Part shown: piece by piece, positions 1 through 64,000 of the stretch
How the letters are laid out: each line of letters begins with the position of its first letter
Position numbering within the stretch: position 1 is the stretch's first letter
Assembly (NCBI GenBank): GCA_050008535.1
Contig: JBEKML010000002.1
Location: forward strand, 148,881 to 212,880
DNA: 64,000 nucleotides
Source of the DNA: Minisyncoccia bacterium
GTDB lineage: Bacteria; Patescibacteriota; Minisyncoccia; UBA6257; 2-01-FULL-56-20
Reading direction: 5' to 3'
The notes under the pieces: generated by a model
The model's input: the letters and a program-made list of their open reading frames with translations, nothing else
Told to the model about the DNA's origin: nothing
Databases searched by the model: none
Position numbers and translations under genes: made by a program

Positions 1-1085
1 ATCAGAGCTTCATGATCGAAAACAAAAAATATTCGGAGGTGGAATATTTCGAGAAGCTCAAAGAATACGACCCGGGAACCTCCCGCGGCATTGAATCCGC
101 AAAGGAAAAATTCGCGGAGGTCTCAAAGAACGCGATCCATAAATTCGCGCGCATAACCAAGGCCGTGAACGCCACGGGGGACAATCTCTATAATGTAAAG
201 GACGTAAAGGCATGCTTTGACCTGCACGACCTTCAAAACGTGCGGTACGCGCTTCGGGGATGGACCGTGAAGGACTCAATGGATATGTACGGCACGGACG
301 ACACCCAGTGGGATTACGAGAGCGTCAATAACGGCTTGTACGCTTCCCATCTCATCTTCACCACGAACTGCCACACGCACTGCATGGACATCCAATATTC
401 CGACTATTGCAGGTCGTCGTCCCATCTCTTCGGCTGCATCTCGGTCAAAAACAAACAATATTGCATTTTCAACAAGCAGTATCAGAAAGAGGAATACGAA
501 GCGCTGGTGCAAAAGATAAAAGCACAGATGGATGCGATGCCCTATGCGGACAAGAACGGGCGGGTGTTCAAATACGGCGAATTCTTCCCGCCGGAGATCT
601 CACCCTTTGTTTATAACGAGGTGGTGGCGCAGGAATATTTTCCCGTCACCGAGGCACAGGCAATAAAAGAGGGTTTTGGGTGGAAGAAAACAGAGGAAAA
701 GAACTATCAAATTACTTTGCCTGCGGAGCAGATCCCGGAACGCGTTACGGAGACGGACGATTTGATATTACAAAAAGTCATCGGTTGTCTTCATGGGGGA
801 CAATGCGATCATCAGTGCTCCACCGCGTTCCGCCTTATTCCGGCAGAATTGCAATTTTACAAACAAACGAACATTCCGATTCCCCGCCTTTGTCCGAACT
901 GCCGCCACTATAAGCGGCTGGGGAAAAGAAACCCCGTTACCCTGTGGCATCGGCGGTGCATGTGCGCTACGAGGCACGACCATCATCTTATGGGGCAATG
1001 CCCCAACGAGTTCGAAACCTCCTACGCCCCCGACCGCCCGGAGATCGTTTATTGCGAGCAGTGCTACCAGGCAGAGGTGGCGTAG
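1..1085 (+). CDS. Cys-rich multi-zinc-ribbon protein, paralog P1 (5'-truncated by window edge; C-terminal ~360 aa)
   Basis: Reading frame is open from the window start to the first listed Met. Shares the CFGCxSxKNKQYCIxNKQY module, the GEFFPxEISPFxYNE block and the C-terminal CPNCRHxKRL...WHRRCMC...ETSYAPDRPEIVYCEQCYxAEVA tail with ORFs 12138-13889, 51271-53130 and 53145-54896. Confidence 0.75.
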   Translation, partial: QSFMIENKKYSEVEYFEKLKEYDPGTSRGIESAKEKFAEVSKNAIHKFARITKAVNATGDNLYNVKDVKACFDLHDLQNVRYALRGWTVKDSMDMYGTDDTQWDYESVNNGLYASHLIFTTNCHTHCMDIQYSDYCRSSSHLFGCISVKNKQYCIFNKQYQKEEYEALVQKIKAQMDAMPYADKNGRVFKYGEFFPPEISPFVYNEVVAQEYFPVTEAQAIKEGFGWKKTEEKNYQITLPAEQIPERVTETDDLILQKVIGCLHGGQCDHQCSTAFRLIPAELQFYKQTNIPIPRLCPNCRHYKRLGKRNPVTLWHRRCMCATRHDHHLMGQCPNEFETSYAPDRPEIVYCEQCYQAEVA

Positions 1086-1094
1086 GGCGCCCCG

Positions 1095-1190
1095 GGCGCC
1101 GTGGAGGCGCCGGGATTTGCACCCGGTTCTCCGCGTTCCAACGACGGTGTCCTAGCTGGTAATAGACGACGCCCCCGCCATCCACGGCGG
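1095..1190 (-). other. tRNA-like / imperfect inverted-repeat structured element (possible degenerate tRNA-Pro-like)
   Basis: On the minus strand: 7-bp acceptor stem GGGGGCG/CGCCTCC plus discriminator A, and a perfect T-arm CCGGG-TGCAAAT-CCCGG, total length 75 nt. The D arm lacks GG, the anticodon stem has a C-C mismatch, and T-loop position 55 is G. An alternative long hairpin fold is also possible. Confidence 0.25.
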
Positions 1191-1443
1191 GTTTACGGTA
1201 GCACAGTAGTGATTAAAACCGCCGAAAATATTTCTAAAGAAAACATAAAACAGCCGCCGAGGCGACCGTTTTATGGGAACGCGGAGATCTAGTTCGTCGC
1301 TATTACAACAAACCGTACCGCCGTGAGACCATTGTACCGCACCACGGAGCGCAGTCAAGAAACATTTTAGAATTTTTTAATGTTTGGCGGCGGCTAGGCG
1401 GTGACGGGCCCTTAAAACGACGCGATTTGCTAGAATTAAGGCA

Positions 1444-3849
1444 ATGCTTGGGTTCTACATTCTTCTCTCGGTCGTCATAGGTGCCGTGGCGGGCATTGCG
1501 GTGTACTTCGGCATTCGCGTCGCGGTGCGGAAGCGGATCGCGTCGTCCTTGAGCACCACGCTCTTTTTGGTGAAGATCCCAAAACCGTCGATGACCGGCC
1601 AGGGGACTCCCGCCGGCGCGAGCGAGCACAGCGACCTCAAAACCGAACTTGCGCACTTTGAACAGCTCCTGGGCAGCATGGCCGCCATCCAGAAGCCGTT
1701 CACCTTCGAGATCGCGGTGCCGCACGTGGGCGAGGAGATCAGTTTTTACCTTGCCGTGCCGAAGCGCTCGTCCGAGGTGGCGGCAAAACAGATCCAGGGG
1801 CTGTGGAGCGGCGCGTCCGTCGAGGCGGCGACGGACGACTTCAATATTTTCAACGTAAACGGCGCTTCAACCGCCGCCTATATGAAACAGAAGGAGCGTT
1901 ACGGCCTGCCTATCCGCACCTATATCGAGCTTGGCACGGATTCGTTTGAGTCCATCCTCGGCGCGCTCGCGAAAATAGACGAGATCGGCGAGGGAGCGGC
2001 GCTGCAGGTCGTGATGCGGCCGGCGCCTTCGGGCGTGAAGGATGAGGTGCGGCACGTAATAGAACGGCTTAAGAAAGGCGAGACCTTCAAAAAAGCGTTC
2101 CACGGGGATTTCCACCGGTCGTTTTCCGACGCGGGCGAAGTTTTCAATCCAAAAACAAAAGAAAAGAAAGCGGAAGAAAAGCAGGAACACGTGGTGGACG
2201 AGGAAGCGGTGAAAGCACTGCAATCAAAGATCACGAAGCCGCTCTTTTTTGTGAACGTGCGGATAGTGGCGTCGGCCGGGTCGCCGTTCCAGGCGAACGA
2301 CATCCTGGACGGCATCGCGGCCGGCTTCAGTCAGTTCGCAAGCCCCATGCGGAACGAGCTCCGGGTCGTCACGCCGCGGAATCCCAGCAAGCTCATCCGC
2401 CAATTCATCGCCCGCGAGTTTGACGCCGGCCAGGCCATGACCCTCTCAACCGAAGAGATCGCAAGCTTCTACCATTTCCCGATCGCTTCCACCGAGACGC
2501 CGCGCGTGAAGTGGCTGAAGTCAAAAGAAGCCCCGCCGCCGGAAGACCTCCCGCAGAAGGGGACGCTCCTCGGCGACGCCGTCTTCCGCGGGCAGATGAA
2601 GCCGGTCTATCTCACGGATGATGACCGCCGCCGGCATCTCTACGTGATCGGGCAGACGGGCACGGGGAAATCCACATTCCTCGGCAACATGGTGATAGAA
2701 GACATCCGGGCGGGCAAGGGCGTGGCGATCATTGACCCACACGGCGACCTTGTGGAGAACGCCCTGGGCTTCGTGCCGAAGGAGCGCCTGGACGACGTGA
2801 TCTATTTCGATCCGGGCGACCTCGCGCGGCCGCTCGGCCTGAACATGCTTGATTACAATATAAACCGGCCGGAGGAAAAGACGTTCATCGTGAACGAGAT
2901 GCAAAGCATCTTCAACAAGCTCTTCCCGCCGGAAACGATGGGGCCGATGTTTGAGCAGTACATGCGGAATGCGCTCCTTTTGATGATGGAGGACATGCCG
3001 AACGAACCAACGACCCTGATCGAAGTGCCGCGCATTTTCACGGATTCCGCGTACCGCGCGCGCAAACTGGAGCGCATCCACAATCCGGTCGTTGTTGATT
3101 TCTGGCAGAAGGAAGCGGTGAAGGCGGGCGGCGAGGCGTCGCTTGCGAACATGACGCCCTATATCACCTCCAAGTTCAACAACTTCATTTCCAACGACTA
3201 TATGCGGCCGATCATCGGCCAGCCGAAGTCGGCGTTCAATTTCCGCGAGGTGATGGATTCGGGGAAAATTTTATTGATCAATCTTTCCAAGGGGAAAATA
3301 GGGGATATCAACGCGGGGCTCCTTGGGATGGTCTTTACGGGGAAGATCCTCATGGCCGCGCTCTCGCGCATTGACGTGGCGGATGCGGCGCAGCGGCGGG
3401 ACTTCAATCTTTACATAGACGAGTTCCAGAACTTTACGACGGATTCTATCGCGACGATTTTGTCCGAGGCGCGGAAGTACCGCCTGAACCTGACGATGGC
3501 GCACCAGTTCATCGGCCAGCTGACAGACAAGATCAAAGATGCGGTCTTTGGGAACGTGGGATCTATGCTTGTGTTCCGGGTTGGCGTGCAGGATGCGGAG
3601 TTTCTTGTGAAGCAATTTGAGCCGGTGTTCAACCAGAATGATTTGCTTAATATTGATAATCTGAATGCGTATGCGAAGATTCTTATTAATGGGCAGACGT
3701 CGAGGCCGTTCAATATGAAGGTGGGGACGATGTCGTGGGGAGGGGGGAATAAAGAACTTGCTGGGAAGCTTAAGGAATATTCAAGGATGAAATACGGAGC
3801 TGATCGGCAGGCTATAGAAGACGAAATTTATCGGCGGCTTCGGGAATAG
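1444..3849 (+). CDS. T4CP-like ATPase (VirD4/TraG/TraD/TrwB-type) with N-terminal TM helix and a large N-terminal domain
   Basis: Walker A HLYVIGQTGTGKST is followed by the AIIDPHGD motif, which matches TrwB HLLIVGATGTGKS...VIVDPNGD. Walker B is NLYIDEFQNF (the DEF type typical of coupling proteins). There is one N-terminal TM segment. The gene is paralogous to the partial ORF at 62778-64000. Confidence 0.6.
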   Translation: MLGFYILLSVVIGAVAGIAVYFGIRVAVRKRIASSLSTTLFLVKIPKPSMTGQGTPAGASEHSDLKTELAHFEQLLGSMAAIQKPFTFEIAVPHVGEEISFYLAVPKRSSEVAAKQIQGLWSGASVEAATDDFNIFNVNGASTAAYMKQKERYGLPIRTYIELGTDSFESILGALAKIDEIGEGAALQVVMRPAPSGVKDEVRHVIERLKKGETFKKAFHGDFHRSFSDAGEVFNPKTKEKKAEEKQEHVVDEEAVKALQSKITKPLFFVNVRIVASAGSPFQANDILDGIAAGFSQFASPMRNELRVVTPRNPSKLIRQFIAREFDAGQAMTLSTEEIASFYHFPIASTETPRVKWLKSKEAPPPEDLPQKGTLLGDAVFRGQMKPVYLTDDDRRRHLYVIGQTGTGKSTFLGNMVIEDIRAGKGVAIIDPHGDLVENALGFVPKERLDDVIYFDPGDLARPLGLNMLDYNINRPEEKTFIVNEMQSIFNKLFPPETMGPMFEQYMRNALLLMMEDMPNEPTTLIEVPRIFTDSAYRARKLERIHNPVVVDFWQKEAVKAGGEASLANMTPYITSKFNNFISNDYMRPIIGQPKSAFNFREVMDSGKILLINLSKGKIGDINAGLLGMVFTGKILMAALSRIDVADAAQRRDFNLYIDEFQNFTTDSIATILSEARKYRLNLTMAHQFIGQLTDKIKDAVFGNVGSMLVFRVGVQDAEFLVKQFEPVFNQNDLLNIDNLNAYAKILINGQTSRPFNMKVGTMSWGGGNKELAGKLKEYSRMKYGADRQAIEDEIYRRLRE

Positions 3850-4074
3850 GCCTCTGCCTGCGGCCTTGCCTTTGCGGGTACGGGCGTTCTCGCGCTCCAG
3901 CGGCGCGAGCCACCCTGCTCTCTCGCCCCGATTGCCGAAATGCACCCAATGGCATTTCGGACCAAGCCAATCGGGGCTCCGAGAGCCCCCGCCAAGGCAA
4001 GGGCGCAGGCGGAGTTCCATCCATTGAAAAGAATGGCAAAAAATCGTAAAATTTGAGAAAGTTCTAAGAAGAAA

Positions 4075-4953
4075 ATGGCCAAGAGAAAACTTATAAAGAA
4101 GTCAAGGAAGACTTTAGGAAAATTTAATGCCCGGGAGCGTAAGATAATGGAAAATCTTATGCCAGCATATTACAAACAAGGTAGCTTTGCCTTGTATCAC
4201 GGAAACTCTTTGGATGTTTTGGCCGAATTCCCCGAGAACTCGGTGGATATGATATTTGCCGATCCTCCATACAATCTTTCCAATGGTGGATTTTCAGTAC
4301 ATGCAGGGAAAATGGTAAGTGTAAATAAGGGAGATTGGGATAAAAGTAGAGGATTTAAAGGCGATTACGATTTCCATTACAAATGGCTGGAAGCAGTAAG
4401 GCGCATACTGAAGCCAGGTGGTTCATTGTGGGTGAGTGGGACTTATCATTCAATATATCAGTGCGGACACGCAATTCAGGCTTTGGGTTACCATATTCTA
4501 AACGATATTGCATGGTTCAAACCAAATGCATCGCCAAATTTAAGTTGCCGATTCTTTACAGCAAGCCATGAAACATTAATATGGGCCCGTAAAGATACGA
4601 AAGGGAAGCACGTTTTTAATTATGCGGCGATGAAAAATGGTATCTGGAACAGCGATTTTCTAAAAAAACCGAATGTGCAAATGCGATCAGTGTGGGCTAT
4701 TGGAACACCAAAATCAGAGGAAAAGAAGTTTGGCAAACACCCAACTCAAAAACCACACGAGCTATTAAAGCGTATCGTTCTTGCAAGCACCAACAAGGGA
4801 GACTTGATAGTGGATCCCTTTACGGGGAGTTCAACAACGGGCGTTGCGGCTAATCTTTATGGCAGAAAATTTATCGGCATCGATACGGAAAAAAAATTCC
4901 TCGACCTCTCCATCAAACGGTTTGAAGATATGATCAGGAATCAATTGGTATAG
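4075..4953 (+). CDS. Type II DNA methyltransferase, beta-class, probably N6-adenine (or N4-cytosine)
   Basis: Motif IV DPPY (FADPPYNL) lies N-terminal to motif I FxGxG (DPFTGSSTTG), which is the beta-class order. The gene sits in an AT-rich island. Confidence 0.8.
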   Translation: MAKRKLIKKSRKTLGKFNARERKIMENLMPAYYKQGSFALYHGNSLDVLAEFPENSVDMIFADPPYNLSNGGFSVHAGKMVSVNKGDWDKSRGFKGDYDFHYKWLEAVRRILKPGGSLWVSGTYHSIYQCGHAIQALGYHILNDIAWFKPNASPNLSCRFFTASHETLIWARKDTKGKHVFNYAAMKNGIWNSDFLKKPNVQMRSVWAIGTPKSEEKKFGKHPTQKPHELLKRIVLASTNKGDLIVDPFTGSSTTGVAANLYGRKFIGIDTEKKFLDLSIKRFEDMIRNQLV

Positions 4954-4954
4954 T

Positions 4955-5533
4955 CTACCTTTTTGTATAGCCTGGTAGGGCGGCCTGAAGAACTTCCGTG
5001 TAGTGAAGCTTATTATCAATATAGTCGCGAAGTGCTGTGAGGAGATCGTGAAACATATAGGCACCCGCGCGGAGCTTTTCGTTTTTCGAGAATAATTCGA
5101 TAACCGTTGCAACGTAATCAAGCGAGAGGGTATAAGGTTGATCTATGTGGGCATATTTTGATGTAATTTCTTCCACGGTTTCGAGTTGATAATTATTCCG
5201 TTCTTCAACTGAGAAAAATGGTTTGCTGCGATCGTAAAATTTGATGTAATATTCAATAATTTCCCGTACTTCGGCGCGGTATTGCGGAATTTTTAGAAGA
5301 AGATCAACTACCCAAAACGTATGTGTCGGCGGTCTGAGTCGTTTGTCTCCGCCAGGGATTAAGATTTTAATGACGAAGTCCAATTCAGGGTTTGCTCCGC
5401 GACTTCCTTGGAAAAGACCAATTAGTGTTCCATCCCGCGTTGTGTAGGTCTTAAAAGCAGAGACGTTTGGACGAATTTGTTTCAAATTCGTCCCGTCATA
5501 ATATTTGGGGTTGTAAACCAATGGCGCTGGCAT
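4955..5533 (-). CDS. Restriction endonuclease second part (C-terminal or specificity portion) or separate subunit
   Basis: Its start lies 4 nt after the stop of 5538-6062, in the +1 frame, on the same strand and in the same AT-rich island. No independent motifs were recognised. Confidence 0.4.
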   Translation of the reverse strand: MPAPLVYNPKYYDGTNLKQIRPNVSAFKTYTTRDGTLIGLFQGSRGANPELDFVIKILIPGGDKRLRPPTHTFWVVDLLLKIPQYRAEVREIIEYYIKFYDRSKPFFSVEERNNYQLETVEEITSKYAHIDQPYTLSLDYVATVIELFSKNEKLRAGAYMFHDLLTALRDYIDNKLHYTEVLQAALPGYTKR

Positions 5534-5537
5534 GTTG

Positions 5538-6062
5538 CTAAGTTTGAGGCTTTGGGAGACCTAAAAAATCAAGGGGAAGACTTTGAAAATAATAATGGCA
5601 ACCAACTGCTTTTATGAAGTCCAGTGTGTCTTTATATTCTGGCTTTTGGAACCAATCACTTAAAATATAAATAAACTCAGTCTCGATCCCGAGCGGCTTA
5701 AACAATTTTTGATATTGCCTCTTTTTAAAATCGCATGTTTGTAGCTTCTCGTCTACGGATCCAGCGACCGCCTGGAATTTTATTTCTATAATAAAAACTT
5801 TTTTCTGGCTTGGAACATAGAGCGCTTCGTCTGGGAGTAGCTTCTTTGAAAGTACGGTTTTATAATCTACCTCGCGCTCTTCAAGAAATCGATAAAGCTT
5901 GTTCTTGCCGATACTTTGTGCTACTACCTTTCCGGTATGCAGAATCAAGTCGCCATCTACGGAGTATCCTGGCGTTTTGGCAAAGACCAACAGTAAATTA
6001 ACCCGACCCTCAAAATCAAGCCCGACTCGCGTCCTTGCGCCACCAATCCCGTGCTTTATCAT
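5538..6062 (-). CDS. Restriction endonuclease, PD-(D/E)xK nuclease fold (N-terminal part or catalytic subunit)
   Basis: LLPDE...VFIIEIKFQ gives a PD...ExK arrangement. Convergent with the methyltransferase and AT-rich like it. Confidence 0.5.
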   Translation of the reverse strand: MIKHGIGGARTRVGLDFEGRVNLLLVFAKTPGYSVDGDLILHTGKVVAQSIGKNKLYRFLEEREVDYKTVLSKKLLPDEALYVPSQKKVFIIEIKFQAVAGSVDEKLQTCDFKKRQYQKLFKPLGIETEFIYILSDWFQKPEYKDTLDFIKAVGCHYYFQSLPLDFLGLPKPQT

Positions 6063-6155
6063 GGGCGTTTAACCAAATTTTAATCATTTTTTAATGAATT
6101 GTACAAGTTCCACGTTCCAGTGTGCTCGTCATTATCAACATGGTATAATAAACAC

Positions 6156-6470
6156 ATGAAAAGGGTGGTGGTTTTTGGAGCGCTGCTTCTCGTGGGAATC
6201 GGTTTGATCGCTGTGGCGATGCATCCTGCCTATGCTTACGTAAGTGTTCGCGGCTATTATCGGAGCAATGGGACATACGTCCAACCCTATGTGCGCTCCA
6301 GTCCGAACAGCTTGAAATATGACAACTACAATTATTCTGGAGGAAGCTTATACAACAATTCCTATTACGCACCGACAAAGAATTACAGTCCGAGCTGGTA
6401 TACACCTTCATATGTAACTGATCCATATTATTATCAGGGGAAAAGCATCTATAACTCACGTCGTTTTTAA
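6156..6470 (+). CDS. Small secreted Tyr/Asn/Ser-rich protein with signal peptide
   Basis: MKRVVVFGALLLVGIGLIAVAMHPAYA looks like a signal peptide; the mature part is rich in Y, N and S. The six-frame track start at 6099 is probably an upstream extension. Confidence 0.4.
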   Translation: MKRVVVFGALLLVGIGLIAVAMHPAYAYVSVRGYYRSNGTYVQPYVRSSPNSLKYDNYNYSGGSLYNNSYYAPTKNYSPSWYTPSYVTDPYYYQGKSIYNSRRF

Positions 6471-6585
6471 TCAAAATTTAATGATTAGTATGTTATATTT
6501 GGATTTGACGTATGATTTATAAAATGTTAAAATCCGTCATCAGCAACTTTGTCGGAGTTGTTTGTGTATAATAAAGACAACCCTT

Positions 6586-7461
6586 ATGGGGAAGAAAATA
6601 ACTAAGAAAAGAGTTCACCAAAACGAGTCACTAATAGGAGAGTTGATTGAATTGCGGACCGAAGTCTGCAAGTTGCCAAGATTGTCGCCGATCGAAAAAG
6701 AACTTCATGAGGCAGAGGTCCGTTTTGAAGCAACCTATCATTCCAATAAACTAGAGGGGAATAAGCTTTCTGAGGATGAAGCGAGAAGCGCGATAATGAT
6801 ATAAGTTTTTATGGCGTTTCCGCAGAATAAAAAAGATTTGGATATCTTAGAAGAAAGAGGCTATTGGAAGGCCTCTTCTTTTTTAAGTAATACAGTGCAC
6901 AAGCTGATTCGTAAAAATTTGCCGTTTGAACTTGGATATGTTAAGCAGGCCCACAAGATTACTTTCGATGCCGCTAATCAATCAGGCATAGCTGGCAAAT
7001 ATCGTCGTGACAATCCGGAGCTGAAGAGAATTGATGGATCATTGCTTGTTATTACGCATTGGCACAATGTTCCGAACGAAATGGCAAAATTGGATACAGA
7101 AGTACGTTTAGCCACGAGGGGATTGAGGAAGGTGAGGACGAAGGGACAGTATAGAAACATTATTGAAAAGGCTGCGCGTCTTTCTCATCGATTAGCATGT
7201 ATTCATCCTTTTGAAAACGGAAACGGACGCGCTTCACGCTTGCTCCTAAATGCTATTCTTATGCGAGCCGGATTGCACGAAGTAGCTATTAAGGTAGATA
7301 AAGATAGATACCTACGAAGTATGCGGCAGGCAGACGACGGAGACTTCTCGATGCTCAAAAAAATAATATTAGAAAGTTTGGTTGAGAATGAAAAAAAATT
7401 GTACAAGTTAGTCAAAAGGAAGCAAGCGGAACAAGGCAAGCATAAAAAGTGCCGTTCTTAG
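6586..7461 (+). pseudogene. Fic/DOC family protein (AMPylator-like) interrupted by an in-frame TAA at 6802-6804
   Basis: The upstream piece carries the Fic N-terminal YHSNKLEGNKLSEDE motif. The downstream piece, in the same frame, carries the catalytic HPFENGNGRASR (HPFx[DE]GNGR) motif. A TATAAT box lies at 6566-6571. Confidence 0.55.
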
Positions 7462-7574
7462 CGGTTTCAATATGAACTGTCGTGATCCGGTGGGGCCAGA
7501 TTCCCTACCTTACTGACTGATGGTGGTGGCGGGTGGCCCACGCTTGTTTGTGCTATACTGAACCTACAACTGAA

Positions 7575-7710
7575 TGGGTTATCCAGAGTGCGGGGAGGGA
7601 ACTGGCCCTACGATCCGCCGGCAACTTGCGAGGGCAAAGTGCTAATTCCAGCCCGAAAGGGGAAGATAAAGGTCGTAGCGCTTTTTCTTTCGGGAATGGC
7701 GTTTTTTATT
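7575..7710 (+). ncRNA. SAM-I (S-box) riboswitch with terminator-like expression platform
   Basis: GGTTATCCAGAGTGCGGGGAGGGAACTGGCCCTACGATCCGCCGGCAACT and AAAGTGCTAATTCCAGCCCGAAAGGGGAAGATAAAGG match the S-box consensus (GAGGGA.UGGCCC.AUGA..CCGGCAACC, GGUGCUAAUUCCAGC, and a P1 pairing TTATC/GATAA). A hairpin cccgaaag/ctttcggg plus a T-run follows, directly upstream of metK. Confidence 0.8.
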
Positions 7711-7738
7711 TGGTAATAAACAAAATAAAATTAAAATT

Positions 7739-8686
7739 ATGAACACAAAAATACGAACGGCGGAATTTGTTTCGCCAAGGCATCCGGACAAAATGTGCGA
7801 CCTTATCGCGGACACGCTTCTTGATGCGTTCCTTGCGGGGGATAAAAAGAGCCGCGTCGCGGCGGAGGTGATGGGCGGCCACGGGCACATCACTGTTTCG
7901 GGGGAGATCACGAGCCGGACGGACGTGGATATGGAAAAGATCGTGAAGGGCGTGGTGGGCGAGGAGTACAACGTTCACGTTTACCTTACGAAGCAGAGCC
8001 CGGAGATCGCGCAGGGCGTGGACACGGGCGGCGCGGGCGACCAGGGGATCATGATGGGGTATGCTACGCGGGAAGCCGAGAATTTTATGCCCCTGGAATA
8101 CGAGCTTGCGCGGGATCTCTGCCGGAAGATATATGCAAAATATCCGCATGACGGGAAAACGCAGGTGACGGTGGAGGGCACGAAGGTACGCACGGTCGTC
8201 GCGAGCTTTCAGGGTACAAAGACCCCGGAACTTATGGCGCTCGTGCGGGGGCTTATAAAAGCCGACGAGTATCTTGTGAATCCTGCGGGTGAGTGGATGA
8301 TGGGCGGCTTTGACGCCGATTCGGGAATTTCCGGCCGGAAGATCGTCATTGATAACTACGGCCCGGAGGTGGGCGTGGGCGGGGGATCCTTCTCCGGCAA
8401 GGATTACACAAAGGTGGACCGGAGCGGCGCCTACATGGCGCGCCGCATCGCGGTGGACTATTTGAAACAGCACGCGGACGTGGAAACGGTGCGCGTGAAG
8501 CTCGCGTACGCGATAGGGAAGGCGGAGCCCGTGATGGCGGTTTTGGACGCGGACGGCGTGGAGGTTGCCATTCAGGGATATGACCTCTCGCCTGCGGGGA
8601 TCTTCAAGTTTCTGGAGTTGGACAAGGTCCGGTGGGCGGAGACGTCGAGCTGGGGGCACTTCGGACGTGAGTTCAGTTGGGGATAG
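7739..8686 (+). CDS. metK: S-adenosylmethionine synthetase (short form)
   Basis: SPRHPDKMCDLIAD and GAGDQGIMMGYA are MetK signatures, and the C-terminal GHFGRE block is present. Confidence 0.9.
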   Translation: MNTKIRTAEFVSPRHPDKMCDLIADTLLDAFLAGDKKSRVAAEVMGGHGHITVSGEITSRTDVDMEKIVKGVVGEEYNVHVYLTKQSPEIAQGVDTGGAGDQGIMMGYATREAENFMPLEYELARDLCRKIYAKYPHDGKTQVTVEGTKVRTVVASFQGTKTPELMALVRGLIKADEYLVNPAGEWMMGGFDADSGISGRKIVIDNYGPEVGVGGGSFSGKDYTKVDRSGAYMARRIAVDYLKQHADVETVRVKLAYAIGKAEPVMAVLDADGVEVAIQGYDLSPAGIFKFLELDKVRWAETSSWGHFGREFSWG

Positions 8687-8711
8687 GGAAGAGATGCGTT
8701 AGAATAGTTGT

Positions 8712-9176
8712 ATGAAGCTGAACTACTTCGTGATTCCGCTCGTCGCGTTCCTCACGGCGTTCATCGGCGGCTTGATCACAAGCGGGGGGATGGCGTGGTA
8801 CAAGACAATAAGACTTCCCTCGTGGACGCCGCCCGGCGGCGTGATCGGCGCCGTCTGGACCGTGCTTTTTGTTTTGAGCGCCATCTCTGCGCTCATGGTT
8901 TGGAACGGAGCGCCGCATGATGCGCGCTTTTGGCTCATCATCGCCCTTTTCGTCTTGAACGCGTGCGCGAACGTTTTCTGGTCATATCTTTTCTTTGGTG
9001 CGCATTTTATGTACGCGGCATTCTGGGAAGCAATTTTTCTTGACCTCACCGTGCTCGGCCTTATTGCGCTCATCTGGCCTTTGTCGCTCACGGCGGCGCT
9101 TCTTCTCGTGCCATACGCCGTATGGGTGGCGTTCGCATCGTATCTTACGTACAGCGTTTGGCTACTGAATCATTAG
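8712..9176 (+). CDS. tspO: TspO/MBR family tryptophan-rich sensory protein
   Basis: Five TM helices and the LPSWTPPGGVIGAVWTVLF motif. Confidence 0.75.
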   Translation: MKLNYFVIPLVAFLTAFIGGLITSGGMAWYKTIRLPSWTPPGGVIGAVWTVLFVLSAISALMVWNGAPHDARFWLIIALFVLNACANVFWSYLFFGAHFMYAAFWEAIFLDLTVLGLIALIWPLSLTAALLLVPYAVWVAFASYLTYSVWLLNH

Positions 9177-9179
9177 GGG

Positions 9180-9443
9180 ATGAGGATTTTCGTAAGGGCA
9201 AAACCGGGCGCAAAAAGGGAAAGCATTCAGAAACTGCAGGAACCGGACGGTCTTTTTCCTAAAGCCGGGGCCGGAGCCACCATGCCGCAGTTCGTGGTGG
9301 CGGTCAAAGAACGGCCCACGGACGGGAAAGCGAACCGCGCTATTGAAAAAGCCATTGCGGGATATTTTAAGGTGCCGCTCGCGCGGGTGCGGATCGTTTC
9401 CGGCCACGCTTCACGCGAGAAGGTGATTTGGGTTAAAATCTAA
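9180..9443 (+). CDS. DUF167 (YggU/UPF0235) family protein
   Basis: KPGAKRESI...GKANRAIEKAIAGYFKV...VRIVSGHASREKVI pattern. Confidence 0.6.
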   Translation: MRIFVRAKPGAKRESIQKLQEPDGLFPKAGAGATMPQFVVAVKERPTDGKANRAIEKAIAGYFKVPLARVRIVSGHASREKVIWVKI

Positions 9444-9446
9444 ATA

Positions 9447-10544
9447 ATGGTCCGTTTTTTGAGCAAGGCAAAATCAACGTCGCTGCGCGGAACGGCGCTT
9501 TTGCGGCTTGATTTCAATACGAAAGACGACTGGCGGATGCGCGCGGTGCTTCCGACCATTACGCTTTTGTTGAAGAACTCTAGTAAGGTCGTGATCGTGA
9601 GCCACCGGGGCCGGCCGGCGGGATTTGACAAGAAATTGAGCTTGCGGAAAGATGCGGCGGACCTTTCGAGGCTCATTAGAAAGAAGGTGGTCTTCGTGCC
9701 GCATTTTCGTTTCGGGGAGATAAAAAGCATGGTGGCCGCCGCACCGCGCGGCGCGGTCTTCCTTTTGGAAAATCTGCGATTTTTGAAAGGCGAAGAAAAG
9801 AACGGTCCGGCGCTCGCGCGTTCGCTTGCGTCGCTCGCCGATTTTTACGTGAACGATGCCTTCGCGGTCTCACACCGGGCGAACGCATCAGTCGCCGCGG
9901 TCACGAAATTCCTGCCAGGCTACGCCGGGCTGGAATTGGAACGGGAGATCGCGTCGCTCTCGCGCGTCATGCAGCACCCGAAACACCCGCTCGTCGTCGT
10001 TCTCGGCGGGGCGAAGGCGGGAGACAAATTGGGCGTCATCAAATATTTCAAAAAGAAGACCGATTGGTTCCTGCTCGGCGGCGGTCCTGCGAACACGATT
10101 CTCTTCCTGAAAGGCGCCGACGTCAAAAAATCCGTGCGCGACCGCGATCCGCGCGATCTTAAGGCGCTCAAAAGCGTCGCGGGCTACAAAAATCTCGTGT
10201 TGCCGGATGATATTGTCTGGTGCGACAGCATGATCTGGGACATTGGCCCGAAGGCGATCAGGGTTTTCAAGAAAAAGATCGGGGAAGCGAGGACCATTTT
10301 ATGGAGCGGGCCGCTCGGCCTTATTGAGAAGAAAAAATATGCGCGCGGGAGCATTGCGGTCGCGCGCGCCGTCACACGGAACCGCCGGGCGTTCTCTGTG
10401 GCAGGCGGCGGCGAGACCGTGATGTTTCTCAAGAAATACAAGCTTGATAAAAAATTCAGCTTCATTTCCACCGGCGGGGGAGCGATGGTGGACTTTTTGG
10501 CGGGAAAGAAATTGCCGGGGATAGCGGCGCTCGAAAAAGCATGA
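9447..10544 (+). CDS. pgk: Phosphoglycerate kinase
   Basis: RLDFN, SHRGRP, LENLRFxxxEE, VNDAFAVSHRANAS, GGAKAGDK and STGGGAMVDFLAGKKLPG motifs. Confidence 0.9.
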   Translation: MVRFLSKAKSTSLRGTALLRLDFNTKDDWRMRAVLPTITLLLKNSSKVVIVSHRGRPAGFDKKLSLRKDAADLSRLIRKKVVFVPHFRFGEIKSMVAAAPRGAVFLLENLRFLKGEEKNGPALARSLASLADFYVNDAFAVSHRANASVAAVTKFLPGYAGLELEREIASLSRVMQHPKHPLVVVLGGAKAGDKLGVIKYFKKKTDWFLLGGGPANTILFLKGADVKKSVRDRDPRDLKALKSVAGYKNLVLPDDIVWCDSMIWDIGPKAIRVFKKKIGEARTILWSGPLGLIEKKKYARGSIAVARAVTRNRRAFSVAGGGETVMFLKKYKLDKKFSFISTGGGAMVDFLAGKKLPGIAALEKA

Positions 10545-11488
10545 AGTACGATATTTATTTTCATAACGATTTCGACGGGCGGGCATCGGCGGCGGTGATG
10601 CTCGCTTTTTTGCGCAGCCGCGGGGACGATATCGCGCACTACGTTCCCGTGACCTACGGTTACGAAAAACCGTGGCTCAAGGAAGACCTGGCAAAGAAGA
10701 AAAATCCGGCCATCGTCGTTGATTTTCTCTACCATCCGAAGGCCGCCTGGTGGTTTGACCATCACCGCACGACCTTCCGGGAGGAAAAATGGAAACGCGC
10801 ATTCAAGCCGGACCGGTTCCATCGTTACGATTATTCTTACAGGTCCGCCTGCCACCTGGTCTATGATTCGCTCAAAAAAGATTTTGGATGGAAGCCGCCG
10901 CGGCATTTCAAAGAGCTCGTGCGCTGGCTGGATGTTGTGGATAGCGCCCGCTACCGTTCGGCGCGGGAAACGATCGAGATGAAGCATCCTGCGCTTGAGA
11001 TAAATGCGTTCATTGAAACACTGGAGCGTACCACGAACGAGGAGAATCGCTTTCTTATCGGATTGCTTGCGAAATATCCGCTTGCCCGCGTCGTCGCGGC
11101 GCCCCGCGTTGCCCGCGCGGTCCGTGCGTTGCACAAGAAAGTCGCCCGGAGCATGGCGTTTCTCAAAAAGAACCTTTTGGTTTTCAAACGGACGACCTTC
11201 GTTGACGTGACAAAAGACCCGCTGGATGGATTGTTGCGTTATGCACCGTACTATCTCTATCCAAAGAGCATCTACAACATACGGTTGAGGCCAAAAGGAA
11301 AAGGGGTGTGGTACCTCGGTGTCGGCGCGAGCCCGTGGCGGCGCTCGGCGAATAAATTGGAATTAGGGAAGCTTATGCGCCGTCGTTATGGCGGCGGGGG
11401 ACACAAAGCCATTGGTGCGACTGAATTTTTGACGAGGGCGGACGCAATGAAAGCGTTTAAAAAAATAAACGAGCTTCTCAATCGTTAA
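10541..11488 (+). CDS. DHH family phosphoesterase (NrnA-like)
   Basis: IYFHNDFDGRASAAV covers DHH motifs I and II; WFDHHRT is the DHH motif. The start overlaps the pgk stop (ATGA). Confidence 0.7.
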   Translation: MKYDIYFHNDFDGRASAAVMLAFLRSRGDDIAHYVPVTYGYEKPWLKEDLAKKKNPAIVVDFLYHPKAAWWFDHHRTTFREEKWKRAFKPDRFHRYDYSYRSACHLVYDSLKKDFGWKPPRHFKELVRWLDVVDSARYRSARETIEMKHPALEINAFIETLERTTNEENRFLIGLLAKYPLARVVAAPRVARAVRALHKKVARSMAFLKKNLLVFKRTTFVDVTKDPLDGLLRYAPYYLYPKSIYNIRLRPKGKGVWYLGVGASPWRRSANKLELGKLMRRRYGGGGHKAIGATEFLTRADAMKAFKKINELLNR

Positions 11489-12106
11489 ATGGCGACGAAG
11501 AAAAAATATTACGCGTATTTCGTGCCGGGCGAGAATCGCGCGGGGATCACCGACGACTGGGGCGAATGCGAAAAGATCGTTTCGGGGAAGGTGGGTGCGC
11601 GGTACAAAGCGTTTGAAACAAGGGAAGACGCGGAGCGGTGGCTCGCGCGCGGCGCGGTCTATGAGGCAAAAGCGCCGCCGCCGCGATTGGCGCGCGGGAT
11701 CTATTTTGACGCGGGGACGGGCAGGGGTCTTGGCGTGGAGATCAGCGTGACCGACGAGAAAGGGAAAAATCTGCTCCATAGGGCGCTTTCGACGCGCGAG
11801 CTGAATCGTTTCGGAAAGCATCTTTTGAAAAACGCCGCGGCGACCAACAACTACGGCGAGCTGCTTGCTTTGAAATATGCTCTGAAGATCGCGCGAAAAG
11901 AAAAAGTAAAAAAGATCTTCGGCGACAGCCGGCTTGTGATAGATTATTGGTCGCAGTGGCACGTGAAACGGAAAGAACTGCCGCGCGCGACCGTGGCGCT
12001 CGCGGACGAAGTGGCGGAATTGCGGGAAGCGTTTGAGAAAAAAGGCGGCACCGTGGCGCGCATTGCGGGCGCGCACAATCCGGCGGACCTTGGGTTCCAT
12101 CGGTGA
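11489..12106 (+). CDS. RNase H family protein with N-terminal RNase H1-type hybrid-binding (Cauli_VI-like) domain
   Basis: N-terminal YYAYFVPGENRAGITDDWGECEKIVSGKVGARYKAFETREDAERWL, then catalytic-like blocks DAGTG...TNNYGELLALKYAL...GDSRLVIDYW. Confidence 0.55.
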   Translation: MATKKKYYAYFVPGENRAGITDDWGECEKIVSGKVGARYKAFETREDAERWLARGAVYEAKAPPPRLARGIYFDAGTGRGLGVEISVTDEKGKNLLHRALSTRELNRFGKHLLKNAAATNNYGELLALKYALKIARKEKVKKIFGDSRLVIDYWSQWHVKRKELPRATVALADEVAELREAFEKKGGTVARIAGAHNPADLGFHR

Positions 12107-12137
12107 GCAGGGGAAGCCAAAAGGTATAATTCAATAA

Positions 12138-13889
12138 ATGGATGCCGAAAGCCGCAACTGCGCAAAATGTAAAAGCCAGTTTGTTGTTGAGCCGGAGGAT
12201 TTTGATTTTTACGCGAAGATAAGCGTTCCGCCGCCCACGTGGTGCCCGGAGTGCCGCAATCAAAGGAGGATGGCGTGGCGCGAGGAACGCGTGCTCTACC
12301 GCGGGACCTGCGCGTTGTGCGGAAAAGCGGTGGTTACCATGCACGCGCCCGGCGGTCCCTTCACGATCTATTGCCGGGAGTGTTACAAATCCGACAAGTG
12401 GGACTCGACGAGCTACGGGCGCGACTACGATTTCAAGAAACCGTTCTTTACGCAATACCGCGAACTTATGGAAGCCGTCCCGCGGCCGGCGCTCACGGGC
12501 AATAATTTGGTCAATAGCGATTTCACGCACGGATGCGAAAGCGTAAAAAATTGTTACTACCTTTTCTGGAGCTATTTTTCGGAAAACGCGGGGAACTGCT
12601 ACGGACTGCTTCTTTCCAAAAACGCCTACGATTGCTACGTGGTGGACAATTCCGACCATGTGTACGAGTCGTTGCATTCCAACCGTATGTACAAGATCAG
12701 GTTCGGCTATTTTTCCGACGAGTGCCTCGATTCATCGTTCCTTTACAATTGCCTCGGGTGCTCTGATTGTTTTGGGTGCATCAACCTAAGGAAACAAAAA
12801 TACTGCCTTTTCAACGAAAAATTGTCCAAAGAAGAATACTCCGCGAGGATCAAGGAGTGGGACTTGGGAAGTTATAAAAAACTGCAGGAGGCGAAGGAGA
12901 AATTCCGGGCTTTGTATATGTCCGTCCCGCACCGCTTCGCCCATGTCGTAAGCAGCCAAAACGTCACGGGGGATATCATACGGGACACGAAAGATTGCAA
13001 AATATGTTTTTGCGCATTGGATGGCGTGCAAAACTGCAAGTATCTGTACGCCGGCGGCCTCAATCTCAAAGACAGCATGGATGTAAGCGCCGGCGGCGAT
13101 ACGGCGGAGTTGCTTTATGAAGTGCACGGGGTGACCGGGCATGCATCGCGGTGTTTTTTCTCGGTGGGAGGAGGGAACAGCAGGGATACCTGGTATTCCG
13201 ATTGGGCGGATAATTCATCGGATGTATTCGGCTGCGTTTCTTTAAGGAACAAGCAGTATTGCATCTTGAACAAACAATATTCCCGCGAGGAGTATGAAAA
13301 ACTTGTCCCAAAGATCAAACAGCACATGGACGCCATGCCGTTCGTGGACAAGAAGGGGCGCGCGTACAAATTCGGGGAATTTTTCCCGACGGAACTTTCC
13401 GCGTATGCCTATAACGAAACATTCGCCTTTACCTGGTATCCAAAGGTGTTAACGAAGGACGAGGTGCTTGCCGAAGGTTGGCGGTGGCAGGACCCGTCGA
13501 CACGCTCTTACGAGGTCACCATGAAGGCGGAAGGTCTTCCCGACCATATTCGTGACGCAAGCGATTCAATTTCAAAAGAGACCATCGGCTGCCTGCACGC
13601 CGGAGCGTGCAATGAACTATGCACGACCGCGTTCCGCATTTCGCCCGAGGAGCTCGCTTTCTATCGAAAGATGAATGTTGCCCTGCCGCGGTTGTGCCCA
13701 AATTGCCGGCACGTGCAACGATTGAAATGGCGGAATATTTTCCATTTGTGGCATCGGCGTTGCATGTGCATCCATGCAGGTCATTCCCATGCCGGGCAAC
13801 CGTGCCCAAATACTTTTGAGACCACTTTCTCGCCGGAAAAACCGGAGGTTGTTTATTGCGACCAGTGTTACAAAGCCGAATTCCTATGA
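12138..13889 (+). CDS. Cys-rich multi-zinc-ribbon protein, paralog P2
   Basis: N-terminal CxxCxxxFxVEPEDFxFYxKIxVPPPTWCPECR zinc ribbon. Two internal CFGCxxLRxxKYC modules. C-terminal CxTAFRIxPEELxFYRKxNxALPRLCPNCRH...WHRRCMC and a tail PEVVYCDQCYKAEFL. A TATAAT box lies at 12125-12130. Confidence 0.8.
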   Translation: MDAESRNCAKCKSQFVVEPEDFDFYAKISVPPPTWCPECRNQRRMAWREERVLYRGTCALCGKAVVTMHAPGGPFTIYCRECYKSDKWDSTSYGRDYDFKKPFFTQYRELMEAVPRPALTGNNLVNSDFTHGCESVKNCYYLFWSYFSENAGNCYGLLLSKNAYDCYVVDNSDHVYESLHSNRMYKIRFGYFSDECLDSSFLYNCLGCSDCFGCINLRKQKYCLFNEKLSKEEYSARIKEWDLGSYKKLQEAKEKFRALYMSVPHRFAHVVSSQNVTGDIIRDTKDCKICFCALDGVQNCKYLYAGGLNLKDSMDVSAGGDTAELLYEVHGVTGHASRCFFSVGGGNSRDTWYSDWADNSSDVFGCVSLRNKQYCILNKQYSREEYEKLVPKIKQHMDAMPFVDKKGRAYKFGEFFPTELSAYAYNETFAFTWYPKVLTKDEVLAEGWRWQDPSTRSYEVTMKAEGLPDHIRDASDSISKETIGCLHAGACNELCTTAFRISPEELAFYRKMNVALPRLCPNCRHVQRLKWRNIFHLWHRRCMCIHAGHSHAGQPCPNTFETTFSPEKPEVVYCDQCYKAEFL

Positions 13890-14089
13890 ACTTCTGGAAG
13901 CTTAAAAGATACAAATACATGCTCAAGACGCTGTGGCAGAGCTTTTGGTTTAAAGTAAAAATATTTGTGCGGAAATTTCACCATACGACGATTTGACTTA
14001 ATCATCGCTTTTCTCTATAACGTAGTCAGCAATCCAGAGGGAAAATAAGCCCTAATATCAACCAGACAGGCAGGGAGGAGAAACGTCCT

Positions 14090-14887
14090 ATGCTGCTTCT
14101 ACAAGAAGCCCAGGTCCATACGGGGATGATCGTCGCCTTGGCTCTCGCCGGCAATACCGAGCCCGAGGTCGACGAACATGGTCCGTTACTACTCATAGCG
14201 CTCATGGGCGGCGTCGCCCCAATGCGCAAACGATTGTACGCCCTCAAGGGTCGTCCGCCTCTGTTTCAGAAAACGCCTGAGGGCTGGGTGGCGCAGCCCC
14301 TCACCGACGAACCGCTCCACCCCGATGTCACGGACGGCATGGAAGGCTTCGCCGAGCAGGTCCGCTTCATGCCGATCTACACCTTTACGCCGACCAACGC
14401 GCCGCACAACATGGAGTTCGTGGTCTACGTGAACGGTGAGCGGCTGAAGTACCCGAGTGGCCAGCGCTATGTCTACGTCCGCACCACCGTGGACGGCAAG
14501 ATCTTGTCGCACAACGGCTATGAGTACGATTTCTGGGAACAGGAATATGCGTTGCCGGAAAACGCCGTGCTTGTCCCCATCGGCAGGATTGAGATCACCG
14601 AAACCCCGCACGACCCGGCCATCATCTATCACGGGCCCGTGGTCGAGTGGGTGGGCGTCATGGCTCTGCTTTCCGAGCTCGCTGTGCGCGTCGGCCTGCG
14701 GATAACGGATGTGCATCACGACCACCACGTCGGCGACTTCCTGCACATCGGCCTCACGGGCGGAACCGAAGAAGACCGCCGCGAGTTTGCGGAACACGTC
14801 GTGAAGGACATCAGCCTGGCGAAGGGGTCGTTCGCCACCCACTGCCCGCACTGTTGGAAGACTATCGCGCGCGAACACAGTCTGTAG
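14090..14887 (+). CDS. Hypothetical protein (C-terminal HCPHCW)
   Basis: GGAGGAG ribosome-binding site 8 nt upstream. Amino-acid composition is more protein-like than the antisense ORF 14189-14935. A 10-bp perfect inverted repeat lies downstream. Confidence 0.5.
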   Translation: MLLLQEAQVHTGMIVALALAGNTEPEVDEHGPLLLIALMGGVAPMRKRLYALKGRPPLFQKTPEGWVAQPLTDEPLHPDVTDGMEGFAEQVRFMPIYTFTPTNAPHNMEFVVYVNGERLKYPSGQRYVYVRTTVDGKILSHNGYEYDFWEQEYALPENAVLVPIGRIEITETPHDPAIIYHGPVVEWVGVMALLSELAVRVGLRITDVHHDHHVGDFLHIGLTGGTEEDRREFAEHVVKDISLAKGSFATHCPHCWKTIAREHSL

Positions 14888-15022
14888 CTGTTCGCGCAAA
14901 ATCCCGGCGACGAGCCGGTGGAGAAGTGGCAGCACTTCTCCCTCTACCTGAATTCAGAAATTTGCTCCGGATTCAGGTAGGGTAAAAGTTTCATTTTTCC
15001 ATAATATGTGGTATAATGCTCA

Positions 15023-15422
15023 AGCTGGCAATCCAGACGGTCGCTCGGTCGCGTTGCGCAAGCAATGCCGGCCGGGAGGAAAGTCCGGACACCCACTCGT
15101 TTGCCTTCGGGCAAGCGGTTAAACAAGTAGCGGCTAACAGCCGCACGGCGCAAGCCGAGAGGTGCGATCAGTGACGCCCGCGTTTGAAAAGGCGCGGGGA
15201 GCCCGATCCCAAGCTAGACGGCTCAACTCCGTGATAGGGATAAAAAAACGGAGGTGAAACGGCAAAATCCTTACTGGGTGCAAGGCCGTGCCCCGGCGCA
15301 AGCCGGGGAGTGCCGCGCGAGCCCGCGAGCAATCAAGGGCCCAGATAAATGACCGTCCCTCGTCGCGTTCCGCAAGGAGCGCGGCGGGCGACAGAATCCG
15401 GCTTACGGATTGCCAACTGAAG
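15023..15422 (+). ncRNA. rnpB: RNase P RNA (bacterial type A)
   Basis: The P1 helix pairs AAGCTGGCAATCC with GGATTGCCAACT. The universal GGGAGGAAAGTCCGGAC block (P4 5' strand) and ACAGAATCCGGCTTAC (P4 3' strand) are both present. A TATAAT box at 15012-15017 precedes it and an intrinsic terminator follows. Confidence 0.85.
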
Positions 15423-15452
15423 ACCCCGCGCAAGCGGGGTCTTCTATTTGTT
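15418..15452 (+). terminator. Intrinsic terminator after rnpB
   Basis: aagaccccgc-gcaa-gcggggtctt hairpin followed by a CTATTTGTT T-rich tract. Confidence 0.7.
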
Positions 15453-15464
15453 AGAATAAAACCA

Positions 15465-17909
15465 ATGGACGATCTTTCTCAAACCAAGAAGGGGCTCACG
15501 CAGGCGGAGGCGGCGCGGCGCCTGAAGATCTACGGTCCGAACGAGCTCGCGGCGAAGAAAAAACTGCGGCCTCTTTTGATTTTCTTTTCAAAGTTCAAAA
15601 ATCCTCTCCTTGTTTTATTGATCGTCGCCGCGCTCGTCTCGGGCGCGCTCGGTTCCCGTTTTGAGGCGGGCGTGATCCTTGTGATCGTGCTTGCGAGCGC
15701 GCTTATTGATTTCGTGAATACCTATAAATCCGCGAAGGCGGCGGAAGAATTGCAGGAAAAAGTGAATATCACGGCGGCGGTGTTCCGCAACGGGGAATTG
15801 AAAGAGCGGAATATCCGCGAGGTGGTGCCGGGCGACGTATTCGCGCTTGAGGCGGGCGACCTCGTCCCGGCGGACGGAACTCTGCTTGAGGCCAAAGATT
15901 TTTTCGTGAACGAAAGCGTGCTTACGGGGGAATCGCTGCCGGTGGAAAAAGAACTTGTGACGCCGCCGAAGGCAACAATGCTCTTCTTGGGCACGAGCGT
16001 GGTATCGGGCAAAGGCCTTGCGGTTGCGACGGCCACAGGGTCCAAAACGAAGATGGGGAGCATCGCGGACAAGCTGAAGCAGCCCGAGGTCCCGACGGAA
16101 TTTGAAAAAAACCTGAAGGATTTCAGTTTGTTCATTTTCCGCACCACCCTTTTCCTCGTGCTTGCCGTGATCCTTTTGAACATCTTCGTGATCAAACAGG
16201 ACATGCTCCAGATTTTCCTTTTCGCGGTCGCGATCGCCGTAGGGCTGACGCCGGAACTGCTGCCCTTGATCGTCACGAGCAATCTTGCGAAAGGCGCGAT
16301 CAGGATGTCCGAGAACGGCGTCATCGTGAAAAAACTTGCCGCACTGCATAATTTCGGGAGCATTGATGTCTTGTGCACCGACAAGACCGGCACGCTTACG
16401 GAAGACCGCATCACGCTTATCAAGTGCGTGGACGGCTCCGGGCGCGAAAGCGAGGAAGTGTTCTTCTGGGGCTATTTGAGCAGCAGGCATCTTACCGGCG
16501 TCCGCGGCGTGCTGGACCATGCAATTGAAGCGTACAAGCGTGCGGACGTAAGCGGCTGGGAAAAAGTTGACGAAGTGCCTTTTGATGCCCTGCGGCGGCT
16601 GGAATCGGTGGTGATGAAGAAGGGCGAAGAGGTGGTGCTCATTGCGAAAGGCGCGCCGGAAAACATCATAAAAAATTCCGAAGGGCTCACCGGGGCGGCC
16701 AAGGAAAAGATCATGAAAGAATATGAGACGCTTTCAAGCGACGGTTTCCGCGTGTTGGGACTTGGCACCAAGAAAGTTCCTTTGAAAAAAATCTCTTACA
16801 GCAAGGCGGACGAACAGCAGCTCTCCTTTGTGGGTTTTTTGGCGTTCCTTGATCCGCCGAAGCGGACCGTGAAAGATACCTTGAAAAAAATGGCCGAGCA
16901 TAATGTGGCGATCAAAGTTATCACTGGAGATAATTTCCTTGTGACAAAAAAGATCGCCGAGGAGATCGGGCTTCCGATCACAGGCGCGCTCACGGGAGAC
17001 GAACTTCTCGCGATGGATGAACATGGGCTCCGGGCGAAGGTGGAGTCGGCGAACGTTTTCACGCGCGTTACGCCGGAGCAGAAAGAGTCCATCATCCGGG
17101 CGCTCCGCGCAAACGGGCACGTGGTGGCCTACATGGGCGACGGCGTGAACGACGTGCTTTCCCTCAGGGAGGCGGATGTGGGTATCTCGGTCCAGAACGC
17201 GGTGGACATCGCAAAAGGAACGGCGGACATCATTTTGATGAAAAAAGGACTTCACGAAATAATTGAGGGCGTAGTGGAAGGGCGGCGCACCTTCGCGAAC
17301 ACATTCAAATATTTGATGATGGCGCTCTCGTCCAACTTCGGCAACATGTTCAGCATGCCCGTCGCGTCCATCTTCCTGCCGTTCCTGCCGATGACGGCGC
17401 CCCAGATCCTTTTGAACAACCTTCTCTACGATTCCTCGCAGCTTGCGATCCCGTTCGATAATGTGGAAAAAGAATTCCTTGTACGTCCGAAAAAGTTCGA
17501 TATCCGCTTCATGAAACGCTTTATGATGATCTTCGGGCCGTTAAGCTCGTGCTTTGACTTCATCACCTTCGGCACGTTGTTTCTCGCGTTTCACATGGCG
17601 GGAGGGGCGTTCCAGACGGGATGGTTCCTGGAATCCATCGCCACGCAAACGTTCGTCGTGGGCATCATCCGCAATCGCGGCAGTTTTTGGAAGACAAAGC
17701 CGAGCTGGGAACTCGCTTTGAGCACTGTCCTCGCGGTCGCCGCGGCATGGATCATTCCGTATTCCTTGCTCGGCGCTCCGCTCGGCTTTGTAAAATTCGG
17801 CTGGTTGCCGCTCGTCGTCATCGCATGCATCGTTGCGGTATATCTTGCAGCCGTGGAATTTGCAAAAAAATATTTCTACCGGGCATACGGGGGACTGATT
17901 GAGAAATAA
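15465..17909 (+). CDS. Cation-transporting P-type ATPase (MgtA/PMCA-like)
   Basis: DKTGTLTEDRI phosphorylation motif, TGES, TGDN, GDGVNDVLSLREADVGIS, and about 10 TM segments. The ORF-track start at 15288 lies inside rnpB; the first Met after rnpB is at 15465 (MDDLSQ...). Confidence 0.85.
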   Translation: MDDLSQTKKGLTQAEAARRLKIYGPNELAAKKKLRPLLIFFSKFKNPLLVLLIVAALVSGALGSRFEAGVILVIVLASALIDFVNTYKSAKAAEELQEKVNITAAVFRNGELKERNIREVVPGDVFALEAGDLVPADGTLLEAKDFFVNESVLTGESLPVEKELVTPPKATMLFLGTSVVSGKGLAVATATGSKTKMGSIADKLKQPEVPTEFEKNLKDFSLFIFRTTLFLVLAVILLNIFVIKQDMLQIFLFAVAIAVGLTPELLPLIVTSNLAKGAIRMSENGVIVKKLAALHNFGSIDVLCTDKTGTLTEDRITLIKCVDGSGRESEEVFFWGYLSSRHLTGVRGVLDHAIEAYKRADVSGWEKVDEVPFDALRRLESVVMKKGEEVVLIAKGAPENIIKNSEGLTGAAKEKIMKEYETLSSDGFRVLGLGTKKVPLKKISYSKADEQQLSFVGFLAFLDPPKRTVKDTLKKMAEHNVAIKVITGDNFLVTKKIAEEIGLPITGALTGDELLAMDEHGLRAKVESANVFTRVTPEQKESIIRALRANGHVVAYMGDGVNDVLSLREADVGISVQNAVDIAKGTADIILMKKGLHEIIEGVVEGRRTFANTFKYLMMALSSNFGNMFSMPVASIFLPFLPMTAPQILLNNLLYDSSQLAIPFDNVEKEFLVRPKKFDIRFMKRFMMIFGPLSSCFDFITFGTLFLAFHMAGGAFQTGWFLESIATQTFVVGIIRNRGSFWKTKPSWELALSTVLAVAAAWIIPYSLLGAPLGFVKFGWLPLVVIACIVAVYLAAVEFAKKYFYRAYGGLIEK

Positions 17910-17957
17910 GGGCATTTATGTTCCAATGAATACAAAGGTCGCAACAAACTATTTACC

Positions 17958-18158
17958 ATGAAGAAACTTATTGTATTGTCGGCGGTTGCGATGTTCGTTG
18001 TGATGGCATTCGCCTTCAATTGGGCGAAGGCGGTTCCCGTTGGCTCTCCGCGGTGCGCCGCTGGAACGTCATATGTTCAACTGTATGTCAGTAGCACCCT
18101 TTCCGGCGTGTGGTGCGCCACGCCTTTCCAGATAGCAACAGCAAAAGCCAACCTCTAG
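17958..18158 (+). CDS. Small secreted peptide (signal peptide plus a 2-Cys mature region)
   Basis: MKKLIVLSAVAMFVVMAFAFNWAKA looks like a signal peptide; two Cys in the short mature part. No strong ribosome-binding site. Confidence 0.3.
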   Translation: MKKLIVLSAVAMFVVMAFAFNWAKAVPVGSPRCAAGTSYVQLYVSSTLSGVWCATPFQIATAKANL

Positions 18159-18171
18159 AATTCAAGATAAA

Positions 18172-19329
18172 ATGTTGATTGGAGGAATATCGCCCGCGCG
18201 CATCGCGGAAAAATTCGGGTCGCCTTTGTATGTGTATGACGGCGACGCTATTCGAAAAAAGTGCAAAGAGTTAAAGAAAAGCTTTCCGGGGATGAATCTG
18301 TATTATGCCTGCAAAGCGAACACGAACCCCGAGGTCATAAAAATAATTTTTAGCGAAGGTTTTGGGATTGAAACCGTAAGCCCGGGAGAGATCAGGGTTG
18401 CAAGGAAAGCGGGCGTACCGGCTTCAAAAATAACCTTTACGTGCGGGAGCATTGATGAGGGCGAGCTTGTGGCGGTCGCAAAGCAAAATATCCGCATTTA
18501 CCTTGACTCTTTGCATCAGGTGGAGATTTTCGGAAAACATTTTCCCGGAAAAGAAATCTCGGTGCGGCTGAATCAGGGGATCGGGGCCGGTCACCACGCG
18601 CACGTCGTGACCGGTGGGCCTGATAGTAAGTTCGGCATCGATAGAGCCCACATTGTGCAGCTCAAGAAACTGGCTAAGAAATATCGATTGCGCATAACGG
18701 GGCTTCATCAGCACATCGGATCAAATATTCTGGATATACCCATCTTTTTAAAGGCCATGAGTGCTTTGTTTGATACGGCCTTTCAGTTTCCCGGTCTTGC
18801 CCATCTTGATTTTGGCGGGGGACTCGGGGTTCCTTATAAGCCCGGTGAGCATGCATTGAATATGAAAATGCTCGGGCAGAAAGTGAAAAGCGTAACTTCG
18901 CATTTTATGAAGCGGTACGGGAAGTCCGTCGAAATGTCATTTGAACCGGGCAGGTATCTTGTCGCCCAAGCCGGGCATCTGATCGTTCAGGTGAACGATA
19001 TAAAACGCAATCCGACGAAAACGTTTGTCGGCGTAAATTCCGGTTTTAACCATCTTATTCGTCCGGCAATGTACGGATCGTACCATGAGATCGTGAACGT
19101 GACGCATCCCAAAAACAAACGCGAAAAAGTCACGGTCGCCGGAAATTTATGCGAGTCAGGGGACATATTTGCGCGGGATCGCATACTCCCGGCTCCGGAA
19201 TTGGGAGATATTCTTGTCGTTAAAAACGCGGGCGCATACGGCTACACTATGAGTTCCGATTATAATCTACGCCCCAAGCCCCGCGAGATTCTTATTTCAA
19301 AAAATAAAACCAAAATGATCCGAAAATGA
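18172..19329 (+). CDS. lysA: Diaminopimelate decarboxylase (PLP-dependent, fold type III)
   Basis: YACKANTNPEV, EPGRYLVAQAG, CESGD and GAYGYTMSSDYN motifs. Confidence 0.7.
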   Translation: MLIGGISPARIAEKFGSPLYVYDGDAIRKKCKELKKSFPGMNLYYACKANTNPEVIKIIFSEGFGIETVSPGEIRVARKAGVPASKITFTCGSIDEGELVAVAKQNIRIYLDSLHQVEIFGKHFPGKEISVRLNQGIGAGHHAHVVTGGPDSKFGIDRAHIVQLKKLAKKYRLRITGLHQHIGSNILDIPIFLKAMSALFDTAFQFPGLAHLDFGGGLGVPYKPGEHALNMKMLGQKVKSVTSHFMKRYGKSVEMSFEPGRYLVAQAGHLIVQVNDIKRNPTKTFVGVNSGFNHLIRPAMYGSYHEIVNVTHPKNKREKVTVAGNLCESGDIFARDRILPAPELGDILVVKNAGAYGYTMSSDYNLRPKPREILISKNKTKMIRK

Positions 19330-19365
19330 TTAGTTGCAGGGCCACGATATGTTATAATTAAGCCT

Positions 19366-19785
19366 ATGAATAAATTCATATGGGAGGACAAATATAGCGT
19401 GGGCATTTCCTCGCTTGACGAGCAACACAAACATTTCTTTGAAATCGCCGACGACATTGTTGATTTGCTCGGGCGCGGAGATTTCAATAAAGATGAGCTT
19501 TCCGCGCTGATAGTGAAATTGGCGAATCATGCTTTTGTCCACCTTAAAACAGAGGAAGATTATTTCGACAACCTTCATTATTTAAGCGCACCCCTTCATG
19601 TTGAAGCACACAAATTGTACAGAAAGAAAGTTGAGGATTATCTTCAGATGATACAAAGCCCGAACGCGGACATTAAAACGCTTGCCGACGAAGTCGCTAC
19701 TTTCGCAATATATTGGCTTTCAGACCATATTCTACTCATGGACAAGCAATATACGGTTTTTTTCAAAGAACACGGAGTTAAGTAA
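19366..19785 (+). CDS. Hemerythrin-like (bacteriohemerythrin) protein
   Basis: WEDKYSVGISSLDEQHKHFF and the later His/Glu/Asp ligand pattern. The gene is AT-rich relative to its flanks. Confidence 0.7.
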   Translation: MNKFIWEDKYSVGISSLDEQHKHFFEIADDIVDLLGRGDFNKDELSALIVKLANHAFVHLKTEEDYFDNLHYLSAPLHVEAHKLYRKKVEDYLQMIQSPNADIKTLADEVATFAIYWLSDHILLMDKQYTVFFKEHGVK

Positions 19786-19790
19786 GATTA

Positions 19791-20456
19791 ATGAACTATA
19801 AGCGGGTTGTTTTGATGATCGTGGTGGTTATCGCTGGAATCGCGGGATATATGTTGTTCGCGCAAAAAGCGCCAACCCAAACCTCCCCAGTTCCAAGCGA
19901 AACATATGGCATGAGCCAATATACCGACCCGATATACGGTTTCTCGTTTTGGTACCCAAGTGCATTGCGGGTAACGGCGACAACCACAGATAACGACGTG
20001 AATTTTCCGGGAGGCGTTGCTGTGGAAACTTTGCAGGTCGGCCCCGTCGGAGGCACGTCGGTCGTTGTGGTGAATTCCCCGACAGGCTCCATAACCGATG
20101 AACCGGCAAATCACGCAAGCCCGATCAACCAGACAGAATATTTCTACGATAGTGCTTCGGGGCAATGGATGGTAGCTTTTCCACAAGGCACAAATGGCGA
20201 AGGCTCGAGCGCGACGACAACAGCAAATGTTTCCAAGACCACCATTTCCGGCTTGATCATGTTGCCGAGCGGGCGCCGCTTTGACACAACCATCATTCCC
20301 TTGAGCACGATGCGATTCCTGGTTGTGAGTGATGGAGGAGGGAGCGCCTTCACCTCCCAGTTAGCACGGACGGTTGCGCAAGCGGGCGCATTGATTGACC
20401 CTTCAATACAAGCGACTGCCCTGCAGGAAGAGGAAGCTGCGTACTCCAAGGAATAA
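19791..20456 (+). CDS. Membrane-anchored hypothetical protein
   Basis: N-terminal TM helix, then a Thr/Ser/Gly-rich extracellular region. Confidence 0.45.
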   Translation: MNYKRVVLMIVVVIAGIAGYMLFAQKAPTQTSPVPSETYGMSQYTDPIYGFSFWYPSALRVTATTTDNDVNFPGGVAVETLQVGPVGGTSVVVVNSPTGSITDEPANHASPINQTEYFYDSASGQWMVAFPQGTNGEGSSATTTANVSKTTISGLIMLPSGRRFDTTIIPLSTMRFLVVSDGGGSAFTSQLARTVAQAGALIDPSIQATALQEEEAAYSKE

Positions 20457-20570
20457 TGTGGCAAAGACCTGAAGCTGCAAATTCTCTGCCTGGTCTCCCC
20501 GTTAAAAGCGAAAGCGGCACGTCCCGTGGGATGGTGCCGCTAATCGATTCGGTCTTGTGCGCGGATGTCT

Positions 20571-21065
20571 TCAGAAAGCGACTCCGCACTGAAGCTCGGC
20601 GAAGTACGGGTTGGCGGTGGTCCGCTCGGCGAGCCATCGCGGCGCTTCGTCAATCCCACCAATGAGCATCAATTCGAGGAGAAGCATCGCTACTTCATCC
20701 TGTTCTTCCTTGGAGCCAGAGGAGAAGGACAAGATGAATTTCCTCCCTCGAATTGCGCTGCCGTAGCGCTTCGGCACGGCGTCCATATCGCGGTTCTCGA
20801 ACGAGGTGAAGTGAAGGGGATTCTCCGCGAGCCGCCTAGCCTTTTCGAGGGCGAATCCCATGCACGCTTCGTGCTCTTCGATGGTGATGCATCCGAACAC
20901 GCAGGTGAGCAGGGGAAGCCCGGTTGAGTTGTCGGCGACACAGAGAACGCCACCGTGTTGATGACCCTCGTATCCGGGGAAACATTCGAGGATCAGTCCC
21001 GCAAGTTCCAGAACTCGCATGAGTTCCTCTGTATTGATTGTCGGCGGGCCAGCAATCAGTGCCAT
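20571..21065 (-). CDS. Hypothetical protein
   Basis: AAGGAGG ribosome-binding site 7 nt upstream of ATG. The plus-strand alternative (20565-20927) has antisense-like composition. Confidence 0.45.
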   Translation of the reverse strand: MALIAGPPTINTEELMRVLELAGLILECFPGYEGHQHGGVLCVADNSTGLPLLTCVFGCITIEEHEACMGFALEKARRLAENPLHFTSFENRDMDAVPKRYGSAIRGRKFILSFSSGSKEEQDEVAMLLLELMLIGGIDEAPRWLAERTTANPYFAELQCGVAF

Positions 21066-21118
21066 GGCTGCGCCTCCTTTCAGAACTACTGAAGATAGGA
21101 TAGCACAAAACTTACTGT

Positions 21119-21235
21119 AAACACCTGAAGTTGCGATTTGCTGAATCGTAAACTCAGGTGTTTGGGGTGGTGCTACGCATACTGCGTTCCTGCCCCTTGC
21201 GCCTACCCGGCATCGTCAGGGTAGGGATTTGAATA
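21119..21235. repeat. 115-bp structured intergenic repeat, copy A
   Basis: About 96% identical to 22487-22602. Contains nested hairpins: AACACCTGA...TCAGGTGTT, ACGCA-GTA-TGCGT and CCTACCC-ggcatcgtca-GGGTAGG. Confidence 0.8.
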
Positions 21236-21260
21236 TTGGTTGTTGCTCACGCGGGGTGAT

Positions 21261-22070
21261 TTATTCCGGCTGGAATTCGAACGAGCAGGACAGCCGGAGG
21301 TGTTCCTGATGCGAAAGGTACGTGCCGTTCGGCGTCCCGAAGAGGAGGCCGTCGCCCATCGTCGGCTCGACGCAGAAGTACTCCGGGCTGTCGGACCAGG
21401 CCACGGCTTGCCTGTAGCCATGCTCCAACTTCATGACGACTTTCCCTATGCCGTTCAGACGGATGCCGATGACGGGTCCCGTTGTGAGAACCTCCGCCGA
21501 CATCGGATGAAATTCGCGACGTCCATCAGGGAACTCCACGCACCCGCCATTCGGGGTATTGAAGAACGAGTGCAATGCGCAGCACACCGGCATGCGTTTT
21601 CCCGGGATGAACGACGTGCACACCAGGTCGGTTTCGTAGCGGAAGCCGTTCGGCAACGCTGCGATCTCGATTGAGCCGTAGAGATTCCATGGGAACGCAT
21701 TCCTGCTCCCGGGAATCTCGAATCTCATCGAGGCACCACCGTGGGTTTGCCGGTTCGGATTGGGATCTTTGAGCAGGATGCCGGAGCAGAGCGTGTTGCG
21801 CAAAGGTCCGTGTTGGGGGAGCCCGTAGCTCGCGACCGTATCAGGCAGGACCCCGAGGTTCGGCAGGCATTGGTGCATCCCGCCGCTGATTCTGAGCTTA
21901 TTCCCGGCGAGAGCGTTTCCTCGCGGAAAGAAGACCTCCGTGTTGCCGTGCTGCCATCGCTCGACATTGCCTCCCACCGGGGAGACAACAAGCATGGTCT
22001 TCTCGTTTTGTAGGAGCAAGTTTGTACCGCCTTTCTGTTTGCGAATGACTCTAAAGATGTTATAGAACAA
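21261..22070 (-). CDS. Aldose 1-epimerase family protein (mutarotase-like)
   Basis: FCVEP active-site-like motif, HG...GG pattern, beta-sandwich-type composition. Confidence 0.45.
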   Translation of the reverse strand: MFYNIFRVIRKQKGGTNLLLQNEKTMLVVSPVGGNVERWQHGNTEVFFPRGNALAGNKLRISGGMHQCLPNLGVLPDTVASYGLPQHGPLRNTLCSGILLKDPNPNRQTHGGASMRFEIPGSRNAFPWNLYGSIEIAALPNGFRYETDLVCTSFIPGKRMPVCCALHSFFNTPNGGCVEFPDGRREFHPMSAEVLTTGPVIGIRLNGIGKVVMKLEHGYRQAVAWSDSPEYFCVEPTMGDGLLFGTPNGTYLSHQEHLRLSCSFEFQPE

Positions 22071-22232
22071 AAGGCTGTTTGTTTCAAGTTTAGGTCTGAT
22101 TGAGAAATAAAAAAGGGAACGGGGCGAAACGGAAATCCGCCTCGCCCCGATTTGCCTTAGAGACCGCGCGCGCCGGGCGGTCTCGGGCTGATGGAAAGCC
22201 CAATGCCGATGTTCCGTCGATGGCTCGTTCTC

Positions 22233-22352
22233 TCAGCCGCGGAGGATTGCCCCTAGGATCGTGAGCGCGATTGCGAGCAACCCGCCGAGGGCAAGTTTTC
22301 CAGCAGGACTGATCTGCGGGCCACTTAAGTACTGGGGTCGCGGTTGTATCAT
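22233..22352 (-). CDS. 39-aa hydrophobic membrane peptide (MIQPRPQYLSGPQISPAGKLALGGLLAIALTILGAILRG)
   Basis: Own promoter TTGATT-17-TATGAT on the minus strand, GAGGGGG ribosome-binding site, and a downstream minus-strand intrinsic terminator (ggggcga...tcgcccc plus T-run) before the next gene. Below the 60-aa cutoff of the ORF track. Confidence 0.4.
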   Translation of the reverse strand: MIQPRPQYLSGPQISPAGKLALGGLLAIALTILGAILRG

Positions 22353-22486
22353 GTCTTCCCCCTCTGATTAAATCATACCACAGAACGTGCGTTAAATCAA
22401 CTTTAACTTTTTCTTCGTGAAAAGCGTGTGCCAAACTATTGTTGGCTGGCTGGCTTGAGCGATGTTCGAACGATTTTGAAACTAAA

Positions 22487-22602
22487 AACACCTGAAATTG
22501 CGATTTGCTAGATCGTAAACTCAGGTGTTTGGGGTGGTGCTACGCATACTGCGTTCCTGCCCCTCGCGCCTACCCGGCATCGTCAGGGTAGGGATTCGAA
22601 TA
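22487..22602. repeat. 115-bp structured intergenic repeat, copy B
   Basis: Near-identical to copy A. Lies immediately 3' of the PEP-CTERM gene stop. Confidence 0.8.
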
Positions 22603-22603
22603 C

Positions 22604-23413
22604 TTACGCCATCTGCTTCCGGCTGTGCAACCTGTACGCAAGGCCGAGGAGCCCAATGACGAGGAGTGCGGTGTTTGGCTCGGGAATAGTACCGCCGCCG
22701 GTCGTTGCTTCGCAACCCGACACGACATTCGTATCCATCGTCACGGCGCCGTTGCGCGCCAGGGCTCTACCGCACGGAATGTTCGCGCCGGTGTTCAACG
22801 TGATACTCGTGAGCGCCAGGATATTTCCTGCGAAATTGGTGTGGGTCCCGAGAGTTGCCGAACTACCCACCAGCCAAAAGAGGTTACCGCCCGTGCCACC
22901 GTCGGCAAAAAGAACAGACGCGCCACTTGCGGTCGTGAGCGTGCTCCCCATCCGGAAAAGGAAGACCGCATTCGGATCACCCTCGGCGTCGAGCGTGAGC
23001 GTTCCAGTCAACTGAGCCGACGACGCAAAGCAATAGACTCCTGGCGTGAGCGTCATGCCGCCAAGGTCTTGACCGGTCAAGGCGCTCGAGCACTCTTCAC
23101 CTGCGGCAAAATTGTATGCCGAGGTCAGATCGCTCTGGGCCTGCCTCGCGACGTTATCCGCGGAGTGTATCGTTCCTCCGCTCACAATCCCAGGAGGAAA
23201 TCCTGTGATTGCGGTACCCAGCCATACCCCCAGATTTCCATTGATGCTGGTCGCGCCGGTATTGGTCACTGTTGATCCGCCGAGAACAGCAAAAGAGTCC
23301 GCTGTCCCAAGATCGACGTTGATAGCGCCAGCATAAACGCCTGCTGGCAGCAAAAACGAGAGAATCACCAAGCAAATGCCACGCATACTTTCCACCCTCA
23401 GCTCCCATCTCAA
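22604..23413 (-). CDS. PEP-CTERM sorting-domain protein with ice-binding-like (DUF3494) domain
   Basis: Signal peptide. DUF3494-like block SFAVLGGSTVTNTGATSINGNLGVWLGTAITGFPPG. C-terminal IPEPNTALLVIGLLGLAYRLHSRKQ fits PEP + TM helix + basic tail. Confidence 0.7.
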   Translation of the reverse strand: MRWELRVESMRGICLVILSFLLPAGVYAGAINVDLGTADSFAVLGGSTVTNTGATSINGNLGVWLGTAITGFPPGIVSGGTIHSADNVARQAQSDLTSAYNFAAGEECSSALTGQDLGGMTLTPGVYCFASSAQLTGTLTLDAEGDPNAVFLFRMGSTLTTASGASVLFADGGTGGNLFWLVGSSATLGTHTNFAGNILALTSITLNTGANIPCGRALARNGAVTMDTNVVSGCEATTGGGTIPEPNTALLVIGLLGLAYRLHSRKQMA

Positions 23414-23617
23414 CGTCCCATCCTACTGCGTAAAATACTCGGGGATTTCCGGGGAGCAAACTGATTACGTTTTTTCATAAGCAGTTCTCTCCCCAGAATC
23501 TATTCATGATTCAATGTTCCATTTTATTTCTACCATAATTTTTGCAATTTCGTCAAATATCGCTTCGCGAGTTCAAGCTTGAAATGCAACACGGGTTAGT
23601 TCACAGAAGAGGCGATG

Positions 23618-23688
23618 CTGCCGGGCTTGGATTCGAACCAAGATGACATGATTCAGAGTCATGGATCCTACCATTAGATGACCCGGCA
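23618..23688 (-). tRNA. tRNA-Gln (anticodon CTG)
   Basis: Cloverleaf with acceptor TGCCGGG/CCCGGCA (U1-A72, as in tRNA-Gln), D arm ATCT-AATGGTA-GGAT, anticodon arm CATGA-CTCTGAA-TCATG, and T arm CTTGG-TTCGAAT-CCAAG. Confidence 0.85.
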
Positions 23689-23761
23689 ATTTAGCGTAGC
23701 AGTTACTATTATAGGGATTCTGCGGATTTTATCAATCCTGATAGTGGTATAATAAACGCAT

Positions 23762-24994
23762 ATGGCCGACAAATCATTTTTGAAAGCGGAGATTGAAAAG
23801 GTTTTGGCGCAGCCAGCGGAAAAGATCTCCGTCGTGCAGCTCGTGGACCTTTTTGTGGAATATGCGTATTTGTTGCGGGCGTCGGACGTGCACATCCAAC
23901 CCGAGGAAAAAATAGTCCGCATTCGTTTTCGCATTGACGGGGTTTTGCACGACGTTTTTGAAAAGATCGGCATCAATAAGACGGTCCACACTGAAATGAT
24001 CAGCCGCATTAAAGTTCTCACGGGTCTGCGTACGGATGAGCACCTGACGCCGCAGGACGGGAGGTTCAAGGTGGGGACGAAGGACTTCGGCGATCTAAAC
24101 GTCCGGGTTTCCATCATCCCCACTTATCATGGCGAGAACGCGATCCTCCGGATCCTTGCGGAAACGCAGCAGTTTACGGTGGAGACGCTCGGATTTGCGC
24201 CCGCCGACCTTAAAAAATTGCAGAATGCGATCGGGAAACCGTACGGCATGATCTTAGCGAATGGGCCGACCGGGTCAGGGAAAACGACCACCCTTTATAC
24301 GATTTTGCGGCAACTGAACGAACCGGGCGTTTCCATTATCACGATTGAGGATCCGATCGAATATGCGCTGGACGGCACGACGCAGATCCAAACAAACATG
24401 GACACGGGACTTACCTTTGCGAGCGGACTGCGGTCCATTTTGCGGCAGGACCCGAATATCATCATGGTCGGCGAGATCCGCGACGAAGAAACCGCAGCGA
24501 TTGCAGTGAACGCGGCACTCACCGGGCACCTCATGCTTTCCACGCTCCACACGAATGACGCCGCCACCACCTTCCCGCGGCTCCTTGATATGGGAGTGCC
24601 GCCGTTTCTCGTCGCCTCAACGGTGAATCTTGTGATCGGGCAGCGGCTGATACGGAAGCTGTGCGAACACTGCAAGATCGAGCGGAAATTGACCGCGGAC
24701 GAATTCAAAGGCCTGAAGGAAATCATCCCCGAAGTTGACGAAAAGATGCACTTCCACGCCGCAAAGGGATGCGATATCTGCCACCAGAGCGGTTACGAAA
24801 GCCGGGTTGCGGTGCGCGAGATCATTGAAGTGAAAGATGATATTCGCGAACTCATCACGAACCGGGCGAGCGCCCAGGCGATCAAAGAAGCGGCGATCCG
24901 CGGGGGGATGACGACGATGATCCGCCAGGCGCTCATCAAGGCCTCGGAAGGGCAGACGAGTATCGAAGAGATACTCCGCGTCGTCAATGAGTAG
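23762..24994 (+). CDS. pilB: Type IV pilus assembly ATPase (PilB/GspE family, short)
   Basis: Walker A GPTGSGKTTT, Asp/His boxes, and a tetracysteine CEHCK...CDIC. Confidence 0.85.
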   Translation: MADKSFLKAEIEKVLAQPAEKISVVQLVDLFVEYAYLLRASDVHIQPEEKIVRIRFRIDGVLHDVFEKIGINKTVHTEMISRIKVLTGLRTDEHLTPQDGRFKVGTKDFGDLNVRVSIIPTYHGENAILRILAETQQFTVETLGFAPADLKKLQNAIGKPYGMILANGPTGSGKTTTLYTILRQLNEPGVSIITIEDPIEYALDGTTQIQTNMDTGLTFASGLRSILRQDPNIIMVGEIRDEETAAIAVNAALTGHLMLSTLHTNDAATTFPRLLDMGVPPFLVASTVNLVIGQRLIRKLCEHCKIERKLTADEFKGLKEIIPEVDEKMHFHAAKGCDICHQSGYESRVAVREIIEVKDDIRELITNRASAQAIKEAAIRGGMTTMIRQALIKASEGQTSIEEILRVVNE

Positions 24995-26072
24995 CAACAA
25001 ACCGCCGGGAATTTTTTCCAAGCTTTTTGATCGGATCTCCGTCCAGGACCGGATCAATTTTGCGCGGCACCTTTCGCTTGTCGTCAAAGCCGGGCTGCCG
25101 GTATTTGAAGGATTGAAGATCATTGAAGAACAGACTGAGTCGCGGTTCTTGAAGCGCGTCCTTGAGAGTTTGATCCAGGACGTCAACGACGGAAAGTCCC
25201 TTGCCGACGGGCTTCAGAAATACGAGCATCTTTTCGGATCTTTTTTTATTAACATCGTGCGGGTGGGGGAGGCCTCCGGAACACTTTCAAAGAATTTGCT
25301 GTATCTTGCGGACGAGATGGGCCGCGAGAAGGCGCTGCAGACAAAAGTGCGGTCGGCGATGGTGTATCCGCTTGTCATCCTTACGATGACGATCGGGGTT
25401 GCGGGATTCCTTACCTTCTACGTTTTTCCGAAACTGGTCCCGGTCTTCGCCAGCATGAACGTGCAGCTTCCTGCGACGACGCAGGCCCTTTTGACAACAC
25501 TGAACTTTCTGCGCAGTTACGGCCTTTACACGCTCGGCGGATTGATCGTATTCATCATCATCACGCAGATCATCCTTAAGAAAGTAACGCCCGTGCGCTA
25601 TTTCTTCAACGAGCTTTTGATCTTTATCCCCGTCGTCGAAGACCTTACCGTGAACGTAAATATGGTGAATTTCACGCGGGTCCTTGCACTACTTCTGAAA
25701 AGCGGCACGAAGATCGTGGAAGCGCTCACTATTACGAAAAATACTTTTAGCAATCTTGTTTACGTACGCATCATTGGGAACGCGGCGGACGAGATCAAGA
25801 AAGGCGGGCAGCTCGGCGTTTACCTTGCAACGAAAAGGCGTTTTTTTCCGCCGCTTGTTTCGGGAATGGTGCGGATCGGAGAAAGCACGGGAAACCTTGA
25901 AGAAAATCTGGAGTATCTTGCCGGTTATTACGACGAGGAAGTGGACACCAAGCTTCACTCGCTCACTTCGCTTATCGAGCCCTTGATGCTCCTTTTCATG
26001 GGCTTGCTCGTCGGATTTGTCGCGCTCTCGATCATCACGCCGATCTATTCGATTGGGCAGGGCATCAAATGA
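24987..26072 (+). CDS. pilC: Type IV pilus inner-membrane platform protein (PilC/GspF family)
   Basis: GspF-like duplicated domains with three TM segments. Overlaps the pilB stop. Confidence 0.8.
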   Translation: MSSNKPPGIFSKLFDRISVQDRINFARHLSLVVKAGLPVFEGLKIIEEQTESRFLKRVLESLIQDVNDGKSLADGLQKYEHLFGSFFINIVRVGEASGTLSKNLLYLADEMGREKALQTKVRSAMVYPLVILTMTIGVAGFLTFYVFPKLVPVFASMNVQLPATTQALLTTLNFLRSYGLYTLGGLIVFIIITQIILKKVTPVRYFFNELLIFIPVVEDLTVNVNMVNFTRVLALLLKSGTKIVEALTITKNTFSNLVYVRIIGNAADEIKKGGQLGVYLATKRRFFPPLVSGMVRIGESTGNLEENLEYLAGYYDEEVDTKLHSLTSLIEPLMLLFMGLLVGFVALSIITPIYSIGQGIK

Positions 26073-27799
26073 AGCACCGCGGGACGAGCTTAATAGATCT
26101 TTTGATCAGCATGGCGATCGTCGCGGTGCTCTTCGGCGGCATTTATCTCGTCTATTTTTCCCTTGTTACCGCGATCACGAATATCGGCGTACGGACCGCG
26201 GCCGCAAGCGCGGTCCAGGCCGAGATCGAAACGATACGCAATTTGCCGTACGCGAGCGTGGGCACCGTAAACGGCATCCCGCCGGGCATCATCCCGCAAT
26301 CCCAGACGGTTTCTGAGGGTTCCTATTCGTTCACGCTTACAACCACCATGCGGAACATCGACGATCCTTTTGACGGTTCGGTGACCGGTACAGTGCCGGT
26401 GGATACCGCGCCGGCGGACTACAAACTGGTAGAAATAGAGGCGACCTGCCCGCTCTGCAACAATTTTACTTCGGTGAGCGTTACGACGACTGTTGCGCCG
26501 AAAAATTTGGAAAGCGCGACGCAAAACGGTTCGCTTTTCGTTTACGCGCTTGATGCGAATGGCAATCCGGTCGCGGACGCCACGGTCCAGGTAACGAATA
26601 CACTTGTCGCGCCCTCCATTAACCTTATTGATACGACGAACGCGAGCGGCGTATTGCAGCTCGTGGGAGTTCCTACGAGCACGCAGGGATATCAGATCAC
26701 CGTGACCAAACCCGGCTACTCCACCGACAAGACCTATCCCTACGGCGCGCCCGCGAACCCAAACCCCGTAAAGCCCCACGCGACGGTGGCCGCGCAGACG
26801 GTCACCGCCATCACCTTTTCGATCGACGCGTTAAGTTCGTTTACGGTGTCGGCCTCCAATAACCGTTGCGTGCCGATTGGCGGCGAATCGTTCTCCGTCC
26901 AAGGTACGAAGCTCGTCGGTACGAACCCGGACGTGCTCAAATTCTCTACGACATCGTTTACCAGCGCGACAGGATCTTTCGCGTTTCCCGCAATTGAATG
27001 GGGCACCTACGCGCTTCTTCCGAATGATGTGGCGAGGGACATCGTAGGGACGATTCCTTTGGGCCCATTCATTATCGATCCGAGCTCAACGGCCGGTTTT
27101 CGGTTCGTGATGCAGCTGGCGGCGGATCCATCTCTTCTTGTAACTGCGGTCAATAACGCATCCATCACTCTTACAAAGACCGGATTTTCGCAAACGCTTA
27201 CTGCGGGCCATGCGTTTGTGACGCAAGACGATTGGTCCGCAGGACAATATGCGGCGCAGAGCGGCGGGCTCAACACGGGTCCTCCCGAAAGGATCACGCT
27301 GCTCGTGAACGCTTCAGGAACCTACAACACCGGTACGAACGACTGGCTTATTTCAAACACCTTTGACCTGGGCGGTTCGAGCTCAACGTTCTATTCGGTT
27401 TCATGGGACCCCGTGTCGCAGCCGCCCGGCACAACCATTGGATTCCAAATTGCGGCGAACAACGACAATGCCACGTGGAACTTTATCGGTCCCGATGGCA
27501 CCTCGGGTACCACGTTCACAAGCGCTCCCGCATCCCTGCCCGCCTCCCTCGCCGGCAACCGCTACTTCCGCTATAAGGTTTTCCTGAACACGGCCGATGA
27601 GAATGTCGCGCCGGAAATTAATGATGTAACCGTTGAATTTTCGGCCAACTGCGTCCCGCCGGCACAGGCGCTTTTCACGAACCTTCCCCAGGGAACTTAT
27701 CTGGTTGATGCGACCGCGGAGAACTATGTGGAAGCAACGACGGCCGTGTCGGTCGGTCCGGGCGCCCAGGCGGTCCAAATTCCCCTTACACACTTATGA
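26069..27799 (+). CDS. Large prepilin-type (class III signal) pseudopilin / minor pilin
   Basis: N-terminal RG-TSLIDLLISMAIVAVLF has the prepilin cleavage/methylation architecture, with D at +5. Confidence 0.65.
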   Translation: MKHRGTSLIDLLISMAIVAVLFGGIYLVYFSLVTAITNIGVRTAAASAVQAEIETIRNLPYASVGTVNGIPPGIIPQSQTVSEGSYSFTLTTTMRNIDDPFDGSVTGTVPVDTAPADYKLVEIEATCPLCNNFTSVSVTTTVAPKNLESATQNGSLFVYALDANGNPVADATVQVTNTLVAPSINLIDTTNASGVLQLVGVPTSTQGYQITVTKPGYSTDKTYPYGAPANPNPVKPHATVAAQTVTAITFSIDALSSFTVSASNNRCVPIGGESFSVQGTKLVGTNPDVLKFSTTSFTSATGSFAFPAIEWGTYALLPNDVARDIVGTIPLGPFIIDPSSTAGFRFVMQLAADPSLLVTAVNNASITLTKTGFSQTLTAGHAFVTQDDWSAGQYAAQSGGLNTGPPERITLLVNASGTYNTGTNDWLISNTFDLGGSSSTFYSVSWDPVSQPPGTTIGFQIAANNDNATWNFIGPDGTSGTTFTSAPASLPASLAGNRYFRYKVFLNTADENVAPEINDVTVEFSANCVPPAQALFTNLPQGTYLVDATAENYVEATTAVSVGPGAQAVQIPLTHL

Positions 27800-28392
27800 G
27801 GAACGGATTCTCGCTCGTTGAAATATTGATCGTCATTGCGATCGCCACATCGCTTGTTCTTGTGGTGAGCAGTTTGAGCGGCAACGTAAACGTGCTGAAC
27901 AATCTCGTAAGCCAGGAACTTCAATCAAAATCCGACATCAATCAGACATTGCAGATCGTAACGGGCGATATTCGTTCGGCAGGCCCCTCGGCGAACGGCG
28001 CATATCCCATTGACGCGGCGGGGACGAGCTCGTTCGCCTTTTACAGCGACTCGGACGCCGACGGCGCCATCGAGCGCGTGCGCTACTTTTTTGCATCATC
28101 AAGCATCTATCGCGGCGTGATCCAGCCGACCGGCACGCCTCCGGCCTACCCGACCGCAACCGAGGTCTTAACGGACCTCATAGACAACGTCATCATTCCT
28201 ACTTCCACGTCCCTCTTCAACTACTACGATGCCTCCTATACCGGCACGCAACCGGCGATGACCTCCACCGCGAACATCGCCACGATCCGGCTCGTCGGCG
28301 TTTCGTTCTCTTCCGACGTGCAGCCGAGACAATCGCCCGGACCGCAACATTTTTCGATCCTGGTGGACATAAGAAATTTGCGAAGCAACTGA
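27796..28392 (+). CDS. Prepilin-type minor pilin / pseudopilin
   Basis: N-terminal NG-FSLVEILIVIAIA (G-F...E5). Confidence 0.7.
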   Translation: MRNGFSLVEILIVIAIATSLVLVVSSLSGNVNVLNNLVSQELQSKSDINQTLQIVTGDIRSAGPSANGAYPIDAAGTSSFAFYSDSDADGAIERVRYFFASSSIYRGVIQPTGTPPAYPTATEVLTDLIDNVIIPTSTSLFNYYDASYTGTQPAMTSTANIATIRLVGVSFSSDVQPRQSPGPQHFSILVDIRNLRSN

Positions 28393-28393
28393 C

Positions 28394-29809
28394 ATGAAGC
28401 ATTTTGTGAAAAAGGGACAGATTGCCGTTGAACTTCTTTTCCTTTCGGCCGTGGTGGTTGCCATGATCGCGGGTTTTGTCTCGCTCGCGGCATCGCTCCT
28501 TCAGGTTTCCGTCCGAAACCAGAACAAACTGCAGGCGTTCACGATCGCCGAGGCGGGCGTTGAGTATTATCGGTGGCATCTCGCGCACGCCTCGCAGGAT
28601 TTTACCGACGGCACGGGCCATGCAGGGCCCTACGTCCATGCCTATTATGACAAGGATGGCGTGGAGATTGGCCAGTTCTCTTTGGATATCACGCCGCCGC
28701 CGCCGGGTTCCACGATCGTTATGATCACGAGCACCGGCAGCGTGCTTGCGGATGCAAGCGTGAAAAAAATCATTCAGGTGCGCATGGGCATCCCGTCTTT
28801 CGCGAAATATGCGTGGGTATTGAACGATTTTGTGGCATTCGGGACGGCCGCGCAGGTCTACGGCGCCATTAATTCAAATGCCGGCATCCATTTTGACGGC
28901 GTCGCGCACAATCTGGTCGCAAGTGCGCTTGCGACGACGACCGACCCGGATACGAGCAGCACCGAGTGGGCGGTCTTCACGCACGCAGGCGCGGACGATC
29001 CGCATCCTCCGACGCCCGTGAATTCCCGTCCGGATGTCTTTATGGCGGGAAGGACAACGGGGGTGCCCGCCATCGATTTCGCCGGCATCACCCAGGATCT
29101 TGCGACGATCAAGAACAGGGCGCAGGCAAGCGGCACGTACTTCGCGTCCAGCTCTGTTTTTGGCTATGACCTTGTGCTCGCCACAACCTCCTTTACGGTC
29201 TATAAGGTAACCGCCCTTATGGCGCCTCCTGCCAACTGCACAAATACCCAAAATCAACCCGGATGGGGACTCTGGACCATCCAAACCGAGTCATCTACGG
29301 CATATGCGACGGGTACGATCCCGCAGAATGGCAACATGTTCTTTGAGGATAACGTTTGGGTGAAGGGCCACGTGAACGGCGCGCGCGTGACGATCGCTTC
29401 GGGGCGTTTCCCCGACAATCCCACGACGCGATCCAGCATCATCGTGAACAACAGCTTGACCTACGCGAGCCAGAACGGCTCCGATACGATCGCGCTCATC
29501 GCGCAGAACAATATCAATGTGGGATATGCAAGCGACAACAATCTGACGATCGATGCGGCGCTCATCGCGCAGAACGGGTGGATCGGACGGTATTATTACG
29601 GTTCCGCATGCGGTTCTTCGTATACCCGCAACCAATTGACGACGCTCGGCATTATGGGAACCAATCTCCGCTCGGCGTTCTATTACGGCTCAAGCGGCTA
29701 CGATAGCCGCACCTATAATTACGATGTAAATTTATTGTATGCGCCGCCGCCGAGCTTCCCTTTGACCACCGACCAGTATTCGCTCATTTCCTGGCAGGAG
29801 CTACAATAA
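28394..29809 (+). CDS. Prepilin-type minor pilin (PilX-like, large)
   Basis: N-terminal KG-QIAVELLFLSAVVV with E at +5. Confidence 0.65.
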   Translation: MKHFVKKGQIAVELLFLSAVVVAMIAGFVSLAASLLQVSVRNQNKLQAFTIAEAGVEYYRWHLAHASQDFTDGTGHAGPYVHAYYDKDGVEIGQFSLDITPPPPGSTIVMITSTGSVLADASVKKIIQVRMGIPSFAKYAWVLNDFVAFGTAAQVYGAINSNAGIHFDGVAHNLVASALATTTDPDTSSTEWAVFTHAGADDPHPPTPVNSRPDVFMAGRTTGVPAIDFAGITQDLATIKNRAQASGTYFASSSVFGYDLVLATTSFTVYKVTALMAPPANCTNTQNQPGWGLWTIQTESSTAYATGTIPQNGNMFFEDNVWVKGHVNGARVTIASGRFPDNPTTRSSIIVNNSLTYASQNGSDTIALIAQNNINVGYASDNNLTIDAALIAQNGWIGRYYYGSACGSSYTRNQLTTLGIMGTNLRSAFYYGSSGYDSRTYNYDVNLLYAPPPSFPLTTDQYSLISWQELQ

Positions 29810-29816
29810 AAGGACG

Positions 29817-30284
29817 ATGCGGAAAGGGATGACCATCATTGAAATTGTGATCGTGATCGCGCTGATGGCGATTTTGACCGGCGTCTATTTTGTCGTGGCG
29901 AATCCGGCGGGGCAGCTTGCCTCGTCGCGGAACAGCGAGCGGAAATCTCACCTTCAGACAATCCTCAATGCGGTGAGGCAGAACATGGCCGACAATCGCG
30001 GGCAATTCCAGTGCTCCTCCGGGCCCATGCCAACATCGACAAAGCGGATGACCAGTGTCGCAGGGGTGGGGAACTACAATATTGCGCCGTGCCTCCTTGC
30101 ACCGGGCGGCATTCTTTTTACTATGCCATTTGATCCTTCGGCATCAAGTTCGCGCTATAATTCCGTCACCGATTACGATACTGCTTACACCATCATGATC
30201 AATGCTTCCGGCACCGTTACCCTGTTTGCGCCGTACACGGAAACCTCCACGAGGGTGACGAGCACTGTTACTGTTTCGGGATAA
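29817..30284 (+). CDS. Type IV pilin (candidate major pilin, PilA-like)
   Basis: N-terminal KG-MTIIEIVIVIALMAIL. 155 aa with a Cys pair in the C-terminal region. Confidence 0.7.
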   Translation: MRKGMTIIEIVIVIALMAILTGVYFVVANPAGQLASSRNSERKSHLQTILNAVRQNMADNRGQFQCSSGPMPTSTKRMTSVAGVGNYNIAPCLLAPGGILFTMPFDPSASSSRYNSVTDYDTAYTIMINASGTVTLFAPYTETSTRVTSTVTVSG

Positions 30285-31254
30285 ATGGCGGAAGGGTCAC
30301 TGGCCCGTATGTGGCGAGCGTTGTGCTGCCCGCAAGCGCGTTCAATTCGTAATAATATGTTTGTCCGAGGGTATTATCGACGATCTGGATGGAATACGAC
30401 TCACTTGGGTTTTCCTCTGCGAGGACGGTAGACCAAGAATCGCTCTGGTTTTGCGACCGGAGGACGAGAACACCCGTCGTTTGCGACGGCAAATTCTGCC
30501 ATCCTATTTCTATTTTTTGATCGATGTGTTGGACCCAAAAACTTCCCGCTTGCGAAGAGCCGTAACCCGAGATCTGCACTTGTGGCGTGTAATAGGGGAT
30601 GCCCTGCGGCGCCGGAGGGGGAGTTGAGGTCGGGGTGGTAGTGGGCGGCGTTCCCGTCTCGGGAGGGGGGCTATTTCCCGGATTTGGCGGGGAAGAAGAC
30701 GGCGTGGATGGCGGGGTTTCACCCGGCGGGTTCGACGCAGGAGGCGCAGAAGGAGTCGAAGTAGTGACGACGGGGGTCGTGGAAGATGAGATCCAGAGAA
30801 TGGTCTCGCCGAGCCCGTTTGTGGGATTTCCGTTGCCGTTCCCCGAGCCGTTATTCACCGCCTCTATATAAAAAGAATAATTGTTGAACGTGGCATTTCC
30901 TATATTGAACCCAATGCTTCCACTGCCGAACTCGCCGGCCGCGAGAGGGATCGTTTTCCAAAGCGACCAGTTATTTTTTCCTTTTGTGCTGCGGAAAATA
31001 TCCAGCGCGGCGGTATTTTCGGGAAGATTTTCCCATTGCACAGTGAGCGTATTCCCGCCCGCCGATTTTTGTATTGTGAGCGTTACGCTTGGCACTTTGG
31101 GAACTATGGGGGACGGCGCTGCGGCCGGCACGCCGTTCTCTGAAAAAAAGTCGTTGAAGAGCGGTACTTGGCTGCCCCAGCGGAGCATGGCAAAAAATGC
31201 GCCGCCGATGAGGATAAAGCATCCGAGAAGAAAAGCCATGAACCGCCTGCTCAT
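30268..31254 (-). CDS. Membrane-anchored surface protein with Pro/Thr/Ser-rich linker and duplicated domain
   Basis: N-terminal TM helix. PTS-rich linker (TPPTTTPTSTPPP). Two related WxNLP-containing domains. Tightly follows dnaX. Confidence 0.45.
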   Translation of the reverse strand: MSRRFMAFLLGCFILIGGAFFAMLRWGSQVPLFNDFFSENGVPAAAPSPIVPKVPSVTLTIQKSAGGNTLTVQWENLPENTAALDIFRSTKGKNNWSLWKTIPLAAGEFGSGSIGFNIGNATFNNYSFYIEAVNNGSGNGNGNPTNGLGETILWISSSTTPVVTTSTPSAPPASNPPGETPPSTPSSSPPNPGNSPPPETGTPPTTTPTSTPPPAPQGIPYYTPQVQISGYGSSQAGSFWVQHIDQKIEIGWQNLPSQTTGVLVLRSQNQSDSWSTVLAEENPSESYSIQIVDNTLGQTYYYELNALAGSTTLATYGPVTLPPFIPKQ

Positions 31255-31260
31255 CGTGTT

Positions 31261-32364
31261 TTATGAAAGATTTTCCACAAGCGCGATTTCAAACGGCACT
31301 ACGGCAAAGGGCGAGTAGCGCATTTCGGTGTAAGCGCGGATGAACGATTTGATGAGCTTTACGAGGAACGCGACGTCGGCTGCGGCGGCCAGTTTTTTTG
31401 CGGCAGCGATCTCGTCGCGCGTAAGTTCTTTTTCGAACGTCTTTTCGAGCGACGGATTCACCTTGAGCGAGAGCACTTTGCGGAGATAGTGAATAAGGTC
31501 TTTCACGAATTGAACGAGGTTATATCCTTCGTCGTTCAAAAGGGAAAGGTATTCCAAGGCGTTCTTCAGGTCCTTTGCGAGAAGGAGGGCGCTGAGTTCG
31601 TGGATCTTTTTGAACCCCGTGCGGCCGGTCAGGCGCTCCGCGATTGCAAGGTCAATGTGCGCCGCAAGCGAGGACATCTGGTCCAGGAGCGATTCGGCGT
31701 CGCGGAAGCTGCCCTCGGCGGCGGCGGCAATGAGTTCCAGCGCCGGCTCTTCTATTTTTATTTTCTCCGCTTTCGCGATCGTGGCGAGCTTTCCCATGAT
31801 GACCGTCTTTGACAGTTTTTTGAAGGTGAATCGTTGTGCGCGCGAGGTGATCGTCGCGGGCAGTTTTTCGTATTCCGTCGTCGCGAGCACGATCACTGCG
31901 TGGCGCGGCGGTTCTTCGAGTGTCTTTAAAAGGGCGTTGAACGCGGCGCCGGTCAGCATGTGCGCTTCATCAATGATATACACCTTGTGCGCGGCGGCGG
32001 CAGGGGAAGTTTTTATGCTTTCTTTCAGATTGCGGATCTCGTCAATGCCGCGGTTGGAAGCGGCGTCTATCTCGATCACGTCAAAAGAGTTCTGCGCATC
32101 TATCTCGCGGCACTCGCGGCATTCGTTGCAGGGCTCGCCGAGTTTTGCGAACTCGGGGTCGCTGCGCCGCTTTTCGCAGTTGAGGAGCTTTGCCAGGAGC
32201 CGGGCCGTCGTTGTTTTCCCCGTCCCGCGGGGGCCGTGGAATATATAGGCCTGCCCCAGCCGCCCGGATTTTGCGGCATTTTTCAATATCAGAACATTCG
32301 TTTCCTGCCCCAGAACCTCCTCCAGCTTTTTGGGCCGATACTTCCGGTAAAGCGCTTGCGCCAT
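31261..32364 (-). CDS. dnaX: DNA polymerase III subunit gamma/tau (short)
   Basis: YRPKKLEEVLGQE, GPRGTGKTT, the zinc module CNECRECREI, and TITSRAQRF. The ORF-track start at 32637 is an upstream extension; the conserved N-terminus MAQALYRKYRP begins at 32364. Confidence 0.85.
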   Translation of the reverse strand: MAQALYRKYRPKKLEEVLGQETNVLILKNAAKSGRLGQAYIFHGPRGTGKTTTARLLAKLLNCEKRRSDPEFAKLGEPCNECRECREIDAQNSFDVIEIDAASNRGIDEIRNLKESIKTSPAAAAHKVYIIDEAHMLTGAAFNALLKTLEEPPRHAVIVLATTEYEKLPATITSRAQRFTFKKLSKTVIMGKLATIAKAEKIKIEEPALELIAAAAEGSFRDAESLLDQMSSLAAHIDLAIAERLTGRTGFKKIHELSALLLAKDLKNALEYLSLLNDEGYNLVQFVKDLIHYLRKVLSLKVNPSLEKTFEKELTRDEIAAAKKLAAAADVAFLVKLIKSFIRAYTEMRYSPFAVVPFEIALVENLS

Positions 32365-32424
32365 TACGAAAATTATAGGCAATATCGTTGATTTCGGCAA
32401 TTTTTTCCCGTATGATGGAAATAT

Positions 32425-33774
32425 ATGAAGTTCGTCTTCGGCGTCATAGTGGTTGTTCTCGTCTTGGCCGCCGGGACTTTTTTGTTTTCGCGCGAAAATA
32501 ACGTTGTGATCGTTCCGGCCGGCGGCGCGAGCGCCAGCACGGGTACCACGACAGAAGCCGCGACGAATACTGCTTCGTCCACGCTCCCTGCGGTACCAGA
32601 GGCACCATTGCCAACGTCCACCAGCATTTCGATACATAGCACGAACGACTTGCCGCCCCAGCCGCAGCTCGCGAACCCGCCCGCGATCGTAAAAGGGATC
32701 TATCTTACTGGTTGGTCTGCGGGATCTGCATCAAAAGTGGCATCTACCATCAATTTGATAAAAAGCACCGAATTGAATTCCGTCGTCGTGGATATCAAGG
32801 ATTATTCCGGCTACGTGTCGTATGTGATGGATGTGCCGGAGGCGAGGGCGTCCGGTGCGGAGGGCGAGTTGCGCATCGCGCGCCCGAACGCGCTCATCAA
32901 GGAGCTGCACGACAACGGCATCTATGTGATCGGCCGCATCACGTGCTTCCAGGATCCGATCCTCGCGAAAGCGCATCCTGAGTGGGCGTTGCAGAATAAG
33001 AAAACAGGCGCGGTGTGGACCGACAACAAGGGGCTTGCGTGGATGGATCCCGCCGCGCAGCCAGTGCGGGATTATCTCGCTGCGATTACAAAAGACGCTT
33101 TTGCGCGCGGCTTTGATGAAATACAATATGACTATACCCGCTTCGCTTCCGACGGCTCGCTCGGCAACATCTCGTATCCATACTGGGACGGGAAAACGCC
33201 GATGGCGACGGTGATCGCAAGCTATTTCAAATTCCTGCGGGAACAATTCCCCACCCAGAAGCTCTCTGCCGATCTCTTTGGTCTTGCCACTATAAATAAC
33301 GACGACCTGGGCATCGGGCAGGTCATTCAAAGCGCATATGAATATTTTGATTACGTTTCGCCAATGGTGTATCCATCGCACTATGCTACGGGCTTCCTGG
33401 GTTATAAAAATCCTGCGAGCTATCCTTATGAAGTAATCGATTATTCGCTCACGCATGCAGTGGCGAAGCTCGTTGCTATGGGGAACAGCAATTCTACGGC
33501 GCCTGTGGCGAGCGGCACCGCGAACGCCTCGGGTACCGTCCCTGCCGTGAAGTATTCTCCATTCAATCTCGGCTACATTCCCAATAGCAAGCTCCGCCCG
33601 TGGCTCCAGGATTTTGATCTGAACGGCGTGCCCTACACGGCCGCGATGGTGCGCAAGGAAAAACAGGCGGTCTACGATGTTTTAAATACTACGAGTTCAA
33701 GCCAATATTACGGTGGCTGGCTCTTATGGGATGCGGCAAATACCTATACCACGGGAGCGCTGGACCCTAAATAA
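32425..33774 (+). CDS. Putative glycoside hydrolase-like protein (DUF4015/GHL10-like), membrane-anchored
   Basis: N-terminal TM helix and the KGIYLTGWSAGS...VVDIKDYSGYVSY pattern. Confidence 0.4.
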   Translation: MKFVFGVIVVVLVLAAGTFLFSRENNVVIVPAGGASASTGTTTEAATNTASSTLPAVPEAPLPTSTSISIHSTNDLPPQPQLANPPAIVKGIYLTGWSAGSASKVASTINLIKSTELNSVVVDIKDYSGYVSYVMDVPEARASGAEGELRIARPNALIKELHDNGIYVIGRITCFQDPILAKAHPEWALQNKKTGAVWTDNKGLAWMDPAAQPVRDYLAAITKDAFARGFDEIQYDYTRFASDGSLGNISYPYWDGKTPMATVIASYFKFLREQFPTQKLSADLFGLATINNDDLGIGQVIQSAYEYFDYVSPMVYPSHYATGFLGYKNPASYPYEVIDYSLTHAVAKLVAMGNSNSTAPVASGTANASGTVPAVKYSPFNLGYIPNSKLRPWLQDFDLNGVPYTAAMVRKEKQAVYDVLNTTSSSQYYGGWLLWDAANTYTTGALDPK

Positions 33775-33776
33775 AC

Positions 33777-34538
33777 ATGCCCTACGAGATCAAGACCGAA
33801 CAATTCAGCGGGCCGCTTGAAAAATTGCTTGAGTTGATCGAGGCGGAGAAACTCGGCGTGAACGAGGTGAGCTTGGCGAAGGTCACCGACGGCTTTTTGA
33901 AATATTTAGAAAAATTCCGCACGGGCGGGGGAGGGGAGGAAAGGTTCCGCGTGGACATGCGCATTCTCGCGGATTTCATCGCCATCGCAAGCCGCCTTAT
34001 TTTCTTGAAGTCAAAGCATCTTTTGCCCGGCCTTGCGCTCACAGGCGAAGAGGAAGCGGACATCAAGGACCTTGAAGAACGCCTCGCGCGGTACCAGGCC
34101 CTGAAACCGGCGATAAAGCATCTCCGCGCGCTCTGGCGGGAAAATCATCGCTCGTACAGCCGGCCGTACTTTTTGGGGCGCGGCGGGGGGTTCGCGGCAG
34201 GGCAGGCAGTATTCTACCCTGGAAAAAATATAGATATTGCGGGCCTTCGGAGCGCATTGGAGAAAATCTTTGAAACCGTGACCGCCTATGCGTTCGAGAC
34301 CGAGACGATCAAGGAAAAAATCATTTCGCTTGAGGAGAAGATTTCGGAGGTTTTGAACCGCCTCCGGGACGAAGGCAATCTGCAATTCAGGCGCCTCTCC
34401 AGCGAGAAGTCGCGCTCAGAGGCCATCGTTGTTTTCCTTGCGATCCTCCATCTTGCCCGCGAGCAGCTTATCCTCTTGGAGCAAATGGAGAATTTTTCTG
34501 ATATAATGGTCAAGAAAAATGAGCGAAGCTCCGTCTGA
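33777..34538 (+). CDS. scpA: Segregation and condensation protein A
   Basis: FSGPLEKLLELIEAEKLGVNEVSLAKVTDGFLKYL and LIFLKSKHLLP blocks. Confidence 0.8.
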   Translation: MPYEIKTEQFSGPLEKLLELIEAEKLGVNEVSLAKVTDGFLKYLEKFRTGGGGEERFRVDMRILADFIAIASRLIFLKSKHLLPGLALTGEEEADIKDLEERLARYQALKPAIKHLRALWRENHRSYSRPYFLGRGGGFAAGQAVFYPGKNIDIAGLRSALEKIFETVTAYAFETETIKEKIISLEEKISEVLNRLRDEGNLQFRRLSSEKSRSEAIVVFLAILHLAREQLILLEQMENFSDIMVKKNERSSV

Positions 34539-35157
34539 TAAAAAACTGGCATCCTTTGAGGCACTCCTCTTCATCCACGGGGAGCCATTGTCATACAAAA
34601 AAATAGAGTCGGTTTTGGGGTTGAAAAAAGGGGAAGCGGAAGTGCTTGCCGCCGGGTTCAAAAAGCATCTGGAGGAAGCGGGACGCGGCCTGCAGCTCAT
34701 CTCCGACAAGGAAAAAGTCCAGCTCGCGACGAAGCCGGAATTCAATAAGATCGTGGAGGACTTCGTGAAAGACGAGCTTACGGAGGATCTCTCGCCGGCC
34801 TCGCTTGAGGCGCTCGCGATCGTCGCGTACCTCGGTCCCATCTCGCGCGCGAAGCTTGAATATCTCCGCGGCGTGAATTCTATCGTCATTTTGCGGAGCT
34901 TGATGATCCGCGGCCTTGTTGAACGGCTTCCCGATCCGGAGCATCCCTCTGGGTTCCTCTATCGGCCGACGTTTGAATTGATGAAGCATTTGGGGCTCGC
35001 TACGAAAGAAGACATGCCCGAATACGAAAAATTCCAGGAGCTCCTGAAAGTGTTTGAGGCACAGAACGTGCCGGAGGCGTCTGCCGCGCCGTCTGCGGGG
35101 GCGATGCCCGGGACGGCGGACGGAGCGCCTTCCGCAGGGCAAGAAACAACCCAATGA
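34519..35157 (+). CDS. scpB: Segregation and condensation protein B
   Basis: ALLFIHGEPLSYKKIESVL and SPASLEALAIVAYLGPISRAKLEYLRGVNS blocks. Confidence 0.8.
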   Translation: MSEAPSDKKLASFEALLFIHGEPLSYKKIESVLGLKKGEAEVLAAGFKKHLEEAGRGLQLISDKEKVQLATKPEFNKIVEDFVKDELTEDLSPASLEALAIVAYLGPISRAKLEYLRGVNSIVILRSLMIRGLVERLPDPEHPSGFLYRPTFELMKHLGLATKEDMPEYEKFQELLKVFEAQNVPEASAAPSAGAMPGTADGAPSAGQETTQ

Positions 35158-36128
35158 ACAATTATTTTCCGAAATTTGCGTTCTTGATAGTGATGATCGG
35201 CGCGGTTTTGTTTTCCCGCATGGCCTATCCGGCGGCTGCTCCCACAACGCTTGCTGAAATGAATAGCGCAAAGCCTAGCGCACAAAGCGGAGAAGTGCCG
35301 CTGTTCGTCCTGCCGCAAGTTGTGGTCTCTGCGCAAGGCGGTGCAGGGGACGCGAGCAGTGCTGATGCGAATGTTCCCGCGCCGCTCTCCACGCGAATCG
35401 CTCCGCCGCCTGCGCTTCAGGATGCCGCAGTTCTTGCCGCGGACCTTAAAACGGGAACTGCGTATGATGCAGTGAATACCGATCGGCGTTGGCCGACCGC
35501 CTCGCTCACAAAACTGATGTCGGCCACCATTATTGAAGACAAGCTTGATCCGAGCACAAGGATCACCATTACCGAAAATATGTTCGCCGCCGATCCGCAG
35601 GAGCAGACACTCGTCGTGGGAGGGACCTACACCGTTTCCGATCTTTTGCGCTTCATGCTTCTGCCCTCTTCGAACGTCGCTGCGGAGGCGGTTGCCGCAT
35701 TTTACGGAAGGGATGCATTTCTTGCGGAAATGAACGCGCGTGCTGCGGCATGGGGGATGGAAGATGCTCATTTCGACGATCCTTCCGGCATTTCCGCCGG
35801 CGACCAATCCACGGCGAACGATTTTTTGAAGCTCGCGCAAAAAATTTATGCCGATTATCCGCAAATATTCCAAATAAGCCGGACGCCGCAAGTTTCCATC
35901 ACCGAGGAGAATTCGGGGAAGAAGATCGTAATAAAAAGCATCAACAGTTTCGCGGGCGAACCGGACTTCGTGGGCGGTAAGACCGGCCGTACCGACCAGG
36001 CTGGCGGCAACCTTCTCTCCGTGTTCCGCAACGGAAGCAAAACGTTTTTCATAGTGGTTTTGGGCAGCGACGACCGCTTCGGCGACACGCAAAAGCTGCA
36101 TGATTGGCTTATGGCAAATTTCAAATAA
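35154..36128 (+). CDS. D-alanyl-D-alanine carboxypeptidase (S11, PBP5/6-like)
   Basis: SxxK (ASLTK), SxN (SSN) and KTG (GGKTGRT) motifs, with a signal/anchor at the N-terminus. Confidence 0.75.
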   Translation: MNNYFPKFAFLIVMIGAVLFSRMAYPAAAPTTLAEMNSAKPSAQSGEVPLFVLPQVVVSAQGGAGDASSADANVPAPLSTRIAPPPALQDAAVLAADLKTGTAYDAVNTDRRWPTASLTKLMSATIIEDKLDPSTRITITENMFAADPQEQTLVVGGTYTVSDLLRFMLLPSSNVAAEAVAAFYGRDAFLAEMNARAAAWGMEDAHFDDPSGISAGDQSTANDFLKLAQKIYADYPQIFQISRTPQVSITEENSGKKIVIKSINSFAGEPDFVGGKTGRTDQAGGNLLSVFRNGSKTFFIVVLGSDDRFGDTQKLHDWLMANFK

Positions 36129-36134
36129 ACCAAC

Positions 36135-37190
36135 ATGGACCTTCTCGCGCAAACGATACGGGTGATGGTGCTTACGACGATAGCGTTCTTTGTGGCGCTC
36201 TTTGTCACACCGCTTTGGTACCGATTTTTAAAAAAGAAACACTTTGATAAGCAGCTTCGCGAAGAATCCGCCGCGCCGGTATTTTATGAACTGCACAAAA
36301 AGAAAGTGGGAACCCCGACCGGCGGCGGCGTCATTATCTGGTCCACGGTCATCGGGCTCGCTGCCATTTTCGGCATCTTGAACAGGATCTTTGACGGTCG
36401 GGTGTGGCACTACCTCAACTTCATCAATCGCGCGGAGACCTATCTTCCGCTCGCGGCGCTTTTGGGAGCGGCGCTCCTCGGCCTTCTGGATGATTGGCTG
36501 GGGGCTTTGAAGGTCGGCGGCGCCCCCGGCGGGGGACTGAAAGTCCGGCAAAAATCCATCCTTTATCTTGCGATCGCCTTTATCGGCGCCTGGTGGTTCT
36601 ACTTCCGCTTGGGCTGGGACGTGATCAACGTACCGTTTTTCGGCAGTTTTCAGATCGGCTGGTGGTATATCCCCATTTTCATTTTTATTATTTTCGCAAG
36701 CGCCTTCTCGGCGAACGAAACGGACGGTTTGGACGGTCTCCTTGGCGGCGTATCGCTCTTTGCGTTCGTCGCCTTGACGACCGTTGCCTTCGTCCTTCAT
36801 CGTTATGACCTCGCCGTCTTCGGCGGCGCCATGGTCGGGGCACTGCTTGCGTTCCTTTGGAACAATATCTATCCGGCGAAATTTTTCATGGGCGATACCG
36901 GCTCAATGTCCCTGGGCATCACGATCGGCATCGTTGCGATGCTCACGAACACCACGCTCCTCCTCCCGTTCTTCGTGATCATCCTCGTCGTTGAATCGCT
37001 TTCCGTCATTATCCAGATAGCTTCAAAAAAATTGCGGGGCGGCAAGAAGATCTTCCGTTCCACGCCTATCCACCATCACTTTGAGGCGTTGGGCTGGCCC
37101 GAATCGCAGGTCACCATGCGCTTTTGGATCGTTTCCGCCATCTTTTGCACGCTCGGCCTCGTCATCTTTTTCCTCTCGCTCGCGCCGTAG
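36135..37190 (+). CDS. mraY: Phospho-N-acetylmuramoyl-pentapeptide transferase
   Basis: NETDGLDGL, GDTGSMSLG and PIHHHFE motifs. Confidence 0.9.
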   Translation: MDLLAQTIRVMVLTTIAFFVALFVTPLWYRFLKKKHFDKQLREESAAPVFYELHKKKVGTPTGGGVIIWSTVIGLAAIFGILNRIFDGRVWHYLNFINRAETYLPLAALLGAALLGLLDDWLGALKVGGAPGGGLKVRQKSILYLAIAFIGAWWFYFRLGWDVINVPFFGSFQIGWWYIPIFIFIIFASAFSANETDGLDGLLGGVSLFAFVALTTVAFVLHRYDLAVFGGAMVGALLAFLWNNIYPAKFFMGDTGSMSLGITIGIVAMLTNTTLLLPFFVIILVVESLSVIIQIASKKLRGGKKIFRSTPIHHHFEALGWPESQVTMRFWIVSAIFCTLGLVIFFLSLAP

Positions 37191-37244
37191 GAGCAGGGTA
37201 TGCAGCTTGCTCCTTAAGAAATAGTTTGCTATACTGCGTCTCGT

Positions 37245-38021
37245 ATGCCAGAAGAAGCTTTGATGTACCCAACGGAGGCTTCCCGCGAAATGATCGACGC
37301 GGGAGTTTTCTATGGCCGGAAAAAGAGCAAGACGAATCCGAAGATGCGGCAGTTCGTTCTCACGAATCGCGGCGGCATTGAGATCATCAATTTGCAAAAG
37401 ACCGGAGAAGCATTGGAGCAGGCGCTCGGCTTTATCAAAGAAAAAGTGCGGCAGAACGCCCTCGTGCTTCTTGTGGGCACCGAGCCGGCCGCCGAGGCGT
37501 CCGTTACGCGGCTCGCAAAAAAGTTCAATGTTCCCTATGTTGTTTCCCGCTGGGTGGGTGGCACGATCACGAATTTCAAGATCATTGCGAAGCGCATAGA
37601 GTACCTGAAGAAGCTGCGAAGCGATTTCGCATCGGGCGCGTTGGAAAAGTATACTAAGAAAGAGCGGCTTGAGCTTGAGCGCGAGATGAAACGGCTCACG
37701 GAGCTCATGGGCGGCCTTGAAAATTTTTCCCGCGAACCCGATATCGTCATTATGGTAAATCCTACGTTGCATCACACCGCATTGCGCGAAGCACGCCATA
37801 AGCATATTCCGATCGTCGCGCTGGGGAATGTGGATGCCGATCCCGACGACATTGATTATCTTGTTCCGGGGAACGATAAGGCGAAGAAAGGCATCGATTG
37901 GTTTTTTGAGAAGGTGGAGAAGGCGATCGACGAAGGGATTGCGACGCGCGCGGCAGCGCCAGCGGCACCGGCGGCGGATCAGGAAGGCACAGAGAAGGGG
38001 CCGAAAGCGGAGGAGAAGTAA
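37245..38021 (+). CDS. rpsB: 30S ribosomal protein S2
   Basis: AGVFYGRKKSKTNPKM...GGIEIINLQKT and WVGGTITNF blocks. Confidence 0.85.
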   Translation: MPEEALMYPTEASREMIDAGVFYGRKKSKTNPKMRQFVLTNRGGIEIINLQKTGEALEQALGFIKEKVRQNALVLLVGTEPAAEASVTRLAKKFNVPYVVSRWVGGTITNFKIIAKRIEYLKKLRSDFASGALEKYTKKERLELEREMKRLTELMGGLENFSREPDIVIMVNPTLHHTALREARHKHIPIVALGNVDADPDDIDYLVPGNDKAKKGIDWFFEKVEKAIDEGIATRAAAPAAPAADQEGTEKGPKAEEK

Positions 38022-38037
38022 TAAGTAAATTAAAAAC

Positions 38038-38499
38038 ATGAAAAGCAAAAATGAAGTGACGGCGGAAGCGGTGCAAACGCTGCGCGAGGCGACGGGCGCC
38101 GGCGTCATGGATTGCCGGAAGGCGCTTCTTGAGGCGAAGGGCGATTTCGAGGAAGCGAAGAAGATCATCCACGAAAAAGGGCTTTCCAAGGTGGAAAAAC
38201 GCGCCGGACGCGAAACGGGCGCGGGGCTCGTGCACTCTTACGTGCACAACGAGCGCATCGGGGTTCTCTTGGATCTCCGCGCGGAGACGGATTTTGTGGT
38301 CCGTTCGGAACCGTTCCAAAAATTGGCGCACGAGCTCGCCATGCAGATCGCTGCGGCGAATCCCGCGGACGTAACCGCGCTTTTGGCGCAGCCTTACATC
38401 AAAGACGAATCCCGCACGGTGAAAGACATCGTAAACGACGTCATCGCGAAAGTGGGGGAGAACATCTCCGTGAACAAGTTTTCGCGAATTGAAGTATAA
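38038..38499 (+). CDS. tsf: Elongation factor Ts (short form)
   Basis: VTAEAVQTLREATGAGVMDCRKAL and TDFVVRSE blocks. Confidence 0.85.
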   Translation: MKSKNEVTAEAVQTLREATGAGVMDCRKALLEAKGDFEEAKKIIHEKGLSKVEKRAGRETGAGLVHSYVHNERIGVLLDLRAETDFVVRSEPFQKLAHELAMQIAAANPADVTALLAQPYIKDESRTVKDIVNDVIAKVGENISVNKFSRIEV

Positions 38500-38507
38500 T
38501 AGAAGCC

Positions 38508-38855
38508 ATGGCAATGTTCGTTTTCACTACCGTCCTTATGGTTTCGCTTTCGGCGGTGCTTTATCTTATGGTCCGCGCGTTGCCGCGGATCGCCGAGGAA
38601 CCGCCCGCGGAGGGGCATGGCTTGCTTGATCGCTGGACGCATTCGCAGATCCCCGAAAAAGTGGATACGGTCCTTAATGGATTTCTCTTCAAGTTTTTGC
38701 GGAAGCTCAAAGTCCTTGTTCTGAAGATCGACAACGGCTTAAGCAGGCGCTTGGAGAAAGTGAAACCTGCCGGAGAGAACGGCAAAAAGCCCCCCATTGA
38801 TTTTAAGGAAATGGCGGGGCAGAATAAGGGGAGTGAAAGCGAAGGCGGACAATAA
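38508..38855 (+). CDS. Small membrane protein, hypothetical
   Basis: N-terminal TM helix. Follows tsf in the same orientation. Confidence 0.4.
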   Translation: MAMFVFTTVLMVSLSAVLYLMVRALPRIAEEPPAEGHGLLDRWTHSQIPEKVDTVLNGFLFKFLRKLKVLVLKIDNGLSRRLEKVKPAGENGKKPPIDFKEMAGQNKGSESEGGQ

Positions 38856-38858
38856 AAA

Positions 38859-38943
38859 GCGCAGGTGGCGGAGCGGCCAATCGCAACAGACTGTAAATCT
38901 GTCGCCCTTTCGGGCTACGCAGGTTCGAATCCTGCCCTGCGCA
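38859..38943 (+). tRNA. tRNA-Tyr (anticodon GTA) with long variable arm
   Basis: Acceptor GCGCAGG/CCTGCGC, anticodon arm ACAGA-CTGTAAA-TCTGT, long variable arm, and T arm GCAGG-TTCGAAT-CCTGC. Confidence 0.85.
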
Positions 38944-39080
38944 CTTAATTTTATAATCACGAAAAAGCCCCGGAATCGTATGGGGGCCTTTCGGTCCCTA
39001 CAATTTCGGGGCAATGTTGCAGATTGCTAAACGCGTGTGGGGTTGCTGGATTGTTGTGGCGCCAGGGCTTCCCTGCGAGG

Positions 39081-39416
39081 CTACTCGTACTCGCCAGGCG
39101 AGCGGCGGCGGTGCGAAGAGTGAGGAAGGCGTGCCATCTCCTCCTCGCTCGGGAAGAACGCGCCAATAAAGCTCCAGAACGGTTTCACCTGCGGCCAGAG
39201 CAGGATATTGGCCACGGTGAAAAGGATGAGTGCGGTGATGGCCAGCACCTGTGTCGCCGGATCCGGTATGGCCTGTGGTGTGCCAGAGAGTACCCGTCCG
39301 GCCTGGAACGGATCCTCGCGGGACCCATCATCCCAGCTCGGCGGGAAAGCGAACATTCCGCAGAATGCCGCAAGGAACAGAAGGGCTGCTAAGCCCCCGC
39401 AAATCTTTCGTGCCAT
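39081..39416 (-). CDS. Small membrane protein, hypothetical
   Basis: Minus-strand promoter TTGACA-16-TATAAT and AGGAG ribosome-binding site. Two TM segments. Confidence 0.5.
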   Translation of the reverse strand: MARKICGGLAALLFLAAFCGMFAFPPSWDDGSREDPFQAGRVLSGTPQAIPDPATQVLAITALILFTVANILLWPQVKPFWSFIGAFFPSEEEMARLPHSSHRRRSPGEYE

Positions 39417-39481
39417 GGCGGAAAGTCTCCTGTGAACAATTATAGCATATCTATAACTCCTGTCAAGTCAAACAACGCCAT

Positions 39482-39519
39482 TTCCGCTTAATTGTCAGGA
39501 TTATTCGAACATCGTCCAG
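39482..39519 (+). promoter_or_regulatory. 38-bp promoter-associated motif, copy 1 (ttgtcaggattattcgaacatcgtccaggcctgtgcac)
   Basis: 33/38 identical to 39961-39998. Contains palindromes TTCGAA, CAGGCCTG and GTGCAC. Lies upstream of the -35 of minus-strand gene 39081-39416. Confidence 0.5.
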
Positions 39520-39606
39520 GCCTGTGCACTTTGTAACAAAATCCGGTTTGATTAATAGGAAAGCGCAGCCCTGGGGGGGCTGCGCGATGCTGTTCTTGAC
39601 GCTGGG

Positions 39607-39909
39607 CTAGTCGTCAAGAAAATTCTGGTAGAGAGCGATCTGCTGCTCGATATCAAGGGCGATGCCGTGCTGAGCGCAGAGCGCCCACAGCCCGTCGAGG
39701 AGGGAAACGTTGTCCTGGGCCGCTTTCTGCACCTTCGCGATCCGCTCCAGCGCGCCGCGGCGCCGCTGGGCTTGGGCGAGAACCCACTCCGTGACGACGT
39801 GATTCATCTTGAGCCCGTCGATAACGGAGAAGCCGCGACTTTCAAGCTCTGCCTTTGCTTTGATCGCGCTGATTATACGATCCTCAACATTCTTAATCGT
39901 GTGCCGCAT
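39607..39909 (-). CDS. Hypothetical protein (possible ribbon-helix-helix N-terminus)
   Basis: GGAGGA ribosome-binding site. HTIKNVEDRIISAIKAKAELESRG resembles an RHH strand-helix. Both promoter sides carry the 38-bp motif. Confidence 0.4.
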   Translation of the reverse strand: MRHTIKNVEDRIISAIKAKAELESRGFSVIDGLKMNHVVTEWVLAQAQRRRGALERIAKVQKAAQDNVSLLDGLWALCAQHGIALDIEQQIALYQNFLDD

Positions 39910-39960
39910 CTGATCCTCCAGACGTGATTTCTAAAGAAAGGCTAGCGCAGCGTTCTCTCA

Positions 39961-39998
39961 TTGTCAAAATCGTTCGAACATTGTCCAGGCCTGTGCAC
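39961..39998 (+). promoter_or_regulatory. 38-bp promoter-associated motif, copy 2
   Basis: Sits in the divergent promoter region between 39607-39909 (-) and the NUDIX gene 40028-40459 (+). Read on the minus strand, its ttgtca supplies the TTGACA -35. Confidence 0.5.
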
Positions 39999-40027
39999 AC
40001 TACCGAGTTAAGTTACAATTAAGAGCG

Positions 40028-40459
40028 ATGATCAAACCCTTGCCGAGAAAGGTGTTTCTCGCAACGTTCAAACATGTTCCGCGCCTTGCGGTCAGTTTGG
40101 TCATTGAAAACAAGAGAGGCCACGTATTGCTGACCCGGCGGGCGATTTCTCCCGAGAAAGGACGGTGGCATATGCCCGGGAGCTTCATTTTGAAAGGCGA
40201 ACCGATTGCGGCATGCATTAAAAGGATCGCGAAACGTGAGCTCGGAATCAAAATTGATCCAAAGAAAGCCCGATTGCGGGGAGCCTTTGATGATCTCGGT
40301 GGAGATCCGCGCGGTCACGTTGTCGATCTTGTTTATGGGATCAAAACGAATATTCCAATCAAAGAAACAGACGAAACGAAAGAGGCAAAGTTTTTCAGCG
40401 TTCTCCCTCGCAACATCGGATTTAATCACAAAGAAACGCTTCGCAAATTAGGGCATTAG
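40028..40459 (+). CDS. NUDIX hydrolase
   Basis: Nudix box GEPIAACIKRIAKRELGI. Confidence 0.65.
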   Translation: MIKPLPRKVFLATFKHVPRLAVSLVIENKRGHVLLTRRAISPEKGRWHMPGSFILKGEPIAACIKRIAKRELGIKIDPKKARLRGAFDDLGGDPRGHVVDLVYGIKTNIPIKETDETKEAKFFSVLPRNIGFNHKETLRKLGH

Positions 40460-40460
40460 C

Positions 40461-41078
40461 ATGAAGCGGAAGATATTTTTGGGTACTCGGAACGAAGGCA
40501 AGATCGAGCGATTTAAAAACCTCATCGCGAGCACCGGTTTGGATGTTGAAATTCATACCCCGAAAGATTTTGACCTTCAAAATATTGAAACTGAAGAAAA
40601 GGGGAAAACGCTTGCCGAAAATGCGGAGATAAAAGCGCGGGCGTATTTCGGGAAAGTGGACATGCCCATTCTTGCCAATGACACCGGCTTCTGGGTCCAA
40701 GGAGAGGGGTTGGTGGATGCGCCAAAAAGGAAGGCCCTGGGTGAGACCGACGAGAAGAATTTAACAAAGGAAGAGATTGCGAAGACCCTCTTGGAATTTT
40801 GGAAGGGCATCGCGAGAAAACACGGAGGAAGCGTTGATGCCGCGTGGGTTGAGGCGTTCGTACTTCTTGATCCTGACGGGCGGATGCACGTCGCCGAATC
40901 AAGAAGAGAGGTTGTTTTGAAAGATAAAGAATTCGGAACGGCCCATATCCAAATGCCCGTGCGGGCCCTATATATTTCCAAAGCGACCAATAAGCCGGCG
41001 ATACAGCACACGAAGGAAGAAGAGCTTTTTGAGTTGAAGCCGATCGTTGATGCGTTATTGAAGGTTTTGTTATACTGA
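40461..41078 (+). CDS. Putative Ham1/RdgB-like non-canonical NTP pyrophosphatase
   Basis: IFLGTRNEGKIERF resembles the ITPase T-x-N-x-G-K motif. Weak assignment. Confidence 0.35.
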   Translation: MKRKIFLGTRNEGKIERFKNLIASTGLDVEIHTPKDFDLQNIETEEKGKTLAENAEIKARAYFGKVDMPILANDTGFWVQGEGLVDAPKRKALGETDEKNLTKEEIAKTLLEFWKGIARKHGGSVDAAWVEAFVLLDPDGRMHVAESRREVVLKDKEFGTAHIQMPVRALYISKATNKPAIQHTKEEELFELKPIVDALLKVLLY

Positions 41079-41083
41079 TTAAC

Positions 41084-41533
41084 ATGACAGAAGAAAAAAA
41101 ACGGGTAGGCGCGGGATTCGGGGTGATCTTGGAGCGGGACGGGAAGATTTTGCTTGGAATGCGGCACCCCGATCCCGACAAGGCGGACTCGGCTTTCCGG
41201 AGTGCCGGCGAGTGGTCCTTGCCGGGAGGGAAGCTTGAATGGGGCGAAACGATCGAAGACGGTGCGATCCGCGAAACAAAAGAAGAGACAGGCATTACGA
41301 TCAAGAATCCGCAGGTGATCTCCGTGCACAACTGCAAGAACGAGCACGCGCATTTTATGACCGTGGGACTCCTCACGCACGAGTGGACGGGCGAGGCGAG
41401 CGTGATGGAACCGGATGAGATCATAAAATGGGAATGGTTCGATCTGAAGGACCTGCCGTACCCGCGCTATTTTCCCAGTTTTGAAGTGATTGAGAACTAT
41501 ATGAAAGGCAAGTTCTATATAAAGCGGCCGTAG
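41084..41533 (+). CDS. NUDIX hydrolase
   Basis: Canonical Nudix box GGKLEWGETIEDGAIRETKEETGI. Confidence 0.8.
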   Translation: MTEEKKRVGAGFGVILERDGKILLGMRHPDPDKADSAFRSAGEWSLPGGKLEWGETIEDGAIRETKEETGITIKNPQVISVHNCKNEHAHFMTVGLLTHEWTGEASVMEPDEIIKWEWFDLKDLPYPRYFPSFEVIENYMKGKFYIKRP

Positions 41534-41540
41534 TAACGGT

Positions 41541-42071
41541 ATGCAGGAATATGTGACCGATGCGATCGTGCTGGAGAAAGAGCCGCTCCGGGATTTTGAC
41601 GCCCGCTATTTTTTCTTTACGAAGCGGTTCGGGAAAATGGCAGGAAAGGCGACGAGCGCGCGGAAGATCACGTCAAAGCTTGCGGGACATCTGGAGCCGG
41701 GGAGCGTGGCTAAGGTGCGTTTTGTGCATAGGAGCGGCGGGAACGGCAACGGGAATGGGGCGCCGCAGATCGCGGATGCGTTGAAATACGACAAGCTTGC
41801 GGCGTCCTCCGTCAGCCTTCACTTTTTAAATACGCTGCTCCCGGGAGGGGAAGTGGACGCCGCGCTTTGGAATGAGCTTATGGGCAAGGAGTTTTCCTGG
41901 CTGCGCATTTTGCGGATTCTTGGATGGGATCCGGAAGAAGCGGGTTGCGAGGGATGCGGCAAGAACGAAGTGGCTGCTTTTTACATCCCGAAGCAGGAAT
42001 TTTTTTGTGCTTCCTGTGCTTTAAAATTGGATCGGAATGAGTTACTATTATTAGGAAATGCCGAAGTATAA
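41541..42071 (+). CDS. recO: DNA repair protein RecO (short)
   Basis: N-terminal OB-fold pattern DAIVLEKEPLRDFD...FTKRFGK and C-terminal zinc CEGCG...CASC. Confidence 0.6.
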   Translation: MQEYVTDAIVLEKEPLRDFDARYFFFTKRFGKMAGKATSARKITSKLAGHLEPGSVAKVRFVHRSGGNGNGNGAPQIADALKYDKLAASSVSLHFLNTLLPGGEVDAALWNELMGKEFSWLRILRILGWDPEEAGCEGCGKNEVAAFYIPKQEFFCASCALKLDRNELLLLGNAEV

Positions 42072-43947
42072 TCCGAACTCCATCTGGGGGAGTAAGAAAA
42101 AACCAATTAATTATCAACCGCCGAGCAAGCAAACGCCGCCGGCGCAACGGGCGCCGTCGCCCGCAGAACTCGCACGGGACGCCGCAGATATGGAGCCGCC
42201 CAAAAGTCATGCGCCCCTCTGGTTTTTTATCGTTTTTTTTGTGGTGCTCGCGGGCGGCGGGGCGCTCTACTTTTTTTTCTTGAGGCCGGCTGCCGGCCCG
42301 AGCGTAAGCATTGAGTTCGTAAAGCCCGACAATATCCTTGTGGGCGATCCTTTTCCCTTGAGCATTGCCCTTACCAATTATTCGTCCAACATCTTGAAGG
42401 GTGCCACGCTTTCTATCATGCTTCCCGACAATATTTCCTTTGTGGGGCAATCTCTGGGCCAGCGGGTGATGGAGCAGGTGATCGGCGACCTCGGGCCAGG
42501 CAGTATCTATAAATTCAACGGAGACAGTTCGCCCAACCTTATCGTGACCGGTGATCCGAAAAGCGTTAAGCATATCAATGCGAAGCTTACCTACAGCACG
42601 GATGCGGCATCAAAGACACACTTTGAGACCGACGGCGGGGTGGACCTCATGGTGGGCATTCCGGCGATCACCCTGACCATCAATCCTCCCTCCAATATTT
42701 TCAGCGGTCAGAATTTTGACGTGGTAGTGACGTATACCAATGGCACGGCGCATAGCTTCCCGAACGTCGAGCTTACCGTGCAGTATCCGCCGGCGTTCTC
42801 GTTTGCGAGAAGCAGTATGCCGCCGGACAATACGGGGAAAAATTCATGGAACTTGGGGACCATCCCCGCGGCGGGGAGCGGGAGCTTTACGATTACCGGA
42901 AACGTGGTGGGGCCGGACAAGGCGATCTACGTATTCGACGGGAGCCTTGTTGGTGCCGTGAAGGGGAATACCTACACGCTTACCGAGGGGACGGGGAGCC
43001 TTGCGATCGGCACCTCGCCGCTTGCGCTTGCGATCACACTGAACAACGCTTCCGATTATGTTGCGGATTTGAGCGACACCCTCAATTACGTGCTGACCTA
43101 TACCAACAATTCAAATACGACCTTCCAGAATATTTCCCTCAAAGCGGCGCTTATCGGCGATATGTTCAATTTTTCGACGCTGCAGACGCAGGGTTCCTTT
43201 AATTCCCTCACGAACACGGTTACCTGGAATGCGGCGAACGTGCTTCAGCTTCTGAATCTTGCCCCAGGGCAGTCCGGCTCTGTGAACCTTCAAGTGAGGA
43301 CGAAGTCGGCGTATCCGATACGCTCTTTGGGCGATAAAAATTTTACGCTTAAAATGAACGCGCAAATTTCGTCGCCGACGGTGCCGCCCGGGACGCAGGC
43401 AAGCTCCACGATTTCGGCGGTAAGCGCGGAGAATAAAGTGGGCGGAAAGATATCTCTTTCGGTGCCGGCTTATTGGCGCGATGCGGCTTCCGGCGTTTTG
43501 AATTCCGGTCCGTATCCTCCGAAGGTGAACCAGACGACGCAATATACGATCCACTGGGCGATCACAAACTATTCCACGGACGTAGAGAACGTGACCGTGT
43601 CGGCATCCCTCCAATCAGGAACGACGTGCACCGGCATCGTAAAGAGCAATGTTTCGGCGGTGCCCGCCTGTAACGCGGCGACCGGCTTGGTTACGTGGAC
43701 CATTCCTACCAACATTCCCGCAACGACGGGCATCACGGGGCCTCCTGCCGAAGCGGTCTTCCAGGTGCAAAATACGCCCGCAATAAACCAAACGGGCAAT
43801 GCCGTGACGCTTTTGGGGCCGACCACGCTCCAGGCGACCGATGTTTTTACCGGCGCCGCATATAAGATATCCGCGGACGCAATAACAACCGATTTACCCA
43901 ATGACAAAACAATTTCCAACAGCCAGAACCGGCGCGTGACACAATGA
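42058..43947 (+). CDS. Membrane-anchored surface protein with DUF11-type conserved repeats
   Basis: N-terminal TM helix. Repeats of the form LT...TYTN...N...LPxG. Confidence 0.5.
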   Translation: MPKYNPNSIWGSKKKPINYQPPSKQTPPAQRAPSPAELARDAADMEPPKSHAPLWFFIVFFVVLAGGGALYFFFLRPAAGPSVSIEFVKPDNILVGDPFPLSIALTNYSSNILKGATLSIMLPDNISFVGQSLGQRVMEQVIGDLGPGSIYKFNGDSSPNLIVTGDPKSVKHINAKLTYSTDAASKTHFETDGGVDLMVGIPAITLTINPPSNIFSGQNFDVVVTYTNGTAHSFPNVELTVQYPPAFSFARSSMPPDNTGKNSWNLGTIPAAGSGSFTITGNVVGPDKAIYVFDGSLVGAVKGNTYTLTEGTGSLAIGTSPLALAITLNNASDYVADLSDTLNYVLTYTNNSNTTFQNISLKAALIGDMFNFSTLQTQGSFNSLTNTVTWNAANVLQLLNLAPGQSGSVNLQVRTKSAYPIRSLGDKNFTLKMNAQISSPTVPPGTQASSTISAVSAENKVGGKISLSVPAYWRDAASGVLNSGPYPPKVNQTTQYTIHWAITNYSTDVENVTVSASLQSGTTCTGIVKSNVSAVPACNAATGLVTWTIPTNIPATTGITGPPAEAVFQVQNTPAINQTGNAVTLLGPTTLQATDVFTGAAYKISADAITTDLPNDKTISNSQNRRVTQ

Positions 43948-43951
43948 TCTT

Positions 43952-45286
43952 TTGAGCACCATGGCACAAAAACAGGAAAACCTTATGGAAAAGATCGTCT
44001 CGCTCTGCAAGCGTCGCGGGTTCGTGTTCCCCGGATCGGAGATCTACGGGGGACTTGCGAATTCCTGGGATTACGGCCCGCTCGGTGTTGAGCTGAAGAA
44101 TAATATCCAGCAACTTTGGTGGGATCGGTTTGTGCACCGGCGCGACGACATGGTGGGCATTGACGCGGCACTTATCATGAACCCGAAAGTGTGGGAGGTG
44201 AGCGGGCACCTTAAGAATTTCACGGATCCGCTTGTTGAATGCAAAGAATGCCACGAGAGATTTCGTGCGGACCAGATTGATCTTGCAAAACCATGCGAGG
44301 CATGCGGCGCGAAGGCCAATTTCACCCAGGCGCGCCAGTTCAACATGATGTTCAAGACCTTTATCGGTCCCGCAGAAGAACAGGCGAACATCGCCTATCT
44401 CCGTCCGGAGATCGCGCAGGCGATGTTCGTTGATTTCAAGAATGTTTTGCAAACTACCCGCAAAACCCTGCCGTTCGGCATTGCGGCGCAGGGCAAAGCG
44501 TTTCGCAACGAGATCACGCCAGGGAATTTTATATTCCGGACTCGCGAATTCAACCTTATGGAGTTCGAATATTTCTGTCGGCCGGAAGAGTGGAAAAAAC
44601 ATTTTGAATATTGGCAGGGCGAAATGCGGGCGTGGCTTGAATCGCTCGGCGTGGACTTGAAGCATATTCATGAAGTGGAAATATCCGCCGAGGAGCGAGC
44701 GCACTACTCAAGCCGGACGGTGGATTTTGAATACGATTATCCTTTTGGGCAGAAAGAGCTCTACGGTCTGGCGTACCGCGGGGATTTTGACCTGAAGAAT
44801 CACATGGAAAAGACCAGTGAAGATATTCGTTACGCTGATCCCGTGACTGGGGATAAATTCATTCCGCACGTGATCGAACCGACCTTTGGATTGGACCGGT
44901 CAGTGCTCGTGGCATTGCTTGAAGCATATAAAGAGGACGGCGACCGCGTGCTTTTGAAGCTCCCGCCGCGCATCGCACCCTACAAAGCAGCGGTCTTCCC
45001 GCTCCTTGCGAACAAGCCGCAGCTTGTAGAGCTTGCGCAAAAGATATGCGACGACCTTCGCAAGAAATTTATGGTCGCATGGGATGACCGCGGAAACATC
45101 GGCAAGCGTTACTACGCGCAGGACGAGATCGGGACGCCGTACTGCATCACGGTTGACTTTGACACGCTGGGGGACGGCGAGGATAAGAAGCTCAAAGATA
45201 CCGTAACGGTGCGCGACCGCGATACCGGGAAGCAGGAACGGATTGCGATCAAAAAACTCGCCGAATACATCGCGGAAAAGTTTTGA
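43952..45286 (+). CDS. glyQS: Glycine--tRNA ligase (dimeric alpha2 type)
   Basis: RRGFVFPGSEIYGGLANSWDYGPLGVELKNN and class II motifs. Confidence 0.85.
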   Translation: MSTMAQKQENLMEKIVSLCKRRGFVFPGSEIYGGLANSWDYGPLGVELKNNIQQLWWDRFVHRRDDMVGIDAALIMNPKVWEVSGHLKNFTDPLVECKECHERFRADQIDLAKPCEACGAKANFTQARQFNMMFKTFIGPAEEQANIAYLRPEIAQAMFVDFKNVLQTTRKTLPFGIAAQGKAFRNEITPGNFIFRTREFNLMEFEYFCRPEEWKKHFEYWQGEMRAWLESLGVDLKHIHEVEISAEERAHYSSRTVDFEYDYPFGQKELYGLAYRGDFDLKNHMEKTSEDIRYADPVTGDKFIPHVIEPTFGLDRSVLVALLEAYKEDGDRVLLKLPPRIAPYKAAVFPLLANKPQLVELAQKICDDLRKKFMVAWDDRGNIGKRYYAQDEIGTPYCITVDFDTLGDGEDKKLKDTVTVRDRDTGKQERIAIKKLAEYIAEKF

Positions 45287-45305
45287 TCTCCGCGCAAAAA
45301 TCTCC

Positions 45306-46604
45306 ATGGCCGAAAAATTCGTGATCAAAGGAGGCAAGCCGCTTTTTGGCGAGGCGAGGCTCGCCGGCGCAAAGAACGCAGTATCAAAAATGATGGTTGC
45401 GTCGCTTTTGACCGATGAGCCGTGCATTCTGGAGAATGTGCCGGCGATAGGAGATGTCGCGATCGTCGCGGAACTTTTGAAGACCATCGGGGGCGAGGTG
45501 GAGATCGTTGGCACGACGGCGAAATTGCAGACGCCCGCGATCAAAAATTGCCGCGTGCTCACGCTTACGCGTCGGAACAGGATCCCCATCCTTGCGATCG
45601 GCCCGCTCCTCGCGCGCGCGGGCGAGGCGGAAGTGCCGGTTCTGGGTGGCGACAAGATCGGCGCGCGGCCGGTGGACATTCATCTTGAAGCGCTTTCAAA
45701 ATTGGGCGTTCAGTTGCAGATCACGAAAGAAAGCTATCACGCCTGGGCGAAGCACGGCTTGCACGGCGCGGAAATTGAATTGAGATTTCCGAGCATCGGC
45801 GCCACCGAGAACGCGATCCTCACTGCCGTACTTGCGGAAGGGAAAACGGTCATCAAAAACGCCGCGCTTGAGCCGGAACTTATGGACCTTGTGAAAATGC
45901 TCCAAAAAATGGGCGCGATCATAGAGCTTGCGCCGCCGCGGACGATCACGGTGGAGGGAGTGAAGAAATTACACGGCACCACGCATCGTATCCTGCCGGA
46001 CCGGAACGAGGCGATCTCATTCGCTTGCCTCGCGATCGCAACGAACGGAAGGATCCTTGCAAAGGAGGCGCGACAGGACGACCTCATCACCTTCCTGAAT
46101 GTTGTGCGGCGGCTCGGTGCGGAATACGAAGTGACAAATGACGGCATCGCATTCTGGCGCCCCAATTCGCTCAGGGCGATCTCGGTAGAGACCGCATCTC
46201 ACCCCGGGTTCATGACCGATTGGCAGCAACCGCTCTGTGTGCTCCTTACCCAGGCAGACGGAATATCGAATATTCACGAAACGATCTACGAAGAACGCTT
46301 TGGGTACACCAACGATTTGAACGAAATGGGAGCGAAAATCCGCGTTTCAACCGACTGCCCAAAAGGGAAAGAATGCCGCTTTGCCGGCAAGGGATTTAGC
46401 CACTATGCGACGATTGAGGGGCCGACGCCGCTCCGCAGTATGAAATGTACGGTGCGCGACCTGCGTTCCGGCATGGTGGACATCCTGGCTGCGCTTGTCG
46501 CTGACGGCGTTTCCGAGGTGGAAGGCGTGGAGGAAATCGACCGCGGGTACGAATACATAGACGGCCGTCTGCGCCAGCTCGGGGCGGACATCAAACGAGT
46601 GTAA
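45306..46604 (+). CDS. murA: UDP-N-acetylglucosamine 1-carboxyvinyltransferase
   Basis: KFVIKGGKPLFGEARLAGAKNAVSKMMVASLLTDEPCILENVPAIGDV. The ORF-track start at 45243 is an extension; the first Met in a good context is at 45306. Confidence 0.85.
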   Translation: MAEKFVIKGGKPLFGEARLAGAKNAVSKMMVASLLTDEPCILENVPAIGDVAIVAELLKTIGGEVEIVGTTAKLQTPAIKNCRVLTLTRRNRIPILAIGPLLARAGEAEVPVLGGDKIGARPVDIHLEALSKLGVQLQITKESYHAWAKHGLHGAEIELRFPSIGATENAILTAVLAEGKTVIKNAALEPELMDLVKMLQKMGAIIELAPPRTITVEGVKKLHGTTHRILPDRNEAISFACLAIATNGRILAKEARQDDLITFLNVVRRLGAEYEVTNDGIAFWRPNSLRAISVETASHPGFMTDWQQPLCVLLTQADGISNIHETIYEERFGYTNDLNEMGAKIRVSTDCPKGKECRFAGKGFSHYATIEGPTPLRSMKCTVRDLRSGMVDILAALVADGVSEVEGVEEIDRGYEYIDGRLRQLGADIKRV

Positions 46605-46652
46605 GAAGCCAGATTATTTGTCTTTTCGTCTTTTTTCGCCTAAAATACAGCT

Positions 46653-47660
46653 ATGTTTGGCAAGAAGATCGGCATTGATTTGGGCACCGCAAATACGGTG
46701 GTTTTCGTGCCGGGAAAGGGTTTTATCATCAACGAGCCGACGATCGTAGCGCTCACGAGGCCGGACAACACCGTGCTTGCCGTAGGACTCGAGGCGAAGG
46801 AAATGATCGGCCGCACGCCGGACGAGATCGTTGCCTACCGGCCGCTCAAGGACGGCGTGATCGCCGATTATTACATCACGAAGGCGATGCTCACCTATTT
46901 TATTTCCAAAGCGACGGGATGGCTGAACCTGGTGAAGCCCGATGTCGTGATCTCCGTACCGGCGGGCATTACGCAGACCGAGCGCCGCGCGGTGATGAAC
47001 GCCGCACGCGAGGCGGGAGCGGGGAGTGCGTTCATTGTGCGCGAACCGATCTTGGCGGCCTTGGGCGCGGGGATTCCCATCAACGCCCGTTCGGGGAACA
47101 TGATCATCAACATTGGCGGCGGGACGTCGGAACAGGCGGTGATCGCCCTCGGGAACATTGTTTCGTGGAACAGCTTGCGCATTGCAGGCAATAAGTTCGA
47201 CCAGGCGATCATGGATTACGTGAAAAAGAAATACGGGCTTGCAATCGGCGAGCAGACGGCGGAAAACGTGAAGATCGAGATCGGCTCGGCGATACCGACG
47301 AAGGAAAAAATGGAATATCAGATCCGCGGGCGTGATCTCACGACCGGCCTGCCAAAGGACATCACGATCAATTCGAACGAGATCGCGGAGGCCCTGAACC
47401 CGTACCTTGTCGAGATCGCAAGCGCCATTCAGAGCGTCTTCAACGTAACGCCGCCGGAGCTCGTGGCGGATATCATGGAAAAGGGGATCATCCTTTCGGG
47501 TGGCAGCGTGCAGCTCCATCATATGCCGGAATTTTTTGAACGATTTCTCGGCGTGCAGGCCTATGTGGCGGAAGATCCGTTGTTCTGCGTGGCCAAGGGT
47601 ACCGGCCTCATTTTGAGCCACTTGGATACCTATAAGCGGACGCTTTTGAACAAGCGGTAA
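46653..47660 (+). CDS. mreB: Rod shape-determining protein MreB
   Basis: IGIDLGTANTVVF and actin-fold motifs. Confidence 0.85.
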   Translation: MFGKKIGIDLGTANTVVFVPGKGFIINEPTIVALTRPDNTVLAVGLEAKEMIGRTPDEIVAYRPLKDGVIADYYITKAMLTYFISKATGWLNLVKPDVVISVPAGITQTERRAVMNAAREAGAGSAFIVREPILAALGAGIPINARSGNMIINIGGGTSEQAVIALGNIVSWNSLRIAGNKFDQAIMDYVKKKYGLAIGEQTAENVKIEIGSAIPTKEKMEYQIRGRDLTTGLPKDITINSNEIAEALNPYLVEIASAIQSVFNVTPPELVADIMEKGIILSGGSVQLHHMPEFFERFLGVQAYVAEDPLFCVAKGTGLILSHLDTYKRTLLNKR

Positions 47661-47671
47661 TTCTTTCCACT

Positions 47672-48535
47672 TTGGTGATCGGCCACAAAAAGATTATTGA
47701 GGATTTTAAGAAGCTCGCCGCCCGGAACGAGCTTTCCCACGGCTATATTTTTTACGGGCCGGCGATGGTGGGGAAGCGGACGACAGCGCTCGCCTTCGCA
47801 CGGTTTTTGGAAAAAGGCGAGTTTGAGCCGCCGGCAGAAGGCGAGGTGCTCCAGGACGCGAAGCTTATTGACCTTGCGTTTGCGAAGCAATTGGATCCCA
47901 ACCTGAAGGACTCTATTAGTATTGACGCTGTGCGCGAGATCAAGAATTTTCTCTGGCAAAAACCGAACGTGAGCGTGCGGAGGACGCTCATACTTGATGA
48001 CGCCGAACTTTTAACGACCGAGGCGCAGAACGCGCTTTTGAAAGTTACCGAGGAGCCGCCCGCTTCGTCACTCCTTCTTGTCATTGCTTCCGACCTTGAA
48101 AGCGTGATGGGCACGATCCGGTCGCGCCTGCAGGGTATTTATTTCGGTCCGGTCGCGGAGGCGGAGATCGCGCGGTGGCTTTCAGAGGAGAAGGGGATGA
48201 CGGCAGCAAAAGTGGCGCCCTTTGCCAAACAGGCACTGGGAAAGCCCGGGCTTGCCTCGCGATTGCTGCACGATAAGAACTTTACAAAGACGCTTGAGCT
48301 CGCGGCGAAGTTTTTGAAGACCGCGCCCGCCGCGCGCCGCGATTTCATCAAAAAATTGATCGAACCGGACGAGTTCGTCTTACGAAATTTTCTTAATGCT
48401 GTTATAATGACCCTTGCGTGGGAGAAGCCGTCAAAAGCTAAGGCGGCGCTCTGGCACAAGGTGCTCGCGCTGCAGCAAAACGCCACGAATTTCGGCCTGA
48501 ATCCGCGTCTGCAGCTGGAAGGTTTACTTATGTAA
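47672..48535 (+). CDS. holB: DNA polymerase III subunit delta prime
   Basis: HGYIFYGPAMVGKRT and TIRSRLQ (SRC-like) motifs. Confidence 0.7.
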   Translation: MVIGHKKIIEDFKKLAARNELSHGYIFYGPAMVGKRTTALAFARFLEKGEFEPPAEGEVLQDAKLIDLAFAKQLDPNLKDSISIDAVREIKNFLWQKPNVSVRRTLILDDAELLTTEAQNALLKVTEEPPASSLLLVIASDLESVMGTIRSRLQGIYFGPVAEAEIARWLSEEKGMTAAKVAPFAKQALGKPGLASRLLHDKNFTKTLELAAKFLKTAPAARRDFIKKLIEPDEFVLRNFLNAVIMTLAWEKPSKAKAALWHKVLALQQNATNFGLNPRLQLEGLLM

Positions 48536-48549
48536 AAAAGTAAAATTCA

Positions 48550-49110
48550 ATGACCACTTCTGAACAATTTATAAAAGACCTTGAAACCGGGCTTTCCGGC
48601 GCCGTACAGAAGCTGAAACAGGATTTCGGACAGATCCGCGGCAACCGGCCGTCGGCCGAACTGATACAGGATATTAAAGTGAATCTCTATGACCAGATGC
48701 TTTCCGTCCGCGAGCTCGGCTCTTTGAGCGTGTTGCCGCCGCGGACGATCCAGATCTCTGTGTGGGACAAAAATGCCGTAGGTGCCGTTATGAATGCCAT
48801 CACGAATGCCCATCTCGGGCTTTCTACCAATAACGACGGCAATAATATCCGCGCGACGCTTTCGCCCCTGGGCGACGAACGACGCGAAGAGTTGACGAAG
48901 CTCGTCAAGAAGACCGCCGAAGCGGTGCGGATCCAGATCCGCGCCAAGCGCGACGAAACTATGAAGCGCCTGAAGGACGCCGAGACCAAAAAAGAGATCA
49001 CCGAGGACGAAGCGTTCAAGTCAAAAGAAAAAGTGCAAAAAGCAGTGGACAAGGCGAACGGGGAGGTGGAAACGCTTGTCAGCGTTAAATTACAAGAACT
49101 CGGGGAATGA
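48550..49110 (+). CDS. frr: Ribosome recycling factor
   Basis: QIRGNRPSAELIQDIKV...SVWDKNAVGAVMNAI...LGLSTNNDGNNIRATLSPLGDERREEL. Confidence 0.85.
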   Translation: MTTSEQFIKDLETGLSGAVQKLKQDFGQIRGNRPSAELIQDIKVNLYDQMLSVRELGSLSVLPPRTIQISVWDKNAVGAVMNAITNAHLGLSTNNDGNNIRATLSPLGDERREELTKLVKKTAEAVRIQIRAKRDETMKRLKDAETKKEITEDEAFKSKEKVQKAVDKANGEVETLVSVKLQELGE

Positions 49111-50171
49111 TCATCGCAATTCTTGTCATCATCGGGCTTTCGCTTCTTATCCTCGGCCACGAGGCGGGGCATTTTTTTGCAGCGAAAATATTCGGGTTGA
49201 AAGTGGACGAATTCGGCTTCGGCTTCCCGCCGCGAATCACGGCGTGGAAAAAAGGGGAGACGGAATACAGCGTGAACTGGCTGCCGTTCGGCGGGTTCGT
49301 AAAGATCGGCGGGGAGCGCGGCGAGTTTGAAATGGTAAACCCCAACGATGCAGAAAAAAGCGAAGGGGAAAAGAAGGCGGCAGACAAAACACGGCTACTC
49401 TACGCACAGCCGGCGTGGAAAAAAAGCGTGATTATGCTCGCGGGGGTTTTTATGAACTTTCTCTTAGGATGGTTCTTTCTTTCGCTTATCTTGATGATCG
49501 GTGCGCCGCAGGCGCTCGTCGTCGGCGGCGTTCAGCCGAACTCGCCTGCGTTGCAGGCGGGGATAATGGCGGGGGATATTGTAAAGGGCTTTACGAGCGC
49601 GCAGGGTTTTATTGATTTTGTGAACGTTCACCGCGGTGAGCAGACCGCGATCACTGTTATCCGCAATAACAAGGAAATAAGCTTCACTGTTGTCCCGCGT
49701 GTGCATACGGCTCCGAACGAGGGCGCGCTAGGCGTGGGACTTGCGGAAACCGGTACGCCGCGCGAAGGATTCTTTGCGGCGGTCAAGGACGGCTTTGTGA
49801 ATGCCGGCATCATCCTGTGGCTTACGATCGGCGCCCTTTATCAATTGATCATCCAGCTTTTCGCGCATGCCTCGCTTTTGCCGGGCGTTGTGGGGCCGGT
49901 GGGCATTTTCGGCCTCGCGGAGGAAACCGGAAAAATCGGGCTGGTTTATCTTTTGCAATTGATGGGGATCATATCGCTCAACCTTACCATCGTGAACCTC
50001 ATCCCGTTCCCGGCGCTTGACGGCGGCCGGTTCGTGATGGCGATCATAGAAAAAATAAAGGGTGGAGCGTTGTCGTATAAAGTGGAGGCGTGGGTAAACG
50101 GTCTCGGTTTCGCATTGCTTCTTCTTTTGATGGTGTTGCTTACGATCCGCGATGTAAGTGGATTGATATAG
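49107..50171 (+). CDS. rseP: RIP metalloprotease RseP (M50 site-2 protease)
   Basis: HEAGHFFAAK (HExxH) and TM segments. The PDZ region is reduced. Confidence 0.75.
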   Translation: MIIAILVIIGLSLLILGHEAGHFFAAKIFGLKVDEFGFGFPPRITAWKKGETEYSVNWLPFGGFVKIGGERGEFEMVNPNDAEKSEGEKKAADKTRLLYAQPAWKKSVIMLAGVFMNFLLGWFFLSLILMIGAPQALVVGGVQPNSPALQAGIMAGDIVKGFTSAQGFIDFVNVHRGEQTAITVIRNNKEISFTVVPRVHTAPNEGALGVGLAETGTPREGFFAAVKDGFVNAGIILWLTIGALYQLIIQLFAHASLLPGVVGPVGIFGLAEETGKIGLVYLLQLMGIISLNLTIVNLIPFPALDGGRFVMAIIEKIKGGALSYKVEAWVNGLGFALLLLLMVLLTIRDVSGLI

Positions 50172-50189
50172 ACGGGGTATAATTGAAGC

Positions 50190-51380
50190 ATGATCCAGCG
50201 TGGCATCGCTTCTTTCGGGCTTGATTACGGCCGCTGTCCACCGTGGCTTTTTGAACGGATGGTGAAGCTCGGCCGCGAGATGGCATATGTGCTCGTCGCC
50301 GAGTACGGCCCGGATGAATTCATAAAGCGGATCGCGGATCCGGCATGGTTCCAGTCGCTCGGCACGGTACTGGCGTTTGATTGGAATGCATCGGGGCTCA
50401 CGACCATTCTGACCGCGGCGCTGAAAGAAGCTATCCGCGGCCGCGAGCGCGAGTTGGGGATTTTTATCTGCGGCGGAAAAGGGAAAACCTCGCGCAAAAC
50501 GCCGGAGGAGATCATGCAATGGGGCGAGAAGCTCTCGCTTCCCGCGCCTGCAACGAACAACCTTGTCTACAATTCGAAAATGAGCGCAAAGGTGGATAGC
50601 GCGCTCGTGCAGGACGGGTTCCAGCTTTATCACCATTCGTTTTTCTTTTCGCGCGGCGGCGCGTGGGCGGTCGTCCAGCAGGGGATGAACAAGGAAAAAC
50701 GCTCGGCACGACGGTATCACTGGTTTTCAGAAAATATCAACGACCTTGTTTCAGAGCCGCATTCCGGTATCTCTTCGCCCGTGGTTTTGAACCGCGTTTT
50801 AAATCTTACGGCGAAACAGAGTACGCAAACGCGCGAGATTTCCACCGAGCTTGTGCAGGCGGGCTACGCAACGCTCATGAAAGACATCCAACTTTTGCGC
50901 AAGTATTCCTCGCCGCTTTCGCAGATGGCGCAATTTGAGAACGCGCGCGGGGAGCAGCTTTCGCTTTTGAACCTTGAAACGCGCGAGTTCAAATCCCACC
51001 CGGTGGTATACGAGGATTTTTCAAAGAGCAAATATCTGGAAAAGGTGCTCGCGAAAGTAACCGACCGGAAGCCGGAGAATTATGAAAAACTGATCGCCAT
51101 TGAGGGCGTGGGGCCGAAGACCGTGCGTGCCCTCGCGCTCGTAGGCGAAGTGATCTATGGTGCAAAGCCCTCCTATGAAGATCCTGCGCGTTACAGCTTT
51201 GCGCATGGCGGTAAGGATGCCACGCCGTATCCCGTGGACCGCATAACCTACGACCAGACGATCACGATCCTTGGCGAAGCGGTGCGCAAAACGCGACTCT
51301 CGCCGGACGAAAAACGCCGCGCGCTCGGACGGCTGCAGGTCGGGAGAAGCGGTCAGCAAGGCGCCGGACGGGTGCTATAA
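50190..51380 (+). CDS. DUF763-like protein
   Basis: Large conserved hypothetical protein with an IEGVGPKTVRAL helix-hairpin-helix-like motif. Confidence 0.4.
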   Translation: MIQRGIASFGLDYGRCPPWLFERMVKLGREMAYVLVAEYGPDEFIKRIADPAWFQSLGTVLAFDWNASGLTTILTAALKEAIRGRERELGIFICGGKGKTSRKTPEEIMQWGEKLSLPAPATNNLVYNSKMSAKVDSALVQDGFQLYHHSFFFSRGGAWAVVQQGMNKEKRSARRYHWFSENINDLVSEPHSGISSPVVLNRVLNLTAKQSTQTREISTELVQAGYATLMKDIQLLRKYSSPLSQMAQFENARGEQLSLLNLETREFKSHPVVYEDFSKSKYLEKVLAKVTDRKPENYEKLIAIEGVGPKTVRALALVGEVIYGAKPSYEDPARYSFAHGGKDATPYPVDRITYDQTITILGEAVRKTRLSPDEKRRALGRLQVGRSGQQGAGRVL

Positions 51381-53130
51381 TTGGAGTATTCCCGGGCTAG
51401 AAACCAAAACCTGCCAAAACTGCAAACAACCGTTCGTCATTGAGCCGGACGATTTTGCGTTTTATCAAAAGATTGATGTCCCGCCGCCGACGCTTTGCCC
51501 GGAGTGCCGTATGCAGCGTAGGCTCGCGTGGAGGAATGAGCGATCTATTCACAAACGCGCCTGTGATCTATGCGGAGCTAGTGTTATTGGAATGTATCCT
51601 GCCACTACGAAATTTCCGGTTTACTGCCATTCTTGTTGGTGGTCGGATAAATGGGACCCCATCGTGTATGGAAGGGAGTATGATCCGAGCCGGTCCTTTT
51701 TTGAACAATGGAAGGAGCTGCAAAATGTGGTGCCTCGTCCGGAACATAATAACAGCGGAAACATTGTGAACAGTGCGTATACAAACTGCGCCGCGGACAT
51801 GAAGAATTGCTACCTGGTTTTTGGGGCACAGAAAGACGAGAATTCCATGTATTCGCATTATTTAAATCAATCAAACGAATGCTTAGACCTTCTGCACGTT
51901 TTTTCTTCTGAAAAATGCTACGACTGCTTTGATGCTGAGCAATGCCACTCGGTTCGATATTCGCAATCGTCGATGAATTGTCGAAACTCGTTTTTTCTAT
52001 ATGACTGTAAAAACTGTTCCGACTGCATCGCGTGTATCGGGTTACGGAACAAGCGATTTCACATCTTTAACGTTCCTTATGCAAAGGAAGAGTATCTGAG
52101 AAAGAGGGACGAATTTCGACTAGACTCCAGACGTGGCATCGAAGATCTAAGGAAAAGATTTCTGAGTAACGAGCTGTATCGTGCTTTTCCGCGCAGATTC
52201 TTTCACGGCCAGTTGAACACAGCGAGTACGGGTGATTACATTAGTGAAAGTGAAAACGCGTTAAGCTGTTTTTACGCAAAGGGTTTGCGGGGCTGTAAAT
52301 ACGTTTTCTGGGCGCACAACATGAAGGATTCATATGACTACTTTGCTTTTGCAGATCCCGATGAGCTTGCTTACGAAAGAGTGTCGGGCGGGTACGGGGA
52401 TTATAATTGCAAATTTACTGAAGCATCATGGATAGGTAATCGCGACCTCGAATATTGCGGGCTTTGCTATAACACTAGATCTCTTTTTGGGTGTATCGGT
52501 CTCAGGAAAAAAGAGTTTTGTATTTTGAACAGGCGGTATGCGGAGGCGGAATACCATGAACTCGTTGTACGGATTCGCAAGCAGATGACGGAAACGGGGG
52601 AATACGGAGAATTTTTCCCAATATCGCTTTCGCCGTTTCCATATTGGGATTCGGTTGCACAGGAGCATTTCCCATTGACAAAAGAACAGGTCTTGGAGAA
52701 GGGGTATGGATGGCGCGAGCCGGATCCCCGCACTCAGAAAATTACGAGAACGCCAAGCGAACTGCCGGATACGATTGCCGAGGTGTCGGACGATATTTTG
52801 AACGAAACGATCGGCTGTGAGCATGGCGGGGTGTGCGCCCATCAATGCACGGTCGCATTTCGGATCACTCCTGAGGAGTTAAAATTCTATAGAGAACAGA
52901 ATATTCCGCTTCCAACGCTCTGTTTTCAGTGCCGCCATGCATCTCGCATCGCCCTTCGAAGCCCGCTTAAGCTCTGGCACCGCAAATGCATGTGCGATGG
53001 GAAGGTATACCAGAACACCGCCACCCACCAGCATCAGGATGTATGCCCCACCGGATTCGAAACCTCCTACGCCCCCGACCGGCCGGAGATCGTCTACTGC
53101 GAACAGTGCTACAACGCGGAGGTGGCGTAA
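51271..53130 (+). CDS. Cys-rich multi-zinc-ribbon protein, paralog P3 (start uncertain)
   Basis: TCQNCKQPFVIEPDDFAFYQKIDVPPPTLCPECR matches the P2 and P4 N-termini from about residue 40. Two CIGLRNK/CIGLRKK modules. C-terminal CTVAFRITPEELKFYREQNIPLPTLCFQCRH...WHRKCMC...ETSYAPDRPEIVYCEQCYNAEVA. The only in-frame ATG/GTG/TTG lies 110 nt inside the upstream gene; a TATAAT box lies at 51375-51380. Confidence 0.75.
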   Translation: MAKRCAKRDSRRTKNAARSDGCRSGEAVSKAPDGCYNWSIPGLETKTCQNCKQPFVIEPDDFAFYQKIDVPPPTLCPECRMQRRLAWRNERSIHKRACDLCGASVIGMYPATTKFPVYCHSCWWSDKWDPIVYGREYDPSRSFFEQWKELQNVVPRPEHNNSGNIVNSAYTNCAADMKNCYLVFGAQKDENSMYSHYLNQSNECLDLLHVFSSEKCYDCFDAEQCHSVRYSQSSMNCRNSFFLYDCKNCSDCIACIGLRNKRFHIFNVPYAKEEYLRKRDEFRLDSRRGIEDLRKRFLSNELYRAFPRRFFHGQLNTASTGDYISESENALSCFYAKGLRGCKYVFWAHNMKDSYDYFAFADPDELAYERVSGGYGDYNCKFTEASWIGNRDLEYCGLCYNTRSLFGCIGLRKKEFCILNRRYAEAEYHELVVRIRKQMTETGEYGEFFPISLSPFPYWDSVAQEHFPLTKEQVLEKGYGWREPDPRTQKITRTPSELPDTIAEVSDDILNETIGCEHGGVCAHQCTVAFRITPEELKFYREQNIPLPTLCFQCRHASRIALRSPLKLWHRKCMCDGKVYQNTATHQHQDVCPTGFETSYAPDRPEIVYCEQCYNAEVA

Positions 53131-53144
53131 GGTAGAATAGAGTT

Positions 53145-54896
53145 ATGGATACCAAAACGAAGACCTGTGCGAATTGTAAAACGCGGTTTACTATAGAACC
53201 TGACGACTTCTCGTTCTACCAAAAGATTGATGTTCCGCCGCCGACGTTTTGCCCGGGGTGCCGCTACATCCGGCGGCTTTTGGATCGCAACGAATATAAT
53301 TTTTATCGCCGCAAGTGCAATGCGACGGGAGAAAACATCATTTCAATCTATCGTCCCGACGCGCCGTTCCCGGTGTACAAGCAGGACTATTGGAAATCGG
53401 ATGCGTTCGACGGGCTTGCCTATGGCCGGGATTTTGATTTCAGCCGCCCATTCTTTGAGCAATACGAGGAGCTCCGCCGCGTAGTACCGCACCTCGCACT
53501 TGTGAATGCAAGCAGCGAGAACAGCGAATATACCAATCAATCCCAGGATAACAAGGATTGTTACATGCTCGTTACGAGCAATACGAGCGAAAAATGCATG
53601 TACGGGAGCTGGTGCCAGAATAAATGTTTTTTCTTGTCAGATTGCTATATGGTGGAAGGAAGCGAGTTCTGCTATGAATGCATGAACCTTACGAAATGTT
53701 CCCGTTGCAGATGGTGCCGCGATTGTTCCGACTGCATTGATATTTGTTTTTCAGTTGATTGTCGCGGATGTACAAATTGCTTCGGCTGTGTGGGCCTGCG
53801 AAACAAGCAGAACTGCTGGGGCAACGAACAGTTGGATAAGATTGAGTACGGGCGCAGACTGAAAGAATTCCCATGGACAAATGGGGCCATAGCACGTGCG
53901 CAGGAAGAACTCTCAAAGTTACGAGTAAAGATTCCGGTGAAATACTATCATGGTTCACAAACGCAAAATTCCTCCGGCGACTATCTGGAAAACACACAGC
54001 GGGTGCGCATGGCTTTTAACTGTCGCGACAACAAGGATACGGCGTATATGCAGGACGCGTGGAATCAGACGGAGGATTGCTTGGATTGTACGGAGATTAT
54101 TATTGCGCAGTTGTCGTATGAGATACAAGGCGTTGATACTCCGCATCGGACCATCGTGGCGCGAAGTTGTTTTGATACCGTAGTCGATTCTTGCTATTGC
54201 GATATGTGCTTCAATGCGAACAATTGTTTCGGGTGCTTTGGATTAAAACAGAAACAATACTGTATTTTGAACAAGCAATATTCCAAAGCAGAATATCTCG
54301 CGCTGAAAGAAAAGATAATTGATCATATGAAGCAAGCGGGGGAGTGGGGCGAATATTTCCCGCCGAACGTGTCACCCTTCGCCTATAACGAATCCATGGC
54401 ACAGGATTACTTTCCGCTCATGCGGGAAGAGGCGGTTAAGCGGGGATATTCTTGGTATGATCGCCCCGCCACGCAGTATGACATTACTTTGACCTCGGAT
54501 AAACTGCCGAGAACCATTTCCGAAACCACCGACGATATTTTGAACCAGACGATCCAGTGCAAGACACAGGAGAGCGAAGAAGAAAAAAAGAAAAATCCCT
54601 TGTGTGTTACCGCGTTCAAGATAGTTCCCTTAGAGCTTACGCTGTACCGAAAGATCGGGATTCCCGTTCCCGAGTACTGTTTCCCGTGCAGGCGCACAAA
54701 ACGTTTTGCGTTCCGCAATCCACGTACGCTCTATAAAGGAGTATGCCAATGTAACGGGCCGAAGGCGACATGCAAAAACACCGCGGAACACTTTCATGGC
54801 GCAAGCCATTGTCCCAATGGATTCGAAACTTCCTATGCCCCCGACCGGCCCGAGATCGTCTACTGCGAACAGTGCTATAACGCGGAGGTGGCGTAA
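53145..54896 (+). CDS. Cys-rich multi-zinc-ribbon protein, paralog P4
   Basis: In tandem with P3, 14 nt after its stop. Same N-terminal, internal and C-terminal modules. The last ~85 nt are about 92% identical to P3. Confidence 0.8.
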   Translation: MDTKTKTCANCKTRFTIEPDDFSFYQKIDVPPPTFCPGCRYIRRLLDRNEYNFYRRKCNATGENIISIYRPDAPFPVYKQDYWKSDAFDGLAYGRDFDFSRPFFEQYEELRRVVPHLALVNASSENSEYTNQSQDNKDCYMLVTSNTSEKCMYGSWCQNKCFFLSDCYMVEGSEFCYECMNLTKCSRCRWCRDCSDCIDICFSVDCRGCTNCFGCVGLRNKQNCWGNEQLDKIEYGRRLKEFPWTNGAIARAQEELSKLRVKIPVKYYHGSQTQNSSGDYLENTQRVRMAFNCRDNKDTAYMQDAWNQTEDCLDCTEIIIAQLSYEIQGVDTPHRTIVARSCFDTVVDSCYCDMCFNANNCFGCFGLKQKQYCILNKQYSKAEYLALKEKIIDHMKQAGEWGEYFPPNVSPFAYNESMAQDYFPLMREEAVKRGYSWYDRPATQYDITLTSDKLPRTISETTDDILNQTIQCKTQESEEEKKKNPLCVTAFKIVPLELTLYRKIGIPVPEYCFPCRRTKRFAFRNPRTLYKGVCQCNGPKATCKNTAEHFHGASHCPNGFETSYAPDRPEIVYCEQCYNAEVA

Positions 54897-54925
54897 CCGC
54901 GATGGGGGAGGTATAATGAATCCAC

Positions 54926-55207
54926 ATGGACTCACTGATCCACGCCGACATCTTCTTTTTTGTGACGACGATCGTGGTGGTGATCGTCGGGGCGGCACTT
55001 ACGGCGGTGCTCGTTTATCTGGCAAGGGTGCTTTCCGACATCAAAAAGATCACGGCACAGGTGCACGAAGAGACGGTCCTTTTCCGCGAGGATATCCGCG
55101 GTTTGCGGCAAGATATGCAGCGGGAAGGGTTCAAGATCGCTCGTTTCATCGATTTTTTCAAAAAACTGTTAAAACATAAGAAAACGTCAAGGTCGAAAAA
55201 TTCATAA
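54926..55207 (+). CDS. Small membrane protein with coiled-coil (DUF948-like)
   Basis: GGGGGAGG ribosome-binding site. N-terminal TM helix, then an amphipathic helix. Confidence 0.45.
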   Translation: MDSLIHADIFFFVTTIVVVIVGAALTAVLVYLARVLSDIKKITAQVHEETVLFREDIRGLRQDMQREGFKIARFIDFFKKLLKHKKTSRSKNS

Positions 55208-55215
55208 TAAAAAAC

Positions 55216-55617
55216 ATGAAAAAAATGTCCAAAAAGACGAAACGGATGGCGACGGAGATCGGCGCGGGAGTTCTCACCGCTGCGGCACTTGCGGCCGCTG
55301 GGGCATATTTGCTTTCAGACAAAAAGCGCCGCGCGAAAGCGAAGGCGTGGGCGGTAAAAGCGCGCCGCGAAGTGGCGAAGAACGTGAAAACTGCGCGCCG
55401 GATGGGCGAAGCGGAGTACAAGCGCGTGGTGGAGCGGGCAACGAAGCGTTATGGATCACTGCACAAAGTGAACGTGGCGGAGGTGATGAGGACCGCACGT
55501 GATCTGAAGGCAGAATGGCAGCGGATGAAGAAAGATGCGAGAATAATCGCGAAAATGATGCCGAAGCGGAAGCCTGCACGCCGGGCAAAAAAGCGGACCA
55601 CAAAGAAGCGCAAATAG
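55216..55617 (+). CDS. Small highly basic membrane-associated protein
   Basis: TM segment IGAGVLTAAALAAAGAYLL, then a Lys/Arg-rich helical region. Confidence 0.45.
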   Translation: MKKMSKKTKRMATEIGAGVLTAAALAAAGAYLLSDKKRRAKAKAWAVKARREVAKNVKTARRMGEAEYKRVVERATKRYGSLHKVNVAEVMRTARDLKAEWQRMKKDARIIAKMMPKRKPARRAKKRTTKKRK

Positions 55618-55657
55618 AGACACTAAGATACAAGTAGGCAGACAGCATAGCAAAAGA

Positions 55658-55716
55658 GGTTTTGAAAAGAGCCCTTCTGAGTACTCTTTTCAAAACATCT
55701 TCCTGCTGCTTTTTTG
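55658..55716. terminator. Bidirectional intrinsic terminator between convergent genes
   Basis: 13-bp inverted repeat GTTTTGAAAAGAG/CTCTTTTCAAAAC with T-runs on both sides. Confidence 0.6.
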
Positions 55717-55717
55717 T

Positions 55718-56956
55718 TTATTCGTATCGCAGCGCTTCTATCGGGCTCTTTTTTGCAGCTTGGCGTGCGGGATAGATGCCGAAGATGAGCCCTATGCCGG
55801 ATGAGACGCCGAGCCCGAGCGCTACGGCGCTCCAGGGCAGTACGAACTGCCAATTGAGCCCGTAGGCGTGGCTGAGCACGAAGGCGACCAAGAACGAGAC
55901 GAACCCGCCAAGCGCGATGCCGATCACGCCGCCAATGGCGGTCAGGATAACGGCTTCAAGAAGGAATTGCGAAAGAATATTGCTATCCGTTGCGCCCAGT
56001 GCTTTCCGCAAGCCGATCTCGCGCGTGCGTTCGGTGACGGAAACAAGCATGATATTCATGATGCCGATGCCGCCCACAACAAGGGAAACCGCAGCGACCG
56101 ACGCAAGGAAGAGCGTGAGGACGTTCAAGATCGTGCTCACGGTTTGCATGGCGCTCTCCTGGGTTTGAATGAAGAAATCGTCTTTTGAGGGATCAATGAT
56201 GCCGTGGTCGTTGCGGAGCGTCGCCTTGATGTCGTCCGCGGTTTCGTTTACCGTGCTTACGCTGTCCGCTTCCACGACCATGCGGTTGAAATAATTGATG
56301 CCGAAGATATAGGTTTGCGCCGTCGTGTAGGGCATGAAGACAGCCTCATCGAAGTTCAGGAATGAAAGCTGGCCGGTGCTTTTAAGGACGCCCACGACAC
56401 GGAACGTATGGTTTTTGATGCGTACTTTCTCGCCGATCGCCGAGCCGCCGTCGAAAAGCTTCTGTTCCACCGTTTTCCCGATAACAACGACGCTCGCCAA
56501 CCCCGTCACGTCATCCGCTCCGAACATTTCTCCCTCATCGGTCGTGACGTTGTAAACGTCGCCGAAAAGCTCCGTGGTACCGAGCAGGGTCGCCTGGTAC
56601 GTATTCGTCTGCCACGAAGCCGCTTCACTGCCGAAGACGACGGGCATCACCGTCGCCCCATGGGGGACGTTGCTTTTGTTTTGCAATGCGACAAGATCAC
56701 TCTTCTTCAGCGAATCGGTGAAGGTGGAGAGGAAGTCGGTGGGGCTGGTCGGCTGTCGGCCCGGCACGATCCCGATCACGCGCGAGCCGATGCTCTGGAT
56801 CTCCCCAAGGATGAGCCCCTGCGCGCCCTGGCCCAAGGACATCACGATGATGATGGCCGTGATGCCGATCACGATGCCCAAAATAGTAAGGAACGAGCGC
56901 GAACGGTTCGTGGCGAGGCCGGCCGTGGCAGTTTTGGCGAGTTGGCGGAGCTTCAT
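55718..56956 (-). CDS. ABC transporter permease, MacB/FtsX family
   Basis: N-terminal TM helix, periplasmic MacB-type domain, C-terminal FtsX 3-TM bundle. Confidence 0.8.
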   Translation of the reverse strand: MKLRQLAKTATAGLATNRSRSFLTILGIVIGITAIIIVMSLGQGAQGLILGEIQSIGSRVIGIVPGRQPTSPTDFLSTFTDSLKKSDLVALQNKSNVPHGATVMPVVFGSEAASWQTNTYQATLLGTTELFGDVYNVTTDEGEMFGADDVTGLASVVVIGKTVEQKLFDGGSAIGEKVRIKNHTFRVVGVLKSTGQLSFLNFDEAVFMPYTTAQTYIFGINYFNRMVVEADSVSTVNETADDIKATLRNDHGIIDPSKDDFFIQTQESAMQTVSTILNVLTLFLASVAAVSLVVGGIGIMNIMLVSVTERTREIGLRKALGATDSNILSQFLLEAVILTAIGGVIGIALGGFVSFLVAFVLSHAYGLNWQFVLPWSAVALGLGVSSGIGLIFGIYPARQAAKKSPIEALRYE

Positions 56957-56962
56957 GGCGGT

Positions 56963-57682
56963 TTATTTTTCAAACACGTCGGTCGTCCGGCGGCGTTGTG
57001 CGACTTTTTTGTTGGAATCGATGCGGCCGTCCAAGATGGTGAGGATCCGCTCCGCGTGTTCGGCAGTATGCAATTCGTGGGTGATCAGAATGATCGTGTG
57101 GCCTTGCTCTTCGTTCAGCCGCTGGATCGTTTCCATGACCGCTTGCCCTGATTTTGAATCAAGGTTACCGGTCGGTTCATCGGCAAAAATAACCTGCGGC
57201 GAGAGGATGAGCGCGCGGGCGATCGCCACCCGCTGTTTTTCGCCGCCGGAGAGCTGGTAGGCTTGGTGATTGGTCCGGTGGCCGAGCTTAACGGTCTGGA
57301 TCGCCTTTATTGCCATGTCGCTCCACTGTTCTTCGGGAATATCCGAATAAAGAAGGGGAAGCTTCACGTTGTCCAGCACGGTCGCGCGCGGCAGCAGATT
57401 GAACGCCTGGAACACGAACCCCATTTTATTGTTGCGGATATGCGCGAGCTCGTCCTCGGAATATTCCGACATTTCTTTTCCGTCAAAGATATACGTGCCG
57501 CTCGTATAGCGGTCCAGGAAGCCGAGAATATGGAGGAGGGTGGACTTGCCGGAACCGGACGGCCCCATGATCGCCACGAATTCGCCCGCATTGATCTCGA
57601 GCGAAACATCTTCTACGGCGATGGTTTCCGCACCCTCATCGCCATAAACCTTACGGAGCGATTTTGCTTCAATAAGCGCCAT
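56963..57682 (-). CDS. ABC transporter ATP-binding protein (MacB/LolD-type)
   Basis: Walker A GPSGSGKST, signature LSGGEKQRVAIARAL, Walker B IFADEPTGNLD. Confidence 0.85.
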   Translation of the reverse strand: MALIEAKSLRKVYGDEGAETIAVEDVSLEINAGEFVAIMGPSGSGKSTLLHILGFLDRYTSGTYIFDGKEMSEYSEDELAHIRNNKMGFVFQAFNLLPRATVLDNVKLPLLYSDIPEEQWSDMAIKAIQTVKLGHRTNHQAYQLSGGEKQRVAIARALILSPQVIFADEPTGNLDSKSGQAVMETIQRLNEEQGHTIILITHELHTAEHAERILTILDGRIDSNKKVAQRRRTTDVFEK

Positions 57683-57696
57683 AGCGTGCGTGCTTA

Positions 57697-59262
57697 CTAT
57701 GACGATGGACGGGCGACGATCTCCCCTTCGTCCAATCCGGAAATGATCTCTATATTGCCCTCCGTATCGCGGATACCCACGGCCACCTTTCGCGCTTCAA
57801 GCGGCTGGTTTGCGCCATGATACACCTGGACGGTGCGGGTGCCGTCTGTGTTCGTCGTAACCGCCCGCTGGGGGATATAGATGACGTTTCTGTGTTCGGC
57901 GGTCGTGATATCAATGTTCGCCGTCATGCCCGGTTTCACGTCGGGGCCGAGATTGTCAAATTGGAAAGTGGTTTTATAGGTCGGCACGCCTTCGATCACC
58001 GTCTCGCCAGGATCAATATAGGTAACCCTGCCGGAGAACGTTTGACCCTGGAAAGCATCGAGTGTCATTGAGGCGGGATTGCCCTTGCTTACCTTGCCGA
58101 TGTCGGCCTCCGAGATTTGGGCGTCCACCTCCAGGCCTTGATCGGAAATAAGAGAAACCAGCGCAACGCCCGGCGCCGCTATCTCGCCGACCTTGGCATT
58201 TTGCATCGTTACTACGCCCGAAAGAGGGGCGACAAGAGATGCCTTTGTGATCTTTACCTGGATGCTTTGCATGCTCGCCTGCGCCTGTTCTACTTGTGCT
58301 TCTTGTGCCTGAATGTCATTTGCAGTCGGACCCGCGATTGCTTTGTTCGCATCAGCCTGCAATCCTTGGATCGTGATCTTCTGGGAAACGATGTTCTGTG
58401 CCGCACCGCTCACGTTCGTCGTTGCGCTGTTTATCTCCGTGAGCGCCGTGGTCACCGCCGTCTTATACGCATTCACGGTTGCGGCAGGGAGGCCGGTTTG
58501 TTCAACGAGTGCTTCTGCGGCGGTAATGAAAAGTGCATTGATCACCGAAAGATGCGCCGCGCCTTTTTGCAAAGCGAGGTCAAGCGTGGAGGTGGGGGAA
58601 GATGCGCTCAGGCCCACCAGCTCACCTTGCCAGTTGTTGAACTCCGTACTTACTTGCCCTCTTTCAAATTGAATATTGTTGAGCGTTTGTGAGTTACTAA
58701 GCATGAAGGTGAGTTGGGGATTGGAGGTTTCCGCTCCGGAAAAGAACGGCGAAAGCTGGTTCCTGACTGCGTCGTTCGCCTTTGCATACGCATCGGAAAG
58801 CGTAGCGTCCACGTTGGCGTACATATTGGTAAGGTCCTGCTGGGCTTTCCCGAGCGCCGCTTGTGCGGCCTGGATATCCTCCGGCCGGGATCCCGCCTGG
58901 AGCGAGCGGAGTTTTGCGGTTTGTGCATCCACATTGGCTTGGGCTTCGGCCAATTGTGCCCTGAGGTCGCCTACATTCAAGCTGGCAATGACGGCGCCCG
59001 CATTCACGTGGTCGCCGACCTCATAATTGACCGCCGCAACGGTTCCGCCGTTCTCAAAAGCGAGGTCCACGTCGTGCACTGGCTTGGTATTGCCGGTAAC
59101 ACTTACTATTTGCGTGATCGTCCCGCGCGCCGCGGTCGCAAGTTGATAATTGACGCTTTTCGGCGCGAACCAAAGGCGGTAAGCACCCCATCCCAGAAGG
59201 AGTATGATGATGCCGAGCGAAACTTTCTTTGTGGTGCTTAAACGAACCAAAAATGTTTTCAT
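57697..59262 (-). CDS. HlyD/MacA-family periplasmic adaptor (membrane fusion protein)
   Basis: N-terminal TM helix, long coiled-coil (Ala/Gln-rich) and beta-barrel/lipoyl-like segments. First gene of a minus-strand adaptor-ATPase-permease operon. Confidence 0.7.
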   Translation of the reverse strand: MKTFLVRLSTTKKVSLGIIILLLGWGAYRLWFAPKSVNYQLATAARGTITQIVSVTGNTKPVHDVDLAFENGGTVAAVNYEVGDHVNAGAVIASLNVGDLRAQLAEAQANVDAQTAKLRSLQAGSRPEDIQAAQAALGKAQQDLTNMYANVDATLSDAYAKANDAVRNQLSPFFSGAETSNPQLTFMLSNSQTLNNIQFERGQVSTEFNNWQGELVGLSASSPTSTLDLALQKGAAHLSVINALFITAAEALVEQTGLPAATVNAYKTAVTTALTEINSATTNVSGAAQNIVSQKITIQGLQADANKAIAGPTANDIQAQEAQVEQAQASMQSIQVKITKASLVAPLSGVVTMQNAKVGEIAAPGVALVSLISDQGLEVDAQISEADIGKVSKGNPASMTLDAFQGQTFSGRVTYIDPGETVIEGVPTYKTTFQFDNLGPDVKPGMTANIDITTAEHRNVIYIPQRAVTTNTDGTRTVQVYHGANQPLEARKVAVGIRDTEGNIEIISGLDEGEIVARPSS

Positions 59263-59335
59263 GTTCTTATTATACTATAAGGGGCAGTTGACGCGCAATG
59301 GGAAGGCGTAATATAATTAAGCTTATTAACTATTT

Positions 59336-60130
59336 ATGGATAAAATAATCGAGGTTAACGCGCTCGTCAAGCGATTCGGCGATTTCACGGCGGTGGATGG
59401 CGTCTCTTTTGCGGTGGAGAGAGGAAGCATTTTTGCCTTTTTGGGACCGAACGGTGCGGGAAAAACGACGACCATCAAGATGCTTACAACCTTATTGCTC
59501 CCCACGCGAGGGACGGTATCGCTGGACGGCATTGATATCATGAAGAATCCCCAAAGAGCACGGCATTCCTTCGGTATCGTGTTCCAGGACCCGAGCCTGG
59601 ACGATGAACTCACTGCTTGGGAAAATATGGAATTTCATGGAGTGTTGTATCACATGCAGAAAGAGATAAGAAGAAAGCGCATTGAAGAACTTATGCATTT
59701 TGTGGAATTGTGGGACCGGAAGGACAGTCTGGTCAAAGAATTTTCGGGAGGCATGAAGCGCCGCCTGGAGATCGCGCGCGGCCTTTTGCACCATCCAAAG
59801 ATCCTTTTCTTGGATGAGCCGACGATCGGGCTCGATCCGCAAACGCGGAACCACGTGTGGAATTACGTCAAAAATCTTAATAAAACCGAAAAGATCACGG
59901 TATTCTTTACAACGCACTATATCGAAGAGGCGGACCGCGCTGCGGAACAAGTGGCCGTTATGGATCACGGGAAGATCGTCGCGCATGGGACGCCGGAGGA
60001 ATTGAAGCGCCGGACCGAAACGAAAAACCTGGAAGATGCCTTCATCAAGCTCACGGGATATGATCTAAGAAAGGACTCCGCCGGCGGCGTCGACCGCATG
60101 CGTATGCATAACCGTGTGTGGCGGAGATAA
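59336..60130 (+). CDS. ABC transporter ATP-binding protein (ABC-2/DrrA-type)
   Basis: Walker A GPNGAGKTT, signature FSGGMKRRLEIARGL, Walker B LFLDEPTIGLD. Confidence 0.85.
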   Translation: MDKIIEVNALVKRFGDFTAVDGVSFAVERGSIFAFLGPNGAGKTTTIKMLTTLLLPTRGTVSLDGIDIMKNPQRARHSFGIVFQDPSLDDELTAWENMEFHGVLYHMQKEIRRKRIEELMHFVELWDRKDSLVKEFSGGMKRRLEIARGLLHHPKILFLDEPTIGLDPQTRNHVWNYVKNLNKTEKITVFFTTHYIEEADRAAEQVAVMDHGKIVAHGTPEELKRRTETKNLEDAFIKLTGYDLRKDSAGGVDRMRMHNRVWRR

Positions 60131-60138
60131 GCACCAGC

Positions 60139-60885
60139 ATGAACGCGATTTACATTCTTTGGCTGAGACAATTGAAAAGATATTTTCGTTCCAAGGCAAG
60201 GATGATCGGTTCCGTCGGCCAGCCGATTTTGTTTTTGGTGGCGCTTGGCTTCGGATTCGGCCCCATCTTCCAAAAAGCGGGAGGAGGGGATTACATCCAG
60301 TTTTTGGCGCCGGGCGTGGTCGCGATGGGCATTCTTTTCACCGCTATGTTCATGGGCATCGAGATCATCTGGGACAAGCAGTTCGGGTTTCTGAAGGAAA
60401 CGCTCGTCGCGCCCGTATCGCGCTTTTCGATCATGCTTGGCCGGACGCTCGGGGGCGCCACGGTCGCCCTCATGCAGGGGGTGATCGTGTTCCTCATTGC
60501 ATGGGCCGTAGGATTCCATCCGAGCTTCGCGCTTTTTGGCGTCGCATTTATTTTCATGATCCTCATTGCGATGTTTTTTACGGGCCTGGGGACCGCTATC
60601 GCATCCGTCGTGGACGACATGCAAGGGTTCCCGCTTATCATGAATTTCATTGTGATGCCGACCTTTTTCCTTTCTGGCGCGCTTTTTCCGCTCACGGGAC
60701 TGCCAGGCTTCATCGAGATCATTGCGCGCCTCAATCCGTTGTCTTACGGCATTGACGGTTTGCGCGCGGCTTTGACCGCGCAGCCGGCGCATTTCGGTCT
60801 TTGGATGGATTTCGGCGTGCTCGGCGCCATTGCGCTCATCGTTCTCGGCGTCGGCGCATATCTTTTTTCAAAGATCGAGATATAA
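60139..60885 (+). CDS. ABC-2 type transporter permease
   Basis: Six TM segments typical of ABC-2. ATG at 60139 lies just after the ATPase stop; the ORF-track GTG start at 60118 overlaps that stop. Confidence 0.75.
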   Translation: MNAIYILWLRQLKRYFRSKARMIGSVGQPILFLVALGFGFGPIFQKAGGGDYIQFLAPGVVAMGILFTAMFMGIEIIWDKQFGFLKETLVAPVSRFSIMLGRTLGGATVALMQGVIVFLIAWAVGFHPSFALFGVAFIFMILIAMFFTGLGTAIASVVDDMQGFPLIMNFIVMPTFFLSGALFPLTGLPGFIEIIARLNPLSYGIDGLRAALTAQPAHFGLWMDFGVLGAIALIVLGVGAYLFSKIEI

Positions 60886-60895
60886 GATCACAATA

Positions 60896-60926
60896 CCAAA
60901 AACCCCCGCCAAAACGGGGGTTTTTG
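60896..60926. terminator. Bidirectional intrinsic terminator
   Basis: aacccccg-ccaaaa-cgggggtt hairpin flanked by an A-run and a T-run, between convergent genes. Confidence 0.7.
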
Positions 60927-60929
60927 CCC

Positions 60930-62636
60930 TTATTCCGCGCTACAAAGGGTGTTCAGCTGGGCTCGAGTGCTGGCTCCCACATAGCCGTTTCCGGAGGTGA
61001 GACCTATGGGTTTCAAGATCTCATCCGCGAAAATGTTTTGGAAAATAATGACTGCTTTCTTTGTCGCAAAGCCAAAATAGGTTGATTCGTTGCCGGGCGA
61101 ACCGATGCCCGATGCGGCAACCTGCGTGAGATTGCTGTAATTCAGAACTTGCTGAAGGTATTTCACCTGGCTGTCGTTCATGCCCAGGGACAGGTTCTTT
61201 GTGAAGTTAGGAGAACAGCCCGCTTGCTGGAACTGTACCGTGATGAGCTCCTTTTCAAGCGCGATAAGTTGCTGCGTCAAGCTCTGAAGAAGGGCGAATG
61301 GATTCGTGGTGCTTGCACCCAAGACCTGTCCGCCGGTTGAGGTCGAATTGTAGTAGTAATAGTCTCCTCCTCCGCCACCACCGCTTTCGGCGCCGCCCCC
61401 TCCACCACCATTGTTAGATACTGGCGCAGGATTCACGTAGATCGTGTAAGCCTGTGTTGTTGAGGCGTTCGGATCGGTGATGCTCGCCGCCGTTATTGAA
61501 AAGGTTGAGGTTCCTTCGGTCGTCGGTGTTCCCTCTATCGTCGCCGAAAGGTTGCCGCTTGCGGTGTTTAAAGCAAGACCGTTAGGTAATGATCCTACTG
61601 TGACCGTGAAGGTGAATGTGTCCGTGGCGATCGCGCTGTTCGTCGCCGTAAAGTGTGGCGGAACATATGCCGCGCCGACTTGGCCGTCGTCGAGGGCGCC
61701 CGCCGGTGGGTTTAGCGTGACCGTGCTTGAAGGTGTGGAGGTCGGCGCGCTCACGTCATTGATCGTGAGCGTGAAGCTCTTCGTCGTCGATGCCGAGCTG
61801 TCGCCGTTTGCAACGCCTACTGCAAAAGCGAAGGTGCCGGTCGCGTTCGGGGTTCCCGAGAGCAGGCCGGTTCCTGCGTTGAGCGTGAGCGCATCAGGCA
61901 GGGTGCCCGAGGCGAGGCTCCACGTAAGGGTGTCTGTCGCGTTCGTTGAGGTCGCGTAGATATTCGTTGAATAGACCTGGCCAAGAATGCCGTCGGGCAA
62001 AGGTGAATCGGTGCTTATGGTGACCGTCGGAGCAGTGGTTGCGACGCCGCTCAAGATCGTCATGGCATTGCCCGATGCACCAGCAATACTACTAATGGTA
62101 GCTGCCTGGTTCGAGCTCGCTCCTATCGCCGTTATCGACGTTGTGGAATTGATCAAAAACGAAAAAGTGGTATTCGCCGCTTCGGGTAGAGAAGCATAGG
62201 GCATCACGTCGCCTTTTAAGGTCAGCGATACCGATCCTGCCTGTGGGATCGTGACGGGGTGCAGGAGGTGGAACAAATAACTGAAACCACCCGAAGCCGC
62301 CGATGATCCGCCCGATGTTCCAACAAGGGTCGAACCGTTCCAAAGCTCGACGTTCGCGAATGGAGTCACCGAAGCGCTTGAGCTCGCAAAGACCGCAAGA
62401 TCGGTGACCCTCACACTCTCAACATTCGAGGTTTCCGTGAAGCGATAGATCGCCAGAGTGTTCGCGGGGGAACCCATCAGGATTGTGCCTGCCGGAGGTT
62501 GCGCCAGGTCAGCGTCTACCGTGATCGTTGCATTGCTTACGGCGATGGGCACGGCGTTCACCGCAGCCCCGGGGAGTCCGGAGAACGCTACAATTCCTAC
62601 AACAAGCAATATCGGGATCCAGTGGCGTTTACACAT
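60930..62636 (-). CDS. Secreted surface protein with putative Ig-like (He_PIG-type) repeats and C-terminal peptidoglycan-binding domain
   Basis: Signal peptide. Repeats LPDxLxLNxxTGxLSGTP. Gly/Tyr-rich linker. C-terminal PG_binding_1-like SQVKYLQQVLN...GNESTYFGFATKKAVIIFQ. Confidence 0.55.
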   Translation of the reverse strand: MCKRHWIPILLVVGIVAFSGLPGAAVNAVPIAVSNATITVDADLAQPPAGTILMGSPANTLAIYRFTETSNVESVRVTDLAVFASSSASVTPFANVELWNGSTLVGTSGGSSAASGGFSYLFHLLHPVTIPQAGSVSLTLKGDVMPYASLPEAANTTFSFLINSTTSITAIGASSNQAATISSIAGASGNAMTILSGVATTAPTVTISTDSPLPDGILGQVYSTNIYATSTNATDTLTWSLASGTLPDALTLNAGTGLLSGTPNATGTFAFAVGVANGDSSASTTKSFTLTINDVSAPTSTPSSTVTLNPPAGALDDGQVGAAYVPPHFTATNSAIATDTFTFTVTVGSLPNGLALNTASGNLSATIEGTPTTEGTSTFSITAASITDPNASTTQAYTIYVNPAPVSNNGGGGGGAESGGGGGGDYYYYNSTSTGGQVLGASTTNPFALLQSLTQQLIALEKELITVQFQQAGCSPNFTKNLSLGMNDSQVKYLQQVLNYSNLTQVAASGIGSPGNESTYFGFATKKAVIIFQNIFADEILKPIGLTSGNGYVGASTRAQLNTLCSAE

Positions 62637-62777
62637 GTCCAGTTTATACCTATGACACTAGTGTATGCTTTGTTTGCCGTCAAGCGGCGCGATTTCCTGC
62701 GGCCGTTCCGGCGGTCATTAACGAAGTAGGGCCTCTTTTGTTATGCTCGCGATGGGTTATAATAAGGATAATTAACT

Positions 62778-64000
62778 ATGGACGCAGTACAGGGAATCCT
62801 ACAGAGCGCGTGGCAAGTTTTTACGTACGCGTGGTGGATCTGGCTCCCCATCATTTTGTGGCCTCTTTTCAGGTCCACGTGGCTTTTTTGGCGGCAATCG
62901 CTCTATAAACGTGATCTGCAGACAAAGTATATCCTTTTGGAACTTCGCATTCCACGCGAAATAAAAAAGAACCCGCGGGCGATGGAGCAGGTGCTTATAG
63001 CGATCCACGCCCTTCGGAACGCCGCGATGGACATGCGCGAAATATGGTGGGACGGCGAGGTGACGGTGTGGTATGCGATGGAGATCGTAAGCTTGGGCGG
63101 TGAAATACATTTTTACTTACGGACGATCAAAAAACAAAAAGATCTTATCCAGGCGGCGTTCTTTTCGTATTATCCCGACGTGGAAGTTGTTGAAGTTGAA
63201 GATTACATGGATCGCCTGCCATCCAACATGGGAGAGGTGCATAAAAGCGGCTACAACCTCTGGGGCACCGAACTTTTACTTGCAAAAGAAGACGCTTATC
63301 CTATACGGAGCTATCTGGACTTTGAGTCGCCGGACGAGGATAAACAATACGACGCCATGTCCACCTTCCTTGAGATTTTGGGTAAAGTAAAAAAAGAAGA
63401 AACGGTCGGCATTCAGATCCTCATCGCGCCAGCGGCGCCCGACTGGGGCGCGAAGTGGAAAGATTTTGTGGAGAAAATGCGGGTGAGAGAACAGGGGAAG
63501 AAGAAAGTCGGAGGAGGATCGACTCATGCGCTGGGAATGGAATTCCCGCACATCCTTCCTGTTTTTCCGGTAAAGAAAATCGGAGAGGACAAAAAAGATG
63601 AATATGCCCCACTCATGAAATCCTTCATGCGGACGCCCGGCGAGACCGATGTATTGAAGGCCGTGGAGGAGAATCTTTCAAGGCCCGGTTTTGATACCCT
63701 GGTCCGCTTTTTTTACCTTTCCCCCAAAGAGCTTTTCGGCGACACGTTCCCGAGAAGGGGTGTCATTGGGGCCTTTAACCAATATGGATCGTTGGATCTG
63801 AATTATTTCACGCAGAACTTTGCCGTGGGCACAAGGATCAAGTTCTGGCGGGGACCGTGGCAAATACCGAACTTTTTTGCCAAGAGCCGCATCGCTCGGA
63901 GGCAGGAGCGGATCCTCTCGTCCTATCGCACGCGGGAGGTCCCTCCGGAAACCTTAATGGGAAGGGTGATCCTTACCAAAACCTTTAACATTCATCAGTC
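62778..64000 (+). CDS. T4CP-like ATPase paralog (3'-truncated by window end; N-terminal domain only)
   Basis: The ORF is open from ATG 62778 (AAGGA ribosome-binding site) to the window end, so it is absent from the ORF track. It has an N-terminal TM helix. Its blocks YAMEIVSLGGEIHFYLRTIK and YPIRSYLDFESPDE align to FTFEIAVPHVGEEISFYLAVPK and LPIRTYIELGTDSFE of 1444-3849. Confidence 0.55.
   Translation, partial: MDAVQGILQSAWQVFTYAWWIWLPIILWPLFRSTWLFWRQSLYKRDLQTKYILLELRIPREIKKNPRAMEQVLIAIHALRNAAMDMREIWWDGEVTVWYAMEIVSLGGEIHFYLRTIKKQKDLIQAAFFSYYPDVEVVEVEDYMDRLPSNMGEVHKSGYNLWGTELLLAKEDAYPIRSYLDFESPDEDKQYDAMSTFLEILGKVKKEETVGIQILIAPAAPDWGAKWKDFVEKMRVREQGKKKVGGGSTHALGMEFPHILPVFPVKKIGEDKKDEYAPLMKSFMRTPGETDVLKAVEENLSRPGFDTLVRFFYLSPKELFGDTFPRRGVIGAFNQYGSLDLNYFTQNFAVGTRIKFWRGPWQIPNFFAKSRIARRQERILSSYRTREVPPETLMGRVILTKTFNIHQ

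Follow-up and report, generated by a model that had tools for sequence, protein, structure and literature searches.

The BOX elements of Streptococcus pneumoniae and the ERIC (or IRU) elements of enterobacteria are intergenic sequences of ∼100–200 nt that contain several stem-loops, have no coding capacity and are often located downstream of genes in transcribed regions. An effect on mRNA stability or expression has been proposed for them, and both families are common to several species, with tens to hundreds of copies in each genome. Elements of the IS200/IS605 type, for their part, require neither inverted repeats nor target duplications. The repeat described here was found in a 64-kb window (the whole stretch of DNA analyzed) from the genome of an uncultured member of the Paceibacterota (CPR). 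Its features suggest neither a new RNA family nor a mobile element but a spacer at gene ends that is lineage-specific and low in copy number. It is present as two direct repeats, copies A and B, which lie 1.4 kb apart and are 94–96% identical, with the following features at and around them.

21116..21237, unstranded: repeat copy A, 122 nt (repeat search, blastn, fold, covariance model R1 at 149.5 bits)
21119..21163, unstranded: hairpin H1 of copy A, AAACACCTGA...TCAGGTGTTT, 45 nt and almost perfectly palindromic, CGATT/AATCG forming the inner stem (fold)
21164..21196, unstranded: hairpin H2 of copy A, GGGGTGG/CCTGCCCC around ACGCA-TAC-TGCGT (fold, pair count)
21202..21225, unstranded: hairpin H3 of copy A, CCTACCC-10 nt-GGGTAGG (fold)
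22483..22604, unstranded: repeat copy B, 122 nt, in the orientation of copy A (repeat search, blastn, fold, covariance model R1 at 147.5 bits)
22486..22530, unstranded: hairpin H1 of copy B, followed on the minus strand by UUUUUAGUUUCAAAAU, ΔG −16.9 kcal/mol (fold)
22531..22563, unstranded: hairpin H2 of copy B (fold)
22569..22592, unstranded: hairpin H3 of copy B (fold)
20571..21065, minus strand: 164-aa gene of unknown family, downstream of copy A (gene calls, homologues)
21092..21121, minus strand: promoter-like site of the 164-aa gene, TTTACA-18-TATCTT, the −35 hexamer being the last bases of copy A
21261..22070, minus strand: epimerase-like gene, 269 aa, with copy A 23 nt beyond its stop codon
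22120..22149, minus strand: canonical intrinsic terminator after the 39-aa ORF, 13-bp G+C-rich stem and T run, ΔG −25.7 kcal/mol
22233..22352, minus strand: 39-aa hydrophobic ORF between the copies (read directly from the sequence; in no gene list)
22372..22400, minus strand: promoter-like site of the 39-aa ORF, TTGATT-17-TATGAT, TG-extended, ∼80 nt downstream of copy B
22604..23386, minus strand: Ice_binding gene, called with 260 aa (longest ORF to 23413) and ending in a PEP-CTERM-like tail, with copy B beginning at the stop codon
14891..14985, plus strand: possible diverged third module, three hairpins directly after the stop codon of the gene at 14090–14887 (plus strand) and before the promoter of the RNase P RNA

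Repeat search returned one two-copy family (21114–21235 and 22481–22602; 122 nt, 94%), and blastn put the identity of the copies at 94.3% over 122 nt and at 95.7% over a 117-nt core. In the pairwise alignment, identity extends from about 21114/22481 to 21237/22604, where it ends sharply in unrelated flanks. All six differences between the copies are transitions (A/G and T/C, in both directions). The near-identity (∼96%) claimed in a first-pass annotation, which had been made from the sequence alone, is thereby borne out, and the element is a discrete 122-nt unit, the edges of which coincide with a block of hairpins. Both copies are non-coding. Their placement after stop codons is as had been claimed: copy B abuts the one at 22604–22606, and copy A is separated by the 23 nt from the one at 21261–21263.

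Read on the minus strand, the order is tRNA-Gln, ice-binding gene, copy B, promoter, 39-aa ORF, terminator, epimerase-like gene, copy A, promoter, 164-aa gene. Each copy takes up the interval from a stop codon to the next gene's promoter (promoter-like sites at 21121–21092 after copy A and at 22400–22372 after copy B), in the same orientation relative to the co-directional genes. The original gene names were borne out in part. Assignment of the ice-binding gene is solid (Pfam PF11999, E 2e-62). Its PEP-CTERM tail, after which it had originally been named, is visible by eye (IPEPNTALLVIGLLGLAYRLHSRK) but has no HMM match at E ≤ 0.01; for the other original name, epimerase-like, the gene's own match to Aldose_epim is only sub-threshold (E 0.0015, 18 bits vs a cut-off of 27), although PF01263 is present in the homologues P0002 and P0003. 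The downstream part of the promoter of the 164-aa gene (TTTTGTGC..ATCTTC) aligns with the promoter region of its homologue in L011. A function of the element as cis-regulatory leader of the 164-aa gene was rejected: the homologues (55–67% identity; L009–L015) have only a TTGACA-17-TAnnnT promoter upstream, and the promoter in the window lies downstream of the element. At another site in the window, a second pair of direct repeats (39 nt, at 39491 and 39960) surrounds another small gene.

The minimum-energy fold consists of three consecutive hairpins with unpaired ends and is the same in copies A and B; all three hairpins named by the first-pass annotation are present in both. The outer stem of H1 in copy A is formed by AACACCTGA/TCAGGTGTT, with CGATT/AATCG nested within, and the sequences of H1 and H3 are unrelated. 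Read along the minus strand, as the flanking genes are, copy A has the order H3′, H2′, H1′, the last hairpin having a sense-strand ΔG of −17.4 kcal/mol and being followed by UUUACAGUAAGUUUUG. Folded as RNA, the plus strand reaches −54 and −55 kcal/mol (z −4.4 and −6.2) and the minus strand −42 and −43 kcal/mol (z −3.6). The plus-strand (antisense) RNA is ∼12 kcal/mol more stable because it contains five G·U pairs vs one on the minus strand, including two adjacent ones in H2 of copy A that exist on the plus strand only; this imbalance is not significant (one-sided binomial about 0.11). Folded as DNA, both strands are about equally stable. Where the copies differ by GA-to-AG, both pairs are retained only on the plus strand; a T-to-C change in the strains L006 and L066 breaks a plus-strand pair and keeps a G·U pair on the minus strand.

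That the repeat is real and not an assembly artifact follows from the independent assemblies that carry both copies, at least four for the same species. Both copies are at the same places in ENA ERZ27250059, JGI 3300038451 and JGI 3300038417. L006, a slightly diverged strain, contains copy A in full and copy B in part at a contig end, and L066 and L067 each contain part of copy A. Short-read contigs from several samples end inside the element (L005, L006, L066, L067, L072 and L073). At two or three of the sites that distinguish the copies of the window, copy A of L006 and L066 has the allele of copy B, a pattern that is consistent with gene conversion between the copies. Look-ups via the ice-binding, 164-aa and epimerase-like proteins returned neither an empty-site allele nor a variant neighborhood, only the same arrangement or contigs stopping inside the element.

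No further near-identical copy was found in ∼73 kb (the window plus 8.6 kb of the same contig); as this is only ∼8% of a genome of roughly 0.8–1 Mb, more copies may exist. The element is absent beside homologues of the 164-aa gene (55–67% identity; L009–L015) and beside an epimerase-like homologue (53% identity; L007/L008), and the loci around PilB (69%) of relatives contain no copy and are not syntenic on the element's side. No match was obtained in 185,579 species genomes (hybrid pattern), in viral contigs (three patterns) or in plasmids and phages (blastn), and a six-frame pseudo-protein of the element, which would detect spurious called ORFs overlapping other copies, matched nothing among 5.8 billion protein clusters. 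A pattern scan of JGI metagenomes returned only the same locus, on one 1457-nt contig, a negative that is weak because the scan missed JGI contigs known to carry the element. At gathering thresholds, the Rfam 15 matches of the window comprised two tRNAs and a SAM riboswitch and nothing else; over 20400–22800 at E ≤ 10, the only matches on the element were weak ones to the H1 palindrome (mir-87, 17 bits; TYMV_upPK, 15.6 bits), far below threshold. A degenerate fragment suspected by the first-pass annotation at ∼20470 was rejected as a chance match (blastn E 2.5 to 18), which a covariance-model search with filters off did not return at E ≤ 10. A weak, diverged third module may be present at 14891–14985. 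Its last hairpin shares the ACCTGA...TCAGGT stem, its orientation to the upstream gene is that of copies A and B, the covariance model scores it at 17.2 bits (rough E 0.005), its fold has a z of −4.95, and the pattern was found 3 times vs 0.01 expected; the local alignment with the element is not significant, and the MAFFT alignment is structurally inconsistent.

The covariance-model search, which had been recommended at the outset, recovered both copies (149.5 and 147.5 bits). A count of pairs showed no covariation: among four distinct variants, which diverge too little for a decision, 39 of the 42 pairs are invariant, and none changed on both sides. Substitutions were rarer in stems (3 of 84) than in loops (7 of 38; p = 0.01); since this signal is gone when the edge columns are omitted (p = 0.29), the contrast is no evidence of constraint. 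The first-pass annotation had held that, with only two copies and no covariation, local duplication would be the most economical explanation, and this is essentially the situation encountered: ∼73 kb contains two near-identical copies, relatives and public collections yielded none, and not one of the 42 pairs shows a compensatory change.

The explanation that we favor, albeit tentatively and at somewhat less than an even chance, is that the element, restricted to its lineage and low in copy number, is a three-hairpin spacer at gene 3′ ends on a Paceibacterota (CPR) chromosome and that it may act in termination or 3′-end protection and was duplicated locally. The existence of two near-identical copies would then go back to a local event (duplication or recombination) rather than to membership in a dispersed or conserved family. 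Transcription would proceed on the minus strand, the element forming the 3′ untranslated part of both the ice-binding and the epimerase-like mRNA. H1′ (∼−17 kcal/mol), together with its U-containing tail (UUUACAGUAAGUUUUG in copy A, UUUUUAGUUUCAAAAU in copy B), might help to halt transcription before the next promoter or might shield the mRNA 3′ end from exonucleases. The second copy could have arisen by recombination at the element that, like a single crossover, inserted or duplicated the segment in which the 39-aa ORF and the epimerase-like gene lie; thereafter, alleles may have been exchanged between the copies by gene conversion. Because no empty-site strain was found, the insertion step is purely inferential.

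Between either stop codon and the next promoter, no other terminator-like site was found. In the relatives L011 and L015, the slot that copy A occupies here, after the preceding gene and before the promoter of the 164-aa homologue, contains classical terminators (G+C-rich hairpin and T run). Of the roles considered by the first-pass annotation, the terminator module is the best functional guess, given the stop-to-promoter position and the terminators in these relatives, but neither copy is a textbook intrinsic terminator: H1′ is a 45-nt hairpin with an interrupted stem and an A+U-rich base, its U run comprises 3 (A) or 5 (B) residues, and it was not flagged by the terminator consensus scan. 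Canonical terminators are rare in the window anyway (4 of ∼25 unit ends), so that a missing one is a weak argument. Hairpin strings occur at other gene ends in the window, at 3850–3985 and 14888–14985, and thus multi-hairpin 3′ regions recur in this genome. The plus strand folding ∼12 kcal/mol better, the opposite of what would be expected, speaks against a role of the gene-sense RNA.

It is unlikely that the element is instead a non-autonomous mobile or selfish repeat (REP/REPIN-, BOX-, ERIC- or PATE-like) with more copies elsewhere, dispersed in trans by an enzyme whose gene lies outside the window and tolerated after insertion at gene ends. A discrete, sharp-edged unit in two unrelated contexts, the possible third member at 14891–14985 and the Y1_Tnp (PF01797) gene carried by the relative L009 would suit such an origin, as would the contigs of several samples that break inside the element, but these breaks are equally expected from two copies. 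The ends of the element, however, are not terminal inverted repeats (AATATTCAAATCCC and ACTGTAAACACCTG, the reverse complement of the other end, match at ∼6 of 12 positions), target-site duplications are absent at the edges of both copies, and no tetranucleotide is shared next to them (left flanks ACTT or CTGT vs TGAA or CTAA, depending on edge placement; the right flanks differ too). Neither a transposase nor an integrase, a tyrosine recombinase or a reverse transcriptase is encoded in the 64-kb window, only two copies, 1.4 kb apart, occur in ∼73 kb, and nothing was found in species genomes or by six-frame protein search. The REP or MITE element envisaged by the first-pass annotation is accordingly unsupported for want of inverted repeats, target-site duplication, a conserved flanking tetranucleotide and a transposase in the window. 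Derivation from IS200/IS605 (PATE) was specifically rejected, the end hairpins H1 and H3 being dissimilar and the edges having no fixed tetra- or pentanucleotide. So was a TR/VR pair of a diversity-generating retroelement (DGR): the transitions go in both directions, the copies are non-coding, and there is no reverse transcriptase in the window. Less probable than a mobile repeat is a recombination site at cassette junctions, attC-like and without any RNA role, at which a circle with the 39-aa ORF, the epimerase-like gene and one copy was integrated through a site-specific or homologous crossover, the partner being an element already present next to tRNA-Gln. The layout is that of a single crossover, with direct repeats bracketing a segment of 1.25 kb whose promoter and terminator are its own; relative to the closest genomes, the pilus side is conserved, and the synteny break falls exactly on the 3′ side of tRNA-Gln; the G+C content of the four minus-strand genes (0.58–0.60) is higher than that of their neighbors; and the repeat pair at 39491 and 39960 likewise brackets a small gene. 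Against this, no integrase is encoded in the window, none of the assemblies yielded an empty-site allele, and the hallmarks of attC are missing, in that there are no RYYYAAC/GTTRRRY core sites at the ends of either strand (CCCAAAC and GTTTACA; GTTTGGG), the ends are unpaired, and three separate hairpins are formed. The 3′ end of tRNA-Gln (TTCGAATCCAAGCCCGGCAG) is not repeated: it occurs only once at up to 3 mismatches, and ARAGORN detected no tRNA in the element, which is why both a tRNA 3′-end remnant and an att site derived from tRNA-Gln were rejected. The TTCRAATCCC at the start of the element is merely a T-loop-like 10-mer.

Very improbable, in comparison, is a small or antisense RNA gene transcribed from the plus strand and present as two paralogous copies, as the first-pass annotation had also proposed. 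The plus strand does fold clearly more stably, it has the more G·U pairs, and the GA-to-AG difference spares its pairing only; but the G·U imbalance falls short of significance, DNA strands fold about equally, and the T-to-C change of L006 and L066 acts in the opposite direction. A consensus scan, in itself weak evidence, found no plus-strand sigma-70-like site in 20300–23700 and no terminator-like site at the element ends. The flanks upstream of the copies are unrelated, H3 of copy B is not followed by a U run, and Rfam yielded at E ≤ 10 nothing beyond the weak matches far below threshold. With neither an Rfam family nor a plus-strand promoter-like site or terminator, this proposal is unsupported. 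The least probable explanation of all is a junction site of an undescribed CPR system of cassette shuffling, in which promoter-bearing segments would be inserted near tRNA-Gln at a folded three-hairpin site of ∼120 nt, the plus strand being active as single-stranded DNA or RNA, the enzyme being encoded elsewhere in the genome and the gene at 39491/39960 being another product. An active plus strand would explain the G·U (or G·T) pairs on that strand.

As it stands, the finding matters little, the element being one more lineage-specific structured intergenic repeat in a Paceibacterota genome. It is of mild use as a marker, as it breaks short-read assemblies at the locus in several samples, and it points to a synteny breakpoint with gene gain on the 3′ side of tRNA-Gln. 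Should transcript mapping show that strings of hairpins end CPR transcripts, this would be informative on termination in reduced genomes, because classical U-tract terminators are rare in the window. An empty-site allele or many dispersed copies, if found, would be evidence for a new kind of gene insertion or for a mobile element in CPR.

Among described systems, integron attC sites (e.g., those of Vibrio cholerae, ∼120 nt) are similar in that they, too, follow genes at their 3′ ends as direct repeats more than 90% identical, with a gene-sized segment between them. In contrast to them, the element has no R″/R′ core sites, forms three independent hairpins instead of one bulged stem and has no integrase nearby, and the segment it encloses contains a promoter and a terminator. 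REP units and BIMEs (REPIN), which are associated with RAYT transposases, are likewise palindromic, extragenic and located at gene 3′ ends, where a stabilizing effect on the upstream mRNA is possible (REP), and they, too, are without terminal inverted repeats or target duplications. REP units, however, are 20–40 nt long, highly repeated and accompanied by a RAYT gene, whereas the element is 122 nt long, has three hairpins and a low copy number and is not accompanied by a Y1 transposase in the window. BOX and ERIC correspond to it in build and placement; they differ from the element in that the latter has two near-identical copies in ∼73 kb, none in relatives, and no similarity to Rfam families, plasmids or phages. 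From intrinsic terminators, of which the clear one at 22120–22149 looks different, the element is set apart by its interrupted 45-nt hairpin with an A+U-rich base and a short U run and by the two hairpins that precede it. What it has in common with them is its position between a stop codon and the next promoter and its stable terminal hairpin, followed by a U-containing sequence (UUUUUAGUUUC in copy B).

The sole repeat family in the window that fits the two near-identical direct copies reported by the first-pass annotation lies at 21114-21235 (copy A) and 22481-22602 (copy B), each 122 nt long and 94% identical to the other. Blastn put the identity at 94.3% for the full 122 nt and at 95.7% for a core of 117 nt, and every one of the six differences was a transition. 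When the copies were aligned with their flanks, identity started at ~21114/22481 and ended at 21237/22604, and the flanks were unrelated on either side. Because independent assemblies (ENA ERZ27250059; JGI 3300038451, which is 100% identical to the window; JGI 3300038417) have both copies at identical positions, an assembly artefact was ruled out. A slightly diverged strain (L006) carries a complete copy A and, at its contig end, a partial copy B; two further loci of the same species (L066 and L067) each contain a partial copy A. At two or three sites that differ between the window's copies, copy A of other strains bears the copy-B allele, which is most simply explained by gene conversion between the copies. 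The degenerate fragment suspected at ~20470 proved to be a chance-level match (blastn E 2.5-18), absent from a filter-free covariance-model search.

The described placement 3' of minus-strand genes was also confirmed, copy B running from the stop codon of the Ice_binding gene and copy A starting 23 nt past that of the epimerase-like gene. The genes surrounding the element are all encoded on the minus strand, and both copies have the same orientation relative to them. In minus-strand order, the region reads:

23688-23617, minus strand: tRNA-Gln
23386-22604, minus strand: Ice_binding gene with a PEP-CTERM-like tail
copy B, after the Ice_binding gene and before the next site
22400-22372, minus strand: TG-extended promoter-like site
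22352-22233, minus strand: 39-aa hydrophobic ORF
22149-22120, minus strand: canonical terminator
22070-21261, minus strand: epimerase-like gene
copy A, after the epimerase-like gene and before the next site
21121-21092, minus strand: promoter-like site
21065-20571, minus strand: 164-aa gene

The 39-aa ORF (22233-22352, minus strand; MIQPRPQYLSGPQISPAGKLALGGLLAIALTILGAILRG), missing from every public gene list, is served by a TG-extended promoter of its own, a ribosome-binding site (GAGGGGG) and a strong terminator. The Ice_binding gene of the ERZ27250059 strain contains a 48-bp indel (23013-23060), and the gene caller there gives a different, opposite-strand ORF in place of this gene. Judged by PilB (69% identity), the nearest species genomes are the MAG of a 'Candidatus Paceibacterota bacterium' and a chromosome of 827 kb from an uncultured bacterium; the source organism is thus a CPR/Paceibacterota bacterium, with a genome probably smaller than 1 Mb. 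Synteny with these genomes is kept on the side of tRNA-Gln that faces the pilus genes and disappears on the side of the element.

Folding of both copies reproduced the three hairpins previously described for each, which in copy A are:

21119-21163: first hairpin (H1)
21164-21196: second hairpin (H2)
21202-21225: third hairpin (H3)

The plus strand of the two copies reached -54 and -55 kcal/mol as RNA, with z of -4.4 and -6.2, and the minus strand -42 and -43 kcal/mol, with z of -3.6; when folded as DNA, the strands were about equal. Of the 42 pairs, 39 were invariant among the four distinct variants and none was changed on both sides, and these pairs neither support nor contradict a selected structure. 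A GA/AG difference between the copies preserves both pairs on the plus strand only; a T-to-C change in L006 and L066 breaks a plus-strand pair and retains a G.U pair on the minus strand. The five G.U pairs on the plus strand versus one on the minus strand are suggestive, but not significant (about 0.11, one-sided). An apparent deficit of stem substitutions (p=0.01) was lost once the edge columns were left out (p=0.29).

A covariance model of the element (R1), built from three variants, matched nothing beyond the two copies within the window and same-species loci, with no match in loci of relatives or in the 8.6 kb of source contig beyond the window; these copy counts rest on the visible part of the genome, about 8%. 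In relatives with a homologue of the 164-aa protein (55-67% identity), a TTGACA-17-TAnnnT promoter is all that lies upstream of the homologue, and two of these relatives (L011 and L015) carry a classical terminator in the slot held by copy A in the window. A relative with an epimerase-like homologue (53% identity) likewise has a classical terminator and lacks the element. A degenerate H2 pattern matched nothing among 185,579 species genomes and, within the JGI metagenome collection, nothing but a single 1457-nt contig of the same locus, the latter a weak negative as the scan missed the element-bearing contigs Ga0427963_0000164 and Ga0187866_1044458. There was no match to three patterns in viral contigs, to the element by blastn in plasmids and phages, or to its six-frame pseudo-protein among 5.8 billion protein clusters.

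With filters off, R1 also matched 14891-14985 (plus strand) weakly (17.2 bits, rough E 0.005). This region folds into three hairpins (z -4.95) and lies directly past the stop of the plus-strand gene 14090-14887, ahead of the RNase P RNA promoter, in the same orientation to its upstream gene as copies A and B. Its last hairpin has the ACCTGA...TCAGGT stem of the element, a pattern found three times in the window versus 0.01 expected and, among the compared loci, in this species only, bar one match in an unrelated Sedimenticola locus (L029). Collinear patches are held in common (AAATCCC, GACGAxGCCGG, AGTTT); local alignment was not significant, and MAFFT left the helices unaligned. The region may be an old, diverged relative of the element and is treated as a lead, not counted as a member. 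The adjacent RNase P RNA (bacterial class A, 15025-15420, plus strand; 87.7 bits, E 3e-27), with a TGTGGTATAAT promoter just upstream (~15000), was missed by the default Rfam scan because its score is under the gathering score of 100. Only five or six of ~24 gene-downstream regions are strongly structured; a three-hairpin string right after gene 1444-3849 (3850-3985, plus strand; -70 kcal/mol, z -4.7) is unrelated to the element in sequence.

Several other features of the window were recorded. A 39-nt direct repeat (39491-39529 and 39960-39998, plus strand; 87% identical) brackets a 100-aa minus-strand gene together with the terminator of that gene. The 22-nt core of the repeat, TCGTTCGAACATCGTCCAGGCC, occurs again at 22452-22473 (minus strand), 8 nt downstream of copy B in gene sense (three matches versus 0 expected), and in L011 a motif resembling it precedes the promoter of the 164-aa homologue. 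The repeat may be an operator placed upstream of promoters, or a further bracketed insertion. Over 10571-23012, all 124 differences from ERZ27250059 (L002) fall inside 11500-14000 and the other ~10 kb are identical; this 2.5-kb tract, which covers a zinc-ribbon-tailed paralogue, suggests a recombination tract or hypervariable gene. Four paralogous proteins (12-1085, 12138-13889, 51271-53130 and 53145-54896), without Pfam match, have in common a conserved cysteine-rich C-terminal tail (CP..FE.....P..PE.VYC..CY) and explain repeat families D1-D5. The region 1444-7461 encodes a T4SS coupling-protein-like ATPase, an N6/N4 DNA methylase, a PD-(D/E)XK nuclease-like protein and a Fic protein, and has a mobile-element flavour; G+C is low at 4-8 kb (0.425 versus about 0.54 elsewhere). 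The target gene of a SAM riboswitch (S box, 7576-7672, plus strand; 59 bits) is not obvious, because the long ORF that comes next (7706-8659) has the opposite orientation.

Since the unit edges match the hairpin block and both copies fill the terminator slot facing the same way, the element is best read as a structured spacer located 3' of genes, which would probably help to stop transcription ahead of the next promoter or shield transcript 3' ends. H1 read in gene sense has a dG of -17 kcal/mol and is followed by UUUUUAGUUUC in copy B and UUUACAGUAAGUUUU in copy A. A transcript-end role is weakened by the better fold of the plus strand, and by the hairpin being unlike the clear terminators of this genome. 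A plus-strand small RNA is an unlikely alternative, which fails on at least one defining feature among those tested. The same holds for a dispersed mobile repeat, and no integrase, transposase or reverse transcriptase was found in the whole 64 kb.

For the two-copy state, a local event is the simplest account. The first-pass annotation had considered local duplication most economical if only two copies existed without covariation; two copies were found, with 0 of 42 pairs changed on both sides, and local duplication is thus the economical reading. Direct repeats around a 1.25-kb segment that carries a promoter and terminator of its own would be the outcome of a single crossover at a resident copy; the same-species assemblies showed no empty-site allele. 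Such an arrangement may also be read as an attC-like cassette junction, which lacks at least one of the defining features tested, and a CPR cassette-junction site is very improbable. The element is a real, ordinary, lineage-specific, low-copy structured intergenic repeat, with no link to a known family.
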